From assembly GCA_907165135.1 (NCBI GenBank), contig OU015566.1, forward strand, positions 3,224,001-3,288,000: a stretch of 64,000 nt of DNA, written 5' to 3'. Source of the DNA: Oikopleura dioica. Lineage: Eukaryota > Animalia > Chordata. The notes under the pieces were generated by a model. The model saw only the letters and a program-made list of their open reading frames with translations, was not told the DNA's origin and did not search any database. How positions within the stretch are numbered: position 1 is the first letter of the stretch; each line of letters opens with the position of its first letter. Made by a program: the position numbers and the translations under genes. Positions 1 through 64,000 of this stretch are shown one piece after another.

Positions 1-3000
1 AGGAGCCAAAATAGGGGAGTGAAAAACTAATTTCGTCCACTGCTGCAGTCAAATCGAACCCCCTCTTATGTTTATCTTGAAAATCATCATTTTCAATACG
101 CTCATCGGAAATAACATAATCAAGGATTGAGTTTGTCTTCATTGAAATTTTGAGAGAGTCAACGTAAGCGAGCGCCAATTTTAAATCCAGTAAATTTTCT
201 TTTTGACAAAAAATGAACTCATTGTCCACCACACGGTCATTGAAAGTTTTTTTTCTCTCAGCTCGCTCATGTTTTTTGAACTGGAATCCAGGTGAAATGT
301 ACATCAACTCCTCTTTTTCAGCTGAAGATGTAGTCACGATGAAACTCGACAAAATGAGTCGTCGTATAAGAAAATCGTTTCGATCAGCAAAATTTCGAAA
401 AGTGAGGAATCGTTGGAATGCCTCAATCAATAGGTCACCGCATAGAGATTTTATGGGCTCACTCGTTTTTCGTGATCTTAAAAAGGGGCACTCAAGATTT
501 TAGATGTCTTGAAAACAAATAAATATGATAAGAAATTATAAAATGCCTCTTTCCTGACGGACAATTGAAATAATTGATGCGCGTCGCATCCTCCCAAAAT
601 CTTTGTTACGATGGAATTTAAAAATTCTTCTTGCTGAGGGTTGGATAGCTTAATTTTCTCCACAATTTCGGCTTCAATATTCAAATTGAAAAAGGTCTCG
701 ATGGAGACAAACATATTTTTAGCAAGAAAATGCGCTTTTTTATGATGACAATCGTATTTACTGAGCTGTATTTAAACGAAAAGCCACCTTTCCTAAAAAG
801 ACGCCACAAGAAAGGTCAGATGATATCACTGCTTCTCCTGTGTCGGGAAACTGGACACTCATCGAAGAAGGTCCTGGGTATTTAAGGTTCAGCGTGAATT
901 CGGCGAATTCTTCGCTACCGATAATGACATTTGCCGTATCGTGGATACTAGAAAGAAAGATTTTGAAGAATCTTCTACAGCTGATTAATATTTTTATGTT
1001 AAAATCACTCAAATGGAAACCAATGTATATAAACCAAAGGACTGATTGTTCAATGATCAAATTAAAAAATTTAAATATATAAAACGATAAGCAGACATTG
1101 TTTATAATAAATTTAGATAGAAGCTTCTTAAACGGATTTTATCCATAATAAGACAAATAAACTTATTTTGATCATAAATATTTGCTTACGTCTTAAAATT
1201 CGCATTTACTTAATTCCAAAAGGATTTTTTCAATGCTTACTATTCGTCAAATAATTGGTTCGTAAAAAATATATTTAAAAACAATAAGCATGCATTTTGA
1301 ATCGTTAATTTGGAAAAAATTGTCTAAAACGGATTCTATCCATAATTAGACAGGAAAATTATCAATTATCACAAACAGCAGCTTTTGTTTTTAAATAAAT
1401 TTTTATTTTTTTCTTCAAATCTAACACGTCTTAAACGGATTTTAATCCATATTAAGACCAATATTTCTGTATTTATAGTCCTACATTAATGAATAATAAA
1501 TTCTATTCACAATGGGAGTTGAATTTAATTTTATACAATTATTTTACTTTTATCATTTAATCAGCGGTAAAAGTTCTTAAATAAAAAAATATCATATTTT
1601 AAAGTGTGTATCTTTCTCTTAGTTGAAGAGATTTCTGTTAATTTGACAAACAAAATTCGTTGGTTTTTGAGGTCGCAAGTATGACGCTCGCCGAGGCCTT
1701 CATATGGCATATTTACCACGTATGGAACTGTATCGGACTACCCTCCTCTTTGACCCCTCGACCTTGAACCCGTCTGTCAAATGTTTTTATGAATGATTTC
1801 TGTTACTTATTCAGTCCAAGTGTATCATCGACTCTTTCATGCTGGGTCACGGATTTTAATCCATGAACACCAGAAGTAGTTTTCCGAATCAACTGTCTTG
1901 ACTGATCCCCCAAATACGATTAAGAATACTTACGAGGTTAGAAACGAATCCTCGACCTCAAAAGAATACTTTCGATTGTCAACGAATTCTTGCTCCGCAG
2001 AGCGGCGTTGTCTTATTTCCGACGATGAATTCGTCGCAGACGCATCTGAGCCGAAAAAGACTTTCAGCCCTTCATAGATCTCTCTTTTGTTGTCCCGGAG
2101 TAAGTCCGCTATGAGAGTTGCGGACAAAACTGCGATGACTAGCTGAACAAAAATGGGAAATTGCATGTTGATGATGATAAAACCAACTCACGTCAAGTTA
2201 TAAAGGCCAATGCCAACTGATAGAAACAACTGATCAAAACATAGCATGATACCGTAGACTTTCATTTTGACACTTATGGCGCTTCAGAAGAGGCGGCGCA
2301 GCAGGTCATCACAACCGCGCTTCTATTTTATCACACTTTGGAAATGACCGATGTGATCGAAGTTTATCCAAAATGGCAATAACGAGCTAATTCTCAATTC
2401 TAAAAATTCTTGTCTTCAAGCATTCATTCTTCCATCAGGTTGGTCCTCCGGGAGGTCCTCCAGCAGAAAATGGCCAAAATAAGCCGAAAAAATGGCAATT
2501 ACTAGCCCTTGATTATTGTTCAATGACTTTTTGAAATACTTCTCTTCCAGCACATAATCTTCCACCAGATTGGTCCTCCGGAAGATCCTCCAGCAGAGAG
2601 TGACCAAAATTAGCCGAAAATGGCAATTACTGGCCCTTCAAAGCTATTTAATTATCTTTTTAATTATTTGTTTTCCAGCAGTAACTCTTCCACCAGGGTG
2701 GTCTTCCAGGAGGTCTTCCGGCAATTCTCGACCAAAAGTGACCTTAGGTGGCCATATACTGGCCAATCACAGCTATATATCCAATATTTTTAGTATAATC
2801 CTCATAAACTATTACATAATGGGTAAAAATAATGAATAACGCAATATTTCATAATTGGGATGAGTTATTTTTGATCTGAAAAAAGATGAAGCGTCCTTGG
2901 ATCATAGAGAATAATAAAGCCCAAAAAAAAACCGAAAAAATAAGTACCCCTGGTCCCTAGGCGAGTTCGTAACTTTTTCTTAGATCGCCCCGCCCACGCT

Positions 3001-3139
3001 TCATAATAATGAAATCCCAAAATTTTTTTGCAGATTCATGAATGGCACATCTAGCTCGACATAACTGCACTTTTAGATTTTTGAAAATGATACGTTTACG
3101 ACATTTTGTCAAAACCGAAAATTTATATTTTCACGTCCC
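1..3139. mobile_element. Right arm of the giant Sola2-like transposon in repeat copy 1 (orphan genes, subterminal repeats, TIR at 2860-3139)
   Basis: Equivalent to 54819-57956. Ends ...TTCACGTCCC followed by ATT; 2860-3139 is the reverse complement of 40812-41091. Confidence 0.9.
2420..2767. repeat. Three imperfect ~128-bp subterminal direct repeats inside the right TIR (second copy about 57237-57584)
   Basis: The motif CCA(T/C)CAG..TGGTC(C/T)TCC.G.AG.TC.TCC.GCA...TGGC.A..ACT.GCC starts at about 2433, 2562 and 2690. Confidence 0.85.
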
Positions 3140-4089
3140 ATTGTTACATAAGCAAGAAACAAAACGGAAGGAGTCGAATTTTCAGATTTGGTCGCTTTTG
3201 TCGCTCGATCATCATCTTTATTTTCCTTCTCGTCTTTTTTCGCTTTTTCTAGGGCGTTTTGTCGAGCCTCGCATTCTTGATTGATTCTGAAAGAAGATAA
3301 AAAGGGAGGAAAAAGAAGGATGATCCTACCGATCTTCTTCTTCTTTGAGTTGTGCTTCAAGCTGTTTTCCATCGATTGTTACACCACGGATTGTTTCGTA
3401 ATCCTCAAAAGAACTTGAGCTTTTTTCGAATGAGTCGCCCTCTTGACGGTCCTTCCTGACTCAGGAAAAGTAAAACGCCAGATTCAACAGGTCGCGACAT
3501 GTTTAAATAGATGTGCAAATTCACAGTCACGGGCGCAGACTCTCAAATAAACTCTCCTACCTTTGAGTAGTCGATCTTTTCTAGGTCTTCTTTCAGCGCT
3601 CTCAGTTTTGCGGTGTATTCATTTTCGATCTTGGCCTTGTCTTTTTCAAGTTCTTCTAGCCGCAACTTTCGTGCAATCGCGATTTTTTGCTTCTTGTCAC
3701 TAGAAATGGCAGTATTTGCGATTGCCTCTTCTTTTGGCTTGTCACCTGACATAGACGACAAAAAGCATAATTGGGAGACAAACGCAAAGCATTTGAATCG
3801 CCCAATATCCATTTGGCGTGATTGGGAAGAATTGATTGATGCACATTCTAGCGCAACCAGGCGTTTTTGTGTCGCATTCTAGATCTGACCCTCCAAAGGC
3901 GCTACCGACGATGGAGAATAGAAGGAGAAGTCTTTATACAGGGTTTTTGATTGAAATTATGTTTCCTTGTATGAGTTATCAAAGCCCGTTCCTTAGTGCT
4001 AGAAAAGTCGAAATCCAGTATTTGCCCAATAAGGTTGTATGCTTCTGAGTCTCTTGCAGGTAATTCTCTATCACATGCCACCCTGCCAT
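3140..4089 (-). CDS. Connexin (gap-junction protein), 5' exons up to TM3, repeat copy 1; runs into the transposon end
   Basis: Spliced translation: MAGWHVIENYLQETQKHTTLLGKYWISTFLALR-LLLLFSIVGSAFGGSDLECDTKTPGCARMCINQFFPITPNGYWAIQMLCVCLP. This is the connexin N-terminus, TM1, E1 three-Cys loop and TM2, followed by a charged loop and STPSVLFLAYVTM. Confidence 0.9.
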
Positions 4090-4346
4090 GATTCAATCCC
4101 TCTGTTATCAATTCTGTATCTTTCAAAATTCGCGAGAGAAAAATCGTATTTGAAGAGAGATTTGGTAAAAAATGTTTATTTCCTCCGGCAGCAAACTTTG
4201 GAGCCCACAGACATGATTTTGTCACGTTACATTGAATTGACGCGAATAAAAACGCAGGAAGAATTTCAATGCAAATAACAGTTTTGCTGATCTTTTTATT
4301 TTTTGATTTATAGTGGTCATTCGCTTTTTTCTTGGAGGAAAGATGG

Positions 4347-5400
4347 TTAATCCTCGTTGTTGTTTTCTGAAGATTCGAGTCGGTTTTCGAGCTTTTCTTG
4401 AATCGCGCCGATGATTGATCCCAACCAAGCGAGGCTAGAACATTTGATGAAAAAAGCCAAAAGAAGAATGTTTTCATACCCGAGATAAATGAAAATCACA
4501 ATGCCAAATTGATAGTTGCTTCCTGGGGTAACAGAATAATCCCCGAATCCAACAGTAGTAAACGTAACCACCATGAAATACAGAGCCTCAAAATAGGTCC
4601 AGCCTTCTACCAAGCAAACGATCATGGCAGGGATGCAGATGAAGAAGCCAATGCCGAAAAGAAGGACGAAGAGAAATTTCAGAAAAAGAGGAATCTTTTC
4701 GAAGCGTCGTCTTATTTTCTTCCGAATAAATGTATACTTAAAATATTTTTCATGCTATTTTTTAGATAAAAACTTACGAGTTTGGCGATTTCTCCAAGAA
4801 GAGCGCCGCAAAGAACGATTCCCGGTATCACATAAAAAATAAAGAAAATTCTGCCTCCCACAGTCTAAAGTCCTTTTTAACATGAACTCGTAGCTTGACA
4901 AACCTTAGGCGCAGTGTTTCCGTAACCAATAGTGGTCACGACGGTCATCACGAAATATACAGCGCTTTTAGGTGTCCAGTTCATCGGGCAAGGCTCCTCC
5001 GGATCTTCTTTGAACATAGAAATAGGGACGCCTTTTCCTGCGTATTCCTCTGCCGTTGCGATGATATCCGTTAGGTTCTTTTCGGACAGGACGAATTGCC
5101 CGTCGGAATTGATCTCGAAGGAATCCCGCATTTCAACAAGCGCCCTTTGAGATTCTTTGCAGCGGATTATTTCTGCTGGGCCTTCGAGCTTTCCGAAGGA
5201 AAAGGTACCAATGATGACATAAATGATGAAGGTTAAAAAAACGAAGCTTTTTTAAAATGTCAATTTTTCAGTGAAAAATATTTATGATCAAAAATAAATG
5301 ACACTTTCCAAGGACGTCGCCATTTTCCCTTCTTTACCGAGCATTTTCCCTCTTCTTCTTTTCGTCCCACCACCTCGCGATTGACTTCTCTCGTTTCCAT
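4347..5400 (-). CDS. Two-pore-domain (K2P/KCNK family) potassium channel
   Basis: P1 loop VVTTIGYGN, P2 loop FTTVGFGD, and TM1 FVFLTFIIYVIIGTFSFGKLEG followed by a cap region; short GT-AG introns. Confidence 0.92.
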
Positions 5401-5775
5401 TTTCGGAAAACGAACTTTTTTGATTAATTTCTCGATTCTTTGTTATCGTTAAAATAGTTTTAGGTGGTCTTGATTGCGGCCTGCCTCGAAACTAATAAAC
5501 TTCTGACAACAAGCTGTTGCCGTATTATGCCATAAATTTTATTTTCTTTGTTACGTTCGAGACGAATTTTAAGGTCAGCACCTTTCCGCATTGTTGCTTT
5601 CAAGTTCAGAGCCTTTCAAAGGCAGTTGTGAATATTCATTAGTACAGTCGTTCTCTGACTATAAGGCAAATATATAACGAGAACCAGAGCAAATAGAGAT
5701 TCTGTAACGACTGCTTTTTCGAGTAAAAAGAACTCTCATTATAAGATCACGTCTTTTTTTTTTGACATTTTGTTC

Positions 5776-7912
5776 ATGCGAGTAACCACTCATCCAGAGG
5801 AATTGGCAAGAGAAAATGTCGAAAAATGGTTGCCAAATTTTACGCGGAAACTCAGGCGATCAACAAGTAGAAATGATTTAGACAGGCTCATTTTATCTGT
5901 CGAAAGAATGGAATTTTATAATCATGATTGTGCAAATTGGACTCAAGTTCTTTTTGAAGACCAACATTCATATGAAATGGGGGGAAAAATTCTCGGAAGC
6001 GAAGAATTGCTTCTTGATGTATTTGAGCCGACAGCATTTCAAAAAGAGATTCTCGCTAGAAACCCACAATTGAAAGGAAAATTGATCGAGCGAAAAGACT
6101 TGAATGAAGAAACTGGAGAATGGCTACTTGATGAATTTCTTGCTGAGAAAACGATTTCAATTGGGGGCGAAGCGATTATTTTGACGGAAAATTTCGAGGG
6201 CTTCGAAGTCGCTGTTCGCGTTCAAGCGTTTGACCCGTTTCTTTTTACAAATGATCTGAATGATGACGACTTGAGATTTGAGATTCATCTTTCAAACGGC
6301 TACGAAATAGCGGAGGATAATTCTGAAGATGATGATGATGATGATTCACAAGTGATTCCATTTCATAAAAATCTCGTCAAAAATTCCTGCAATATCGAAT
6401 TTTTCGCAAGTGAAGATTGGGAAAAGCAAGACTGCTTAGGGTGGATCACAATTATGGAAAGATGCGACGGCGATTTAAGAGGTAGACTAAAAGCAGACGA
6501 TTTGGCATTTGAAGAGCGAAAGAAAATCGCGATTGGAGTCAAGGAAGGAGACGATTATTTGGAGAGAATTGGAATTACGCATTTCGACCAGAAGCCGGAA
6601 AATATTCTTCTCGTCAATGGGGTGCCAAAATGGAGTGATTTCGGAATCGTCTGGGATCGCTCAGGAAGAGAAAGCTATCGAAAACTTGGTTACGTCAGAA
6701 GAGGCAGCAGATTTTCAAATTATCGATGTCTTTGTAAGCTTTCCATTTATTTTTCAAAATTGTTCATTTTAGATTCGGGATCTCCGGCCTTTTCATTGAA
6801 TTGGCAGCTCTGTGGAACCACCGGAGAATATTTTTCGAATATTTATGTTTTTATTCTGTGCGAGTGGAAAACTGCATGGAATCTTTGCTTCAGCCCAGTT
6901 TCACATGATCAAGCGGAGAAAATAAAGAGAAAACTAAAAGTTTGTCCAGATATTTTTTATTTGAACCGTCGATTTCTCTTTAAGATCTTGAACGCTGAAT
7001 GGTTATCAAATAAAACTTTCAAAATTGACGACATCGAGAAGTTATCGAAAGCCATCACAATCAAAAACGCTCATTTTTATTATTGTCTGGAGAACCAAAG
7101 TTTTACGAAGTCGCTTGAAATGGAAAATTTGAAACATCGACTAGCTAGAATGATGGATCTTGAATTCGAAAACTTGACGACGAAAAATATTGCTCAGAGA
7201 GAACGATTCCTTTCCGTCCCATTTTCTGTCAGCATTCTTGTTCGATGGACCATCAAAAATGACCTTCAGACGACTGATATAAAAATGGAGAGCAAATATT
7301 CTCTTCACAAAATTTTTATAATCTTGACGATGGTTATTTACCCACGAAGCTTGCTGGGATTTAATCTGAATCCAAGAAACGCTAAGGGGGATTTTCAAAC
7401 GACCGATGTCGAGATACTCCTAAAAAGGCTTAAATATCCATCTTTTTTGAACAAAAGTGGCTTTGACATTTTCAAAGAAAGTGGCGATTTAGAGGGAGAG
7501 CTTGATTTTCAGCAAGGTTTGTTTCATAATTGTCATCGTTTTTATTTTTTTTCTAGTTCTTCTTCATCAAAACTTTCATTTCACCCGCCCGTTGAGTGTA
7601 ACTGGCGCTTATCTGGATTCCAAAGGAAGCGTCATTTTCCACCAAATGCTTCTTGCCGGAATCGAATACAATGAGTACATTTTGCAAAATACGCTCAGTG
7701 CAGCTTCATCATCGCAAATAAGAATCCCTCTTGACCGACGATACTACGCCTCTTACAAGATGACCAGATATTGCTACGACAATTACAACGACCTCATTTA
7801 CTACGGACCAAAAAATGAATTTATTAAATTGGCGAATGAGCAAATCAATATGAAAAAAGAAGTCTGGCATCTTCTTCCCCAAGCCTATTCAATTATTCTT
7901 ACTGATAAATAA
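5776..7912 (+). CDS. Divergent protein kinase with a C-terminal papain-like region
   Basis: Kinase motifs SIGGEAII, ITIMERCDGDL, HFDQKPENILL and WSDFG. The C-terminal exon is joined by a GT-AG intron at about 7517-7556 and ends ...YSIILTDK* at 7912. Confidence 0.8.
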
Positions 7913-8769
7913 AGCTTTTTCCTGATAGCATCTTAATCCCTGTTTACAATCAAACGTTATTTCAACCACTCGTAAATAAGAGCGAGGTTGGCAAAATTCA
8001 TCCATAAATCCGAGAGCTTATTTGACCTGTGAAACGATTTTGCATTTTTCCGAGATCAACAAGGTTCATGAAGATTCAAATGCAGGTTATTTTCATCAGC
8101 AGGATTAATATCTTTTGAATTTTCGATAAAGCATTTCAGTGATATATTTCCCTAGTCAATAGAATTGAAAGAAAATACTATCTTTTGAAAGCATTATTTA
8201 ATCAACTCAAATTCGAGACACACATTAAATTGTGACAGACTCATCGAGAATTGGAGCCAGTGAATGATGTCTAATGACTTTGATTTGAGCAATCTTCGAA
8301 AACAATTTTCCCCATTCATCTTAGTTCGACCGTAAATCTGTGCTTCCGATTTATGGTTTTTCTTTTAACGATTGTTGACGTAGCCTACAAAATCCTCTCG
8401 AAATATTGCTTTCAATGATCGTCAATAATCGTAATAACATTTAATATTTTTAAACGTCATTTTGACATTGTAAAACTTGATTTTCCAAAGAAACTGATAT
8501 AATTTCCTTCGGTATTAAAAAAGCAATAAACATTTGTTTCGATTAGTTTTTTTCTGAATTGATACAAATACAAGGCCGAATCTACGAAACAAGCTGCCGA
8601 CAACATAATTCTCAAGATTTATCGGAGGATAAGCCCTTAATTTTTATCAGCCTGGACGGGCATTGTAGATTAATCTCGCTGCAGATCGTAAAAGCTTAAG
8701 CTCCTGGTGTTGTAGCGCTACGTGAGCGATCATAATATCAGTAGAGAAAAAAACGAAACGAAACTACGA

Positions 8770-11009
8770 ATGAAATATAAAGTTTGTAAACAAAATTAAT
8801 CAAAAGATAACAGAACAAAAGTTTGAAACTTAAACTTAAAATTTTCTTTCTTTTTTTATGAAATCTTTAGTTCTTCCTGGGCATCCTGTGCCTAGGAACA
8901 GTATCCTGCCTTGGAGTAACCGACCTCACTTGCGCTGAAAACTCTGATTGCTACGCATACAATGCTTTTTGCAATTCAACAACCTTGACTTGCTACTGCA
9001 ACGATGCATTCTCCTACTACCTTACCCCGCAAGACCCCGAAATCGAAGTCAATGGGCAATTATTGGAAGAAACATGCGTCTTAAAAACTCGTAAAGTCCC
9101 CCTTTTGCCCTCCGTCCAAATCAAGGCCAATTTAGCTTGCGACTTTTACGTGGAGGAAAATGGCCCGTGCCCTGCTAACTCGAATTGCATGATTCAAATC
9201 GATGGAACTGCCGAGTGCGCTTGTTATCCTGGCTTCGAATCGACGGATGCTGACGGTCAAGTCGGAGTGGATGGGGTTACTTGTGAAAGGAAAGGGATGA
9301 TAAAATCATTTTTGTTTTTCATGAAATCAATTTATCAATCCAAAAATAAAGAATTAATCCATGCAACTCCTACTCCTGTGACGCAATAGCAAATTCTGAG
9401 TGCGTTGCCCTTTCCGAAACGGAAGCTAATTGTGCATGTGGCAATCTTTACGAGCCGTACGTTTTCGGACAATCATGGGAGCTGTCAGAAGACGATCTTT
9501 TTCCCAATTCATTTGCGCCAGACGTCATTTGCAATCCTAAATTTCCCTGTTTTGATCAAACCTGTGGTGGGAATCAGACCTGTGTCGTGAACAACAACGA
9601 TGACGGAATTCCCACTGCTTTCTGTGCCTGCGACGATGGCTTTTCCTCTACTGGAGCTCAAACAGTCCTCATGTCGGATGGCGGTCTTGAGTGCGAAGAT
9701 CTCGACGAGTGCTCTGATGACGCGCTTAACTTTTGCGCTGCCACTCAAACCTGCATCAACCAAGTTGGAAGCTACGAATGCGAATGCTCTCCTGGATACC
9801 TTCCAAATACTGACGAGAACACAGTGTCTGTTGCTCCTTGTGTCCAATGCTCAGGACCAGGGGCAACGGAAAATGACGGAGAATGCACTTGTTATAATGG
9901 AGCGATTCTGAGCGAGGGTGATAGTACCCTCTGTGTGTGTCCTGATGGTTGGGAACAGGTAGGTAATATGTGTTCGCTAGGAGGAACTTCTTCGACAACA
10001 ACCACAACTACTACCACAACTACGACTACAACAACAACTACTTCCACGACGACAAGTAAGACTACGACAACAACCACTACTACGACGACAACCACTACTA
10101 CGACGACAACCACAACAACGACAACTACAACAACGACAACTACTTCAACAACAACAACTACCACTACTACCACTACGACAAGTACAACTACGACAACTAC
10201 GACTTCCACAACGACCACTACTACGACGACAACAACAACAACTACAACTACTACAACAACGACAACTACATCCACCACAACTACAAGCACAACAACAACA
10301 ACTACGACAACAAGTACGTCGACAACTACTACAAGCACCATCACAAGCACAACCAAAAGTACAACAACGAGCACAACTACCACCTCGACTACCACGACTA
10401 CTTCAACAAATACAACTACCTCGACGACTACTACCACAACGTCAACAACTACAACAACAACCACTACCACCACAAGCACAACGAGCACAACTACGACCAC
10501 TACAACCATATCTCAAACAACAACTTCAGGCGAACCTTGCTTTGGTCCAACCAGCCGTTTTGAAAATGGCGCTTGCACTTGCGACTTTACAATCCGAAGT
10601 ATCGAACTAAAAGATGACCAGAAAACCTGCCGTTGCAAAGAAAAATTTACTTGGAGAGAGAATCTTGGAATTTGCGACTGTGAGCCTGGTCTTTTCGTGA
10701 GTACAAAAGTTTATAGAAATCATTAAATGAGTTAAAAGAAATCGATTCGGGGAGGTTGCGTTCCACCAGAAGACAACTACATTCAATGGAAGGGACCCTT
10801 CGGAAAATGCGAAGGAAATCGTCGGAAACGAGCGATCAAGCAAATCGACCGTGTTGAAAATGGCGCTACTGAGGTTAGGTTATCTTCTTAATTAATATAA
10901 GAACAATGTCAAGGCTCCTTGGTTCGGAAGAAATGTCAACTCTTGGAAAGTCACTGAAAAATGCGGCGCCGATAGACCAGGTTCGAATCCTTCGAAAGAA
11001 GATAATTGA
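8770..11009 (+). CDS. Secreted EGF-repeat protein with a ~175-residue poly-Thr mucin stalk and a Cys-rich C-terminus
   Basis: Signal peptide MKYK-FFLGILCLGTVSCLG, several EGF modules including a cbEGF-type CEDLDECSDDALNFC...CINQVGSYECEC, Thr tract at 9988-10525, then further Cys modules; stop TGA at 11007-11009. Confidence 0.85.
9988..10525 (+). repeat. Coding (ACN)n threonine tract
   Basis: Near-continuous ACA/ACT/ACG/ACC codons inside ORF 9587..10726. Confidence 0.95.
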
Positions 11010-11014
11010 AGACT

Positions 11015-14000
11015 TTATAGATTTTTTAAGCCATCACCACCGACTGGAATCGCTGTCTCATGCCATTTCTTACATTCTGGCTCACAAAGCGTCCCTTCAG
11101 GAACAAAACCGCCTCTGGTATCTCTGCACATCCAGTTGTAAAACTCGCTGACGGGCAATTCTGACATGTTGCATCCGCTTGGGACGCAATCGCAGCCGCC
11201 GTAGGGGATGTCAGTATGGTCGTGGGTGAAGAACACGTGACCGTCGACGGCATTGCATCGAGCGGTTTTGGAAAGAAGGTCGCCGGAGGAACATTTTAAC
11301 TCGAAGTTGGCTGGACAGGTGGGGATGCAAAAGTCGCCCTGGTCGACATCGCCGAATGCGTTATCGCCTTTTTCGAGTTCGATAAGAGCCAAATTAGATC
11401 AAAAAAGGAAAAACTAAAAGAAGAAATTATCAAACACTGTCCTAAACAAGTCCAATTTCCAGCGCTCAGCCAAGGAAGATCAAATTCCGAGCACTTCTGA
11501 TCTTCATCAAGATAGTCGTCCTCCCAACTAGTCGCGTTTCCTGTTGAGTTTCCATTGAGCATGTCATCGACTTGCCAGTGGATTCCAGAAGGAGGAGCGA
11601 AAGTTGTCGTCATGTCGAACTCGTTGCTACGGTCAAGGCAGTTGGGTATGTAGTTGACGGGATCCCACTCGTTGATTTGATCGTTGTAGGTTAACCAACC
11701 GGATGCTGAAGAAAATGGGTTGATTTTTGGGTCGAAAAACGGGTCTTTTTTTACCTTCGTTGGCGCATTGTCCCGGCGCAAAGTTTCCAAAAGAGTAAGC
11801 ACTATCCGATCCGAGCGTTCTCCCGAGAATCCAAAATCCCATCCTGTCATTCAAATAAATGACCTTGGAACTGCTCGGCGATCGGTACCATTTTTGCCCT
11901 GCCCAGGTTCCTTGTTCTTCAAAAACTTCGCCTCCAAACTCCCATTTTTTGCAGCAGTTTTCTTCGCAGCCCATTTCATCCGAGCCGTCAGTGCAATCAG
12001 CGAACCCATCGCATCGGCGAGAGGCAAAGTATTGTTCTCCGCCGCTGTTGCACATTTCCAGCTCGTTGCCGCAAGTAGGATCGCAGCCGTAACTCTTGCA
12101 GATGCCCATCATGTCTTTTGTCGTCGGACGAAGTCGTTGGCCATTCGTGATCGGATTCAAGCCGCTTTTGAGCGTCAGAGTCGGGCCGTTACCATTCGAA
12201 AAAGCATCGGTCGAGTAATGCATTACGCTGTTGATATCGTAGCCGATGAAATTATCAGAAAACTGGTTCATGGAAATCTTGGAGAAATCCGAGGCATGTC
12301 CGTTTCGGATGTTTTCCCAGTGGATGTCGACGAAGTTGTCTCGATCGGGTCGCTGATGCTCGTGGAGAAAACCAAGCGCGTGGAAGAATTCGTGAAGGGA
12401 TCGGCCGAGAGTATGGCAGCCAGAACCAAGACTGATTGAGGTGATAAGAAGACTTGGAAATAGAGAAATTCGACATTTTTGATACAAAAATATTGTCCAA
12501 ATTTCGACAAAAAAAAACGGATTTTTTCGACAATTTTTTTTCTGAAATCTGATTGGCCAAATTTGATTGGTCAAAAATGTCGATATTTTGGTCAAATTCA
12601 TTATTTTTATTTTGCCGATTTTAGCCCCTTTTCAAGAAACCTGATGTTATGAAGTTTTCTCTATCATTTTTCGGGGATTAAAAAAGGTATCGCCCAACGC
12701 TTTAGATAAATGAAAACCCCTCTCTGAAAGCAACCCTCTCGCGAATTGAACGTGTCTAGTACCAGTTTTACGAAAAACGGCTTCTCGACTGCCGCAGCTC
12801 ACATTCCGAAGAGCCATTCCGCGGACATAATCTCTGTCAATTATTGAGCAACGTTGGCGATTAAATTTTTTGAAGAAAAAATCCCTGAAAATTTCAAAAA
12901 TCCCTAAAACTCGAAAATTATTGCTTACGTCGAGATTTTATGACGAAAACCGAATTTTACATTGAACTTCATTTTATGGATTTTTTTCTGTTTCTTAACA
13001 GACGTGAAAACCCGCCTTTATCTCGAGTATTTTCATGCAAAGTGAACGTAAAGGCGCAGCTTTAGCGCCGATTACGGAAAAAACGTTGTCAAAGTTTACG
13101 CGATTGGATCCAGCTCGTCCAGAATGCGTGAGGCATACTCTGCTGTGAAAACATGATATCAGCGCCTATCACGCTGCGAGAAAAACAAAATTCGAAGGCA
13201 AGGGGTTATTTCGATGAATTTTTTATCGAAGCGTTTTTTTTGATTGGACAAAAAAGATAATCATCAAAAAGCTAGAAAACCTGTTAGATTTTATGTTTCT
13301 CAAAGCTAAATTTCGTGCTTATCCCTAGAACATGTTAAATCCTCCTCCCGTTAGCGCCCGAAATTATAAATTCTACAACCCCTTCAACCAAATTTTCGCA
13401 GCTTTTCGAGTCTAAGGTGGCCCAAAATTTACAAACAGAACGAAAAATTTACACAATCGGCTGGTTTTTGAGGTGGAAATTCTATTCGATTGAATATTAT
13501 GCGACTGTGGCATGGGCGAAATTCGCAAATGAATTCGATTTGTTTTCAAATTTCCCATTTTTTTTTACGAAAAATACACAAAAACTTTCTTGGATTTGAA
13601 GAAGATCACGTTGTTTTTTTAGAGAAAATTCGGTATCCGACCGCGAAGATAATATGAGCCGCAATAGATACGTCAGCCGGAAAATATATTATCAAATAGA
13701 TTTTGATCGATTTCCACTCCGGAAACATAAAGTCGGAAATATGTCCAAATTTCATGAAAAAGCATGCATCATGTTTTCTTTTTAACCCCATTGGTCATTT
13801 GTGTCCAAAGTGGACATTTTAAATTTTTATTTTTCACGATTATCGCTTAAAAAATTTGGGTCCCCAAGTTAGGAGATGTCAGGAAACAACAAAAATCCCG
13901 GCAAATTTCGCTTGAAAATTTTCGACAAATCAGAAGCCTGGATTCCCCAAACGAGCCAATCAGAAGCCAAGTAGCCACCCACGCATAATTTTTCGATATT

Positions 14001-17000
14001 TTTTGCCGAACCCTAAAGAATTGGCGGAAAAAAACGAAAACTGAATTATCAGAAAATTCAACTGATAACGATTTTATCACCCTTTCCTAATCAACTGTTC
14101 TTTATGAAGCTTTCCAATATAACTCCAGCAACCGGACTGGGCACCAATGATTTTCAACCTAGCGCCGTTGAACGAGTCCGAATCGTCTTCTTTAAAAACG
14201 ATGCACTTTTTCGTCTCCGAGTTGAACCAGTCCAAGTGCTCGCGAATCGAGTTCTTCGTCGATTGAGAAAAGCCAAATTCAGCGATCGAGCCGAATTTGA
14301 AGGGAACTTGGTAGACGCCGTTTATCTTCTTTTCTTTCCACCTGAAGGAAAAAGGTATGAAACGAACGAATGATAAGATATGCAATGAAGAATTTATAAT
14401 TCGACCTTGGGAAGATGATAAAAATCTTGAAATAATATATTTTGCGGAGAGGGCGAGGTAAGAATATGCTCATAAAAATAACACAAAAACTGATGATTCG
14501 TCGATTTTTTAATCAGCAAGAGTATCGATAATTTTGAAATATACGACGGTTTTTCAGAAAATTCTCGACTAGAAAATTGGAGGTGTCAGGAAGCGACAAA
14601 ATTTCGACAAATTTTGCGTAGAAATTTTCAACCAATAAGATGCCTGGATTTGGTACACCGGCCAATCAGCAGCCGAGTAGCCGCCCACGCAAAATTTGTC
14701 GAAATTTTTTGTCGGTTCCCGATACCACCACCTAGAAAAATGCTACTTTTTTCGACTTACTGAGGTGCATTTTTCTGATTTGATCTTGCCATCAATCCAT
14801 TTTCATCTCTCCTTCTCGGTCTTGAAATTTCATCAGGTCTTCTTTGAACATGTCGAGCTGGAACATTCTCGCCATCGAGTCGTCTTTGTCGAGCTTGCCA
14901 AGGAGTCATGATCACCTTTTCAAAATCCGTCTTGAAGGGCACTTGTACTGGACTACTGTCTGATGATAGGAAGAATCGCTGCATGCCTAAAAATAATTTT
15001 TACTAAGAGTTTCTAAGTTTGGTAGATTTCAAGAGTTCTCAAGAATTTGTGATTTTATCATAACATTTTCGGGTATCATGTAAGTGCCCTTGAATCTGGA
15101 TGTTTTTGATAAGCCGGAAAGCGGAAAAAATTAGCTGAACCTGATCAAAAAGCAAGACATCTGTGATGGATTTGTACTTGTACCTAACACGTACGCCGAG
15201 CGAACTTTTAACGAATGAAAATGAAAAGATTGCAAAAAATATACATTGTCTGGAAAGTCGACATCTGAATTGGGATAAAGAAAAATTTTCGAATTTTTCA
15301 AAAAAAATAAAACTCAATAAAAGCAAAATAAAATTTGAAATTATGCTTTTCGAAAATAAAAATTCGAAATTTATTGTTTTTACAAACCTAAAAATCAATC
15401 CTAACCCTAGCGAAAGTTATCTGTTTTTCATGAGTTTTCATGAAAAACTACTATAAGACTGAAAAATTGCTGTTAAAAAGAACGTTATGAACATTGTTTT
15501 CAACAAGTTTCAATCATCGTCAAAATTCACATTTTCTACTCACGTCTCGTGCTCGCTGGCTCGGGCGGAATGCATCTCGGCTTGTACAAGGACCGCTTTG
15601 GTTGCCATTGACATCTGTTTCGCGGAACACCACTGAATTCGATTTGAAGGAGATATATTTGTAAACTTTCACGCCACTTTTCGAAACGGTCCAAAATCTC
15701 GTCATACCCATTCAATTCGTAAAAAAATTGAACAGTATCTCAGATTCATGATCATCATAATCCGAGCAAGACAGAATTTTTTGCTAAAACTAGTGGTTGT
15801 ACCGCTAACACGTGATCTCTTATCAATCGGATTCAAGTAATCCGGGGATTACTTACTCATACTCAGGATAATCGTTTGAGCCCTTTTTCAATGCTGACTA
15901 TTTTTTGAGATTTTGACATATCTTTTTAGGCTTTTCATTAATTTAAATAATCGTGAATTTATGACTCTTATGAAAGTTATGATTTATGAAACCTGAGTCA
16001 GGGTTTGAATGATCTTCTATGAAAAGCCGCTCTGCGGCTTATTTTAAACGAAGCCGCAAGCGGCTTCGCAGAATGACTATTTCGATCAATTTTTTTAATT
16101 CGGATATGAGAGCTTTCCGAAAATTAGTGGAGCGATTTCGCTCTGACAGGAATTTGACAGATGTGGAGTGCGCGTTCTCGAGAAGAACTTTCTCACTAAC
16201 GTAAGCTCCGATATTGGAGATGTCAGCGATTTTTTATATTTTTGTGGACTCACCTAAATCTGGTGCAGGAGCAAGTGACTTCTGGAATAGACGGCGTGTA
16301 ATCATCTGGGCAGGTGACTTGGCACTTCGAGGAGTCGGTCAGTTCGTCTGGGCACGAGAAATTTACACGGCTAGAAAAACGTGTAACAGGGGTTAATTGA
16401 GAGAGGGAGAGATGTTCTCATGAAGATCGCTTATCCGAGGCGAAAAATCTCTAGAAAAATTGATGAAAAATGTGAAGCCGCTTGCGGGTTCGAGCCGAAA
16501 GAAGTAAATTTTTTTCTGGGCTCGAAGCCGCAATTTAAGCCGCGCTTTTTTCGACTCGAAACCGCAAGCTGCTTCTCGATTTTCATCATTTTTTCTAGAA
16601 GAAAGAAATCTTATGTAAAGAGACAAATGTAAAAGAGGATTTGGCAGATGAGCCTCTCCGATTTGATTTTGTGAGTGAGAGCGGCCACTCGCCGCGGCGC
16701 ATCTGCCGAAAAAGCAGATTAGAAAGAAGCATTTTTGTTTGTGCGACCTTGAGAGACGCGTACTTATCGCTTTTATCGAATCATAAATATGCAGGTCTTT
16801 TGGATCATGCTTTCAAAGAAATCAAAAATTGCAAAAAAAAAATAATATTTTATGATTTCTGAATCGTTACTCATTTCAATCTTTTGCTCCGCAGCCTGCG
16901 TTAAAACCTGAGTCAGGGTTCATGAAAGATTTTCAAGACCCTGATTCAGGCTTTTTCTCAAGCTTCATCCTAACCTGTGTCGAAAACCTGAGTCAGGGTT

Positions 17001-17291
17001 CCAAAAAGATTTTCAGATTCCTGACTCAGGTTTTCCTCAAGCTACATCCGACCTGTGAAGAAAACCAGAGTCAGGTTTCTGAAAATGCTTTGACAAAACC
17101 TGACTCAGGTTTCCAACACAGGTTCCCGAAGTGTTGTTCCAAGGGTTTTTTTGTTTGTCCTTTAACTCCATTATTTCTTACCTTGATAAGTTTTTGAACC
17201 ACTGATCCGGCTTTCTACACTGAGTATTTGTAGCTATGTCGCTTCCATGAACTGAGCTTGCGGCAAGTGCCAGTAGTTTTAGCTTTACCAT
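11015..17291 (-). CDS. Multidomain astacin-family (M12A) zinc metalloprotease: signal peptide, Cys module, propeptide, catalytic domain, LDLa, Cys-rich C-terminal modules
   Basis: HEFFHALGFLHEHQRPDRD zinc motif, SVMHY Met-turn, GCWSYIG, propeptide FEKVIMTPWQ and LDLa-type RRCDGFADCTDGSDEMGC. The upstream exons 17291-17182, 16370-16254, 15632-15544 and 14986-on join with compatible phases and GT-AG ends; this 5' extension is less certain than the core at 11015-14986. Confidence 0.85.
13875..14014. mobile_element. ~140-bp MITE, family A (degenerate copy)
   Basis: Shares the TGTCAGGAA end, CCAATCAG core and GTAGCC.CCCACGCA with the copies at 14582 and 20542. Confidence 0.6.
14582..14726. mobile_element. 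~145-bp MITE, family A, in an astacin intron
   Basis: ~38-bp inverted ends GGTGTCAGGAAGCGACAAAATTTCGACAAATTTTGCGT / ACGCAAAATTTGTCGAAATTTTTTGTCGGTTCCCGATACC. Confidence 0.8.
16903..17113. promoter_or_regulatory. Cluster of six AAACC-TGA(G/C)TCA-GG palindromes (AP-1/TRE-like cores) in predicted astacin intron 1
   Basis: Cores at 16909, 16942 (TGATTCA), 16989, 17022, 17067 (AGAGTCA) and 17101, with alternating ~33/~46-bp spacing; an isolated copy lies at 15994. Confidence 0.5.
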
Positions 17292-20200
17292 GCTTTTCGT
17301 TCTGAAAAATAACGTGAATAGAAGTAGAAGCGCAAGAATAAGATTACGAGAAGCGAAGCACAACTCGAGACCCGACCGCGTAAATAATCATTATTGACGT
17401 ACCAAGACGCCAGCTGAGGTTTCAGTAATGCCATGATGCGCCATGTACTACTCATCGCGATAATTTCTTTAAACCCTGATTGGCCTCCAAGTCGAATACC
17501 GAGTTTTGATTGGATCAAATTTAAGACCAATCAAATGCTCGCATTCGGCCGTTAAGCCAATCAGATTTAAGAAAATAATTTTCGCAAATTTTATTTTTTC
17601 AAAGCTTGATCAATTTTAAGGATTTTACTCCGAAAAAAGGAGAATATCTTTGAGATCCCCTTAATTTCGGAAGCAAAGTTTCTTTGAAAAATTTCATTCT
17701 TTTCCGATTGAAGGAGATATCCTCACTCCACAGAAACATCTTATTTCCAAAAGCTGTGTAATTTGTTGGCTTGATTAAAAAAAGTAGCATTTCTAGCGTT
17801 CGGCTACTGGAATTAGACGCACCGGTAATGCGTTGCCGCCGCGTTAGGCACCCTTGCGAATACCCAGATGCCAAATCAAATAAGCATCTCGTACGTAATA
17901 TCAAGCTCCGTTTTGTCAGCTCGATTTTGGCTTTTTTTAGGAAAGAAATTACTCGCTGATTACATAAATTTCAGTATCTTTGGATCTACAAAATCTTTAG
18001 CATCTTTAAAAATTCCTAAATTGACGGTAAATCGTGAATGTTGTTTCTTTAACTGACAATTTTCCTTTCTATTTATTAAATTTAGTAAATCAAATTAATT
18101 TCAAGAATATAAAAATAGAGTTTTTTGTTATTTTTATCGACTATTTATTAAATAACTTGATTTTTTCTTTAAAATTGATAAAAAAAAATACCTTTTTGTA
18201 TGTTTTTTTGCTCAGGTTGACGTCTCTATCTTTCGATCAAAAAAAGTAAATTATCAATCAAATAAGAAAATTAAAAAGTTGGAGAGTCGAGATAATTTCT
18301 CTTTCGAACTCTTCCGGACTTGAGAAATTTCAACTTCAAGCGCGTTATTTTACAGCGCGTTGCGATGCGCGCCGCGCGCCGCCGTGAGCTCTCGCGCGCC
18401 CTCGGAGGAACTCGGAAAAGCGACGAAGAAGTGAGTTAACGATTGATTTTCTAATGACCATCAATAGCTGTTTACGGTAAAAGATGAAAAACAAGAAACT
18501 GAAGCTTCTAACATACATTTTTTTGTGTGCCGATTGATGAGTTATCACTATTTTATAACAGTTGAAAAGCAGTTGTGATGATTTATGAAATGAAGAACTA
18601 GGGATTATCATTTATAATCCCATAATAGTACCTAAATCTTATTTTGTAAAAAGCAGAATTATTGAAGTTTTTTACCAACAAGTCGATTTCAGCGGGAAAT
18701 ATAGGGATTTTCTTAGTTCAAAATATCTTTGAGCAAATGATAGTATTCCAGCTTATCTTTTTCTTCAGTTACGTCCAGCTGATTTTTTTGTTTTCAAGGT
18801 TTTCTATTTTAATCTTTTCCTCAAAAAAGACCGTTTTCGACCGTCTTTCTAAGTCTTACCGAAATAGTAAGCGACTTGACATCATGAACAGGAGCCTTAA
18901 TATAGTGACACCCTTATTTTTATGTAATGGGACAAAATTGCATTTCGTGCGAAACAAGGTTCATGAAAATGATCTCTAAAAAGACTCGAGAAAACTATTT
19001 CTTTCCATAGATTCTAGACTCTTGTCGAACTTGAAATTTTCTCCGGGATAATCTTGGGAAGATATTTTATCGAGAGACTCAGGGGTAAGTAACACGACAG
19101 CTTGGTGGAGCGGCGGTGGCCTCTAGAAATTGCAACGGCGGTTTGACTTGCGCAACCTTTTGGATTTTTTCAAGATGGAAAATCTACCGGTTTGGGAATC
19201 AGGATGCAGGATGTTTTACGTGTGACTTTGGTTTTGATTTAGACTTACAGTTTTTTTTTATTTCATTTCGACCATTTTCTTGGAAATTTCAATACTTTAG
19301 CTCTCTCAAAAGCTGAACGATAATATGAATCTCCTAAAATTGCTCAAGTCTCGTAAAAATATACGGTAAAAACCTGATTGAATTATCAAAGACGTAGATA
19401 ATTGGCCCAAACATCTTTTTGAGCCCTTTTCCTGTATATTAAATTGAGCCCTTCACGTTTCTAGCGTCCAAGAAAAAAATTATATTTGTAACGAACGACG
19501 TATTTATGCAGCTCTTTTTGAGCGACTAATTTGATTGAGGAAAAATCAGAATCCATTCTCCCGCATAAGCTTTTTCTAGTGGGTTAGAAATGTTCTTGTT
19601 TGACTCGCAATACAATCAATTCAATTGTTAACAAGTTTTGAGGACCAATTTCAGGAAAATCTGAAATTTTAGCAAAATTGGGACTTTTTGGTCATTTTTC
19701 GTCGAAAAGTTCGATTTTCAAACGCGATTTTGCGGGTGTTAGAGTCGAGATAGACCCCCAAAAAATGAAGCCTTAAAATCGTTTTTCGACCTGTAGAATC
19801 TATTTCCGGGGTCAAATTTGTGAAATTCCGAAAAAAGATTTTTCGAAGATTGTTGACGGGGGGGTCCTTAATAAAGTGACATCCTTATTTCATTATATTC
19901 AAAGAAAATATAAGGTGGAGAAGATATTTTTTATTTTTTTTTTAATTTTATCATTTTTGTCAGAATTGTCTTCAAAAAATATTTTTGAAACTCAGTTAGG
20001 AAAATCAAGTTTCCCGACATCCTAGATCTGCTTCGTTGAGCATCAATAATTACCCCTTGGAAAAGCTCGTACTAATTCTGTTTTCTCACGTTTCGCTGTT
20101 TATCTCAAAATAATTGAACAATCCAAAAATAAGTTAAATTATTGTCAAAATAAAATGAATTGTAATCCTCTTGTTGTCATATCGACAGAGAAAATCCGTT

Positions 20201-20541
20201 TACTATTCAAAAATTGAATTGACCTGCCAAGTTCTATTAATTGTTTTCAAGCGAAAAAATGGAAAAAGTGGAACACGAGTTAAAATTATTGATTGACGTG
20301 GAAAAAAGTGCTGATCAGAAGTCGAACAAGGTGTTTTACCACTAATTTTTTGTGATCAAAATATATTCAAAGAAAACAGATGAGTTTCAAGAGACAGTAT
20401 TTTTTCTCGTTGAGATTGTGACTGGCAGACCATATTGACAGTTAGAGTTTTATATACAGTACTTTAGATAAAAAAACGAGAGAGCACAAAAAGTTTAAAA
20501 AATAATTTATTATTTTTCAATAAGTGGCCATTTTTTGGGGA

Positions 20542-20683
20542 GGTGTCAGGAACCGACAATAAATTTCGACAAATTTTGCGTAGGCGGCTACTTCGATGCT
20601 TATTGGCTGGTTATCTAGGCTTCTGATTGGTTGAAAATTTCCACGCAAAAATTATCGAAATTTTCTTGTCAGCCTCCGACGCC
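20542..20683. mobile_element. ~140-bp MITE, family A, opposite orientation
   Basis: GGTGTCAGGAACCGACAATAAATTTCGACAAATTTTGCGT end; the interior is the reverse complement of the 14582 copy; followed by (CCCTAA)3 at about 20720. Confidence 0.75.
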
Positions 20684-20880
20684 ATCCCTATTTTTCCCCA
20701 GCCAATCAAAAAACAGCTACCCTAACCCTAACCCTAACTTTAAAAAATTAATTCTTCAGTTAATCACCTTACTTAGGAAAATTTCAACATCTTTATTTCT
20801 TTTCAGTATATTTAACATAAATCATTCATCAGAAATTGGGTCTTTTGGGTTGGAGTCAGGATTCTATATTTACATTGTCC

Positions 20881-23800
20881 TCAAATATCCACAGCGCTGT
20901 TCAACCCTTTTGGCTCAACATAAGTCAGGTCGTCCACCGAATCGCCCCCAGTAATCGTTGGCGGGGAAACGTAGTCTTGCAGGCCATTGTAAACTTCTTG
21001 TTCGAAATTTTCCGCGATGGAGCTTCTCGAAGCGACTTCGTAGATTTGATTGGATTTGACGGATAGAGGGTTGGATTTGGGCTCGTGGCCGTAGGCGATT
21101 TCGAAGTCGGTTGATTCGGGCGTCTGTGGCATTCGAAGCTGAGTTGGCCGCCGTTTACTGATGCTCTAGAAATATTATAATCGAGTGGATAAATTGACGG
21201 AAAATCGCCCAAATTTTGGGCGGGCAAAAATCAGAGCATTTACTGGTAACTGGTAAAAAAGTGATGTCATGTATCACTGCTGTAAAACAATATTATTGCT
21301 TTTATTCTCTAACTAAAAGATATATTTTTAACATTCTCATTTCTGATTCGGACGTCTAGAAAAGTGACTTACATTTTTGTTGAGTCTTTTGTAATGCTCC
21401 CTGAAAAACGTCGAGAGTTCTTTGAAAGAAGGTCGGTTCTGCCGCTCGAATTGCCAGCAGTATAAAAGTGTATCGTACAGTTCATCGTCACAGTGATCTG
21501 GTTTGTCGAGTCGCCGGCCGCACTGGAGGTATTCCTCAAGCTCTAGAAAAATGAGATGAAAAGAGCTCCTGAGGCGAAAGCCTACCTTTCCAATTATTCT
21601 GGGGTCCATAAGGAACCAACCCTCTCGTAAAAATCTCCCAAATCAGAATTCCAAACGCCCAAACATCGCTCATTGTCGTAAATTGCTTATTTTTCAAAAC
21701 CTCAGGCGCCAGCCACTTGATAGGAAGCTTCGTCATCGTTTGCATACTGTACTGGTCATAATCGCCGTATGCATTTTCCATGTGTTTTGCAAGGCCAAAG
21801 TCGGATATTCGGAGATTAATTTTTGCTGAAAAATAAAAAATTTTTCGTTATCTGATTGGCTGGCAGGCCGAATCGAACGATTTGATTGGCTCTAATTGGT
21901 ACGTACTTCCGTTACTTTCCAAAAGGCAATTTCTCGCAGCTAAGTCTCGATGAATCACATTCTTGGTCGACAAGTAGTCCATTCCATCCGCTGCATTCAT
22001 CGCGAATTGCATGCAAAGCTTATAAGTAACAGGGCTTTCAGGAGATCTGATAAATGTCAGAGCATCTCCTCTATCCATCAGCGGTAGAATTATCTGTTTT
22101 ATGGCTCGTTTTCGAAATCAAAATACCAAAATTGCTGATTGAAAAAGCCATTTCTCTGGGTTAATCTTCTCGTCTAAACTGACACCCTCGCATTTCATAA
22201 TATTCTCATGCTCGAATCTCGCCATTTCGAATGCCTCTTTGAAAATCTCCTTGAACAAATCCTGGTTCAGCTCTAGCATGCGCTTGCGGAAGGCCTCCAC
22301 TTCTCGATAATCTTTTTTTTTGGGTTTCGAGCTTATTTAAAAAATTGCTTATTCATCTAAGATTGAATCAAAAAAAATTTTCTGCAACCCGTTCCGACAT
22401 CGTCAGGTGGCGAAATGTCTGCCCGACACGTCTTCACGCAGCATTCTTTTCCGTCGACAATTGCTACTGATACAACTCCGAACTAGAAGAATTAGTATAA
22501 AAATATAGATAAATAGAGGTGAGATTCTTGATGTCCAGAAACCACAATTTGATTTTGAAATTGATCACCTGGTTAAATAAAAGGCTTAATTTTATTGAGA
22601 AAAATTCTTTATAATCATCGACATATCTTCTATCGAATAGGATCCTTAAGTTAACTGACCTTTTTAATATTAGATTTTTACCATTTTTACTATACAATAT
22701 GATTAAAATTTTAATTGATTATCAATTCAAAAACAAAAAAATTTTCCTACCTGGCCTTTTCCGAGAATTCTTTCTGTTCTTTTGATCCTTTCATTCGGAA
22801 TATAAAGCTTTTTGAGACCATTTGCTAGCATTGGATCTTCTTTTTCCACCTTTTGAATGTATTCTTGAAACGCTTTCGTATTGCTGATCACGAAAGACTG
22901 CGGGATTAATCGGTCCATTTCTTTGGAATTTGTTTCTTTTTGCTTCTTATTCTTCCAGAAGAGATATCCGATGACGGCGAGAAGGACGAAGATGATGGAG
23001 AAAACGACGCTGAGGATAATGGCGACCTTGTTTTTCCACGGGTTTCTGATGACTCCGATGATTTTTGACTGATTTCCAAGGCTAAAAGAAAAGCTTGACT
23101 TCGGAAAAACTGGCTGATTGGGTAGATTTGTGCTTAGCCCTCACGTTTAGCTGTTATGATGGACAATAAATGGACCCTTGTGTTTTTGGATCGATCGATT
23201 GTTAGATGTTCAACCAAAACAGAGCTCTATTTACTCTCAGCAGCAAGGAAATCAGCTCTGTTTTACGAACAATGATAATGAGATAAAAGTAGAAATGAGA
23301 AATGAATAAACAAATCATCAACAATTTGCAATTTGTTGATGTCTTGCGCCAATTAATGATTTATCTTAGAACAAGGGCCAAGGAGAAATAAGCAATTTTA
23401 CCTAAAATGCAATTCGGAATATTTCCACTGAAGATAGTGCGCCGCGTCAGATTCGTACATTGCCTCGAATCGGAGGATGTTCAGATTATCGACAGTCGTG
23501 AAAGCGCTGATATTTCTAGCGCCGTGGAGAACTGGTCCAGAGTAGCTGTCTTGTCCAAGATTATCGGCCATTGTAACTCTTTCGCCGTGCGCGATGGTGA
23601 CGTTTTGGTGCTTGTTTTTCTCGTTGAAGAATCCAAGAGAACTGTGCTTGATGAAGTATTTGAGCATATCAAGTCCGTCTTCAACATGATGGCCGGGGAC
23701 TTGGTTCAAATTCAGCTCCAAGTACTTGACTTTTCTTCCCGCTTTGTCGACTCCTTCAAGATCTTTGACCAACGAGAACTCTCTTGCGTCTCCTTTCTTT

Positions 23801-24411
23801 TCATCTTTCGATCCCTCCAGGACGAGTGGATAAAATCTGTTATCGAAAAAATCGTGGAAGACAATTTCATTTGTGATTAGCACTCCCAAACCATCCAGTT
23901 CCAAATTCAAGATTCCGCGCGACCAGTTTTTGTTCACCTCCGGCGTGTTGAAATAAACCCGATTTTCTTTTATATCAATCACTTCTACTTTCACGGGATC
24001 AAGTCTTCTATCGGGATCTTCAAGCAGAAGCTGGTATGTTTGAAAATTTGGAACTCGTGCTTTTTTCGCGCTTTCTTTCAATTCTTCGATCAGAGAGCTC
24101 AGAGTTTTCGATGATTTTGAAAGACCACCAGGCTGCCATCTTGTCACATGACATCCCATCGTTAGACCACCCTCTCGTGGCCAGTAATGAACTGTATTTT
24201 GACAATCATAAAATGCTGCGGGGCCTAGAGCAGCTTGAGCTTCTGCGGAAAGAGGAGAAGGCGAGGGTTGAATTGATCCAGTTTGAAAAAATTCTATTAA
24301 ATTCTGAAAACCTTCTTTTCCATTCTCTAGTTTTTCTTTGGCCTTCTCTCCCCATTTATAGGTCCTATCTGCTTTCGCTCTCAAAAGAAGAAATAAGAAA
24401 AAATAGTTCAT
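20881..24411 (-). CDS. Receptor tyrosine kinase with a Met/Ron-like catalytic domain and an unrecognised ectodomain
   Basis: Signal [14 protein letters not shown], ~335-aa single-exon ectodomain, [26 protein letters not shown], then [43 protein letters not shown] and [15 protein letters not shown]. Confidence 0.9.
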
Positions 24412-25163
24412 CTTTTTTATCTTTTGAAATGCATTTTTCGGATAGCGGGGAAATTTGCACAAGAGTATGATTACTGAGCAAACAAGGTGAGCCTGGCTCT
24501 CCAAATCATCAATGACACTACAAGTAGTCAAATTGACATGAATTTATTTAATATTTAAAAAATGAAATCGCGAAATAATCAAAATAAGGCTTTGTTTGGT
24601 AAACCTTAGGGAAATAAGAATGCAAGTTCATAAGTATTCATCAGCTAATTATGGCGACGGGTGATCACCTTCAGCTCCTTCTTTTTTCTTCAAAGAGAAA
24701 ACCGAGAATTGAAAAAAAATGAATGTCGGAAAGGTAAGTTCCCTTCTTTTTGCCTCTCAAGCAGTTGTCAATTGTAGCATGGAAAAATCTATGGCGATCA
24801 AGTTTCAATCCACAAAAAGCACTTATGCAAATTTCTGTTTGAAGTCAGTGAGGATAATATGAATATCAATTTTGGGTCCGAGATCTGTGAAGAATACACT
24901 CCCGTATATAATCAAGAAAAGCCTTTTGAAATCAATGACGATAAAATCGAATGAATAAATTAAAAAATATTTTTGTTCCCGAAATTTTTCAAAAAACTCT
25001 TGAAAAGACAACTCAACAATCGTCGGCGCAATCAAAACCGACTCTCAAGAAAACCACGAAAAGTAAGTTACCCCCCCCTTTCCCCCTCCTCTAAATCTCT
25101 TATAGAACTTGGGATCCAGTAGATACGACCCTGGTCATTCTGACCCTTGTTGGTTGGATGCTT

Positions 25164-25439
25164 CTATTGGTTGTTTGTTTCAACAAATTTGTCGACGTCC
25201 TGGCTTATCATGCTATTCGAAACGAGTCGCAAATTGACAAAAACTACCGAAAATATCTTCATGCGAGGGTTCAGATTGTCAAGCCTTCTGAGAGACGCAA
25301 TGCTTTCGGTAAGATAGTTTTCTTTTAAAAAAGAAAAAAACCTATTTAGTAATTGAAAATAAAGATGCAAGAGACAGACGATCATCAGAGTTTCGACGAA
25401 GCCAATCAGAAATCGGTATGGTCTCTTGAAAAAACCCAT
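25164..25439 (-). CDS. Possible small type II membrane protein
   Basis: MGFFKRPYRFLIGFVETLMIVCLLHLYFQLL hydrophobic N-terminus; exon structure unresolved. Confidence 0.3.
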   Translation of the reverse strand: MGFFKRPYRFLIGFVETLMIVCLLHLYFQLLNRFFSFLKENYLTESIASLRRLDNLNPRMKIFSVVFVNLRLVSNSMISQDVDKFVETNNQ

Positions 25440-25656
25440 AAAATCAATTGTTCAGGGGATGATTTTGACGATCTGGAATTTATGGATTGCCAAGAATTTA
25501 CTGTTTTCTGACTGTTTCAAAACAAAACTGATGTTAATAAAATTCTTTGCAAAAAATTCAAAATATCTCAGACAAGAGAAGAGAAGTGAGTACATATGTA
25601 TTTCGGGATATAAGAAACTACAGGAACATTAGCAACAGTATCTGCTGCGAGTCATA

Positions 25657-25852
25657 TCATTTGCATTCAGTCTTATTGCAGCTCGTTTCGCAAGGAGTGC
25701 AGGTTTTTTCGTGCGTCTACAAAGAAAATTGTAAAAAATATTCGTAGAAAAAAAAATGAAAAATTTTTCGAAAAAGTACTCACGTGATTCTCTTTCGGAG
25801 CACAGCAGTGGTCTTCCTTGTGACAGTGCGTTTTTGGATCGTTTTCAATCAT
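25657..25852 (-). CDS. 42-aa Cys/His-rich peptide (metallothionein-like candidate)
   Basis: Exons 25852-25784 and 25716-25657 joined by a 67-nt GTGAGT...TTTGTAG intron give MIENDPKTHCHKEDHCCAPKENHTHEKTCTPCETSCNKTECK*. A TATATAA lies about 60 bp upstream. Confidence 0.6.
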
Positions 25853-26366
25853 TGTCAATTTTTTTGTTCAAAAAAATTTTTCTTTTTTGACTCTGCTGAA
25901 TCGACCTTCATTATATACTCTCTTCCCTCTCTGCTGCCCTCAGGAGATTACTCGCCCGCGGCCAGCGCATGTAATTGCATAACTGATGCTAAATTGACGG
26001 ATAATGAGCCGTCCGTAATCCGATCACGCGACTTATTAGCCTTATTACGACGCAGAAAAGGCTGATTATTCAAAAGTTATTGAAACGAAAAGCATTTTCT
26101 CCGCTTCTTATTGCATCAAGCATGCATATTCCACCCGTCAATTATTCAAAAACGCTCAAAAAAGAGCTGCAACTGTACCTCCAAGGTCAGCCTGACCAAG
26201 CCTCGGGGGAAATTTGTTGACCGGTAAATATTCGTTCCAATCAAGTACTAAAATGAGCCATTCAGATCCAAAAATGGGTCGTTAAATTCATAAAATTCAA
26301 AAAAAGTACCGTTTTTTGAGATAAACAGGTCATAAAAATCTGTTTTCCGTGACGCCCGAAAAAACA

Positions 26367-28061
26367 ATGAACCTAACAAAAGATACTTCAAAACTAGGGT
26401 TAATGAACAGAAGAACGATTCAGAGAAAATGGCTATTTGGAATTCTAGTGGCGCTTTCATTTTTTTCTTTTATACAGTATCGCAGATCTCTTTCAAGGTA
26501 AACAATGCGATTTCGGCAGCTTGAAAAATATTTTAAGTTCGAAGATTCTCCATGAGCGAGATTACAGGGAAGAAATCGAAATCACCGAAATTTTCACTGC
26601 CCCAAAAACCGCTTCGAAAACCTGCCAAAAACCCGTCGAGGACATCATTTTCGTCAAAACCCACAAGACCGGCTCATCAACTCTCCAGAACATTATCCGA
26701 AGATTCGGAATGAAGAATAATTTGCCAATTGCCATGCCTGTTTCTGACGGAAATCGCTTCGAATACCCTTATTTCTTCAAAACAACTTTTATTAAAAACT
26801 TCCGTCTGGGCAGAAACCGCGGATTATTGCGAATCATTTACGAGCGTCGAGAGAATTGTACGAAATTTTTCCGGAGGCGAAGAGGATCACAATCTTAAGG
26901 GACATACCGTCGTTGTATGAGGAATAGGATGAATGAGAAGTTATATTATATTATATTATATTATATTATATTATATTATATTATATTATATTATATTATA
27001 TTATATTATATTATATTATATTATATTATATTATATTATATTATATTATATTATATTATATTATATTATATTATATTATATTATATTATATTATATTATA
27101 TTATATTATATTATATTATATTATATTATATTATATTATATTATATTATATTATATTATATTATATTATGAATCATCATCCCAAAATAAGAGCTCTTTCG
27201 GCTACTTCCGGTCAATAACCACTCCCTACAGAAAAGCTCAATCCTTGGAAGCCTTCTACTCTTCTCCCGAAAGATTCTGGAACGCAGACGAGCCATATGG
27301 AAACAAAGGAAATGATGTTTTCGCGCGAAACCATATGGCCTTCGATCTGGGTAGGGAACGCTCTATTCGAGCAATTTACAATTAAGATTTAATTATTCAC
27401 ATTGCAGGCATGCCATGGCTCAGTGAAAACAACGAGGAAAATATTTTGCAAGCGCTTGAGCAAACATTTGATTTGGTCTTGCTGACAGATTATTTCAAAG
27501 AAAGCATGGTCCTTCTCAAGAAAGAACTTTGCTGGGAGTGGGAGGATGTCCTATTTTTCGTCACAAACGAACGATCAGAAAAGCAGAAACTCTCACCGGA
27601 GCTAGAATCGAAAATGAGAAGCTGGAATCATTTGGACAACGCGATCTATGAACATTTCAGCAAAGTTTTCTGGCAGAAAATTGACGACTATGAAGGATTT
27701 GGAGAAGATTTGAAGATTTTGGAGGAAAAACTTGATGAAGTTAAAAAGACTTGTTTGGAGAAAGAATTTATTTGTGAGGAAAATGACCTTCAGTGTCAGT
27801 TTTCTTACGATCAAGTCAAGATCAAAAATTATCAGGTACGATTAAAGTGGCTCAATTAAGGGTGTCCCCATACAAATTTATGCTTTTGAATCGATCAACT
27901 TCTTTACATATTTTTTTTTCATCTATAAAATTCAGTTGTCGAAAGAAGGCGAAAAACTGGAGCTTTGTCGACTTATGGTCATGCCAGAACTTGAAATGTC
28001 AATAAAGATCTTCGAGTCCCAGTGGACCGGCTGGTACGATCTTTATGACGGCCAGGTTTGA
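26367..28061 (+). CDS. Galactose-3-O-sulfotransferase family protein (one 1-bp frameshift at the A5 run 26794-26798 in this sequence)
   Basis: Type II TM, 5'-PSB motif FVKTHKTGSSTLQNI, ANHLR, TILRDIPSLYE-SSFGYF, ARNHMAFDLG and FDLVLLTDYFKESMVLLKKELCW. Confidence 0.9.
26941..27170. repeat. (TTATA)n microsatellite, ~46 units, inside a GA-AG intron (26922-27190)
   Basis: Direct reading of the sequence. Confidence 0.98.
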
Positions 28062-28254
28062 AATATTCATCGTCTGCACTCACTTTTTCTCACTGAGCAT
28101 CAATCATTCATCAGTTCTTTATTGTAGAAATATATTTGTACAGGCGGTAAATAAACAATTTAAAAATATACCATATCGTCAAGTTGAAGGTTGTTCGTTA
28201 AATGTTAATTTATTTCAAAATGCAGTTAGTACAGGAAAAGAATTGACACCTTTA

Positions 28255-28978
28255 TAAAGCTTTTGCTTTCCACCGAAAGAAATCGGAATTTCTGTGAATT
28301 TTACGCTGTCCTCGAATTCATAAAGCTGAAAAAGCATAAATTATCAATCGTCCACATTCGAAAATAACCCTTATGTACTCAACGCTGAGATTTTTCGCCA
28401 GATCTAGATTCAATTGGCTAATTTTCCCAAAAGAATCCACAACTTCAAACGAGTACTCATTTCTCTGGTTCGCGTAGATTCCATCCAGAGCGATTGGCTC
28501 GCCTTTTTCTCTCTAGAAATTTTATCGATCGGAAAATTTTAGAGTTCTTGCCTTTTTGAGATGTTTCTCATTCGTAAGAAAGAACTCGAGTCGGTCGTTA
28601 TCTTCATTCAAAATAACAAGAGTGGCTTGAGTGACGGAGTTGCTGAAGAATTTTTTCGCTGTCTTGATTTCAAATCTGTAAATTGTCGAAGGAATTTTGT
28701 TGGAGTCGGAGCTCGCTCGTGTTATTTCTTCGTGATTGTTGATGACGACATCTTTTTGAGATCAAGAAAAGCTGATTTTTTTTCAAAAAAGAAATAATTT
28801 TATTGATGATCATTCCTGAATGATATCTTCCTTCTTCCTCTACTGGTATCTCAGGAGCAAGAGGTAATGGTTCAACTTTCGAGTCTTCTTTGTAAATGAC
28901 AGTATTTTCATTCTCCTTCCTTTCGACATTTTCGTAAAGATGAATTGACGAAGACCATCTGCTGCCACCAAGAGGCAC
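28255..28978 (-). CDS. PLAT/LH2-like module (exons of a probable multi-PLAT gene)
   Basis: IYRFEIKTAKKFFSNSVTQATLVILNEDND...NQRNEYSFEVVDSFGKISQLNL fits the PLAT pattern. Confidence 0.5.
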
Positions 28979-29041
28979 TTTTTCCTATTCCGGTTTTTCT
29001 GACGCAAAAATTTCTGACCGAAAAAAGACAGAGGAAAAACC

Positions 29042-29341
29042 CGGGGGCGCTCGGTTAGAATACCAAAAATATTGGGTATTTGAATACCAAAAATTGATAT
29101 TTGAATACCAAAATTGGTATTTGAATACCAATTTTTTCTAGCGGAAACAATTTTTTTCCCTGAAAAATATGTAAATCACCTCTAGAGCTTCCTAAAAAAC
29201 AGGCCCGGAACGCACACTCAAATTTTTTGGCGGGCGAAATTAGTATTCTTTGGCGAATTTGGTATTTGAATACCAAAATTGGTATTTGAATACCAAAATT
29301 GGTATTTGAATACCAATTGGTATTCTAACCGAGCGTCTCCC
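29042..29341. mobile_element. 300-bp MITE with an 8-bp TSD and internal GGTATTTGAATACC palindromic repeats
   Basis: Inverted arms CGCTCGGTTAGAATACC / GGTATTCTAACCGAGCG; GAAAAACC at both 29034-29041 and 29342-29349. Confidence 0.8.
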
Positions 29342-29681
29342 GAAAAACCGTGCCTCTAAGTTTCGCTTGCGGACTTTGCACTTTTTCAAAACGCCCAGAT
29401 CAGAGAACTCCGCCGGTAGCGCGCGACTGAACAGTAAATATCACCAACAGCCAGAATTTAATGCGAAAAGAGAAGTTATATAATCGCTTATATAATGGTT
29501 ACTTTGACTCTTGAAGCACAGGAACTGACGGACGACTTATTTGAAGAGGCCGGGCAAAAACAGGTCGCTCGGACGATTTGTAGGAAAAATTTTCGCTGGG
29601 AAAATCGGATGTGTCAGCTTTTTCTGGTGCTTTTTCTAGCGCTGCTGGAGCTGGAATTCTTCATTAAAAAAAGCTAAAAAA

Positions 29682-30184
29682 CTATGCTGGCTTACCGACA
29701 AAAGGAGTTATTTGAGAGAAATCTTCAGATGTATTTGACTCAAAAGATGATTTTCGTGACGTCGTTTTTGAGCATTTTATCTGGCAAGAAACCGTCACAG
29801 GACTTTCCCACTCGATCCCTTCCAATCCAGCGGAAGAACTCGTTTGAACAAGAAAAGATTTGAGATAACTTGGCTGCTGTCCACCCTGGTCGACAATTTT
29901 ATACTTTGCAAATTTGTCCATCGCAGCACCGGATGTGAAGAAGATCGCCTTTTGCTCGTGAAACGGGGCGGTCGAATGCTGGTTGAAAAGCTCCACACGG
30001 TTCGATTCTTCTTTTGCAGCATCATCTTGAAGGAACAGCTCCTCGGATTTGGATAGTGAGTTGGCAATTTCGTCGCCGCAATTTGAATGGAGGACTTTTT
30101 GGTCTTAATATATTTCCTGACACTTCCGACATCGTTGACAACACTGACATTTGTGTAAAAAGCCAGATAGCCAGTATTTTTCAT
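29682..30184 (-). CDS. Second PLAT-like module (two overlapping ORFs, junction unresolved)
   Basis: FHEQKAIFFTSGAAMDKFAKYKIVDQGGQQPSYLKSFLVQ resembles the C-terminal half of a PLAT domain. Confidence 0.35.
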
Positions 30185-30560
30185 AATTTTAATGCGAATC
30201 TCAAAAACTTCCTGACCAACAGTTACAAAATTTCAGTTACGTAACAACCTCTTCAACTCGTTCAAACTTGACCAAAGACAACAGTTTCAAAATCTGCCCT
30301 TTCGCAGAATTTTCTTTTTTATTCGAAATTTCCAATTCGAAAAGAGGTCATTTCAAGGAGTGAACTCACTAAATGGGGTAACAACTGTATATTCTTTCCG
30401 CTCGGAACATCGAAAGACAAACACGTGACCGATCCTGTTTCTCCCGTCGCGTTTGTTCTTCTGCTTCATCGAACAAATATTTTATTCTGTTGGCAAATAA
30501 CATAGCGAAGTTATCTTTATATTCCTTGAGCGACATTTCTCAGAAGAACTCTTTAAAAAT

Positions 30561-32228
30561 ATGGATGATTTTTTCAACGAAACAAGAGTTAACCAAATTG
30601 ACCAAGAACCAATGAAACGAGAGAATACTAACACTCACGAACCCCTTATTCAGCAGTACCAATACCCAATAAGTCAGCCAATGGATGACTTTTTCGATAA
30701 CCGACATTGGCAAAACGACGAAAACATGCAGGACTCCCCACAAGATCCCAATAATCAAACACCAAGTCCTTCGACTTCTCATGATTTTTTCGACCAACAA
30801 CCTTCATTTGCCAACAACGAGCTTTCGTCTCCCCCTTCAAATCGCCGAGAAAAGCAAAGAGAGCCCTGTCCAGTCTGTGGCGACGTTGTGTCTGGATATC
30901 ACTACGGAATACTGAGCTGCGAGAGTTGCAAGGGATTCTTTAAGCGGATCGTTCAGCTGAATAAGAAATACTATTGCTCGAATAATGATCAATGTACGAT
31001 CACGAAGACAACGAGGAAGAAGTGCTCTTCTTGCAGATACAACGTAAGTTTCTGCTCATCCCTTTTCTGATTGGCAATTTTCATTCTAGAAATGTATCCT
31101 TCTTGGAATGAAGCGCGAAGCCCTGAGAATCGGCGGTAATCGAGGCGGCCGATCTGCGCTGAAAGAAGAATACGATAAAGACCGAGCAAATCGCAAGAAA
31201 AAACGACTCGTCAGTTCCAGCTCGGACCAGAATCATAACGAACATCCTTTTCAACCGCTGGAAATGAAAAATGAAATGACCGATTTTGACCCAAAACCGG
31301 CCAATTTTCTGACAAGCTTTGACTCGATCCTTGGAATGACGAATTTGGACATCATTAAGGATATCACATCGTCTTGGATTCCCGAAGAACAAGTCGCGGA
31401 AAGAGTAAGGAGGGGTGAAATGCTGGTTTCTAGAGATTTTTAAGGCGCGAAAAGCGGTTGAAGGGATGATTTTCGTGAACAAATACAGTGTGATCGATCA
31501 CGTGATACGAATGGACGAACAGGTGTTGTTTTCAAAAGTGCTTTGGGCAAAACAAACTGCTGCTTTTAGAGAGTTGTCTACTGATGATCAGGTATTTTTC
31601 AACCTGATGCATGATGACAATTTTAAAGGTCAAAGCCCTCTGTAAATCCTGGCCGCATGTCATGTGCCTTGACCAAATCTACCGCCAACTTTGGTTCTCT
31701 GACGAAAAGCATCTCCTCCTTGTCTCCGGGCGAAAAATTTCCCAGGAGAGCTTCTCGACTTATTTTGACCCCGGAGCGCAGAAAATGGCAGAAGAGATAA
31801 TGAGGATTACGACTATTTACAAAAAGCTTAGGATTGATCGGACAGAGCTTATTTGCTTGATGATGTTTTCTATGTTCATTTTGGACGAACGGGTAGGTAG
31901 CAAAAGGAAAAATATGGTCTGAATGTCTTCTAGCCACAGCATCAGCTGATTGCAGAACGAATCAAATCATGTTTACTGGATCATATTCAAACTCATTTTT
32001 CCGACCAGCCAGCGAGATTTCATGAATTAATGAATGCTTTCAGAGGTAAGAAAAAAATCTACAAAAAAAAAAAGATAAAAATTCTGATAAAAAATATTTC
32101 TAGAAACATCCGAGCTCGCGCGAATAGGAACCGAATGGTTTCGCGAAAAGAAGCTCTACGGAATGATCCCAAGCACCTACATTCTATCCGAAGTCCTCGA
32201 CAATGGAAACTCTTTAATGCAAGCATAA
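30561..32228 (+). CDS. NR5A: Nuclear receptor of the NR5A (FTZ-F1/SF-1/LRH-1) subfamily
   Basis: [30 protein letters not shown] with an ESCKG P-box, FTZ-F1-box-like [24 protein letters not shown] signature [22 protein letters not shown] and AF-2-like TYILSEVLD; five GT-AG introns keep the frame. Confidence 0.88.
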
Positions 32229-32317
32229 GACCTTTCCTATTTTGTACAAAGCGCCGCTTCTCAATTCGTCTGCATCGCTTCTTTCGCTCGAATCTTTGAA
32301 ACAAATAAGTAAATAAA

Positions 32318-32647
32318 TCAAAAATGAATAAACCCACTGTAGTAGAATTTTCCAGCGTCATTTTCTGTCGAAACAAAAAGGCCAGTTAGTTCTTGGTGGG
32401 TCAGATTTTGGTGGTAGTTTACTTGATTGTTGAGGCGGACTTTGACGAATTTGACGGAGCCGATTTCCGGGGCTTCGATTTCGAAGGCTTCAAGAGTCGA
32501 AGATTTAAAAGAAGATCCAATCGAGCAATTCACCCATTTCGTCTCTTGTCCATTTTGACCAAAAAGCTTGACTTGTAAAACTTCTCCATTCTCTTTATTT
32601 ATCGCAATTCCTTCCGGACCGGTAGTGATTGAAATTATATAAATCAT
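32318..32647 (-). CDS. PLAT/LH2 domain exon
   Basis: YIISITTG...LQVKLFGQNGQET...FKSSTLEAFEIEAPEIGSVKFVKV matches the PLAT consensus. Confidence 0.7.
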   Translation of the reverse strand: MIYIISITTGPEGIAINKENGEVLQVKLFGQNGQETKWVNCSIGSSFKSSTLEAFEIEAPEIGSVKFVKVRLNNQVNYHQNLTHQELTGLFVSTENDAGKFYYSGFIHF

Positions 32648-33007
32648 CCGTTTTCTCTTCGCCGCTTTTTTGTTGTTTTTGAAAGAGAGATTTTATTGAG
32701 GAGATGCGAGCTGACAAGGCCGTTTTTACGACTGGAGTGGTGAAAGAGATTTTAACTGACAGTTTGCTTCATCAATAACAAGTCAAATTAAAGTCACGAC
32801 TGAATTTGATTTTCAAACTTAAAAAAATTCGATTAAAATTTTTCATCAATTAAATGGCGACAAAAGGGACTTTACTGTAATACGGTCTCATGAAATCTCT
32901 CCGTCTTCGTAAAGCTTTGTCTACTCATCGTTATTATTTGCCAAACGAATGTGATTCGTATCCCCGATCAAATATTGTAAATTCGAAAGAACAGAAAAGA
33001 GAGAAAA

Positions 33008-34133
33008 TGTCTGAATATTCCCACTCTGAATTCACAGAACCTGCTCCTGAGAGTTTTGTTTCGTATGAAAAAGAATCTGGCGATTCAAGAGCTTGTCAAG
33101 GTATTTTTTTAGCAAAAGTTTTGCATTCATTCTTTCATAAGCTCTCTCGAAAGAAGAAATTACATTTCTTATAAGACAAGAAATGGGCTTTTATGAAACT
33201 GAACTAACAAGCCTGAAAAGAGAGCAGTATCAACTACGAAAGAAGAATGACGAGCTCGTCGAAAAAGTTAGCGATCTTGAGAATCAAAATGAGAATCAGA
33301 AGCTGACAATCTCTGCTTTGGAAGAGAGAATTGAATTGAATCACGAGAATCAAGCCCTTAGCCAGAAGACAATCGAAACATTGGAAAATATGTTTAGCGT
33401 TTTGGAGAAAAAGTATCAATCTGCTATCCAAGGTCAAAAGAACCTCACTGAAACGATCGAAAATTTGAAGAATCAAGTCGAATTTTTAAATTCTATTGAG
33501 CCTGATTCCGAAGAAAATACAGAAAACGTCTACGATCTTGTCTACGAAAATCCAAGAAAAAGCAAAAACGATGAGATAAACACGAAAATGGAAACCCTTG
33601 CAATCCCAGCAATTCAAAAACCAATACATAGTAGCCTCCCACCTAAACCGAATCTTTTCAAATATCATACTCGTGACGATGTCGAACCATTTTTGAATGC
33701 CCTGAAAGATGACACAACTAACTTGAGTTTCAAAGTTTTGTTTTCAAAGCCAAATAATGAGGAGTTTTTCAAAGGAACCTTCGGGATTTACTACTATCCA
33801 CGACTTTATCACACTCAGGCTGATGAAAAAATTCTCTTCATTGGATATGGATTGGAGACGTTGGTTCGCGAAAGAGACAGTTACTATGAATTGGTTTTCA
33901 TCCTGTATTCGCCTATTGACAGAAAGCTGTACTTGCAAGCTAGCTTTGATGGTGATAACAAATTGGATCCAAGGAAAATATTGAGTTCGAGAGATCGAGC
34001 TATTAAAGACTCAGGAACAATTAAAATTGACTCAGATAATCTAAATTTTGTGCGACTGAAAATCGACGTCCCAAAGCAAAGTTTCACAAAACAAATTGTT
34101 ACGTATTATGTTTCATCTGACTGTCTCATATAG
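33008..34133 (+). CDS. Unknown protein with an N-terminal coiled coil
   Basis: 316-aa open frame with heptad repeats, plus a short phase-compatible upstream exon from ATG 33008; AATAAA follows at about 34174. Confidence 0.7.
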
Positions 34134-34202
34134 TTTTAACAAATACATGAGCATATTTCTGATGATCTGCTGCAATAAAGACAATTTTATTATACAATAA
34201 CG

Positions 34203-36590
34203 TTATGTTTTGTATTTGAGGGCATTTTCAGGATCATATTTGATCTTTTTGATCTCGTCTTTCGTCAGTCCGTAGGAGCTGAATCGATCGTCGGTGATAT
34301 TGTCCAACTGTCCCTTGTGCTTTCGCTTCTTCTTTATCTTCTTCTCCTTCTTTTCAACTTCCTGCGCCGGCTCTTCTTCGCTCTTTTCTTCCTGAAAACA
34401 ATCAGTTATCTCCGACATCAAGAAAAAAGCCTAACCTGGTCCTCGCCTTCTTCCAAAAGCTGTCTTTCCTTCAGCTTTCTTCGCCGTTTCGAATTAATCT
34501 TTCGATTCTTCTTCGGCTCCTGGGCCTTTTCAACCTCGTATTCGTCCCCATAAATACTTTTGAAGATCTGTTTCTTTTTCGCTTCGATCTTTTTCGGGTT
34601 CGTCCAGAATTTGTTCTTCGTAAATCCATCGTCTTGAAAGAAAGAATAAAAATACAGTCAAAAGAGTGACTCCCTACCTTTCCATTGAGTGACTCTCTTC
34701 AAACCGACCCACTGATTCAGCTCTGCATCTGTAGCATTCAGTAGCTCATCAGCTGTTAGTCCATAATCTTCCTTGTCAACCTCCCTAAAAACGACAATAG
34801 AAGACCACCACTTCCCTTTTTATCCTCCTACCGATATCTAAACTTGCAGGCAGTGTCGCCGACCATATCAACTTGATAGTCCAGCTCGTCGATTTCTTTG
34901 GCAATTTCGGGGAACTTTTCTTTCGCTTCTTCGTAATCATCTGTCTCGCGAATTCGTCCACGGCCACCGCGCTTCTTTTTCTGCTTTCGTTCCTTTTTCG
35001 CTTTTCGTTTTGTTTCTGCCTGTTCTTCTTCCCATTCTTCCAGGTCGGAAAAGACCGGCTAAAAACGTCACAAGTCATATCAAGTGTAGAAAAGCGGGCA
35101 TACCTTTATGAGCTCTCCATTTTCGTCGAATTCGTCTTCTCCTAAATTCGCAGCTAGCTTTTCCACGAGTTCTTCGTGCTTGTCCGGGTCAAAATCGCCC
35201 TTCAACAAGCTCGGATCGATGTCGATATCGGACACTCCAAGCGCTAGAAAAGAAGGAAGATAAGGCTAAGGAGAGAATGAGGCATTTCTTACCGGACTTG
35301 AGCTCTTCCATTTTCGCCATGAGTTCTTCTTCTTTGATGTGTTTCATTCTAGCCATATTTTCTTTGTATTCCTTTTCTTTCTTCATTTTGCGTTCTTTCT
35401 TTTCCTGTCGTTTCTTTGCTTTTGCTTCTGACTTCGTATCCTAAAGAAAATTGTCAGAAAAGACAATTCTAGCGCTTTTAAATCCCAAAATCGAGAAGCT
35501 GCAAGCGGCTTCCTGATCTCAAGAAATACAGAATGGCTACTGTAGTTAGCGAAATACCTGTCGCAAGCTGTCAGGAACACCATTTCTCGGGTAAGCTTTT
35601 GGTTCCCTCGATTCTTCTCGCTCAAACTTCGTTTTCAAAACGTCGACAGATTCTTTGACTTCGTCTGTTTCAAGTTTTCTCGACGAAAAGAGGTCTTCTC
35701 CGTCGCTTTCTTCCTCCTCGGACGATTCTTGAGCTGCTTTGCCGTTTTCTTTGTGGTATTTCAGCGCGACAAGTTCTTCTCCAGAAGAATAATCTACAAA
35801 AATGGTGAAAAAGCGAAGAAAAGTCGGTCTTACCTTGATCAGATTCATCTTCATTCCAAGCCGCATTCATCAAATACTGCTTGACAAACTTTTCCTTTTC
35901 GTCCAAGTTCTTATTCGCCAGCAAATCCCAGTCAATGTCCTTTTCTGTCGCGACGCCGGACTTGATCGCTTTCTTCGAAAAGATTTCATCCTCGGAATCG
36001 GAGCCAGAATCGGACTCGGCGAGTTTTGCGAATTCGGACTTGATTTCTTCTTGTTCTTCCTGAATAAATCTCATGAATTGGAACTCCATTCACTCACGTA
36101 CCTTATGCGATTTCCCACTCGTAGACGGTCTGGTCAATTCTTCCATTTCTTCAGCTTCTTCATCGACGATTCCGCCCTTCTTCAGCACCACATTTCTTTC
36201 GTAATCTTTCAAAGTCAAGGATTTCTCTGTTTTCGTCTTTTCGTTTTCATCCTCTTCAGAATCAGTTTCATAAAATTTCGTTTTGGAATCGTAAATCGAC
36301 GGGTCGTTTCGTTTCAACGCATCCAGCGCTAGAATTTGATAGGTTTTGAGGGAGAATCAAGGGCAAATTTTACTTTTTAAAAAGCCAAGAGTAGATTTTT
36401 TGGTGAACTGCGGGTCTTCCTCTTCTTCCTCGGAAGTTGATTCTTCATCTGATGACCCAAAGCGGTCTTTGAAGCGCTAGAATTATTTTCTCTTATCAAT
36501 TATTCGCGCTGAAAATAGTACCTGTAATGTCTCTTTTCGTCTGTACGAGTCATAATGATCTGCAAATTTTTTGTTCACTTTGAATCCCAT
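34203..36590 (-). CDS. KRI1: KRI1 homolog (40S ribosome biogenesis)
   Basis: MGFKVNKKFADHYDSYRRKETLQ, ALDALKRNDPSIYDSKTKFY, EKFVKQYLMNAAW, FGLTTDELLNATDAELNQWVGLK and RFSSYGL. Confidence 0.9.
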
Positions 36591-37045
36591 TATTCTCGTT
36601 TTTTCTTATTTCTCTATTTTTTCTGAAAAAATGGATTTTAATTTTTTTCCTTAGAGAGAAAATTGAGGCCAATAAGAGCGCGCCGCGCGCTATTTGAATA
36701 TCTGAGGAAGCAAATCTAGAGAAACCGCTTGAAATTGGTCAATTCGGGGAGCTCTAGTTAGCAAGTTTTTCTAAAAGTATTTTTTTTTGTTAGAAATTCT
36801 ATATTTTTATTTTGAAAAATGGCAAATCATCTAAAACAGAAAGTATCAACAACGCAACGGAAAACGAATATCAAGTATCAACAAAGTGGTTAAACTTGCA
36901 CGACATATCATTAGAGCTCTCTATTGCAAGAGTGCTGAATTTCGCTCATGAACTCATCTAGTGGCGAGGGCGACTTCCGAAGTCGTCAAATTCAAAAACG
37001 AATGTGTTTCTCAATTTTTTCAGAGAGAACTATTTTCATTTAACA

Positions 37046-37680
37046 ATGAAGATAAAGGTATTTCAAGAGATTTTAATGAATAATTTTATTTTATTTAGAT
37101 ATTCTTTTTGCTTTTCTCTTCGATTGCGAGTAAATCGCTGAGCATTCCATCAGCTTCCGCATGGAAAGAAATTCTTGAAGCCTACGACACTGTCCTCGAA
37201 AAGGTCTCTCAAGAAGAAAGTGATTGCCTCGCCGTCACACCGAAGAAAATACGAGCCTTCTTCGAAAGAGTCGAGAATTTTCCTGCAAGAGTGAAAGATG
37301 ACTGCGCTGAGTTTGCCGGATCCGGCAACGAGAATGACTTCATCCGTCCATCAGTCGACAATCCTAACAGGATAGAAATGATGCACAATTTTTACGAATC
37401 GATTAAGAGTTTTCACAACGCTTTCGTCTGCATGGACGGTAATACGAACAAAAAATGGCGATCGAAAATCATGGTTCGCTACATCAATCGACAAATTAGA
37501 TGGACAGAAAAAAGAGGATGCGGAGAGAACGAAAAAACGCCTGAAGAACAGCTAAAACTCTTGCTTGAATCAACTGGTTGGAAACCTTTTTGTTTCACTG
37601 GAGAAGCGATTGAGACTTTTTGTAACCCAGAAAGGATCGAGAAACTCGCTCTTCCTCACAAAATGAAGTGTCCTATCTAG
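37046..37680 (+). CDS. Secreted orphan protein, paralog 1; C-terminus truncated by a MITE insertion
   Basis: MKIK-IFFLLFSSIASKSLS signal peptide; strongly similar to 39604-40329; the stop TAG is supplied by the MITE terminus. Confidence 0.8.
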
Positions 37681-38165
37681 GGTGGGTCACTTTTCTAACA
37701 ATTTTTCTGTACGCTTTGTTTTTTGAGCTTATCTGATAGAGCTCGTTGCGCTGATCATTTTGAGCCCTCAAATACCTCCATACCCTTCCGGGAAAATACT
37801 TTTGCAGAATCTGGGAAATCATGAAAATTGAAAAATTTTGGTCAAATTAGAGTCAATTCCGGTATAGTCAGAGCTTTAAAATGTGTATAAGATAAGTTCC
37901 TGTAGTTTCCCGGAGTAGATTCGGGTATCGAATTGACGAGCTTGACGAGTTCTATCTGATGACGTCATAATATCACGTGATATGGGGGTGTGCCCAAAAG
38001 TTATTCTAGAAAAACCATTTTTTCGAACATGAATTTTTCAAAAAAGAACCCCAAAAAAATTTTTTTTCCGAATCTATTGAAAAAAGTTCTTTATTCGGGT
38101 CAGATCTATCACCTGATAAAATTAAATCAAGTTCGGAAGACCAATCATGAAAGTGACCCACTCTA
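37678..38165. mobile_element. 488-bp hAT-type MITE
   Basis: Ends TAGGGTGGGTCACTTT / AAAGTGACCCACTCTA; perfect 8-bp TSD GTCCTATC at 37670-37677 and 38166-38173; absent from the paralogous locus near 40260. Confidence 0.9.
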
Positions 38166-38290
38166 GTCCTATCTTTTCTGAATGCATCGAACCTACCACT
38201 AGCCCAAGTATACTTCTTGGAAAATAAACTCATTTTTTTTATTTTGTCGGCTTATTTTATGCTTTAAAGTTTATTCGTGTGTTTTCAATT

Positions 38291-38530
38291 TTACATAGAA
38301 ATCAGTCGAATCTGCTCAGAGCTCATTTGTTCAACTTTGTACTTTTTCGTGATATCGTCGTGTCTCGCACTCCAGGCGGCGCCGATCTTCGGCACTTGCT
38401 GGAAAAACTCAATTAGTCCGATGAAAACTGTGATCAAGCCAGTAATGAACATGATCCAAATCGCGATCGTCTTCTGATGCGGGCGGGAGATGTAGCAAGT
38501 GACGATGTTGCTGAATGGTTCACGATCTAT
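38291..38530 (-). pseudogene. Duplicated last exon of the connexin (fragment)
   Basis: NIVTCYISRPHQKTIAIWIMF...QIRLISM*, nearly identical to 40381-40620, but the E2 motif REPC is changed to REPF and no upstream connexin exons are present. Confidence 0.8.
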
Positions 38531-38611
38531 TGGCTTGTCGAAAAGGTTGTAAAAGTACCATTTCTTTCGGACATCGGCATTACCAAGTCCACTTAGCTGA
38601 GCAGGCATGCG

Positions 38612-39006
38612 CAGAGTTGCAAATTTTGCTTTATTTTCGCTGAGCTGAGCTGAGCTGAGTGAGAAATTCTCTGAGCTGAGCTGAGCTGGCCTATTTCGGA
38701 GCTCACTGAGCTGAGCTAGCCATTTTCAGAGGTCATTGAGCTGAGCTGAGCTGAGCAGACCTTTTTTAAGGTAGTTGAGCTGAGCAGACCCAAATTCGAG
38801 CTGAGCTGAGCTGAGTGAGCTGATTTGAGCTATTTTTTAGTAGTGAAATTGTGTTAAAATCATTGAGCTGAGCTGAATGATACTTGTCTGAGCTGAGCTG
38901 AGCAGATAAATTCATTTTCGTAAATCAGTGAGCTGAGTTGAGCTGAGTGACTGCTCAGCTCACTCAGCCAGCTCAGCTCACTCAGCTCAGCAAATTTGCA
39001 ACTCTG
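38612..39006. mobile_element. 395-bp hAT-type MITE filled with GAGCT pentamer repeats
   Basis: TIR CAGAGTTGCAAATTT / AAATTTGCAACTCTG; 8-bp TSD GGCATGCG / GGCACGCG with one mismatch. Confidence 0.88.
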
Positions 39007-39603
39007 GGCACGCGATGCATGAAAATGATCGTCTTGTCGAGCTCTACATTGGCATCTAGGTCTCAACCCTTTTCATCCATTTATTCTCGAAATCAATATT
39101 TTCAGAAAACAGCTGATTTCAAAAAGGCTGAAAAAATAAATTTCAAGGGTTCATACCATGATGCCGATGTAAAGTTCGACAAGACGATTATCTTCATGTA
39201 TCGCTCAGAAATCTTTATTGAAAATCGTCTTAGGAATCGAGTCCATTCGGGGAACTAAGAAGAAAATAAGAAGGTTTTTTAACTTATTTTTACAAACATA
39301 AGAGTAGGCTGTTTTCAAAAACAATAAGATGAGTTTTTTAGAGAGCTATTTAACTTCGAATTGACAAATATCTTCTACGTTCAAAAATGGCAAATCATCA
39401 AAAACAGAAAATATCAACGCAACGGCAAAAAAATATCAAGTATGAACAAAGTGGTTAAACTTGCATGACATACCATTAGAGCTCTCTATTACAAGAGTGC
39501 TGAATTTCGCTCATGAACTCATCTAGTGGAAAGGGCGACTTCGTCAAATTGAAAAACGAATGTGTTTCTCGATTTTTTCAGAGAGAACGATTTTCATTTC
39601 AAA

Positions 39604-40329
39604 ATGAAGATGAAGGTATTTCAAGAGATTTTCTTTTCAGAATAATTTTATTTTATTTAGATATTCTTTTTGCTTTTCTCTTCGATTGTGAGTAAATCGC
39701 TGAGCATTTCATCAGCTACCGCATGGAAAGAAATCGTTGAAGCCTACGAGACTGTTCTCGAAAAAGTCTCTCAAAGCGAAAATGATTGCCTTGCCGTAAC
39801 ACCGAAGAAAATACGAGGCTTCTTTGAAAGAGTCGAGAATTTTGGTGCAAGAGTGAAAGATAACTGCGCTGAATTTGCTGGATCCGGCGACGAGAATGAC
39901 TTCATCCGTCCATCAGTCGACAATCCTAACAGGATAGAAATGATGCACAATTTTTACGAATCGATTAAGAGTTTTCACAACGCTTTCGTTTGCATGGACG
40001 GTAATACGAACAAAAAATGGCGATCAAAAAACATGGTTCACTACATCAATCGACAAATAAGATGGACAGAAAAAAGAGGGTGCGATACAGAGAAAGAAAA
40101 AACGCGTGGGAAACAGCAAAAAGAAAAAGCGCCTGTCAAACAGCAAAAAATCGTGATTGGACCAACCGGTCTGCAATCTTTATGTTTCTCTAAAAATTTG
40201 ATTGAACTTTTTTGCAAACCAGAAACTGTCCAGAAATTCCCTCATCACAAAGAGAGTTGTCCTAACTATTCTGAATGCATCGAACGCCCTATCAGTAGCC
40301 CTAAGTTCCCTGCTCTCTGTGGAAAATAA
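39604..40329 (+). CDS. Secreted orphan protein, paralog 2 (full length)
   Basis: MKMK-IFFLLFSSIVSKSLS signal peptide; conserved Cys pattern; ends ...KFPALCGK*. Confidence 0.8.
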
Positions 40330-40380
40330 ATTCAATTTTTTTTTTGTCAACATGTGAGTTTTATTCGTCCATTATCAATT

Positions 40381-40808
40381 TTACATAGAAGTCAGTCGAA
40401 TCTGCTCAGAGCTCATTTGTTCAACTTTGTACTTTTTCGTGATATCGTCGTGTCTCGCACTCCAGGCGGCGCCGATCTTCGGCACTTGTTGAATAAACTC
40501 AATGAGTCCGATGAAAACCGTGATCAAGCCAGTAATGAACATGATCCAAATCGCGATCGTCTTCTGATGCGGGCGGGAGATGTAGCAAGTGACGATGTTG
40601 TTGCATGGTTCGCGGTCGCATTGGTAAGTCTAGAAAACGGTTTGTCTGGTAGACAGGGGGACAGGGGCTTACCTCTGGCATGTAAAGAGTCCAGGCGTAG
40701 ATTTGAAAGTAATACCAGATGAAGATCGCTTCGATAATTGTTCGGAAAAACACCTGAAGGTTTTGTCAGCTCAAAAATCGCGAGAATCTCTTCTTTCGTG
40801 GTCTTACC
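40381..40808 (-). CDS. Connexin 3' exons (TM3, E2, TM4), separated from the 5' exons by the 17-kb transposon
   Basis: VFFRTIIEAIFIWYYF...TYQCDREPCNNIVTCYISRPHQKTIAIWIMFITGL. Removing the element gives ...LAYVTM|gtaaga-54 nt-ttcag|VFFRT in frame. Confidence 0.92.
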
Positions 40809-40811
40809 ATT

Positions 40812-41091
40812 GGGACGTGAAAATATAAATTTTCGGTTTTGACAAAATGTCGTAAACGTAACATTTTCAAAAATCTAAAAGTGCAGTTATGTCGAGCTAG
40901 ATGTGCCATTCATGAATCTGCAAAAAATTTTGGGATTTCATTATTATGAAGCGTGGGCGGGGCGATCTAAGAAAAAATTACGAACTCGCCTAGGGACCAG
41001 GGGTACTTATTTTTTCGGTTTTTTTTTGGGCTTTATTATTCTCTATGATCCAAGGACGCTTCATCTTTTTTCAGATCTAAAATTACTCATC
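40812..41091 (+). repeat. Left terminal inverted repeat
   Basis: Reverse complement of 57677-57956 with 4 substitutions and 1 homopolymer indel by manual comparison; contains a GC box (GGGCGGGGCG). Confidence 0.95.
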
Positions 41092-41615
41092 GTTATCATC
41101 AGTTATTGCCAAATTTCAAATTTGATAATAATTTCGAAAAATTCTTAATAAATGCAAAACGAAAGATTCTTTTTCTGAATTAAATTATCTATTTCTTTAA
41201 TAAAGCATAAAAATGATAAAAAAAAGTATTCTCGGAAAAGATAAACCTTTTAAAAATCGATTTTTATTCATTTAAAATATATAAATACAGTAAATATTCT
41301 GATATCTGCAAGATCACTAGTCTATCACCTGAAATTTGTAAAATCACTCGGATTAATGTTAATGATTATCCACTGATTATCCTTATCAGTGGTTCCCGCT
41401 CTCGGCGAGCGAGAGCGGCATGTTGCGCCCTCTTTTGGCCGCAGAAAAGTGGCATAAAAATCGCTTCCGCTTCCGGAAAAAACAAGTTCAAAGGCAAAAA
41501 TTTTAAAACACCAGGGGTTCAATTATTGACATTAGCTAGTTTTTCATAAATTTTGATTTTATTTTTCTGAAATTTGTGAAACATGGAAAATATCAATAAA
41601 TGAACCCCTGGTTAA

Positions 41616-41950
41616 ATGAGAAAATTTGAAGAGATGAAGGAAAAAATCATGTTCCTGTTGGTTTTGGTCGTCGTTTTGGTCATTATCATCAAGTTTTCAG
41701 GTAAAATTAATGATGAACTATTTATTATAAAATCTAGTTGTATAATTTTATCAATTAACTCCATAAATCCTTATTTTTGTATAAAATTCTCTATTTAGTT
41801 CAAGATGAAGAGGAGTCCGTCGTGACAACTACTTCAACAACAACTTCTTCAACAACCACAGCAACTGAATCAACAACGACGAGGTTCTTCTGTGGAATGC
41901 GTTACCATCGCCGTTTTCATTATCGACTGCGTGATAAAATCTGTCCTTGA
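41616..41950 (+). CDS. Cargo: 78-aa single-TM protein with a Thr/Ser stalk and a basic two-Cys tail
   Basis: Exons 41616-41700 and 41799-41950 (GT-AG, phase 1) give MRKFEEMKEKIMFLLVLVVVLVIIIKFSVQDEEESVVTTTSTTTSSTTTATESTTTRFFCGMRYHRRFHYRLRDKICP*; AATAAA overlaps the stop. Confidence 0.7.
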
Positions 41951-41977
41951 ATAAAAATAACCGAATTTTAATTTTAA

Positions 41978-42459
41978 CCGTATGCGGCTCGCGGGGGAAC
42001 TTTTTTCCCCCGCGCCCCTTTTTTGCCAATTTCTCGGCCATTTTTGGTCCAAATTCAAAAATTCAAAAAGAATAAGAATCAACATCGAATTTCCTATCTT
42101 CTTAGATCATAAAAATGATATGTTGGTATTTTTCATCAATGAGTAAATTGTAAAAAACCGTCAAAAATAGCCATTTTTTGTCTCGAGAACATGAAATCTG
42201 TCTAGAAAATCGAAGGAACGCGCGTAAAGTTGGTGCGTTTTCGTCTCCAGAACATGAAATTTGTTACATAACAGTCTCTAGCTCGCCTGAAAAACGCCAA
42301 AAATTGAAGATTATCTGTCTCCAAGACACTGATAACACGAGACTCACCCCATTTTGCTCCGAAGACGCGTAAAATAAGGCATAAATTCTTCTAGATGGGC
42401 GGGTGAAAAAAATTCCCCCGCGAGCCGCACAGGGGGTGCTCTGACCGAGACGCATACGG
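41978..42459. mobile_element. 482-bp TTAA-flanked (piggyBac-type) MITE nested in the giant element
   Basis: TTAA|CCGTATGCGGCTCGCGGGGGAA ... TTCCCCCGCGAGCCGCA[25-bp insert]TACGG|TTAA. Confidence 0.75.
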
Positions 42460-42583
42460 TTAAACGTAAGTGACTTGTTGATTAGCAGTTCGAACATTTC
42501 GGTAGGGATTTTCAAGAAAGAGAGATTCTTAGATGCAGCAAATTCGATTGAACCAGAAAGCGGGAAGGTTTTTTGGGGGAGAT

Positions 42584-42936
42584 GGGACAATTGTCCGGTC
42601 CAAGTCTTGAGGAGCGCGCTACGACACCGCGCTTCAGTAGTTACTAGCCGAACAGTAAGAGGCGCCAAGGAGCACCCGCCAGAATCAGAATCACGAGCCA
42701 GGAATAAAAATCTCTCCTCTATCTGATGCCATTAAGACTTTTGCTGATAAGAACTAATTCTAGCTAAATGTACTTTCTATTTTTGAGGTTAGGGTTAGGG
42801 GGCACTGAGCAAAATGACAGAACAAACTCATCCGAGGGGGATAGGCTAGGGTTAGTTAGGGTTAGGGTTAGGGCTAGTAGCTTACTGAAGCGGTGTGGTA
42901 GCGCGCTCCTCAAGACTTGGACGGGACAATTGTCCC
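42584..42936. mobile_element. ~350-bp inverted-repeat element with internal TTAGGG repeats, nested in the giant element
   Basis: ~65-bp arms starting GGGACAATTGTCC.GTCCAAGTCTTGAGGAGCGCGCTAC; TTAGGG units at about 42787-42800 and 42846-42873; no clear TSD. Confidence 0.7.
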
Positions 42937-44748
42937 TCCAGCCGTTTTTTGGGCAGATTGCAACGATTCGATCTGTCACCGCGTTTTTAAAGACTGACCC
43001 GTGTTATTACAGAGTGGAAATAACTGCCAAAGTTCGATCCAACCGCCATCGTCGAGGTCTACCTCCGAGTTGTTGGTGGCGAAGTCGGTGCCACTTCCGC
43101 CCTTGCCCCAAAGATCGGTCCCTTCGGTCTCTCCCCAAAGAAGATCGGTGCCGACATCTGGCGCCCGGGATCTTTCCGGCACCATCCGAGAAATCCTCGG
43201 CACTGCCCAGTCCGTTGGATGCACCGTCGACGGCTCCGACCTACACGATCTCATCGATAAGATCAACGCCGGCTAACTCGATTTTCCTCTTGAATAAATA
43301 CTGCAGCTTGAGTTGAGCAACAAAAAAAAACCATCTTTTGGAGAATCCTAGTTTTATTTACGATTATTCTCTTCCTTGTTTCTATGTGCTTATTTGCAGG
43401 GCTAGATGAGTTCTTTTAATGCGTATTTACAGGGCATTACAGTAACGGTTATTGCTTGTGCCGATAAATAGGCTCAGAAATGATGGCAAAATCGTAGCTA
43501 CGCCGACGGACGTGGCTTTTATCAGACTTCAGCAGCGGACTTCTTGGCAAAAGTCCCTTGGGAGATCTGATTCAGTATAATTTAATGAGCACAAATAATT
43601 AAACTCCGTCTGGGACCGTTCTTGTAAGATTCGCGCACTCTTCCTAAAAAACGACAAAAGCTAGATGCGAACAAGTCCAAAGTGCTCAAAATCATCACTA
43701 GAATTCGAAAGCGATTGGGGAGCCAATTACAGTCGATATTCCAGGTGTTGAGGCACCGATGGGAGAAAAGTACTGCGTTGAAATTGAGAAATTCGTGATT
43801 GGAGTGCGCCTCAGAAAAATCATACGGAAACGCCCTTTTTTCTAAGAACCATGCAAAAGTTTTTATCGTAAAATCCGACGCAAAAGATCTTCCAACGATT
43901 CTCAACTATTTTCATTCCGCTGGCTTGAAATACACGATCTGCAAACTTGCTGCAGCATTTCCCGTCCGTTTTTGTACTCGCTTGATTCAAAATTACAGTA
44001 AGACTACAATCCATACAGTCAATTTTCATGCCCGTACTGGACAAATTGCCCTTCCGGGATCGTTTCTGAGCAAGGATTGAGACAGTCGCACCTGTTTTCT
44101 CGGTTTGACTTGGCTGTTCTTGACGGGTCAATAATGAACTTGGCAAACCGCTGACGATTTTGGCGACGCATGTGGCTTGATCTTGAACGCTGCATTTGCT
44201 TTCTCTATCGAGTCATTTTCGCCGCGCAGGTAATTCATCGTGCAATTGCAAGTGTTCTCGACCGTGTCTGCCAGAAAAAACTGCCAGAAAAAATAATGCC
44301 GCATTTTTGGAGGGTTCTTTTTCTCTTCAGCGAATTTTGGCTGGTATCTCCAGGGCAGAGCCTCGAACAACTGGTACATGATTGAGTTTTCCGCTCGCTG
44401 CATCAACAGCCTTTATTATTTGATCGTCGAGAATTGGTGCACGTTCTCGCGAGCTGTTGGAGCAATTCGATAGCTTGCGATCTTGTAGTTCAGTACGACC
44501 ATTCTTTGAACCAAACTCGAAATTATAAACGATCCGGTGGAACTGGAAGAAATGCTCAAGAATCATTTTTCGAGTTTCGGAGAAATAGTGGATTGTGCGG
44601 TGCTCAACGACCCTACTGCTGATTTTTCTAGCCGCGACTGTGATCAAAATGATTGCATCGCTGATGCAGTTCAAAAGAACGCATTTTGTCAGCTGTTTTT
44701 CTGGGTATATATTTTAATTTCTTGGTACTTCGAACACCAAAATTCGAG

Positions 44749-45920
44749 ATGAAAATTCCAGAGCAAAAAGCGAGAGCGATGCGAGAGAGAGAAAGAGAGC
44801 TTCGAGAAAGATATGGTGTAAGAAAAACAAGAGATTTACCACTGAAACTTTTGGCGAGACTAGATAATTTTAAGATAGATGAAAAGTACTTTTCTATCCA
44901 CTACATGTCAAGTAATTTTCCTAATTTCATACATCATGTCAACAAAACTAAATGTCAGCCTAAGTTTAAGAAAAATCTCATCAAAACAGCCGAAAAAATT
45001 TGTCTTACCCATCTTTCTGAACTGAATAAGGCAGACTCTCTCTATCTCCAGCCTATTTTGCTGCCTGAATTTCGCTTGAAAAAAAATTCGGCTTTGAAGC
45101 GTCCGGCAAATATAAAAAAAATCCATGAAATGGATAGTGAAGACCGTGCAGCTTTGGTTGGAAAGAACTCGAATGACATTGTCGCGGAGATTTCGCCAAT
45201 GTTCATCACCAAAGATCATCTGAGTAGCTTAAGCGGAACACAATGGGTGGACGGAGAGGTATGAAAAATAGTCAAATTTTCTTCACTGAACTCATTTTTA
45301 TTTAGGTCATCAACTTGTACATCAAGTTGATCGAGCAGCGATCTCTCCAAAATCCGGGCATGCTTCGAGTACATGCATTCAATAGTTATTTGTATGAGAA
45401 GCTTCAAGAAGCAGGCCACGCTTCAGTCAAACGATGGACGCGGAAATGCAACATTTTCAAGACAGACATCATCTTGTTCCCGATCCACGTTGGCGGGACT
45501 CATTGGACGCTGGCCTTTGCTGACACGAAGAAAAAGGTGCTCCGCTATTGCGATTCAATGGGTGGAGATAACCCGAAATGCTTGTCGATTCTTCTTGAGT
45601 ACTTGAAGGTAATTTTGATTGATCTCAAATGTTTCAAATTGATAATTTTAGACCGAGCACGAGGTGAAGCAAAACTGTCCACTGAGCGATGACTGGAAGT
45701 CCGAATCGATTTCAGAAGAAGTCCCCCGGCAAACGAATTCTTACGGTAATACAGTTTTTAAAAATCACCAATTTAATATCTTTCAGATTGTGCTATATTT
45801 TGCATGACTATTGCCGAATATATTTCCCGCGATGCGGCTTTCGATTTTTGCGAAGATGACATGCCCAATTTGAGAAAGTTGATAGGGTCTCAACTTCTCA
45901 GAAAAAAACTTATGTACTGA
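44749..45920 (+). CDS. Cargo: SENP1/2-like SUMO protease (Ulp1, peptidase C48), apparently intact
   Basis: QWVDGE-VINLY, VHAFNSYLY, VKRWTRK, FPIHVGGTHW (His), RYCDSMG (Asp) and RQTNSY-DCAIF (Gln/Cys); three GT-AG introns keep the frame. Confidence 0.92.
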
Positions 45921-46079
45921 TATAATCTCCATCATATTTTACGATGTTTTTTTAATTCACTCCTCCAATCTTCATTTTATTATTTTTACTCTCTTAGTTT
46001 TACTTCCAGTTTATCATGAAATAAACAGTCATTTTACTTGACATCAGTCTCTTTAATTAATCAGGGAGAGGCAAAAAGC

Positions 46080-47230
46080 TATGGTGTTCAAGAGCATCAT
46101 TGTGCACCAAAAGGAGTCGATGCGAAAATTGAAGAGGGAAATGTGCTCCACCGAGCAAAAACATCACCAAGTAAGAGTCCGTTTTATTTCTTGAAAGAAA
46201 AAAAGTTGCTCATACGAGTTTTTAGCTGATGGAAGAGTTCGGAAAAGAAAAACATCAAGAATACATGGACAAATCCGACGAGTTTGAAAATCTTTTAGGT
46301 AAAATAGAAAATGAGCTTTTTTCGGGACAAAAATTATTGTCCGAGGCCTGCCGGCAAAAAAATGAAGCTTCTTCTGGAAGAAGAAAAAACTCTACGGCAG
46401 GATTTCGAGGAACTACGAGAAATTGACAAAAGACTCTTCGGAAGAGATCGAAATGCTCAAGAAGTTCTCCATGTTGTTAGTCGAGGAAAAACAAGCGCAA
46501 AACAAGAAGGATGAGCGGTTCCTTTCCCGGCTGAAGACGGCAGAGTCAGAAATCGTCGAGCTTAAAGAGACACTCGAAACTTTGCTCAAATAGTTGGAAA
46601 ATGAGCAGGAGCATTCCGCCCAGGTAGAGCGTGGATAAGACGTGCTCTGCGACAAGCACATACAAGAATTGGAAGATGCGATGGAGGAACTCGTGGCGGA
46701 CAGGAAAAAAGTCGCTGAGTTGGAAGACACGCTCGAGAGCAAAATCGCACAGGTGAAGAAACTTAAGGGGTCCCCATTGGTTTTGCGAAATCACGTATTT
46801 TTGAACAGCGCTGACCAATAGATGCTCTTGTACTTTTGAATTTTTAACACTTCTAAATTGTAGATCTATCCTTCAGCTTAAAATATAATTTTCGAAAAAA
46901 AAAATTATCAAGCATTTTAGGCGCTAGAGAGCTCGAAAGAGGACTTACTCGAGAAGAATAACGATTTTGGCTCATTTTCAAACACGCCTCAAGCCCAAAA
47001 AAAACAGATTTTTTTCAAACTAGCTTTGTTTTTAGAAACTACCAATCTTGATCTAAAAATTAAATGAAGGGTAGCTGGATTCCCCAAAAAATGTTTATGT
47101 AATATCGAGACAGGTCGCCAACGAGCTCAAAGCGATGGAAGATCTTGAAAATGAACTCGATCGATTGCGAAAAACGGCCTTGATCAACAAGCAACCAGAG
47201 TTCGAAATTCCCGCGAACTTTTGCGGGTGC
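46080..47230 (+). CDS. Cargo: multi-exon coiled-coil protein
   Basis: A series of short E/K/L-rich ORFs (46229, 46311, 47135) separated by intron-like AT-rich segments; exact model unresolved. Confidence 0.5.
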
Positions 47231-47260
47231 GGGGGGGAGCGGGAGCAAGGTCGAAAAATT

Positions 47261-48730
47261 AAAAATCACGAAACGGGGCTGAAACGGCCCGAAGGGCCGT
47301 CAAGCCCCTTAAATTTGAAAATCATGGAACGGGGCTGAAACGGCCCGAAGGGCCGTCAAGCCCCTTAAATTTAAAAATCATGGAACGGGGCTGAAACGGC
47401 CCGAAGGGCCGTCAAGCCCCTTAAATTTAAAAATCACGGAACGGGGCTGAAACGGCCCGAAGGGCCGTCAAGCCCCTTAAATTTAAAAATCACGGAACGG
47501 GGCTGAAACGGCCCGAAGGGCCGTCAAGCCCCTTAAATTTAAAAATCACGGAACGGGGCTGAAACGGCCCGAAGGGCCGTCAAGCCCCTTAAATTTAAAA
47601 ATCACGGAACGGGTTGAAACGGCCCGAAGGGCCGTCAAGCCCCTTAAATTTGAAAATCACGGAACGGGGCTGAAACGGCCCGTAGGGCCGTCAAGCCCCT
47701 TAAATTTAAAAATCACGGAACGGGGCTGTAACGGCCCGAAGGGCCGTCAAGCCCCTTAAATTTGAAAATCACGGAACGGGGCTGAAACGGCCCGAAGGGC
47801 CGTCAAGCCCCTTAAATTTAAAAATCACGGAACGGGGCTGAAACGGCCCGAAGGGCTGTCAAGCCCTTAAATTTAAAAATCACGGAACGGGGCTGAAACG
47901 GCCCGAAGGGCCGTCAAGCCCCTTAAATTTGAAAATCACGGAACGGGGCTGAAACGGCCCGAAGGGCCGTCAAGCCCTTAAATTTAAAAATCACGGAACG
48001 GGGCTGAAACGGCCCGAAGGGCCGTCAGGCCCTAAATTTAAAATTTAAGGAACGGGGATGAAACAGCCCGAAGGGCCGTCAAGCCCCTTAAATTTGAAAA
48101 TCACGGAACGGGGCTGAAACGGCCCGAAGGGCCGTCAAGCCCTTAAATTTAAAAATCACGGAACGGGGCTGAAACGGCCCGAAGGGCCGTCAGGCCCCTA
48201 AATTTAAAATTTAAGGAACGGGGCTGAAACGGCCCGAAGGGCCGTCAAGCCCTTAAATTTGAAAATCACGGAACGGGGCTGAAACGGCCCGAAGGGCCGT
48301 CAAGCCCTTAAATTTAAAAATCACGGAACGGGGCTGAAACGGCCCGAAGGGCTGTCAAGCCCCTTAAATTTGAAAATCATGGAACGGGGCTGAAACGGCC
48401 CGAAGGGCCGTCAAGCCCTTAAATTTAAAAATCATGGAACGGGGCTGAAACGGCCCGAAGGGCCGTCAAGCCCCTTAAATTTAAAAATCACGGAACGGGG
48501 CTGAAACGGCCCGAAGGGCCGTCAAGCCCCTTAAATTTAAAAATCACGGAACGGGTTGAAACGGCCCGAAGGGCCGTCAAGCCCCTTAAATTTAAAAATC
48601 ACGGAACGGGGCTGAAACGGCCCGAAGGGCCGTCAAGCCCCTTAAATTTAAAAATCACGGAACGGGGCTGAAACGGCCCGAAGGCCCGTGAAGCCCCCTA
48701 AATTTAAAAATCAAAAAACGGGGCTGAAAC
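47261..48730. repeat. Tandem array of ~26 x 56-bp (some 55-bp) palindromic units
   Basis: Unit AAAAATCACGGAACGGGGCTGAAACGGCCCGAAGGGCCGTCAAGCCCCTTAAATTT; period checked (47461 to 47517). Confidence 0.97.
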
Positions 48731-48802
48731 TTTATAACATCCTTTTTATCCCTTACTTTATCATTACACAGGAGGAAACGAATTTAAAGATTTAATTCAA
48801 GT

Positions 48803-51800
48803 TTATTCAAAGAAAGCAGTTTTTTCATATTTTTGTGCAGTCCAGAATTTCAAATGAATTTCACGCAAAAAATTAATATCTTTGGAATTAAATTGATAAG
48901 GGGACTTTATAAAACTATAATTTTTAGTCGACAGAATTTCAGAATCCAGGATCATGTGTGGGCCGCAGTCATCCGCGTTTTGCGGCATCGTTTCCGGGAT
49001 TTCGACGTCAAAAAAATCTCCCCAAATATGACTGTTAACTTTCGTGAGAATCTCGCCAACTAAAAATAGACTTATTTATCCTTAAAAATATGACGACATA
49101 CCGTAACTCCAATAATCTTCTGGACTGTCAGCGTGATCATACAGGATTATCTTGTTCTCGTCTTTCAATAGACCAGCGACAACGAAATGACCCTTTTTTC
49201 TTCCGATACCAAGAAATGACTTATTTTTGATCGATTCTTCATTTAAGAAAAAAGTGAAGATAATGCGATTGACATTTTCCATTCCTCCACCATAAAAATG
49301 AAAAATTCTTGGCCAGAAGTTCCGAATATCATTTTCGTTTCTTCGAGAATGGCAGCAGTTTTATTTGGATCAACAAGTAAAACTTCTTGAGAAAATTCAT
49401 TCTTCATAAGATTGACGAGGTTGCAAAGAACATCCAAATAATAGGCTCTATTTGGTTTGAAAGAATTGCGACGATCCGCGATTTCTTTTTGTAGGTTTTG
49501 TCTTTACCTTCCGTCATTTCGCGAACAGCCCTCTTTATTTGTTTCATATCAATATCGATATTAGGCAAAGAAAGTTGAGGAGGATTTCGTGTTGCGCTCT
49601 CGTCTTCTTTTTCGGAAACAATAAGTGTTGGAAGCGGATGAACGACCGATTTAGGTATCTCCTCTTCTTCAAAGTTCTCGGTCTCTGTCTCACCATCAGC
49701 ATTGATCGACGATGAATTTACAAATTTACTCTGGCTGTGATTCTGGGAATGCGCTTGATTTTGGCTTTGGCTTCGATTTGTGTCTGGTTCGAATTGCTTC
49801 TCATAATCCATTCGACTTTGGCTTTGGCTTTGATTTTTGTCTGGATCGAAATGCTTTTCACAATCCATTTGACTTTGGCTTTGGCTTTGAGACTGGGTTT
49901 TATCCTTCTTATTTTTGTGTCGAATGTCCGCTTCACGAATTGAGCGTTCAACAACTTCTCGATATGTCATTGGACAATTTGAGAAATCACCGGCAGCACA
50001 AGAATCACAATTTGATGAACAGATGGCATTTGTGAATTGAATTTTCGATCGATCTTCTGAAAAACATGCCATTCGCACTCTTCGGCATTGAAAAGTCGAG
50101 GGGAACACTTCTCTCCGCTCTAGTTTATCGTAATTCTCCAGGTTTACAAATACACGTTCGAAGTATTTTTCGAATGGCCTTTCTGCTCGAATTCGATTCT
50201 CCTCAATTCGAAGTTTTTCAATCAGTTCAGGCAGATCAAGTCCTTCATCAAGACTGTTGTACTTGTCCGCTATCGAGGGCACAAAGCCATGATAGCCATC
50301 GATAAGACTCTTTTTTGGATGAACAATTTTTATCAATAACAAGAATTATGAAAAATGAAAAAAAAAGAAAGCCTACAATTAAAAATACTTTTTGCTCACC
50401 CAACCTTTCCATGGCTCGGGCATTTAAATCGAAGGCATGTCGGCCGAAGACTCTCCAATATGGAGAGACTAAACCTATTTTTGAACTCCCCCCCGGAGTT
50501 GTCACTGACTGCGAGGATTTTTCTTCCGGAGAGATCAAGATTACGCTTGGATGCATCTTCGAATGCGATGTCTTCAAGTATTTTTATACTGGAAATATCC
50601 TTCTCATAGGAAAGACCGTGGTAAACCATTCGAAACCATTGCTCTTCAATATCATCATACGCGGAAAAGATATAAGTCAGCGAAGCAACTGATTTGCTGT
50701 TCTAAAAAAAGTTAAAATCAAATTTTATTCTACTTTTACCAAAAATTGTCCTTGAGTTCTTCTTGAAGGTAAAATCGAGAAATTTTTGCCATAGTCAAAC
50801 TAAAATTTGTTCTTTTATCTTTACTTTAAAATTTTTACCAACCTCAACGTAAATTTGATTTCGATCAAGTTCGACTTCACCCGCTGAACACTTGATTCGC
50901 TTTTCGTGTGATAATTTTCTGTCGAAATGATGGGCGTGCATTTTCTGGAGGCTTTCAGAGCAAAATTGGAACGCCTCTTTGAATTTCATAAGAGCTGTTT
51001 CAGATCCTTGAGGCACCCAAATAATTTCTTTTGATTTAACCTAACATGAATTAATTAATTTTCAAATAAAGCGTCAAACTACCTTAAAATGAGGGATTCG
51101 ATAATTATGTTCCGATGATTTAACATCTTTTAAGAGATCGTTTAAAATATCGTCGATTGAGCTTGAATCGCATTTATGATTGCATCGGTTACAGGATTTT
51201 TCATTTTTCAAGTGTCGAAAGCATTCTATCACAAAAAATAAATAGAAGATCAAGAAAAATGACTTACGGAAATGTTTACGAATATCAGCGCAATGAAAAT
51301 TTTCATAAATATTGTCTCCACAGACACTTCTTTGGAAGAAATTCTCGACGGTTATCCAATTGTATTTTTTACGCTGATCTTCCGTCATATTTTCTCGGCG
51401 AATTTTATTGATGAAGTTGATGGATGACTGTCCATTCGTACAGTTTTCGCATTGGCATTGAAGACCCCAATAATTATCGCTACTTCTTATGACAACGTTT
51501 ATTGGGCGAAATTTATTCAAAAGATGCTCCGAAACATAAAATCCCAATCGTTCTCGAGCAAGTGCGTAAACTTCATGAGTTGTCGCGGATAAAATAAGTT
51601 TTTGCACTTTAACGATTTCTTCTGCGCCCTTTTTGAGATTCCTTGTTTCGTGAAAAGCGCCAATTTCATTAAATATCTGAAGCCAAAAATCATCGGTTTT
51701 TGATTTTCGTAGCGTCAAAGTAGACCGGTTCTTCGATACGATCGGGCAGGATTTTTCCAACCACGTTGTTGCTATCGTTTTTCTGTTGAGAACTCAGTAA

Positions 51801-52993
51801 TTCGCCTCGGCTCTTTCGAATAACTTGATTTTCTAAGATTTTTCGGCGATCTTCAATCGCCGTTAATGTTGCATGCTTGCTGACTTCAATTCTGTTCATT
51901 GACTGAATAATATATGGAAGTACTGAAGAGTCGGGTCGTGATGGAACGATTGAAGCGATAAATGAACGTTTTGCATCAGTTGATATCTCCGCGAATCGAG
52001 GGACAAAATCTTTGAGAAATTCAATTTTCACGAGTCCAAGTGAGTAAAACACAGATGTTATCGTCTTTTCATCAAGCTGTTTGATGATGGATTCGATGCG
52101 TTTTTTTGTATGTTTTATCAATTTATCCTCAGCTTGACATTGACGTGCAATTTTCCGATTGATAAACTGTTCTTCCTCCTCCAGTTCTTTTGAAAATTTT
52201 GCTTCTTCATATCGACGTTTTCTGTCATCTTTAGAATATTCTTTTTTTTTATCAGAAAGTTGAACATCTTTGTCGAAGATTTCCCAAAGTTCTTGAGAAT
52301 TTTTTTCGTCAGTTCGATCTTTGCGAAAATTCAGCGTGCATAAAGATGCGTGCGAGGGAAAAATTGACGCGGGAATAAACATAAGACAGCATCTGCACTG
52401 GATTCCATTGCAAGTACTTTTATGTTCAGTAAAAAATCTTGTTTTTGCGATCTTTTCCGAGCAAAAAATGCACTGAACACGCTTCAGATTTTGACTTGAG
52501 CGACCTATAAATATTCATTAGTTTTTATAAAAATTTGCTACTATCACCTCTCGGAAAGTCTTTTATTGGAACTTTGATTTCTTGAGGCGAGTGATGAGCC
52601 CTTCGATATTTACATTTACCATGAAGATGACTGTTATATTCGTCTGGAAGAAGAAAAATTTTGCCGCAAGAACGACATTCAGTTCCTAGAATCATTTCAT
52701 ACAATTATTGATAAATTTTTACGCCCTACCATTGCAGGTAGTTTCGTGTTCGGAATAATCAGTATTTTTGAAGAATTTAGCGCATTTACAACACTGCTTG
52801 AATTCGGGATAATCTTGAAATATCTTTATTTATAGAAAAAAATCGAAAATTAACCTTTTAAGTCACTTATTATAACCAGTGGTCCGACGATTGATCTTTT
52901 AACTGCATCTTTTCTGATAATTTGATTCAAAAGGGTGAGTGATATTAAAAATATCGAGACAACTGATCCGATGAATATTGTAAACCAGATCAT
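48803..52993 (-). CDS. Sola2-like DDD transposase with N-terminal zinc fingers and a fused C-terminal Ulp1/C48-like domain (~1150-1200 aa; start uncertain)
   Basis: Spliced motifs KVQKLILSATTHEVY, KFRPINV, CQCENC, HHFDRK, FDYGKNF (D, 50794-50796), VSDNSGGEFKN (D, 50501-50503), SHGK-SLIDG (D, 50298-50300) and CSSNCDSC. These parallel Sola2 QKRLIL..L.E.Y / LRP / DFSENY / SDG..QYKN / HGKG..DG, recalled from memory. Confidence 0.78.
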
Positions 52994-53373
52994 TCTAAGA
53001 ATAAAAGTCAGAAGATATTTTCTAAAATTCAAATATATTTATCATACAGAAACTCAACAAATAGTATCATTGCAACAACAGAAACGTAAATATAATTCTT
53101 TTTTACAAATTTCAAGAGATAAGCAAGAAAAATAATCTGAAAAAGCCTCGGACTTATAAGCATTCGGTAGAGATGACGCTGGAGTTGGATTAAACTGCGT
53201 TCGTAGACGTTAAGATCGAGATGACTTAGAGGAGCTCCGTCGCTTTATATAAAATATTTTAATTCGAAATGCATCATTGTGATAAACATTACCTTTGAAA
53301 AATGATGAGCATAATGAGAAGCATTGGATCAATTTAATAATGAAAATCTGAATAAAAATACAATAATTTTTTA

Positions 53374-54205
53374 TTACAAACTTTTAATAACAAATTGTAG
53401 AACAAACATAATTGAGAGAACAATCATAACAATGACAAGAAATATTTTGATATCACTAATTAGAATTCTAAAAAATGATTTTGCAGAAGAAAAAACATTT
53501 TCTGAGCGATTGGACAAAAAGTTATCAATGTGGGTATAAGTTAATTCAGTTAAATTAAATCCGTTTGAAAGCATGGTAAGAGCACTATGCGACCATGAGT
53601 ATGTTTCCGGGGTTAAAGATGAGAATTGATACATGTTATCAAGCTTCGCTGGCGTAAGAGTATATGAAACCATTCGCTTAGGAATAAGGAAGGTCTGCAT
53701 TTTTATCACTGCGTTATAGCTTCTTGAATATCTTGGTAGGCATATCATTCCCGCTTAAAAAAAATTTAGACGCTCACTTACTGAAATAGTTTTTACCTTG
53801 ACTTCGAACTTTCTCATTGGTTTTTATTTCAGCATATGTATCATGTCCACTTTCGATACAAATACGATCAGAATGATAATGAGCACGGCCGAAAGTGAAA
53901 GCAGACTGAGAGATACGAATATGCTGGTAAAGTCCGAATCCTTCTTTTGAATTTCTCATTTTACAAACATATGCTTCACCAATACCCCGCTCGCATCTTA
54001 ATAAATTCATTAATAATAAAAATCATTGATAAACAAACCTATCTCTTTTAAAAGATCGAAAATAATGTTGATTATCCCGATGCTCGCGCACAATTATTGC
54101 ATTGCTGAAATCGGGCGATTCGTAAGCATCAGCGTTAACGCGTCCGCGCGACTCGACTTTGACTGCATTGTATCGGGAAATTTTCGCAGGCATTTTTATC
54201 TCCAC
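53374..54205 (-). CDS. Cargo: orphan multi-exon gene with a C-terminal hydrophobic segment
   Basis: Co-oriented ORFs 54023-54205, 53774-54010 and 53374-53748, the last ending IKIFLVIVMIVLSIMFVLQFVI; junctions not resolved. Confidence 0.4.
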
Positions 54206-54389
54206 TGAGCAATATTTGTGAATAAAATTTAACCTGGCATTTTACTTGAGAGTTGAAGTCCAAGAAAAGTTTGATTGTCTTTATAAAGACTCAAGGAAGG
54301 CTCATCTATTTTGAACAAATAATTTGCAACTAAAAATATAAATAGAAATTTTAGACATAGAAATACCGATAAGCTCGCAGGAGTGGTCT

Positions 54390-55800
54390 ATTAAATGCTG
54401 CCTTTCAACTGTCGTGTTCTGATTCTGGCTCGCTCTACACAAAGATTTGAATAACCCTTGGGTATGGTAATCTAAAGATTGTTAATAAAGAAATATTTTG
54501 ATAATATACCGATATCCTCGCACGGCTGACTGTTTGTAAGCAGACATTTGACAAAATTCGACAGTGCCTCGAATCGATGCATGTTGTCATCAACTACTTG
54601 CTCCCACTCAACTGAGTCGGCTTTTGCTTGTATTTTTAAACTATCATCATTCTTGAATGGTGTTGATCGGAAGTCATCAATAGCAACAGCAAGTTTTTGT
54701 TGGTTCTTTTTTAGTTCCTGTAATGCAACATTCACTCTTTTCTCCAAGTCCTCGGTTTGTTTATGAGCTTAATTTTGAAGTTCAGATTTTCAATATTTTA
54801 AAATTTCAGAACCTCGGTAGGAGCCAAAATAGGGGAGTGAAAAACTAATTTCGTCCACTGCTGCAGTCAAATCGAACCCCCTCTTATGTTTATCTTGAAA
54901 ATCATCATTTTCAATACGCTCATCGGAAATAACATAATCAAGGATTGAGTTTGTCTTCATTGAAATTTTGAGAGAGTCAACGTAAGCGAGCGCCAATTTT
55001 AAATCCAGTAAATTTTCTTTTTGACAAAAAATGAACTCATTGTCCACCACACGGTCATTGAAAGTTTTTTTTCTCTCAGCTCGCTCATGTTTTTTGAACT
55101 GGAATCCAGGTGAAATGTACATCAACTCCTCTTTTTCAGCTGAAGATGTAGTCACGATGAAACTCGACAAAATGAGTCGTCGTATAAGAAAATCGTTTCG
55201 ATCAGCAAAATTTCGAAAAGTGAGGAATCGTTGGAATGCCTCAATCAATAGGTCACCGCATAGAGATTTTATGGGCTCACTCGTTTTTCGTGATCTTAAA
55301 AAGGGGCACTCAAGATTTTAGATGTCTTGAAAACAAATAAATATGATAAGAAATTATAAAATGCCTCTTTCCTGACGGACAATTGAAATAATTGATGCGC
55401 GTCGCATCCTCCCAAAATCTTTGTTACGATGGAATTTAAAAATTCTTCTTGCTGAGGGTTGGATAGCTTAATTTTCTCCACAATTTCGGCTTCAATATTC
55501 AAATTGAAAAAGGTCTCGATGGAGACAAACATATTTTTAGCAAGAAAATGCGCTTTTTTATGATGACAATCGTATTTACTGAGCTGTATTTAAACGAAAA
55601 GCCACCTTTCCTAAAAAGACGCCACAAGAAAGGTCAGATGATATCACTGCTTCTCCTGTGTCGGGAAACTGGACACTCATCGAAGAAGGTCCTGGGTATT
55701 TAAGGTTCAGCGTGAATTCGGCGAATTCTTCGCTACCGATAATGACATTTGCCGTATCGTGGATACTAGAAAGAAAGATTTTGAAGAATCTTCTACAGCT
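54390..55800 (-). CDS. Cargo: orphan multi-exon gene (partly duplicated at 1-980)
   Basis: Co-oriented ORFs 55576-55878, 55296-55532, 54790-55248 and 54472-54747 separated by intron-sized gaps; no family recognised. Confidence 0.5.
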
Positions 55801-56746
55801 GATTAATATTTTTATGTTAAAATCACTCAAATGGAAACCAATGTATATAAACCAAAGGACTGATTGTTCAATGATCAAATTAAAAAATTTAAATATATAA
55901 AACGATAAGCAGACATTGTTTATAATAAATTTAGATAGAAGCTTCTTAAACGGATTTTATCCATAATAAGACAAATAAACTTATTTTGATCATAAATATT
56001 TGCTTACGTCTTAAAATTCGCATTTACTTAATTCCAAAAGGATTTTTTCAATGCTTACTATTCGTCAAATAATTGGTTCGTAAAAAATATATTTAAAAAC
56101 AATAAGCATGCATTTTGAATCGTTAATTTGGAAAAAATTGTCTAAAACGGATTCTATCCATAATTAGACAGGAAAATTATCAATTATCACAAACAGCAGC
56201 TTTTGTTTTTAAATAAATTTTTATTTTTTCTTCAAATCTAACACGTCTTAAACGGATTTTAATCCATATTAAGACCAATATTTCTGTATTTATAGTCCTA
56301 CATTAATGAATAATAAATTCTATTCACAATGGGAGTTGAATTTAATTTTATACAATTATTTTACTTTTATCATTTAATCAGCGGTAAAAGTTCTTAAATA
56401 AAAAAATATCATATTTTAAAGTGTGTATCTTTCTCTTAGTTGAAGAGATTTCTGTTAATTTGACAAACAAAATTCGTTGGTTTTTGAGGTCGCAAGTATG
56501 ACGCTCGCCGAGGCCTTCATATGGCATATTTACCACGTATGGAACTGTATCGGACTACCCTCCTCTTTGACCCCTCGACCTTGAACCCGTCTGTCAAATG
56601 TTTTTATGAATGATTTCTGTTACTTATTCAGTCCAAGTGTATCATCGACTCTTTCATGCTGGGTCACGGATTTTAATCCATGAACACCAGAAGTAGTTTT
56701 CCGAATCAACTGTCTTGACTGATCCCCCAAATACGATTAAGAATAC

Positions 56747-56983
56747 TTACGAGGTTAGAAACGAATCCTCGACCTCAAAAGAATACTTTCGATTGTCAAC
56801 GAATTCTTGCTCCGCAGAGCGGCGTTGTCTTATTTCCGACGATGAATTCGTCGCAGACGCATCTGAGCCGAAAAAGACTTTCAGCCCTTCATAGATCTCT
56901 CTTTTGTTGTCCCGGAGTAAGTCCGCTATGAGAGTTGCGGACAAAACTGCGATGACTAGCTGAACAAAAATGGGAAATTGCAT
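56747..56983 (-). CDS. Cargo: small protein with an N-terminal hydrophobic segment (also at 1930-2166)
   Basis: MQFPIFVQLVIAVLSATLIADLL..., true ATG, a GTAAGT donor at the ORF end. Confidence 0.5.
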   Translation of the reverse strand: MQFPIFVQLVIAVLSATLIADLLRDNKREIYEGLKVFFGSDASATNSSSEIRQRRSAEQEFVDNRKYSFEVEDSFLTS

Positions 56984-57676
56984 GTTGATGATGATAAAAC
57001 CAACTCACGTCAAGTTATAAAGGCCAATGCCAACTGATAGAAACAACTGATCAAAACATAGCATGATACCGTAGACTTTCATTTTGACACTTATGGCGCT
57101 TCAGAAGAGGCGGCGCAGCAGGTCATCACAACCGCGCTTCTATTTTATCACACTTTGGAAATGACCGATGTGATCGAAGTTTATCCAAAATGGCAATAAC
57201 GAGCTAATTCTCAATTCTAAAAATTCTTGTCTTCAAGCATTCATTCTTCCATCAGGTTGGTCCTCCGGGAGGTCCTCCAGCAGAAAATGGCCAAAATAAG
57301 CCGAAAAAATGGCAATTACTAGCCCTTGATTATTGTTCAATGACTTTTTGAAATACTTCTCTTCCAGCACATAATCTTCCACCAGATTGGTCCTCCGGAA
57401 GATCCTCCAGCAGAGAGTGACCAAAATTAGCCGAAAATGGCAATTACTGGCCCTTCAAAGCTATTTAATTATCTTTTTAATTATTTGTTTTCCAGCAGTA
57501 ACTCTTCCACCAGGGTGGTCTTCCAGGAGGTCTTCCGGCAATTCTCGACCAAAAGTGACCTTAGGTGGCCATATACTGGCCAATCACAGCTATATATCCA
57601 ATATTTTTAGTATAATCCTCATAAACTATTACATAATGGGTAAAAATAATGAATAACGCAATATTTCATAATTGGG

Positions 57677-57956
57677 ATGAGTTATTTTTGATCTGAAAAA
57701 AGATGAAGCGTCCTTGGATCATAGAGAATAATAAAGCCCAAAAAAAAACCGAAAAAATAAGTACCCCTGGTCCCTAGGCGAGTTCGTAACTTTTTCTTAG
57801 ATCGCCCCGCCCACGCTTCATAATAATGAAATCCCAAAATTTTTTTGCAGATTCATGAATGGCACATCTAGCTCGACATAACTGCACTTTTAGATTTTTG
57901 AAAATGATACGTTTACGACATTTTGTCAAAACCGAAAATTTATATTTTCACGTCCC
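57677..57956 (-). repeat. Right terminal inverted repeat
   Basis: Reverse complement of 40812-41091; followed by ATT at 57957-57959. Confidence 0.95.
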
Positions 57957-58906
57957 ATTGTTACATAAGCAAGAAACAAAACGGAAGGAGTCGAATTTTC
58001 AGATTTGGTCGCTTTTGTCGCTCGATCATCATCTTTATTTTCCTTCTCGTCTTTTTTCGCTTTTTCTAGGGCGTTTTGTCGAGCCTCGCATTCTTGATTG
58101 ATTCTGAAAGAAGATAAAAAGGGAGGAAAAAGAAGGATGATCCTACCGATCTTCTTCTTCTTTGAGTTGTGCTTCAAGCTGTTTTCCATCGATTGTTACA
58201 CCACGGATTGTTTCGTAATCCTCAAAAGAACTTGAGCTTTTTTCGAATGAGTCGCCCTCTTGACGGTCCTTCCTGACTCAGGAAAAGTAAAACGCCAGAT
58301 TCAACAGGTCGCGACATGTTTAAATAGATGTGCAAATTCACAGTCACGGGCGCAGACTCTCAAATAAACTCTCCTACCTTTGAGTAGTCGATCTTTTCTA
58401 GGTCTTCTTTCAGCGCTCTCAGTTTTGCGGTGTATTCATTTTCGATCTTGGCCTTGTCTTTTTCAAGTTCTTCTAGCCGCAACTTTCGTGCAATCGCGAT
58501 TTTTTGCTTCTTGTCACTAGAAATGGCAGTATTTGCGATTGCCTCTTCTTTTGGCTTGTCACCTGACATAGACGACAAAAAGCATAATTGGGAGACAAAC
58601 GCAAAGCATTTGAATCGCCCAATATCCATTTGGCGTGATTGGGAAGAATTGATTGATGCACATTCTAGCGCAACCAGGCGTTTTTGTGTCGCATTCTAGA
58701 TCTGACCCTCCAAAGGCGCTACCGACGATGGAGAATAGAAGGAGAAGTCTTTATACAGGGTTTTTGATTGAAATTATGTTTCCTTGTATGAGTTATCAAA
58801 GCCCGTTCCTTAGTGCTAGAAAAGTCGAAATCCAGTATTTGCCCAATAAGGTTGTATGCTTCTGAGTCTCTTGCAGGTAATTCTCTATCACATGCCACCC
58901 TGCCAT
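57957..58906 (-). CDS. Connexin 5' exons (copy 2), continuing at 40808 beyond the transposon
   Basis: Same sequence as 3140-4089. Confidence 0.9.
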
Positions 58907-59163
58907 GATTCAATCCCTCTGTTATCAATTCTGTATCTTTCAAAATTCGCGAGAGAAAAATCGTATTTGAAGAGAGATTTGGTAAAAAATGTTTATTTCC
59001 TCCGGCAGCAAACTTTGGAGCCCACAGACATGATTTTGTCACGTTACATTGAATTGACGCGAATAAAAACGCAGGAAGAATTTCAATGCAAATAACAGTT
59101 TTGCTGATCTTTTTATTTTTTGATTTATAGTGGTCATTCGCTTTTTTCTTGGAGGAAAGATGG

Positions 59164-60217
59164 TTAATCCTCGTTGTTGTTTTCTGAAGATTCGAGTCGG
59201 TTTTCGAGCTTTTCTTGAATCGCGCCGATGATTGATCCCAACCAAGCGAGGCTAGAACATTTGATGAAAAAAGCCAAAAGAAGAATGTTTTCATACCCGA
59301 GATAAATGAAAATCACAATGCCAAATTGATAGTTGCTTCCTGGGGTAACAGAATAATCCCCGAATCCAACAGTAGTAAACGTAACCACCATGAAATACAG
59401 AGCCTCAAAATAGGTCCAGCCTTCTACCAAGCAAACGATCATGGCAGGGATGCAGATGAAGAAGCCAATGCCGAAAAGAAGGACGAAGAGAAATTTCAGA
59501 AAAAGAGGAATCTTTTCGAAGCGTCGTCTTATTTTCTTCCGAATAAATGTATACTTAAAATATTTTTCATGCTATTTTTTAGATAAAAACTTACGAGTTT
59601 GGCGATTTCTCCAAGAAGAGCGCCGCAAAGAACGATTCCCGGTATCACATAAAAAATAAAGAAAATTCTGCCTCCCACAGTCTAAAGTCCTTTTTAACAT
59701 GAACTCGTAGCTTGACAAACCTTAGGCGCAGTGTTTCCGTAACCAATAGTGGTCACGACGGTCATCACGAAATATACAGCGCTTTTAGGTGTCCAGTTCA
59801 TCGGGCAAGGCTCCTCCGGATCTTCTTTGAACATAGAAATAGGGACGCCTTTTCCTGCGTATTCCTCTGCCGTTGCGATGATATCCGTTAGGTTCTTTTC
59901 GGACAGGACGAATTGCCCGTCGGAATTGATCTCGAAGGAATCCCGCATTTCAACAAGCGCCCTTTGAGATTCTTTGCAGCGGATTATTTCTGCTGGGCCT
60001 TCGAGCTTTCCGAAGGAAAAGGTACCAATGATGACATAAATGATGAAGGTTAAAAAAACGAAGCTTTTTTAAAATGTCAATTTTTCAGTGAAAAATATTT
60101 ATGATCAAAAATAAATGACACTTTCCAAGGACGTCGCCATTTTCCCTTCTTTACCGAGCATTTTCCCTCTTCTTCTTTTCGTCCCACCACCTCGCGATTG
60201 ACTTCTCTCGTTTCCAT
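59164..60217 (-). CDS. K2P potassium channel, copy 2
   Basis: Same as 4347-5400. Confidence 0.92.
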
Positions 60218-60591
60218 TTTCGGAAAACGAACTTTTTTTGATTAATTTCTCGATTCTTTGTTATCGTTAAAATAGTTTTAGGTGGTCTTGATTGCGGCCT
60301 GCCTCGAAACTAATAAACTTCTGACAACAAGCTGTTGCCGTATTATGCCATAAATTTTATTTTCTTTGTTACGTTCGAGACGAATTTTAAGGTCAGCACC
60401 TTTCCGCATTGTTGCTTTCAAGTTCAGAGCCTTTCAAAGGCAGTTGTGAATATTCATTAGTACAGTCGTTCTCTGACTATAAGGCAAATATATAACGAGA
60501 ACCAGAGCAAATAGAGATTCTGTAACGACTGCTTTTTCGAGTAAAAAGAACTCTCATTATAAGATCACGTCTTTTTTTTGACATTTTGTTC

Positions 60592-62729
60592 ATGCGAGTA
60601 ACCACTCATCCAGAGGAATTGGCAAGAGAAAATGTCGAAAAATGGTTGCCAAATTTTACGCGGAAACTCAGGCGATCAACAAGTAGAAATGATTTAGACA
60701 GGCTCATTTTATCTGTCGAAAGAATGGAATTTTATAATCATGATTGTGCAAATTGGACTCAAGTTCTTTTTGAAGACCAACATTCATATGAAATGGGGGG
60801 AAAAATTCTCGGAAGCGAAGAATTGCTTCTTGATGTATTTGAGCCGACAGCATTTCAAAAAGAGATTCTCGCTAGAAACCCACAATTGAAAGGAAAATTG
60901 ATCGAGCGAAAAGACTTGAATGAAGAAACTGGAGAATGGCTACTTGATGAATTTCTTGCTGAGAAAACGATTTCAATTGGGGGCGAAGCGATTATTTTGA
61001 CGGAAAATTTCGAGGGCTTCGAAGTCGCTGTTCGCGTTCAAGCGTTTGACCCGTTTCTTTTTACAAATGATCTGAATGATGACGACTTGAGATTTGAGAT
61101 TCATCTTTCAAACGGCTACGAAATAGCGGAGGATAATTCTGAAGATGATGATGATGATGATTCACAAGTGATTCCATTTCATAAAAATCTCGTCAAAAAT
61201 TCCTGCAATATCGAATTTTTCGCAAGTGAAGATTGGGAAAAGCAAGACTGCTTAGGGTGGATCACAATTATGGAAAGATGCGACGGCGATTTAAGAGGTA
61301 GACTAAAAGCAGACGATTTGGCATTTGAAGAGCGAAAGAAAATCGCGATTGGAGTCAAGGAAGGAGACGATTATTTGGAGAGAATTGGAATTACGCATTT
61401 CGACCAGAAGCCGGAAAATATTCTTCTCGTCAATGGGGTGCCAAAATGGAGTGATTTCGGAATCGTCTGGGATCGCTCAGGAAGAGAAAGCTATCGAAAA
61501 CTTGGTTACGTCAGAAGAGGCAGCAGATTTTCAAATTATCGATGTCTTTGTAAGCTTTCCATTTATTTTTCAAAATTGTTCATTTTAGATTCGGGATCTC
61601 CGGCCTTTTCATTGAATTGGCAGCTCTGTGGAACCACCGGAGAATATTTTTCGAATATTTATGTTTTTATTCTGTGCGAGTGGAAAACTGCATGGAATCT
61701 TTGCTTCAGCCCAGTTTCACATGATCAAGCGGAGAAAATAAAGAGAAAACTAAAAGTTTGTCCAGATATTTTTTATTTGAACCGTCGATTTCTCTTTAAG
61801 ATCTTGAACGCTGAATGGTTATCAAATAAAACTTTCAAAATTGACGACATCGAGAAGTTATCGAAAGCCATCACAATCAAAAACGCTCATTTTTATTATT
61901 GTCTGGAGAACCAAAGTTTTACGAAGTCGCTTGAAATGGAAAATTTGAAACATCGACTAGCTAGAATGATGGATCTTGAATTCGAAAACTTGACGACGAA
62001 AAATATTGCTCAGAGAGAACGATTCCTTTCCGTCCCATTTTCTGTCAGCATTCTTGTTCGATGGACCATCAAAAATGACCTTCAGACGACTGATATAAAA
62101 ATGGAGAGCAAATATTCTCTTCACAAAATTTTTATAATCTTGACGATGGTTATTTACCCACGAAGCTTGCTGGGATTTAATCTGAATCCAAGAAACGCTA
62201 AGGGGGATTTTCAAACGACCGATGTCGAGATACTCCTAAAAAAGGCTTAAATATCCATCTTTTTTGAACAAAAGTGGCTTTGACATTTTCAAAGAAAGTG
62301 GCGATTTAGAGGGAGAGCTTGATTTTCAGCAAGGTTTGTTTCATAATTGTCATCGTTTTTATTTTTTTTCTAGTTCTTCTTCATCAAAACTTTCATTTCA
62401 CCCGCCCGTTGAGTGTAACTGGCGCTTATCTGGATTCCAAAGGAAGCGTCATTTTCCACCAAATGCTTCTTGCCGGAATCGAATACAATGAGTACATTTT
62501 GCAAAATACGCTCAGTGCAGCTTCATCATCGCAAATAAGAATCCCTCTTGACCGACGATACTACGCCTCTTACAAGATGACCAGATATTGCTACGACAAT
62601 TACAACGACCTCATTTACTACGGACCAAAAAATGAATTTATTAAATTGGCGAATGAGCAAATCAATATGAAAAAAGAAGTCTGGCATCTTCTTCCCCAAG
62701 CCTATTCAATTATTCTTACTGATAAATAA
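60592..62729 (+). CDS. Divergent kinase, copy 2, with a +1 frameshift (A6) near 62240
   Basis: The ORF stops at 62250 (LLKKA*) where copy 1 reads LLKRLKYP. Confidence 0.8.
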
Positions 62730-63586
62730 AGCTTTTTCCTGATAGCATCTTAATCCCTGTTTACAATCAAACGTTATTTCAACCACTCGTAAATAAGAGC
62801 GAGGTTGGCAAAATTCATCCATAAATCCGAGAGCTTATTTGACCTGTGAAACGATTTTGCATTTTTCCGAGATCAACAAGGTTCATGAAGATTCAAATGC
62901 AGGTTATTTTCATCAGCAGGATTAATATCTTTTGAATTTTCGATAAAGCATTTCAGTGATATATTTCCCTAGTCAATAGAATTGAAAGAAAATACTATCT
63001 TTTGAAAGCATTATTTAATCAACTCAAATTCGAGACACACATTAAATTGTGACAGACTCATCGAGAATTGGAGCCAGTGAATGATGTCTAATGACTTTGA
63101 TTTGAGCAATCTTCGAAAACAATTTTCCCCATTCATCTTAGTTCGACCGTAAATCTGTGCTTCCGATTTATGGTTTTTCTTTTAACGATTGTTGACGTAG
63201 CCTACAAAATCCTCTCGAAATATTGCTTTCAATGATCGTCAATAATCGTAATAACATTTAATATTTTTAAACGTCATTTTGACATTGTAAAACTTGATTT
63301 TCCAAAGAAACTGATATAATTTCCTTCGGTATTAAAAAAGCAATAAACATTTGTTTCGATTAGTTTTTTTCTGAATTGATACAAATACAAGGCCGAATCT
63401 ACGAAACAAGCTGCCGACAACATAATTCTCAAGATTTATCGGAGGATAAGCCCTTAATTTTTATCAGCCTGGACGGGCATTGTAGATTAATCTCGCTGCA
63501 GATCGTAAAAGCTTAAGCTCCTGGTGTTGTAGCGCTACGTGAGCGATCATAATATCAGTAGAGAAAAAAACGAAACGAAACTACGA

Positions 63587-64000
63587 ATGAAATATAAAGT
63601 TTGTAAACAAAATTAATCAAAAGATAACAGAACAAAAGTTTGAAACTTAAACTTAAAATTTTCTTTCTTTTTTTATGAAATCTTTAGTTCTTCCTGGGCA
63701 TCCTGTGCCTAGGAACAGTATCCTGCCTTGGAGTAACCGACCTCACTTGCGCTGAAAACTCTGATTGCTACGCATACAATGCTTTTTGCAATTCAACAAC
63801 CTTGACTTGCTACTGCAACGATGCATTCTCCTACTACCTTACCCCGCAAGACCCCGAAATCGAAGTCAATGGGCAATTATTGGAAGAAACATGCGTCTTA
63901 AAAACTCGTAAAGTCCCCCTTTTGCCCTCCGTCCAAATCAAGGCCAATTTAGCTTGCGACTTTTACGTGGAGGAAAATGGCCCGTGCCCTGCTAACTCGA
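63587..64000 (+). CDS. EGF/mucin gene, copy 2, 5' part (cut by the window edge)
   Basis: Same as 8770-9183. Confidence 0.85.

Follow-up and report, generated by a model that had tools for sequence, protein, structure and literature searches.

The stretch of DNA that we analysed (the window, 64,000 nucleotides) comes from the tunicate Oikopleura dioica, whose genome is very compact. Positions 40812-57956 of the window are one transposable element of 17,145 bp with tips GGG...CCC, which read GGGACGTG...CACGTCCC. The left terminal inverted repeat (TIR; 40812-41109, plus strand, tip GGGACGTGAAAATATAAATTT) is 299 bp long and 96% complementary to 57658-57956, and the right TIR (57658-57956, minus strand) is likewise 299 bp and 96% identical to the left one. 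Matched TIRs had been reported in a preliminary description of the locus, and only their length, given there as 280 bp, had to be corrected. A subterminal tandem repeat lies inside the right end (57221-57540; about 130 bp, 2.4 copies by TRF and self-BLAST). The flanks, read from the sequence, are ...ACCATT/GGG on the left and CCC/ATTGTT on the right, so that the direct repeat is ATT (3 bp), CATT or ATTG (4 bp) or CATTG (5 bp, with the shared G/C counted). This repeat is perfect and bears out the target duplication seen earlier, with its left copy at 40808-40811 (ATT at 40809-40811, or CATTG at 40808-40812 counting the first G) and its right copy at 57957-57960 (ATT at 57957-57959, or CATTG at 57956-57960). 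A 4-bp duplication is a hallmark of Sola elements and is here one of three readings. The flanking TAnCAwT positions do not vary among the four ends of this element and of a related element in Okinawa O. dioica, and the target of both is an 11-bp near-palindrome, whose symmetry favours a 3- or 5-bp duplication over 4 bp.

The element lies exactly where an exon meets its splice donor in an O. dioica connexin gene on the minus strand. Excising the element and one copy of the repeat leaves, on the minus strand, ...GTA ACA ATG/GTAAGA, in which the exon ends in ..AYVTM and is followed by a consensus donor, an intron of 54 nt and then the exon VFFRTIIEAIF.... The preliminary description took this as proof of an empty site. 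Exon, donor and intron are indeed restored, but "proven" is too strong a word, and we infer, with good reason, that the element-free exon and donor are the ancestral site. A second copy of the element within the window is the product not of transposition but of a 54.8-kb segmental duplication that includes the flanks. The element was at the connexin boundary first and was later duplicated with its flanks in the 54.8-kb segment. Independently transposed copies, empty alleles and transcripts were not seen; RNA runs gave 0-2 reads, which is no valid test of expression.

On the minus strand, the transposase gene, multi-exon and fused to a C48-like domain, occupies 48803-52826 and is supported by codon-aligned blocks against the Okinawa locus. 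Eleven such blocks (52826 to 48806) are colinear with Okinawa L001 5774-11464; from 51658 to 48806, nine of the blocks show 33-63% amino-acid identity, and short GT-AG introns hold the frame open at all junctions except one; the start codon is not located in this model. The N-terminal region (51800-52793, minus strand) shows in translation four zinc-finger-like C-x2-C...H...C motifs (at 52793, 52677, 52472 and 52397), two of which are kept in the Okinawa element; these C2HC motifs may bind DNA. The catalytic motifs, also on the minus strand, begin with D1, DYGKNF (50779-50796; DYGRSF in the Okinawa element), at a position that matches D1 of published Sola cores. The catalytic exon (50402-50698), recognised by the Sola1 core and DUF7869 matches given below, contains D2 (SDNSGGEFKNRF, 50506-50471) and PSHGK (50419-50405), and has a predicted beta-beta-alpha-beta-alpha-beta order like that of the RNase H-like fold, at low confidence (pLDDT 59). 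D3, LIDGYHG (50286-50306), comes after HGK with an intron of 92-95 nt between; the TARA relative L002 reads HGKSAIDGLHG in one uninterrupted stretch, and D3 is kept in the Okinawa element and in L004. With the colinear blocks, the GT-AG introns and DDD motifs common to the window element, the Okinawa element and two TARA contigs, the spliced DDD transposase with Sola-type motifs that had been proposed is well founded. No transposase exon has a Pfam match, and four Pfam scans of the ORFs found no polymerase, capsid, reverse transcriptase or other transposase family.

The C-terminal C48-like domain (48806-49434, minus strand) has H in GHFVVAG (49192), D in LYDHAD (49144) and Q..C in PQNADDCGP (48979), H and D being invariant in the alignment. 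The last transposase exon scores E 0.0097 against Pfam C48, under the curated cut-off and at the expected profile positions, and the domain of the TARA relative L002 matches the same family at 2.4e-9. In that relative, the single ORF L002:75-995 is the transposase C-terminus continued into the beginning of the C48 region, and the Pfam-matched H/D segment (L002 1037-1273) lies past a stop in a different frame, presumably joined to the ORF across a short intron. An apparent 1-nt frameshift separates the transposase body from the C48-like domain (49336-49345, minus strand), the neighbouring blocks being in different frames. In the Okinawa element both are read in the same frame, and no canonical intron was found that resolves the shift; because it falls within A-runs, it may be an assembly indel. 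The C48 matches and the invariant H and D thus back the claim of a second SUMO-protease domain, on the transposase.

The first such domain belongs to an independent SENP/Ulp1 (C48) gene on the plus strand (44749-45920), with four exons at about 44749-45261, 45306-45608, 45652-45744 and 45789-45920. As had been noted, the gene stands by itself, and it is intact: it matches Pfam Peptidase_C48 at 1.3e-16, retains H (GGTHWTL), D (CDSMGG) and Q..C (RQTNSYDCAIF), and its frame is open to the stop. Over 117 aa, its N-terminal part is 28% identical to what the Okinawa element encodes at the corresponding position. An orphan multi-exon gene (53380-55767, minus strand) encodes a hydrophobic C-terminal anchor (IFLVIVMIV, 53445-53419) and had no match in Pfam, homologue or Atlas searches. 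Most of its blocks are joined by short introns, and seven are colinear with Okinawa gene models of 357 aa and 130 aa at 22-43% identity, so this membrane gene, part of the preliminary description, is kept in the Okinawa element. The central hairpin array described earlier also stands: in the satellite at 47255-48730 a 56-bp unit recurs 26.6 times (TRF score 2630), each copy being a GC-rich hairpin whose loop is GAA, two units fold as DNA at -29 kcal/mol (z-score -4.8), and a homologous 56-bp array occupies another relative position in the Okinawa element. A captured fragment of host uL11/RPL12, an N-terminal exon (43024-43158, plus strand), aligns over 34 residues with Pfam Ribosomal_L11_N (1.3e-8), up to KKIGADI, where the similarity ends. 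The supposed coiled-coil gene at 46226-47335 (plus strand) is only a set of charged, coiled-coil-like ORFs with no homologue, no Pfam family and no conservation in the Okinawa element.

The Okinawa element runs from L006 6171 to L001 14370 (17,747 bp) and has TIRs of about 400 bp with 80% identity and the tip GGGnnGTGnAAATATAAATTT, the 21-bp TIR tip of the window element being kept. Its locus is non-syntenic with the window locus and has the same tips, genes and gene order, the gene set being colinear at 28-55% amino-acid identity. Between the two elements, at least 18 protein blocks are colinear; they take in the transposase with its C48-like domain, the membrane orphan and the SENP N-terminal part. 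The Okinawa copy has no SENP catalytic exons and is full of MITE-like inserts. With its shared tip, target and colinear genes, this relative is decisive and shows that most of the cargo is native to the element family rather than host DNA that became trapped, in line with the earlier suggestion of a cargo-laden element. It also bears on the idea that there is no single element here, and that two MITE copies or an assembly artefact bracket ordinary host genes. That idea draws on the segmental duplication as the sole source of the second copy, flanks included, and on the fact that no independent insertion was found in this genome. Against it, a non-syntenic Okinawa locus has these genes, in unchanged order, between the same tips, exact removal of 40812-57956 restores the connexin exon and donor, and in sample X3 of the same study independent contigs hold the element interior at an identity of at least 99%. 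We consider it close to refuted and retain the single cargo-laden TIR transposon that was first proposed.

The element had been assigned to Sola2. However, its catalytic exon matches the core of Sola1-1_AP (BLASTP E 6e-5; hhalign E 9e-5, probability 59%), with D2 aligned to Sola1 SDNCGGQNRNRF at 10/18 identities (E 6e-5) in a significant alignment that spans only 18-27 residues round D2. BLASTP gave no alignment of this exon to the cores of Sola2-1_HM, Sola2_DFa-2 or Sola3-1_HM, and the hhalign probability for Sola2-1_HM was 0.5%. Atlas places the catalytic exon in DUF7869 clusters (0.95, 201/256 shared features) and a second, separate transposase region also in DUF7869 (0.80). The DUF7869 Pfam model, which apparently models the Sola1 core, is matched by the Sola1 core fragment (1.3e-4), whereas the Sola2-1_HM fragment matches no Pfam model; the element's own exons do not match DUF7869 even at E 10. 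It is therefore unlikely that the transposase is a highly diverged Sola2 enzyme, in an element with the usual 5'-GRG...CYC-3' tips and an AT-rich duplication of 4 bp. The attraction of this reading lies in the GGG...CCC tips and the possible CATT or ATTG duplication, published Sola2 ends being GAG...CTC with AT-rich 4-bp duplications, in HGKS-xx-D spaced as in Sola2_DFa-2 (QYHGKSDVD), in D-x5-[FY]K[NS], which agrees with Sola2 cores by eye, and in the existence of cargo-bearing Sola2 elements of 10-15 kb. These are likenesses of tips and of motifs by eye, with no statistical alignment to Sola2 cores, and the regions flanking the catalytic exon have no BLASTP alignment to Sola2_DFa-2 either.

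A separate, undescribed DDD superfamily, distantly or convergently Sola-like round the second aspartate, would be marked by a duplication of odd length within a palindromic target, by TIRs of about 300 bp and by the C48 fusion. The transposase has only 5 relatives among 1.84 billion representative proteins, and this possibility also fits its exons without Pfam match, the target symmetry and the restriction of statistical Sola1 similarity to one motif. We nevertheless find it quite improbable, since the three catalytic blocks have the order of published Sola cores and similar spacing, two separate regions fall in DUF7869, and the beta2 strand of the catalytic exon is in register with Sola1, though weakly. 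Most probably, then, the element is a 17.1-kb cut-and-paste transposon of the Sola superfamily, closest, by these tests, to Sola1/DUF7869, in a lineage so far seen only in O. dioica and marine plankton metagenomes.

Sola1 transposons (Bao et al. 2009) form RNase H-like family E.10 in Majorek et al. 2014 and are among the longest cut-and-paste elements, with a mean of 5.4 kb in bivalves (PMC10294476). The O. dioica element shares with them the DDD transposase, the order of catalytic blocks, the D2 match, DUF7869 and TIRs. It differs in being three times longer with TIRs of about 300 bp, in the C-terminal C48-like domain of its transposase and the added SENP gene and conserved cargo, in SHGK against GHTQ, in exons that fall short of the DUF7869 HMM, and in a duplication that is possibly 3 or 5 bp against 4 bp. 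That Sola2 elements are usually a few kb, as stated earlier, is too strong: Fanzor1-carrying Sola2 DFa/PPa elements of dictyostelids are 10-15 kb with TIRs of 12-22 bp (PMC3627910). They are a precedent for Sola elements of this size with passenger genes, but their TIRs are short and their cargo is Fanzor, against about 300 bp and C48 proteases here.

Ulp1/C48 proteases are carried by transposons of other superfamilies, namely plant KI-MULEs, CACTA elements and Zisupton. As in these, the C48 domain is encoded by or fused to a DNA transposase and host fragments are captured; unlike them, the O. dioica element has no MULE, KDZ or CACTA Pfam match, duplicates 3-5 bp rather than 8-10 bp, and has two C48 units. 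Giant elements are known that use a tyrosine recombinase (Starships), piggyBac with a herpesvirus (Teratorn) or an rve integrase and polymerase (Polintons). They too exceed 15 kb and move several conserved passenger genes as a unit, but the element described here is of the plain TIR kind: its transposase is a Sola-type DDD enzyme, and viral genes are absent. Its large size and the protein with a C-terminal membrane anchor might suggest a virus-like or Polinton/Teratorn-type integrated element with an envelope protein. Such an origin is extremely improbable, as the Pfam scans found no polymerase, capsid, packaging ATPase, integrase or viral family in any ORF, and for the membrane gene no relatives could be recognised.

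The element is predicted to be able to transpose. A transposase of about 1,100-1,300 residues, a size estimated from the 4-kb, 10-intron span rather than from a spliced model, would bind the TIRs (roughly 300 bp each) at their conserved 21-bp tips, probably via its N-terminal C2HC fingers, and cut via an RNase H-like DDD site (DYGKNF / SDNSGGEFKN / HGK...IDG). Insertion would be into an 11-bp near-palindrome, TAnCAWTGnTA, with duplication of its 3- or 5-bp centre. The family stably carries the fused C48 (Ulp1/SENP)-like domain, the free-standing SENP gene, the orphan membrane-anchored gene and the hairpin satellite, and also acquires host fragments, here a piece of RPL12. The most plausible role of the proteases would be to deSUMOylate host factors of chromatin silencing or the transposase itself, and deSUMOylation might, speculatively, serve as the element's own anti-silencing system.

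The element occupies positions 40812-57956 (17,145 bp), and trimming of its terminal inverted repeats (TIRs) showed these coordinates, which had been proposed in the preliminary description, to be exact. An inverted-repeat scan gave arms at 40805-41109 and 57658-57963, a TIR of about 300 bp, and BLAST trimming narrowed these to 40812-41109 against 57956-57658 (299 bp, 96% identity). Read from the sequence, the left end is ...ACCATT followed by GGGACGTGAAAATATAAATTT, and the right end, as the reverse complement, has the flank ...GTAACAAT followed by the same GGGACGTGAAAATATAAATTT. On the plus strand the element is GGGACGTG...CACGTCCC with ATT on each side, and its tip is GGGnnGTGnAAATATAAATTT. 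Because G and C adjoin the repeat, the target duplication can be read as ATT (3 bp), as CATT or ATTG (4 bp), or as CATTG (5 bp).

The element is flanked by a connexin gene on the minus strand, with extracellular-loop cysteine motifs in ORFs 58562-58750 and 40384-40629. The upstream flank on this strand terminates in ...GCT TAT GTA ACA ATG; after the repeat the downstream flank reads GTAAGACC..., and 54 nt on comes ...CTTCAG and then GTG TTT TTC CGA. Removal of 40812-57956 and one copy of the repeat thus restores an exon end (..AYVTM), a consensus GTAAGA donor, a 54-nt intron, which is the usual intron size in O. dioica, and the next exon (VFFRTIIEAIFIWYYF...). In the third transmembrane helix, the spacing of conserved residues presumably matches connexins only if VTM is host sequence. 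The connexin frame had been said to prove an empty site; exon, donor and intron are indeed rebuilt, but "proven" is too strong, since no real empty allele was seen and the site is a strong inference from sequence. A partial connexin paralogue (36812-38527) could not serve as a proxy for the empty site, its homology ending about 190 bp before the insertion site. This paralogue is a partial tandem copy of the connexin 3' exons, 85-87% identical to 39380-40617, with an extra insert of about 490 bp, and it ends at the intron boundary near 40620. After the insertion, the end of the connexin exon (57956-57960, minus strand) abuts GG, not GT, and the original GTAAGA donor is displaced 17 kb downstream, to about 40806-40801 in plus-strand numbering, just past the left end of the element; some non-canonical donors are used by O. 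dioica.

The 17.7-kb relative of the element in the Okinawa O. dioica (OKI2018_I69) has the ends ...CTAGCATT, then GGGTGGTGTAAATATAAATTT, and the mirror of these. Alignment of the four ends of the two elements gave an invariant tip, GGG..GTG.AAATATAAATTT, with the flank positions T, A, C, A, T invariant directly outside it. The reconstructed targets, TAACAATGGTA in the window (minus strand) and TAGCA(T/A)TGCTA in Okinawa, are both versions of the 11-bp near-palindrome TAnCAWTGnTA (40808-40812/57956-57960; Okinawa loci L006 6164-6175/L001 14366-14377), and the chance of such an eight-position agreement between two unrelated sites is about 1 in 65,000. Since the centre of the palindrome is a single base, symmetric staggered cuts would yield a duplication of 3 bp (AWT) or 5 bp (CAWTG), not of 4 bp. 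The duplication of the Okinawa copy has one mismatch whichever length (3, 4 or 5 bp) is read. Both the target and the duplication length are read from these two insertions, which suggest that the target is tightly specified and that the duplication may be of odd length (3 or 5 bp). Bao et al. are said to have given a 4-bp duplication for Sola elements in 2009. The same length is reported in PMC3627910.

A second copy of the right end is present at positions 1-3139 (99.97% identity to 54819-57956 by BLAST). The identity runs on through the flank (1-9183 equals 54819-64000, 99.95%, direct, period 54,818 bp), so the repeat is a 54.8-kb direct duplication that copies the element's right end and the adjoining connexin flank, and an independent transposition at 1-3139 was ruled out. 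A recent segmental duplication would explain the repeat, and so would an artefact of assembly or haplotype. This segmental duplicate was the sole second copy; neither an independent copy nor an empty allele was found. Sample X3, which belongs to the study that also includes the likely source samples X1 and X2, has DNA contigs covering the element's interior at an identity of at least 99%, with four small indels. These indels, of 1-2 nt, lie at 50925, 50947, 51777 and 54050, and two of them fall 22 nt apart within a conserved exon of the transposase; either sequencing error or a decayed allele could account for the four differences. Bulk RNA-seq runs X8-X10, labelled O. dioica and possibly of another lineage, gave 0-2 reads over 5.9 kb, none of them usable.

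The transposase gene consists of eleven codon-aligned blocks on the minus strand (52826-48806), colinear with the Okinawa locus, nine of which (51658 to 48806) have 33-63% amino-acid identity to it. GT-AG introns of 31-95 nt keep the frame at every block junction but one; the frame is open across 10 junctions, with an apparent frameshift at one point, and a start codon could not be located. Four C-x2-C...H...C finger-like motifs are present in the N-terminal third. Of the catalytic aspartate motifs of the DDD transposase, all on the minus strand, D1 (DYGKNF) lies in the region ...IYVE(V) / (F)DYGKNFSILPSRRTQGQ, D2 (SDNSGGEFKN) in ...ILAVSDNSGGEFKNRF...RFKCPSHGK, and D3 in SLIDGYHGF, one intron after HGK; the D3 stretch is uninterrupted in a TARA marine metagenome relative (HGKSAIDGLHG). 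The AlphaFold model of the D2 exon, of low confidence (pLDDT 59), has the order beta-beta-alpha-beta(D)-alpha-beta, and this predicted order, the only feature of the model that was used, would be that expected of strands 2-5 in an RNase H-like fold. Downstream of D3, the cysteine cluster FQCRRVRMA...C-x3-C-x2-C-x7-C is the best-conserved part of the family. A 57-bp tandem repeat (49755-49890, 2.4 copies) encodes an SQSQ-rich low-complexity linker from this cluster to a domain resembling the Ulp1/SENP SUMO-protease family (C48).

The 313-residue ORF 49407-50345, which spans D3 and the cysteine cluster, was searched exhaustively with HMMER against 1.84 billion representative proteins, and five matches resulted. 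Four of these are relatives of the family: the protein of the Okinawa Oikopleura dioica (OKI2018_I69), which is the best protein relative, and three proteins of marine metagenome assemblies in ENA, of which two were traced to TARA contigs. The fifth match, P0003, was rejected, as it aligned solely to the low-complexity SQ-rich linker of the query. No relatives were returned by a homologue search with three element ORFs, run within a length window that leaves out full-length transposases, and the TIR had no match in a phage database, which is not a relevant set.

The transposase was compared with the core alignments of Sola1-1_AP, Sola2-1_HM and Sola3-1_HM (Majorek et al. 2014, PMC3985635 supplement) and with the full Sola2_DFa-2 protein (PMC3627910 supplement), in each case as single exons or regions against published core fragments of at most 85 residues. 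D1 (DYGKNF), D2 (SDNSGGEFKN) and HGK-x3-D follow one another as they do in the published Sola1/2/3 cores, and from this shared order of the three catalytic blocks the family fits the Sola pattern. The similarity is statistically supported around D2 only. In BLASTP the D2 exon aligned with the Sola1-1_AP fragment (23.9 bits, E 6e-5, 10/18 identities); it gave no alignment with the Sola2-1_HM, Sola2_DFa-2 and Sola3-1_HM cores, nor did the regions flanking it with Sola2_DFa-2. Similarly, a four-sequence profile of the D2 exon compared by hhalign gave a probability of 59% (E 9e-5) against Sola1 and of 0.5% (E 0.11) against Sola2, the beta2 strand being in register, weakly, with Sola1 and out of register with Sola2. 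A 66-residue Sola1 fragment matched the Pfam DUF7869 model (E 1.3e-4), and a Pfam scan of the Sola2 fragment gave no match. The ESM Atlas language-model search placed the D2 exon in DUF7869 clusters (0.95, 201/256 shared features), and a separate upstream ORF was also assigned to DUF7869 (0.80). In hmmscan of the element's own exons, Pfam recognised no exon and DUF7869 did not appear up to E 10; the Okinawa 728-aa product is without a Pfam match on record.

The element had been described as Sola2-like, an assignment that we do not retain. The likeness to Sola2 is one of short motifs matched by eye only, namely the GGG...CCC tips and HGKS-xx-D (QYHGKSDVD in Sola2_DFa-2), while BLASTP aligned nothing with the Sola2 fragments and hhalign gave Sola2 a probability of 0.5%. 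The 5'-GRG...CYC-3' termini were borne out, with GGG...CCC in both the window and the Okinawa elements, a 3-base tip being weak evidence; the ends of Sola2 DFa are GAG...CTC (PMC3627910). The other superfamilies known to carry Ulp1 did not fit: among 35 ORFs of the window and the compared loci the Pfam matches were C48, Ribosomal_L11_N and a weak RRM only, and MULE, Transposase_mut, KDZ and Transposase_21/24 domains were absent from all ORFs scanned. Unlike MULE and Zisupton-KDZ elements, with their 8-10-bp duplications, or CACTA elements, with 3 bp and CACTA tips, the element has a duplication of 3-5 bp and the tips GGGACGTG. From the BLASTP, hhalign, Atlas and Pfam results, the transposase is assigned to the Sola superfamily and, tentatively, placed closest to Sola1/DUF7869.

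Two C48 units are encoded in the element. The first, identified by alignment and a sub-threshold Pfam match, is a C48-like domain at the C-terminus of the transposase (49434-48806, minus strand). Its His and Asp are invariant among the window copy, the Okinawa element, the TARA relative and the element's own SENP gene, and the last transposase exon carries PQNADDCGP (Q..C), where Pfam C48 scores 16.2 bits (E 0.0097), below the cut-off of 20.7 but at the expected positions of the profile. In the TARA relative the homologous domain exceeds this cut-off (37.8 bits). There (contig L002), ORF 75-995 stays in a single frame from D3 as far as the first part of the C48 region; the H/D segment that passes Pfam (1037-1273) lies after a stop and in another frame, presumably bridged by a short intron. 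Since ORF 75-995 joins D3 to the C48 region, the transposase-C48 fusion is probably ancestral. A change of frame separates the blocks that flank 49336-49345 in the window copy, whereas the Okinawa copy has one frame; it reflects either a genuine frameshift or an indel that the assembly introduced in an A-run. The second unit is a free-standing SENP/Ulp1 gene (44749-45920, plus strand) of four exons, open to the stop, which encodes a putative protease with His, Asp and Gln..Cys present (Peptidase_C48, 61.5 bits against the cut-off of 20.7).

The Okinawa element measures 17,747 bp, with TIRs of about 400 bp (80% identity) and nested MITE-like clusters. Its neighbours are unrelated host genes (bZIP, MRG and ceramidase), and it represents a sister family that inserted there independently and long ago. 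Its transposase gene is broken by two clusters of about 14-bp repeats (GACTAGGTTCGTG-type, inverted) at L001 6044-6552 and 9160-9774, which look like MITE insertions, one of them splitting the D2 motif. The orphan gene of the window (55767-53380, minus strand), which has a C-terminal hydrophobic anchor, is the counterpart of two Okinawa gene models, with seven colinear blocks of 22-43% identity; it was without relatives in Pfam, the homologue search and the Atlas. No viral domain was found in the ORFs scanned, and for this reason the readings of the element as a virus and of the membrane gene as an envelope gene were rejected. The non-catalytic N-terminal part of the SENP is kept in the Okinawa element in the same place and orientation (28% over 117 residues). 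Whether the cargo travels together, a check raised in the preliminary description, can thus be answered part by part: it does for the transposase with its C48-like domain, for the orphan gene and for the N-terminal part of the SENP, but not for the SENP catalytic exons, which are missing from the equivalent place in Okinawa. Because the coding blocks are conserved and the introns and spacers are not, the four shared parts have been selected as parts of the element.

Other contents of the element are more varied. A 56-bp hairpin satellite (26.6 copies, fold z-score -4.8) is common to the window and Okinawa elements at differing relative positions and may be an independent passenger. A piece of the host uL11/RPL12 gene (43024-43158, 34 residues, Pfam Ribosomal_L11_N) and an RRM-like exon (44510-44749, a weak Pfam match) suggest capture of host fragments, and the coiled-coil gene proposed at 46226-47335 was found to consist of ORFs only. 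In the left arm, two inverted-repeat pairs (41978-42434 and 42584-42936, arms of 36 nt and 47-67 nt, 350-450 bp apart) may be nested MITEs; no further copies of them were found within the window.

In the best-supported reading, a Sola-type DDD enzyme would move the element by cut-and-paste, with the C2HC fingers possibly recognising its tips. Ulp1 domains recur in MULE, CACTA and Zisupton elements, and SUMO acts in piRNA-guided and KAP1-type silencing. By analogy with these, the two C48 units would most plausibly act by removing SUMO from the transposase itself or from factors of chromatin silencing or repair. The stronger proposal, that this is a distinct appendicularian Sola branch with its own two-enzyme deSUMOylation module (the transposase C48 and the free SENP) directed against piRNA or heterochromatin silencing or excision-site repair factors, we consider unlikely as a whole; if true, such a module would allow an element of 17 kb to survive in a genome that is among the most compact and TE-poor of any animal.

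In a genome of 70 Mb with tiny introns and few transposons, such as that of O. dioica, a DNA transposon of 17 kb that carries a conserved set of several genes is unexpected. Large cargo-bearing elements are already known from Sola2 with Fanzor (PMC3627910). What is new here is a lineage of the Sola superfamily, resident in an ultra-compact chordate genome, that combines long TIRs and a palindromic target with a transposase-C48 fusion and a conserved payload of several genes; our full-text literature searches returned no paper that connects Sola elements either with Oikopleura or with Ulp1/C48. The defined palindromic target, the long TIRs with a conserved tip and the large natural cargo capacity should be useful for the study of Sola transposases, which are poorly studied. 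SUMO-protease domains recur across unrelated transposon superfamilies, and we know of no case in which their role has been shown. O. dioica is a compact animal model, bred in the laboratory and with several sequenced cryptic lineages, and an element with two C48 units in this species could make transposon SUMO proteases directly testable as counter-silencing tools.

Follow-up and report, generated by a model that had tools for sequence, protein, structure and literature searches.

The transposon and its genes

The window analysed here is a stretch of 64,000 nucleotides of Oikopleura dioica DNA (contig OU015566.1, positions 3,224,001 to 3,288,000), and all positions are counted from its first letter. 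It holds a transposon that spans 17.16 kb and ends in 305-bp terminal inverted repeats (TIRs). The left TIR (40805..41109, plus strand, 305 nt) starts 5'-GGGACGTG, is flanked by ATT, and is 95-96% complementary to positions 57658-57963, where its partner, the right TIR (57658..57963), lies on the minus strand. Elsewhere in the genome, TIR pairs were found at spacings of approximately 3.0, 4.1, 7.6, 8.9, and 17.6 kb; the pairs lie on four chromosomes and are 82-94% identical, and at least seven copies, TIR-bounded or solo and 3-17.6 kb in length, were identified. TIRs and several mobile copies, the features expected of a Sola transposon, are thus both present. All six TIR-bounded copies agreed on a target site duplication (TSD) of 3 bp (AAT, ATT, or ACT) adjoining 5'-GGGACG. 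A symmetric 4-bp TSD was also considered and was rejected; a 4-bp reading would require asymmetric ends and suits five of the six copies. Natural deletion derivatives of the 17-kb element exist.

Two convergent protease-coding genes lie within the element. One is a canonical SENP/Ulp1-type cargo gene, an exon of which (45306..45689, plus strand) matched PF02902 at 60.2 bits and shared 91% protein identity with a locus at C2:3145238-3145666. The other is the transposase gene, on the minus strand, for which a sequence-only reading of the window had proposed a second, divergent C48-like protease domain; with the cargo gene at 45306-45689(+), the domain is indeed the second of its kind in the element. 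A satellite array with a 56-nt unit occupies 47255..48731 between the two genes, and more than 100 arrays related to it occur genome-wide.

The first catalytic Asp motif of the transposase (IYVE|FDYGKNFS...QGQFL) is encoded by an exon of 60 nt (50740..50799, minus strand) that is 78% identical to the copy on C5. The second (ILAVSDNSGGEFKN) lies in an exon at 50405..50701 on the same strand, which ends in PSHGK, shares 80-97% identity with its C5 counterpart, and has further copies in this genome. A phase 0 GT..AG intron (50310..50404) separates PSHGK from SLIDGYHGF, and the same junction (TSRHGK|GLVDGAHS) occurs in L013, a second family of six copies in the genome. The large exon that follows (49102..50309, minus strand) encodes the third Asp within SLIDGYHGF (50309-50283), a Cys module (QCRRVRMA at 50090-50067 and CDSCAAGDFSNC at 50009-49974), an acidic linker rich in SQ, and, beyond the linker, the N-terminal two-thirds of the C48-like domain. 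The remaining third is encoded by the last exon (48803..49059, minus strand), which closes with the stop codon at 48805-48803. As read from these motifs, the putative catalytic triad is all-Asp (DDD). When each of the transposase exons was searched against Pfam, no match was obtained.

Reading frame of the large exon and the fusion in related elements

The sequence-only reading had quoted four peptide strings from the C48-like region, all of which were found on the minus strand where it had placed them. It had joined them by GT-AG introns of about 62, 71, and 42 nt or, alternatively, by 1-bp indels. The 42-nt intron (49060..49101, minus strand, GTATGT..TTTTTAG, phase 1) was confirmed; its counterpart is 43 nt long in two further copies, L003 and L014, and it is less conserved than the exons, with position and phase identical in all lineages. 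The other two introns were not upheld. In L002, a near-identical tandem duplicate of the window copy, an ORF of 420 aa (1780-3042) runs unbroken from SLIDGYHGF to ..DYWSY, and in L003, a 70%-identical paralog on C5, an ORF of 379 aa (766-1905) does the same. Because the sister copy and the paralog both read through, the 62- and 71-nt introns do not exist, and alignment with L002 and L003 showed the alternative of 1-bp indels to be right for two of the three joins. The first frameshift of the window copy lies in a plus-strand T-run at 49486..49490 (an A-run on the coding strand), with T5 where L002 has T6, and the second in a T-run at 49332..49335, with T4 where L002 has T5. The junction previously given as FFIFM-SFLGIGRKKGHFVV was wrong; the true sequence is ...RIIFTFFLNEESIKNKSFLGIGRKKGHFVV.

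A stop at 49404 had been named as the point at which the transcript, if it ended there, would lack the protease. The stop is present in the window copy, but it is the product of the first deletion (49486..49490), a 1-nt homopolymer change that is absent from the sister copy. The window copy might accordingly be read as a true frameshifted pseudogene, its protein ending at 49404 and its protease part dead at this locus. The letters of the window do carry both 1-nt deletions and the stop, and in L014, the fourth copy, the large exon is also broken, over three frames. Against this, the differences between the window and L002 are mostly in homopolymer or simple-repeat length, as in long-read consensus error, and the longer version agrees with two diverged paralogs. 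Setting the satellite array aside, we found no substitutions inside the element, and the 16-kb flank held a single clear one. Besides that substitution, the roughly 28 kb of unique sequence compared contained approximately 18-19 differences in the length of homopolymers or simple repeats and a cluster of four called substitutions beside a 3-nt indel at 39126-39130. L002 was ruled out as an independent insertion, as it belongs to a 54.8-kb tandem duplicate. We consider a genuine pseudogene somewhat unlikely, and the two deletions are most likely long-read consensus errors. Homopolymer errors in this assembly can give rise to stops and apparent introns.

With the frame restored, L002 and L003 encode the third Asp (HGK|SLIDGYHGF), the Cys module, the linker, and the protease His and Asp in that order in one exon. 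The claimed physical fusion to the transposase is borne out by this single exon without any assumption about splicing, and the protease lies in the transposase reading frame of both ORFs, as in a transposase-Ulp1 protein. The fusion is kept in three lineages of the element's own family, in the L013 family, and in a TARA marine metagenome contig (L010). In L013, HGK|GLVDG and the Cys module are followed in a single ORF by a C48 domain that scored 32.2 bits with PF02902 and has its Gln 5 residues before the Cys. The marine protein (P0004, from L010) matched the transposase module with an E value of 1.5e-4 in a phmmer search of 1.84 billion representative proteins with the 420-aa exon; beyond its transposase module it has a GT-AG intron and then a domain scoring 37.8 bits with PF02902. 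That search returned five matches, none of them to the protease part, and one of the five, P0005, was rejected as a false, low-complexity match. A search for homologous proteins with the L013 C48 ORF returned none, and the canonical C48 exon L017 had only five near relatives, too shallow a set for a deep profile. Because L013 and the marine contig have a C48 domain above the Pfam threshold in the corresponding position, the protease is an old component, integral to this transposase lineage.

Identity and possible role of the C-terminal domain

The C48-like domain spans approximately 235 residues (48803-49520, minus strand). In its large-exon part lie the peptides YYLDVLCNLVNLM (49443-49405) and RIIFTFFLN (49267-49241), followed by the putative catalytic His in GHFVVAG (49192-49172) and the putative catalytic Asp in ILYDHAD (49147-49127); the last exon supplies the Gln and Cys in MPQNADDCGPH (48988-48956). 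All of these are on the minus strand. The residue order H-D-Q-C is that of C48 enzymes, and G-H, D-H, and P-Q-x3-D-C-G-P are invariant, the four residues His, Asp, Gln, and Cys among them, across three lineages (window/L002, L003, and L014) that are 32-68% identical. The domain further resembles yeast Ulp1 and the SENPs in its His-x17-Asp and Asp-x38-Gln spacings, in the Gly that follows the Cys, in an N-terminal '..LD..(I/L)..L' helix, and in a '..IIFxF..N' strand. It differs from them in three respects: the HW motif has lost its Trp and reads H[FY], a 13-residue insert precedes the His, and the Gln stands 5 rather than 6 residues ahead of the Cys, as had been noted from the sequence. In yeast Ulp1 (1EUV) the corresponding spacings are His-17-Asp and Gln-6-Cys. 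Since the spacing of 5 is shared by the L013 domain, which passes the Pfam threshold, it does not exclude membership in C48.

The exons were searched one by one against PF02902, for which the Pfam gathering score is 20.7 bits. The last exon reached 16.2 bits (E 0.0097, profile positions 135-202) and its L003 homolog 14.6 bits (E 0.03), both below that score, and the last exon of L014 gave no match; the two subthreshold matches sit on the Gln/Cys section of the profile. The His/Asp exon gave no Pfam match in any of the three lineages. With hhalign against a 14-sequence alignment of canonical C48 domains, the sole best match of the large exon fell on the His..Asp motif (P 0.028) and that of the last exon on the Gln..Cys motif (P 0.002), and the two placements were collinear. 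The His/Asp motif was not recovered in pairwise hhalign comparisons of the large-exon profile with P0004 or the L013 ORF, and sequence and profile searches of the PDB, run for each exon with alignments of two and three sequences, returned no C48 match.

Several of these results might suggest that the His/Asp/Gln/Cys pattern is coincidental and that the C-terminal region has an unrelated fold. The His/Asp exon had no significant database match, and with a home-made C48 HMM and 2000 shuffles it scored no better than 1-30% of the shuffles, a weak result. The AlphaFold2 model of the large-exon part of the domain alone was of low confidence (pLDDT 44, pTM 0.34), too poor for a fold search, with an order of predicted helices and strands that was compatible with a clan CE fold yet unreliable. 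In the ESM-Atlas, the nearest clusters were other cysteine peptidases (C39, C58, and Josephin) rather than C48, all subthreshold at less than 0.9. Coincidence is nevertheless highly improbable: both exons align independently and in order to the C48 catalytic motifs, the Pfam matches in two paralogs fall on the correct section of the profile, and transposases related to this one have a genuine C48 domain in the corresponding position. On the basis of the invariant H-D-Q-C residues and the hhalign placements on both catalytic motifs, the earlier assignment to C48 was retained. We conclude that 48803-49520(-) is very probably a strongly diverged C48 domain (Ulp1/SENP, clan CE) at the C terminus of the transposase of a 17.16-kb Sola-type transposon.

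The dN/dS ratios were approximately 0.06 for the large-exon protease part, 0.10 for the last exon, and 0.07 for the transposase C terminus, figures that are rough because dS is saturated. As judged from these rough ratios (∼0.06-0.10), the protease domain is under purifying selection. Conservation between this genome and a marine eukaryote, combined with purifying selection despite the divergence, argues that the protease is useful to the transposon. The domain could work as an isopeptidase, tethered to the transposase and directed at SUMO or a different ubiquitin-like modifier (UBL). At the donor or target site it might act on chromatin, repair, or silencing proteins that carry SUMO, or on the transposase itself.

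Alternatively, the domain may be a C48-derived pseudo-protease that no longer cleaves but serves the transposase in binding SUMO/UBL or in protein interaction. Its divergence past Pfam recognition would fit such a role, as would the lost Trp, the shortened Gln-Cys loop, and the insert before the His, and the separate canonical SENP gene could supply the activity to the element. Binding alone, however, would require none of the invariance seen at the four catalytic positions across lineages with no more than 32-46% identity, and the Gln-x4-Cys spacing is common to the L013 domain that scores above the Pfam cut-off; we regard loss of cleavage as unlikely. Self-processing, which the sequence-only reading had suggested, would have the protease act in cis, cutting the transposase polypeptide (for example, to detach its catalytic part from the linker) and not UBL conjugates. 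It would be consistent with the long low-complexity linker between transposase and protease, and processing proteases are known in clan CE, adenain being one. The linker is, however, the least conserved part of the protein (41% identity), and C48 enzymes characterized so far act, to our knowledge, on UBL C termini; we regard cis cleavage as very unlikely.

If the domain is an active deSUMOylase, a wider reading can be offered tentatively, and we hold it to be possible rather than probable. An old Sola-type DDD clade, present in this genome and in marine eukaryotes, would carry an obligatory C-terminal deSUMOylase, diverged past Pfam but still functional as an enzyme; paired with a host SENP gene captured recently, it would form an anti-silencing device, in which both proteases would remove SUMO from factors of chromatin silencing or repair located at the transposon. 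The clade would then represent a third transposase superfamily to have recruited Ulp1. This fusion in a third type of transposase, unrelated to the other two, would, if true, mean that Ulp1 was recruited repeatedly and independently. With a fused diverged protease, a canonical SENP cargo gene, and natural deletion derivatives, the element offers a compact test system.

Comparison with Sola, Ginger1, and Mutator transposons

The transposase was compared by eye, and without scoring, with the cores of two Sola2 reference strings, Sola2-1_HM and XP_003724602 (Majorek 2014 supplement, PMC3985635), and all three motifs fitted. DFAENYT of Sola2 resembles D-[FY]-x-x-N-[YF]-[TS] of the element, and the longer Sola2 string DFAENYT..IQSYHW resembles the first Asp motif (FDYGKNFS...QGQFL) as a whole; TDGCAGQYKN resembles [ST]-D-[GN]-x-x-G-[QE]-[YF]-K-N, and ATSHG resembles SHGK (PMC3985635). 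Some of the element motifs are fitted equally well by Sola1 (SDNCGGQ) or Sola3 (LPS..GQ). An affinity to Zator was rejected; the Zator motifs do not fit. Sola2 and the element share the all-Asp triad, TIRs, and the lack of a Pfam model, whereas the element, at 17 kb with cargo genes, is far larger than a typical Sola transposon. The TSD of Sola2, as described by Bao et al. in 2009, is reportedly 4 bp, which does not match the 3 bp (AWT) measured here. The label Sola2 therefore holds as the closest motif match but not for the TSD, and the best resemblance of the element, judged from its motifs, is to the Sola superfamily with Sola2 nearest.

C-terminal Ulp1 domains have been published for transposases of the Ginger1 and Mutator types, and a role of Ulp1 in the transposition of such elements is still a proposal (PMC2836005). 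Like the element, Ginger1 encodes a cut-and-paste transposase with C48/Ulp1 at the C terminus of the same ORF, may have a few introns, and has TIRs (PMC2836005). The Ginger1 core, a DDE of the Gypsy-integrase-like kind, has YPYY, H2C2, and GPY/F motifs and a match to rve, whereas the core here is a DDD, Sola-type one with no Pfam match; likewise, the Ulp1 domain of Ginger1 is recognized by pfam02902, whereas the domain here falls below the cut-off. Mutator-like elements (KI-MULEs and others) are similar in that they bear an Ulp1-like protease with a proposed role in transposition (PMC2836005). They belong to another transposase superfamily (MULE), in which the plant ULP may be a separate or a fused ORF, and no kinship to the transposase here was seen. 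The TSDs of MULEs are 8-10 bp.

The fusion had been put forward as unheard of in Sola. No Sola element with a C48/Ulp1 domain was found in the literature searched, and to that extent the claim stands, but this type of fusion had already been published elsewhere. Because transposases of other superfamilies are already known to carry Ulp1, the present case extends an established theme modestly.

Reading Frame and Copies of the Transposase 3′ End

The four peptide strings that the sequence-only reading placed at 48803-49520 were all found on the minus strand, spread over three frames in the window. A DNA search of the organism's own genome (eukaryote, 64 Mb) recovered three copies of the stretch, namely that of the window, a nearly identical one lying 55 kb upstream (L002), and one of 70% identity on contig C5 (L003); a later protein search of this genome added a fourth (L014, 46-50% identical), the large exon of which is split over three frames. 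In a three-way DNA alignment, the window copy lacked one base in each of two plus-strand T-runs (49486-49490 and 49332-49335), and both bases were present in L002 and L003. Because L002 and L003, with the extra bases in place, each give one ORF (420 and 379 aa, respectively), two proposed introns of 62 and 71 nt are instead frameshifts of the window copy, as allowed by the alternative of 1-bp indels, and the junction FFIFM-SFLG does not exist. The third proposed intron (42 nt) is real: it lies at 49101-49060 (GT..AG, phase 1), interrupts the same codon position in all copies, measures 43 nt in L003 and in L014, and is poorly conserved in sequence. Introns of this genome are 40-90 nt long (GT..TTTAG). 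A public library protein, P0002, is identical to ORF 5989-6681(-) of L014 (G000:C5:4748001-4758000), so that library includes prokaryote-style ORF calls of the same or a very near genome.

L002 was rejected as an independent insertion, being part of a 54.8-kb tandem duplicate, 30 kb of which was 99.44% identical to the window. The duplication spans window positions 1-9180 and 54818-64000, with G000:C4:3194001-3224000 corresponding to 24884-54818; the right inverted repeat of the upstream element copy also lies within the window (2841-3146). With the satellite array excluded, the comparison gave zero substitutions over 12.5 kb of the element, one clear substitution and one small cluster adjoining an indel in the 16-kb flank, and ∼18-19 differences in length, almost all of them within A/T homopolymers. 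Across the 30-kb alignment, differences were almost only in homopolymer lengths and satellite unit numbers. As judged from the alignment, this pattern is characteristic of long-read consensus error or extremely recent duplication, and the segmental duplication is either very recent or an assembly artefact. A stop at 49404, at which the transcript might have ended, is present in the window copy but is probably an artefact, as the frame-keeping version of the T-runs is the one common to the diverged paralogs.

A Protease-like Domain Fused to the Transposase

The multi-exon transposase gene (minus strand) runs collinear to its C5 counterpart between ∼55764 and 48803, the stretch at 48803-49520 being its 3′ end. 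Its large exon (49102-50309) opens with the third Asp motif, SLIDGYHGF, continues with a Cys module (..RVRMA..C-x3-C-x2-C-x2-G-D-F-x2-C) and a ∼150-residue SQ-rich and acidic linker, and ends within the protease-like domain at the protease His and Asp. All of these occupy one open frame in L002 and L003, so the proposed fusion is independent of any splice. A conserved domain bearing the C48 catalytic residues forms the C-terminal end of the predicted transposase polypeptide. Between the C4 and C5 lineages, non-synonymous change was ∼0.2 and synonymous sites were saturated (pS 0.71-0.75); at this saturation, dN/dS was ∼0.06, ∼0.10, and ∼0.07 for the large-exon part of the domain, the last exon (48803-49059), and the transposase C-terminus, respectively, and the linker was much less constrained than domain or transposase. 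By this measure, the protease-like domain is preserved as carefully as the transposase itself.

The two domain exons were searched separately against Pfam and profiles, and fold prediction used the large-exon part alone. Against PF02902, the last exon scored 16.2 bits in the window and 14.6 bits in L003, short of the 20.7-bit cut-off; the matches cover profile positions 135-203, the site of the Gln and Cys. The His/Asp exon by itself had no match in Pfam, PDB sequence searches with the domain exons were blank, a home-made C48 HMM was weak on these exons versus shuffles, and AlphaFold gave a pLDDT of 44. Direct sequence evidence for the suggested C48-like identity is thin, and the indirect evidence stronger. 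Three lineages (32-68% identical) share G-H, D-H, and P-Q-x3-D-C-G-P without variation, and the spacing His-x17-Asp is that of Ulp1. When compared with 14 aligned canonical C48 pieces, each exon profile gave a single match, exactly on His..Asp (large exon, P 0.028) and exactly on Gln..Cys (last exon, P 0.002), in the correct order.

The identity also draws on relatives. P0004, from a TARA marine contig, matched the transposase module (E 1.5e-4, library of 1.84 billion proteins) and continues across a GT-AG intron into ..WFNNDMIN..HWLVGAIDLNEHKIIVIDS (PF02902, 37.8 bits). A second transposon family in the organism's own genome (L013) has the Sola-like motif TSRHGK/GLVDGAHS, the same Cys module, and, ∼70 residues after it, a single-ORF C48 domain (32.2 bits). 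By these profile matches, relatives of the transposase bear, in the corresponding position, a C48 domain that is beyond question. The Gln was correctly read as 5 rather than 6 residues before the Cys, and because the L013 domain has the same spacing (PQTNRDC), we regard it as a trait of the transposon-borne clade and not a defect. The six L013 copies lie at G000 C1:9129281-9130355, C3:2667431-2668505, C5:4906448-4907522, C1:1230010-1231083, C2:2761138-2762211, and C2:5053236-5054309; in the one copy inspected, the second Asp motif reads ..LHNASSEFK.., so this Asp may be missing or in another frame.

The Element and Its Superfamily

A Pfam search of every exon gave no transposase match. Three minus-strand motifs stand in an RNase-H-like DDD core arrangement: IYVE/FDYGKNFS..QGQFL (50799-50740, exon boundary after IYVE), ILAVSDNSGGEFKN (50509-50483), and PSHGK/SLIDGYHGF (50419-50405 and 50309-50283, split by an intron). 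Compared by eye, they resemble published Sola core strings, best those of Sola2-1_HM (DFAENYT..IQSYHW, TDGCAGQYKN, and ATSHG; Majorek et al. 2014 supplement, PMC3985635); Zator affinity was rejected because the motifs do not fit. Upstream of the core, four zinc-finger-like repeats, C-x2-C-x11-12-H-x3-4-C (52377-52793, minus strand; CCKCAK.., CRSCGK.., CIFCSEK.., and CRCCLMF..), are probably the DNA-binding part. The C5 copy has ∼144 extra bases in its second-Asp exon, between GGEFK and NRFSL (G000:C5:12298950-12299094), with short inverted ends (GGTCGACGAG...CTCGTCGACC); this insert might be removed as a GT..AG intron, adding two residues, and would then be an intron possibly derived from a transposon.

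The gene lies within a 17.16-kb element that has a 305-bp inverted repeat at either end (40805-41109 and 57658-57963). Copies of these repeats delimit or mark at least six further places in the genome, including shorter relatives of 3.0, 4.1, 8.9, and 7.6 kb (G000 C4:5711884-5714884, C2:11499186-11503254, C5:9276331-9285211, and C1:16223170-16230816, respectively) and a solo repeat (C3:1214693-1214973); spacings of the pairs are 3.0, 4.1, 7.6, 8.9, and 17.6 kb. On this structure, the element belongs to a family of DNA transposons that includes deletion derivatives. All six pairs examined had a 3-bp duplication (AAT, ATT, or ACT) adjoining 5′-GGGACG, and flanks of the relatives suggest a palindromic target, C-AWT-G. 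The target-site duplication of Sola2 is 4 bp, at odds with the 3 bp found here. Given this difference and the by-eye comparison, the element is classed as a putative member of the Sola superfamily, Sola2-like by motif.

The element also carries a canonical SENP-type cargo gene, an exon of which (45306-45689, plus strand) encodes protein 91% identical to a C2 locus (L018, G000:C2:3145238-3145666), whereas the cargo copy in the C5 element has diverged much further; this suggests that a host ULP gene was recently captured or took part in an exchange. The two protease-coding genes converge on a GC-rich satellite array lying between them (47255-48731, 56-nt unit), which is missing at the corresponding place of the C5 copy; related arrays (90-96% identity) occur at >100 places in the genome.

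Proposed Role and Known Fusions

We infer that the C-terminal domain would be a UBL-specific isopeptidase, most likely for SUMO, held at the transpososome, where it could take SUMO off the transposase, repair factors, or silencing factors. A non-catalytic, binding role is unlikely, and action by cis-processing still more improbable. Our literature search, with Bao et al. 2009 and Repbase outside its scope, found no report joining Sola or Sola2 with Ulp1 or C48 in the fusion sense. The fusion type itself is known from published transposase-Ulp1 fusions of Ginger1 and Mutator (PMC2836005), and the role envisaged here is the one suggested, though never demonstrated, for those Ulp1 domains.
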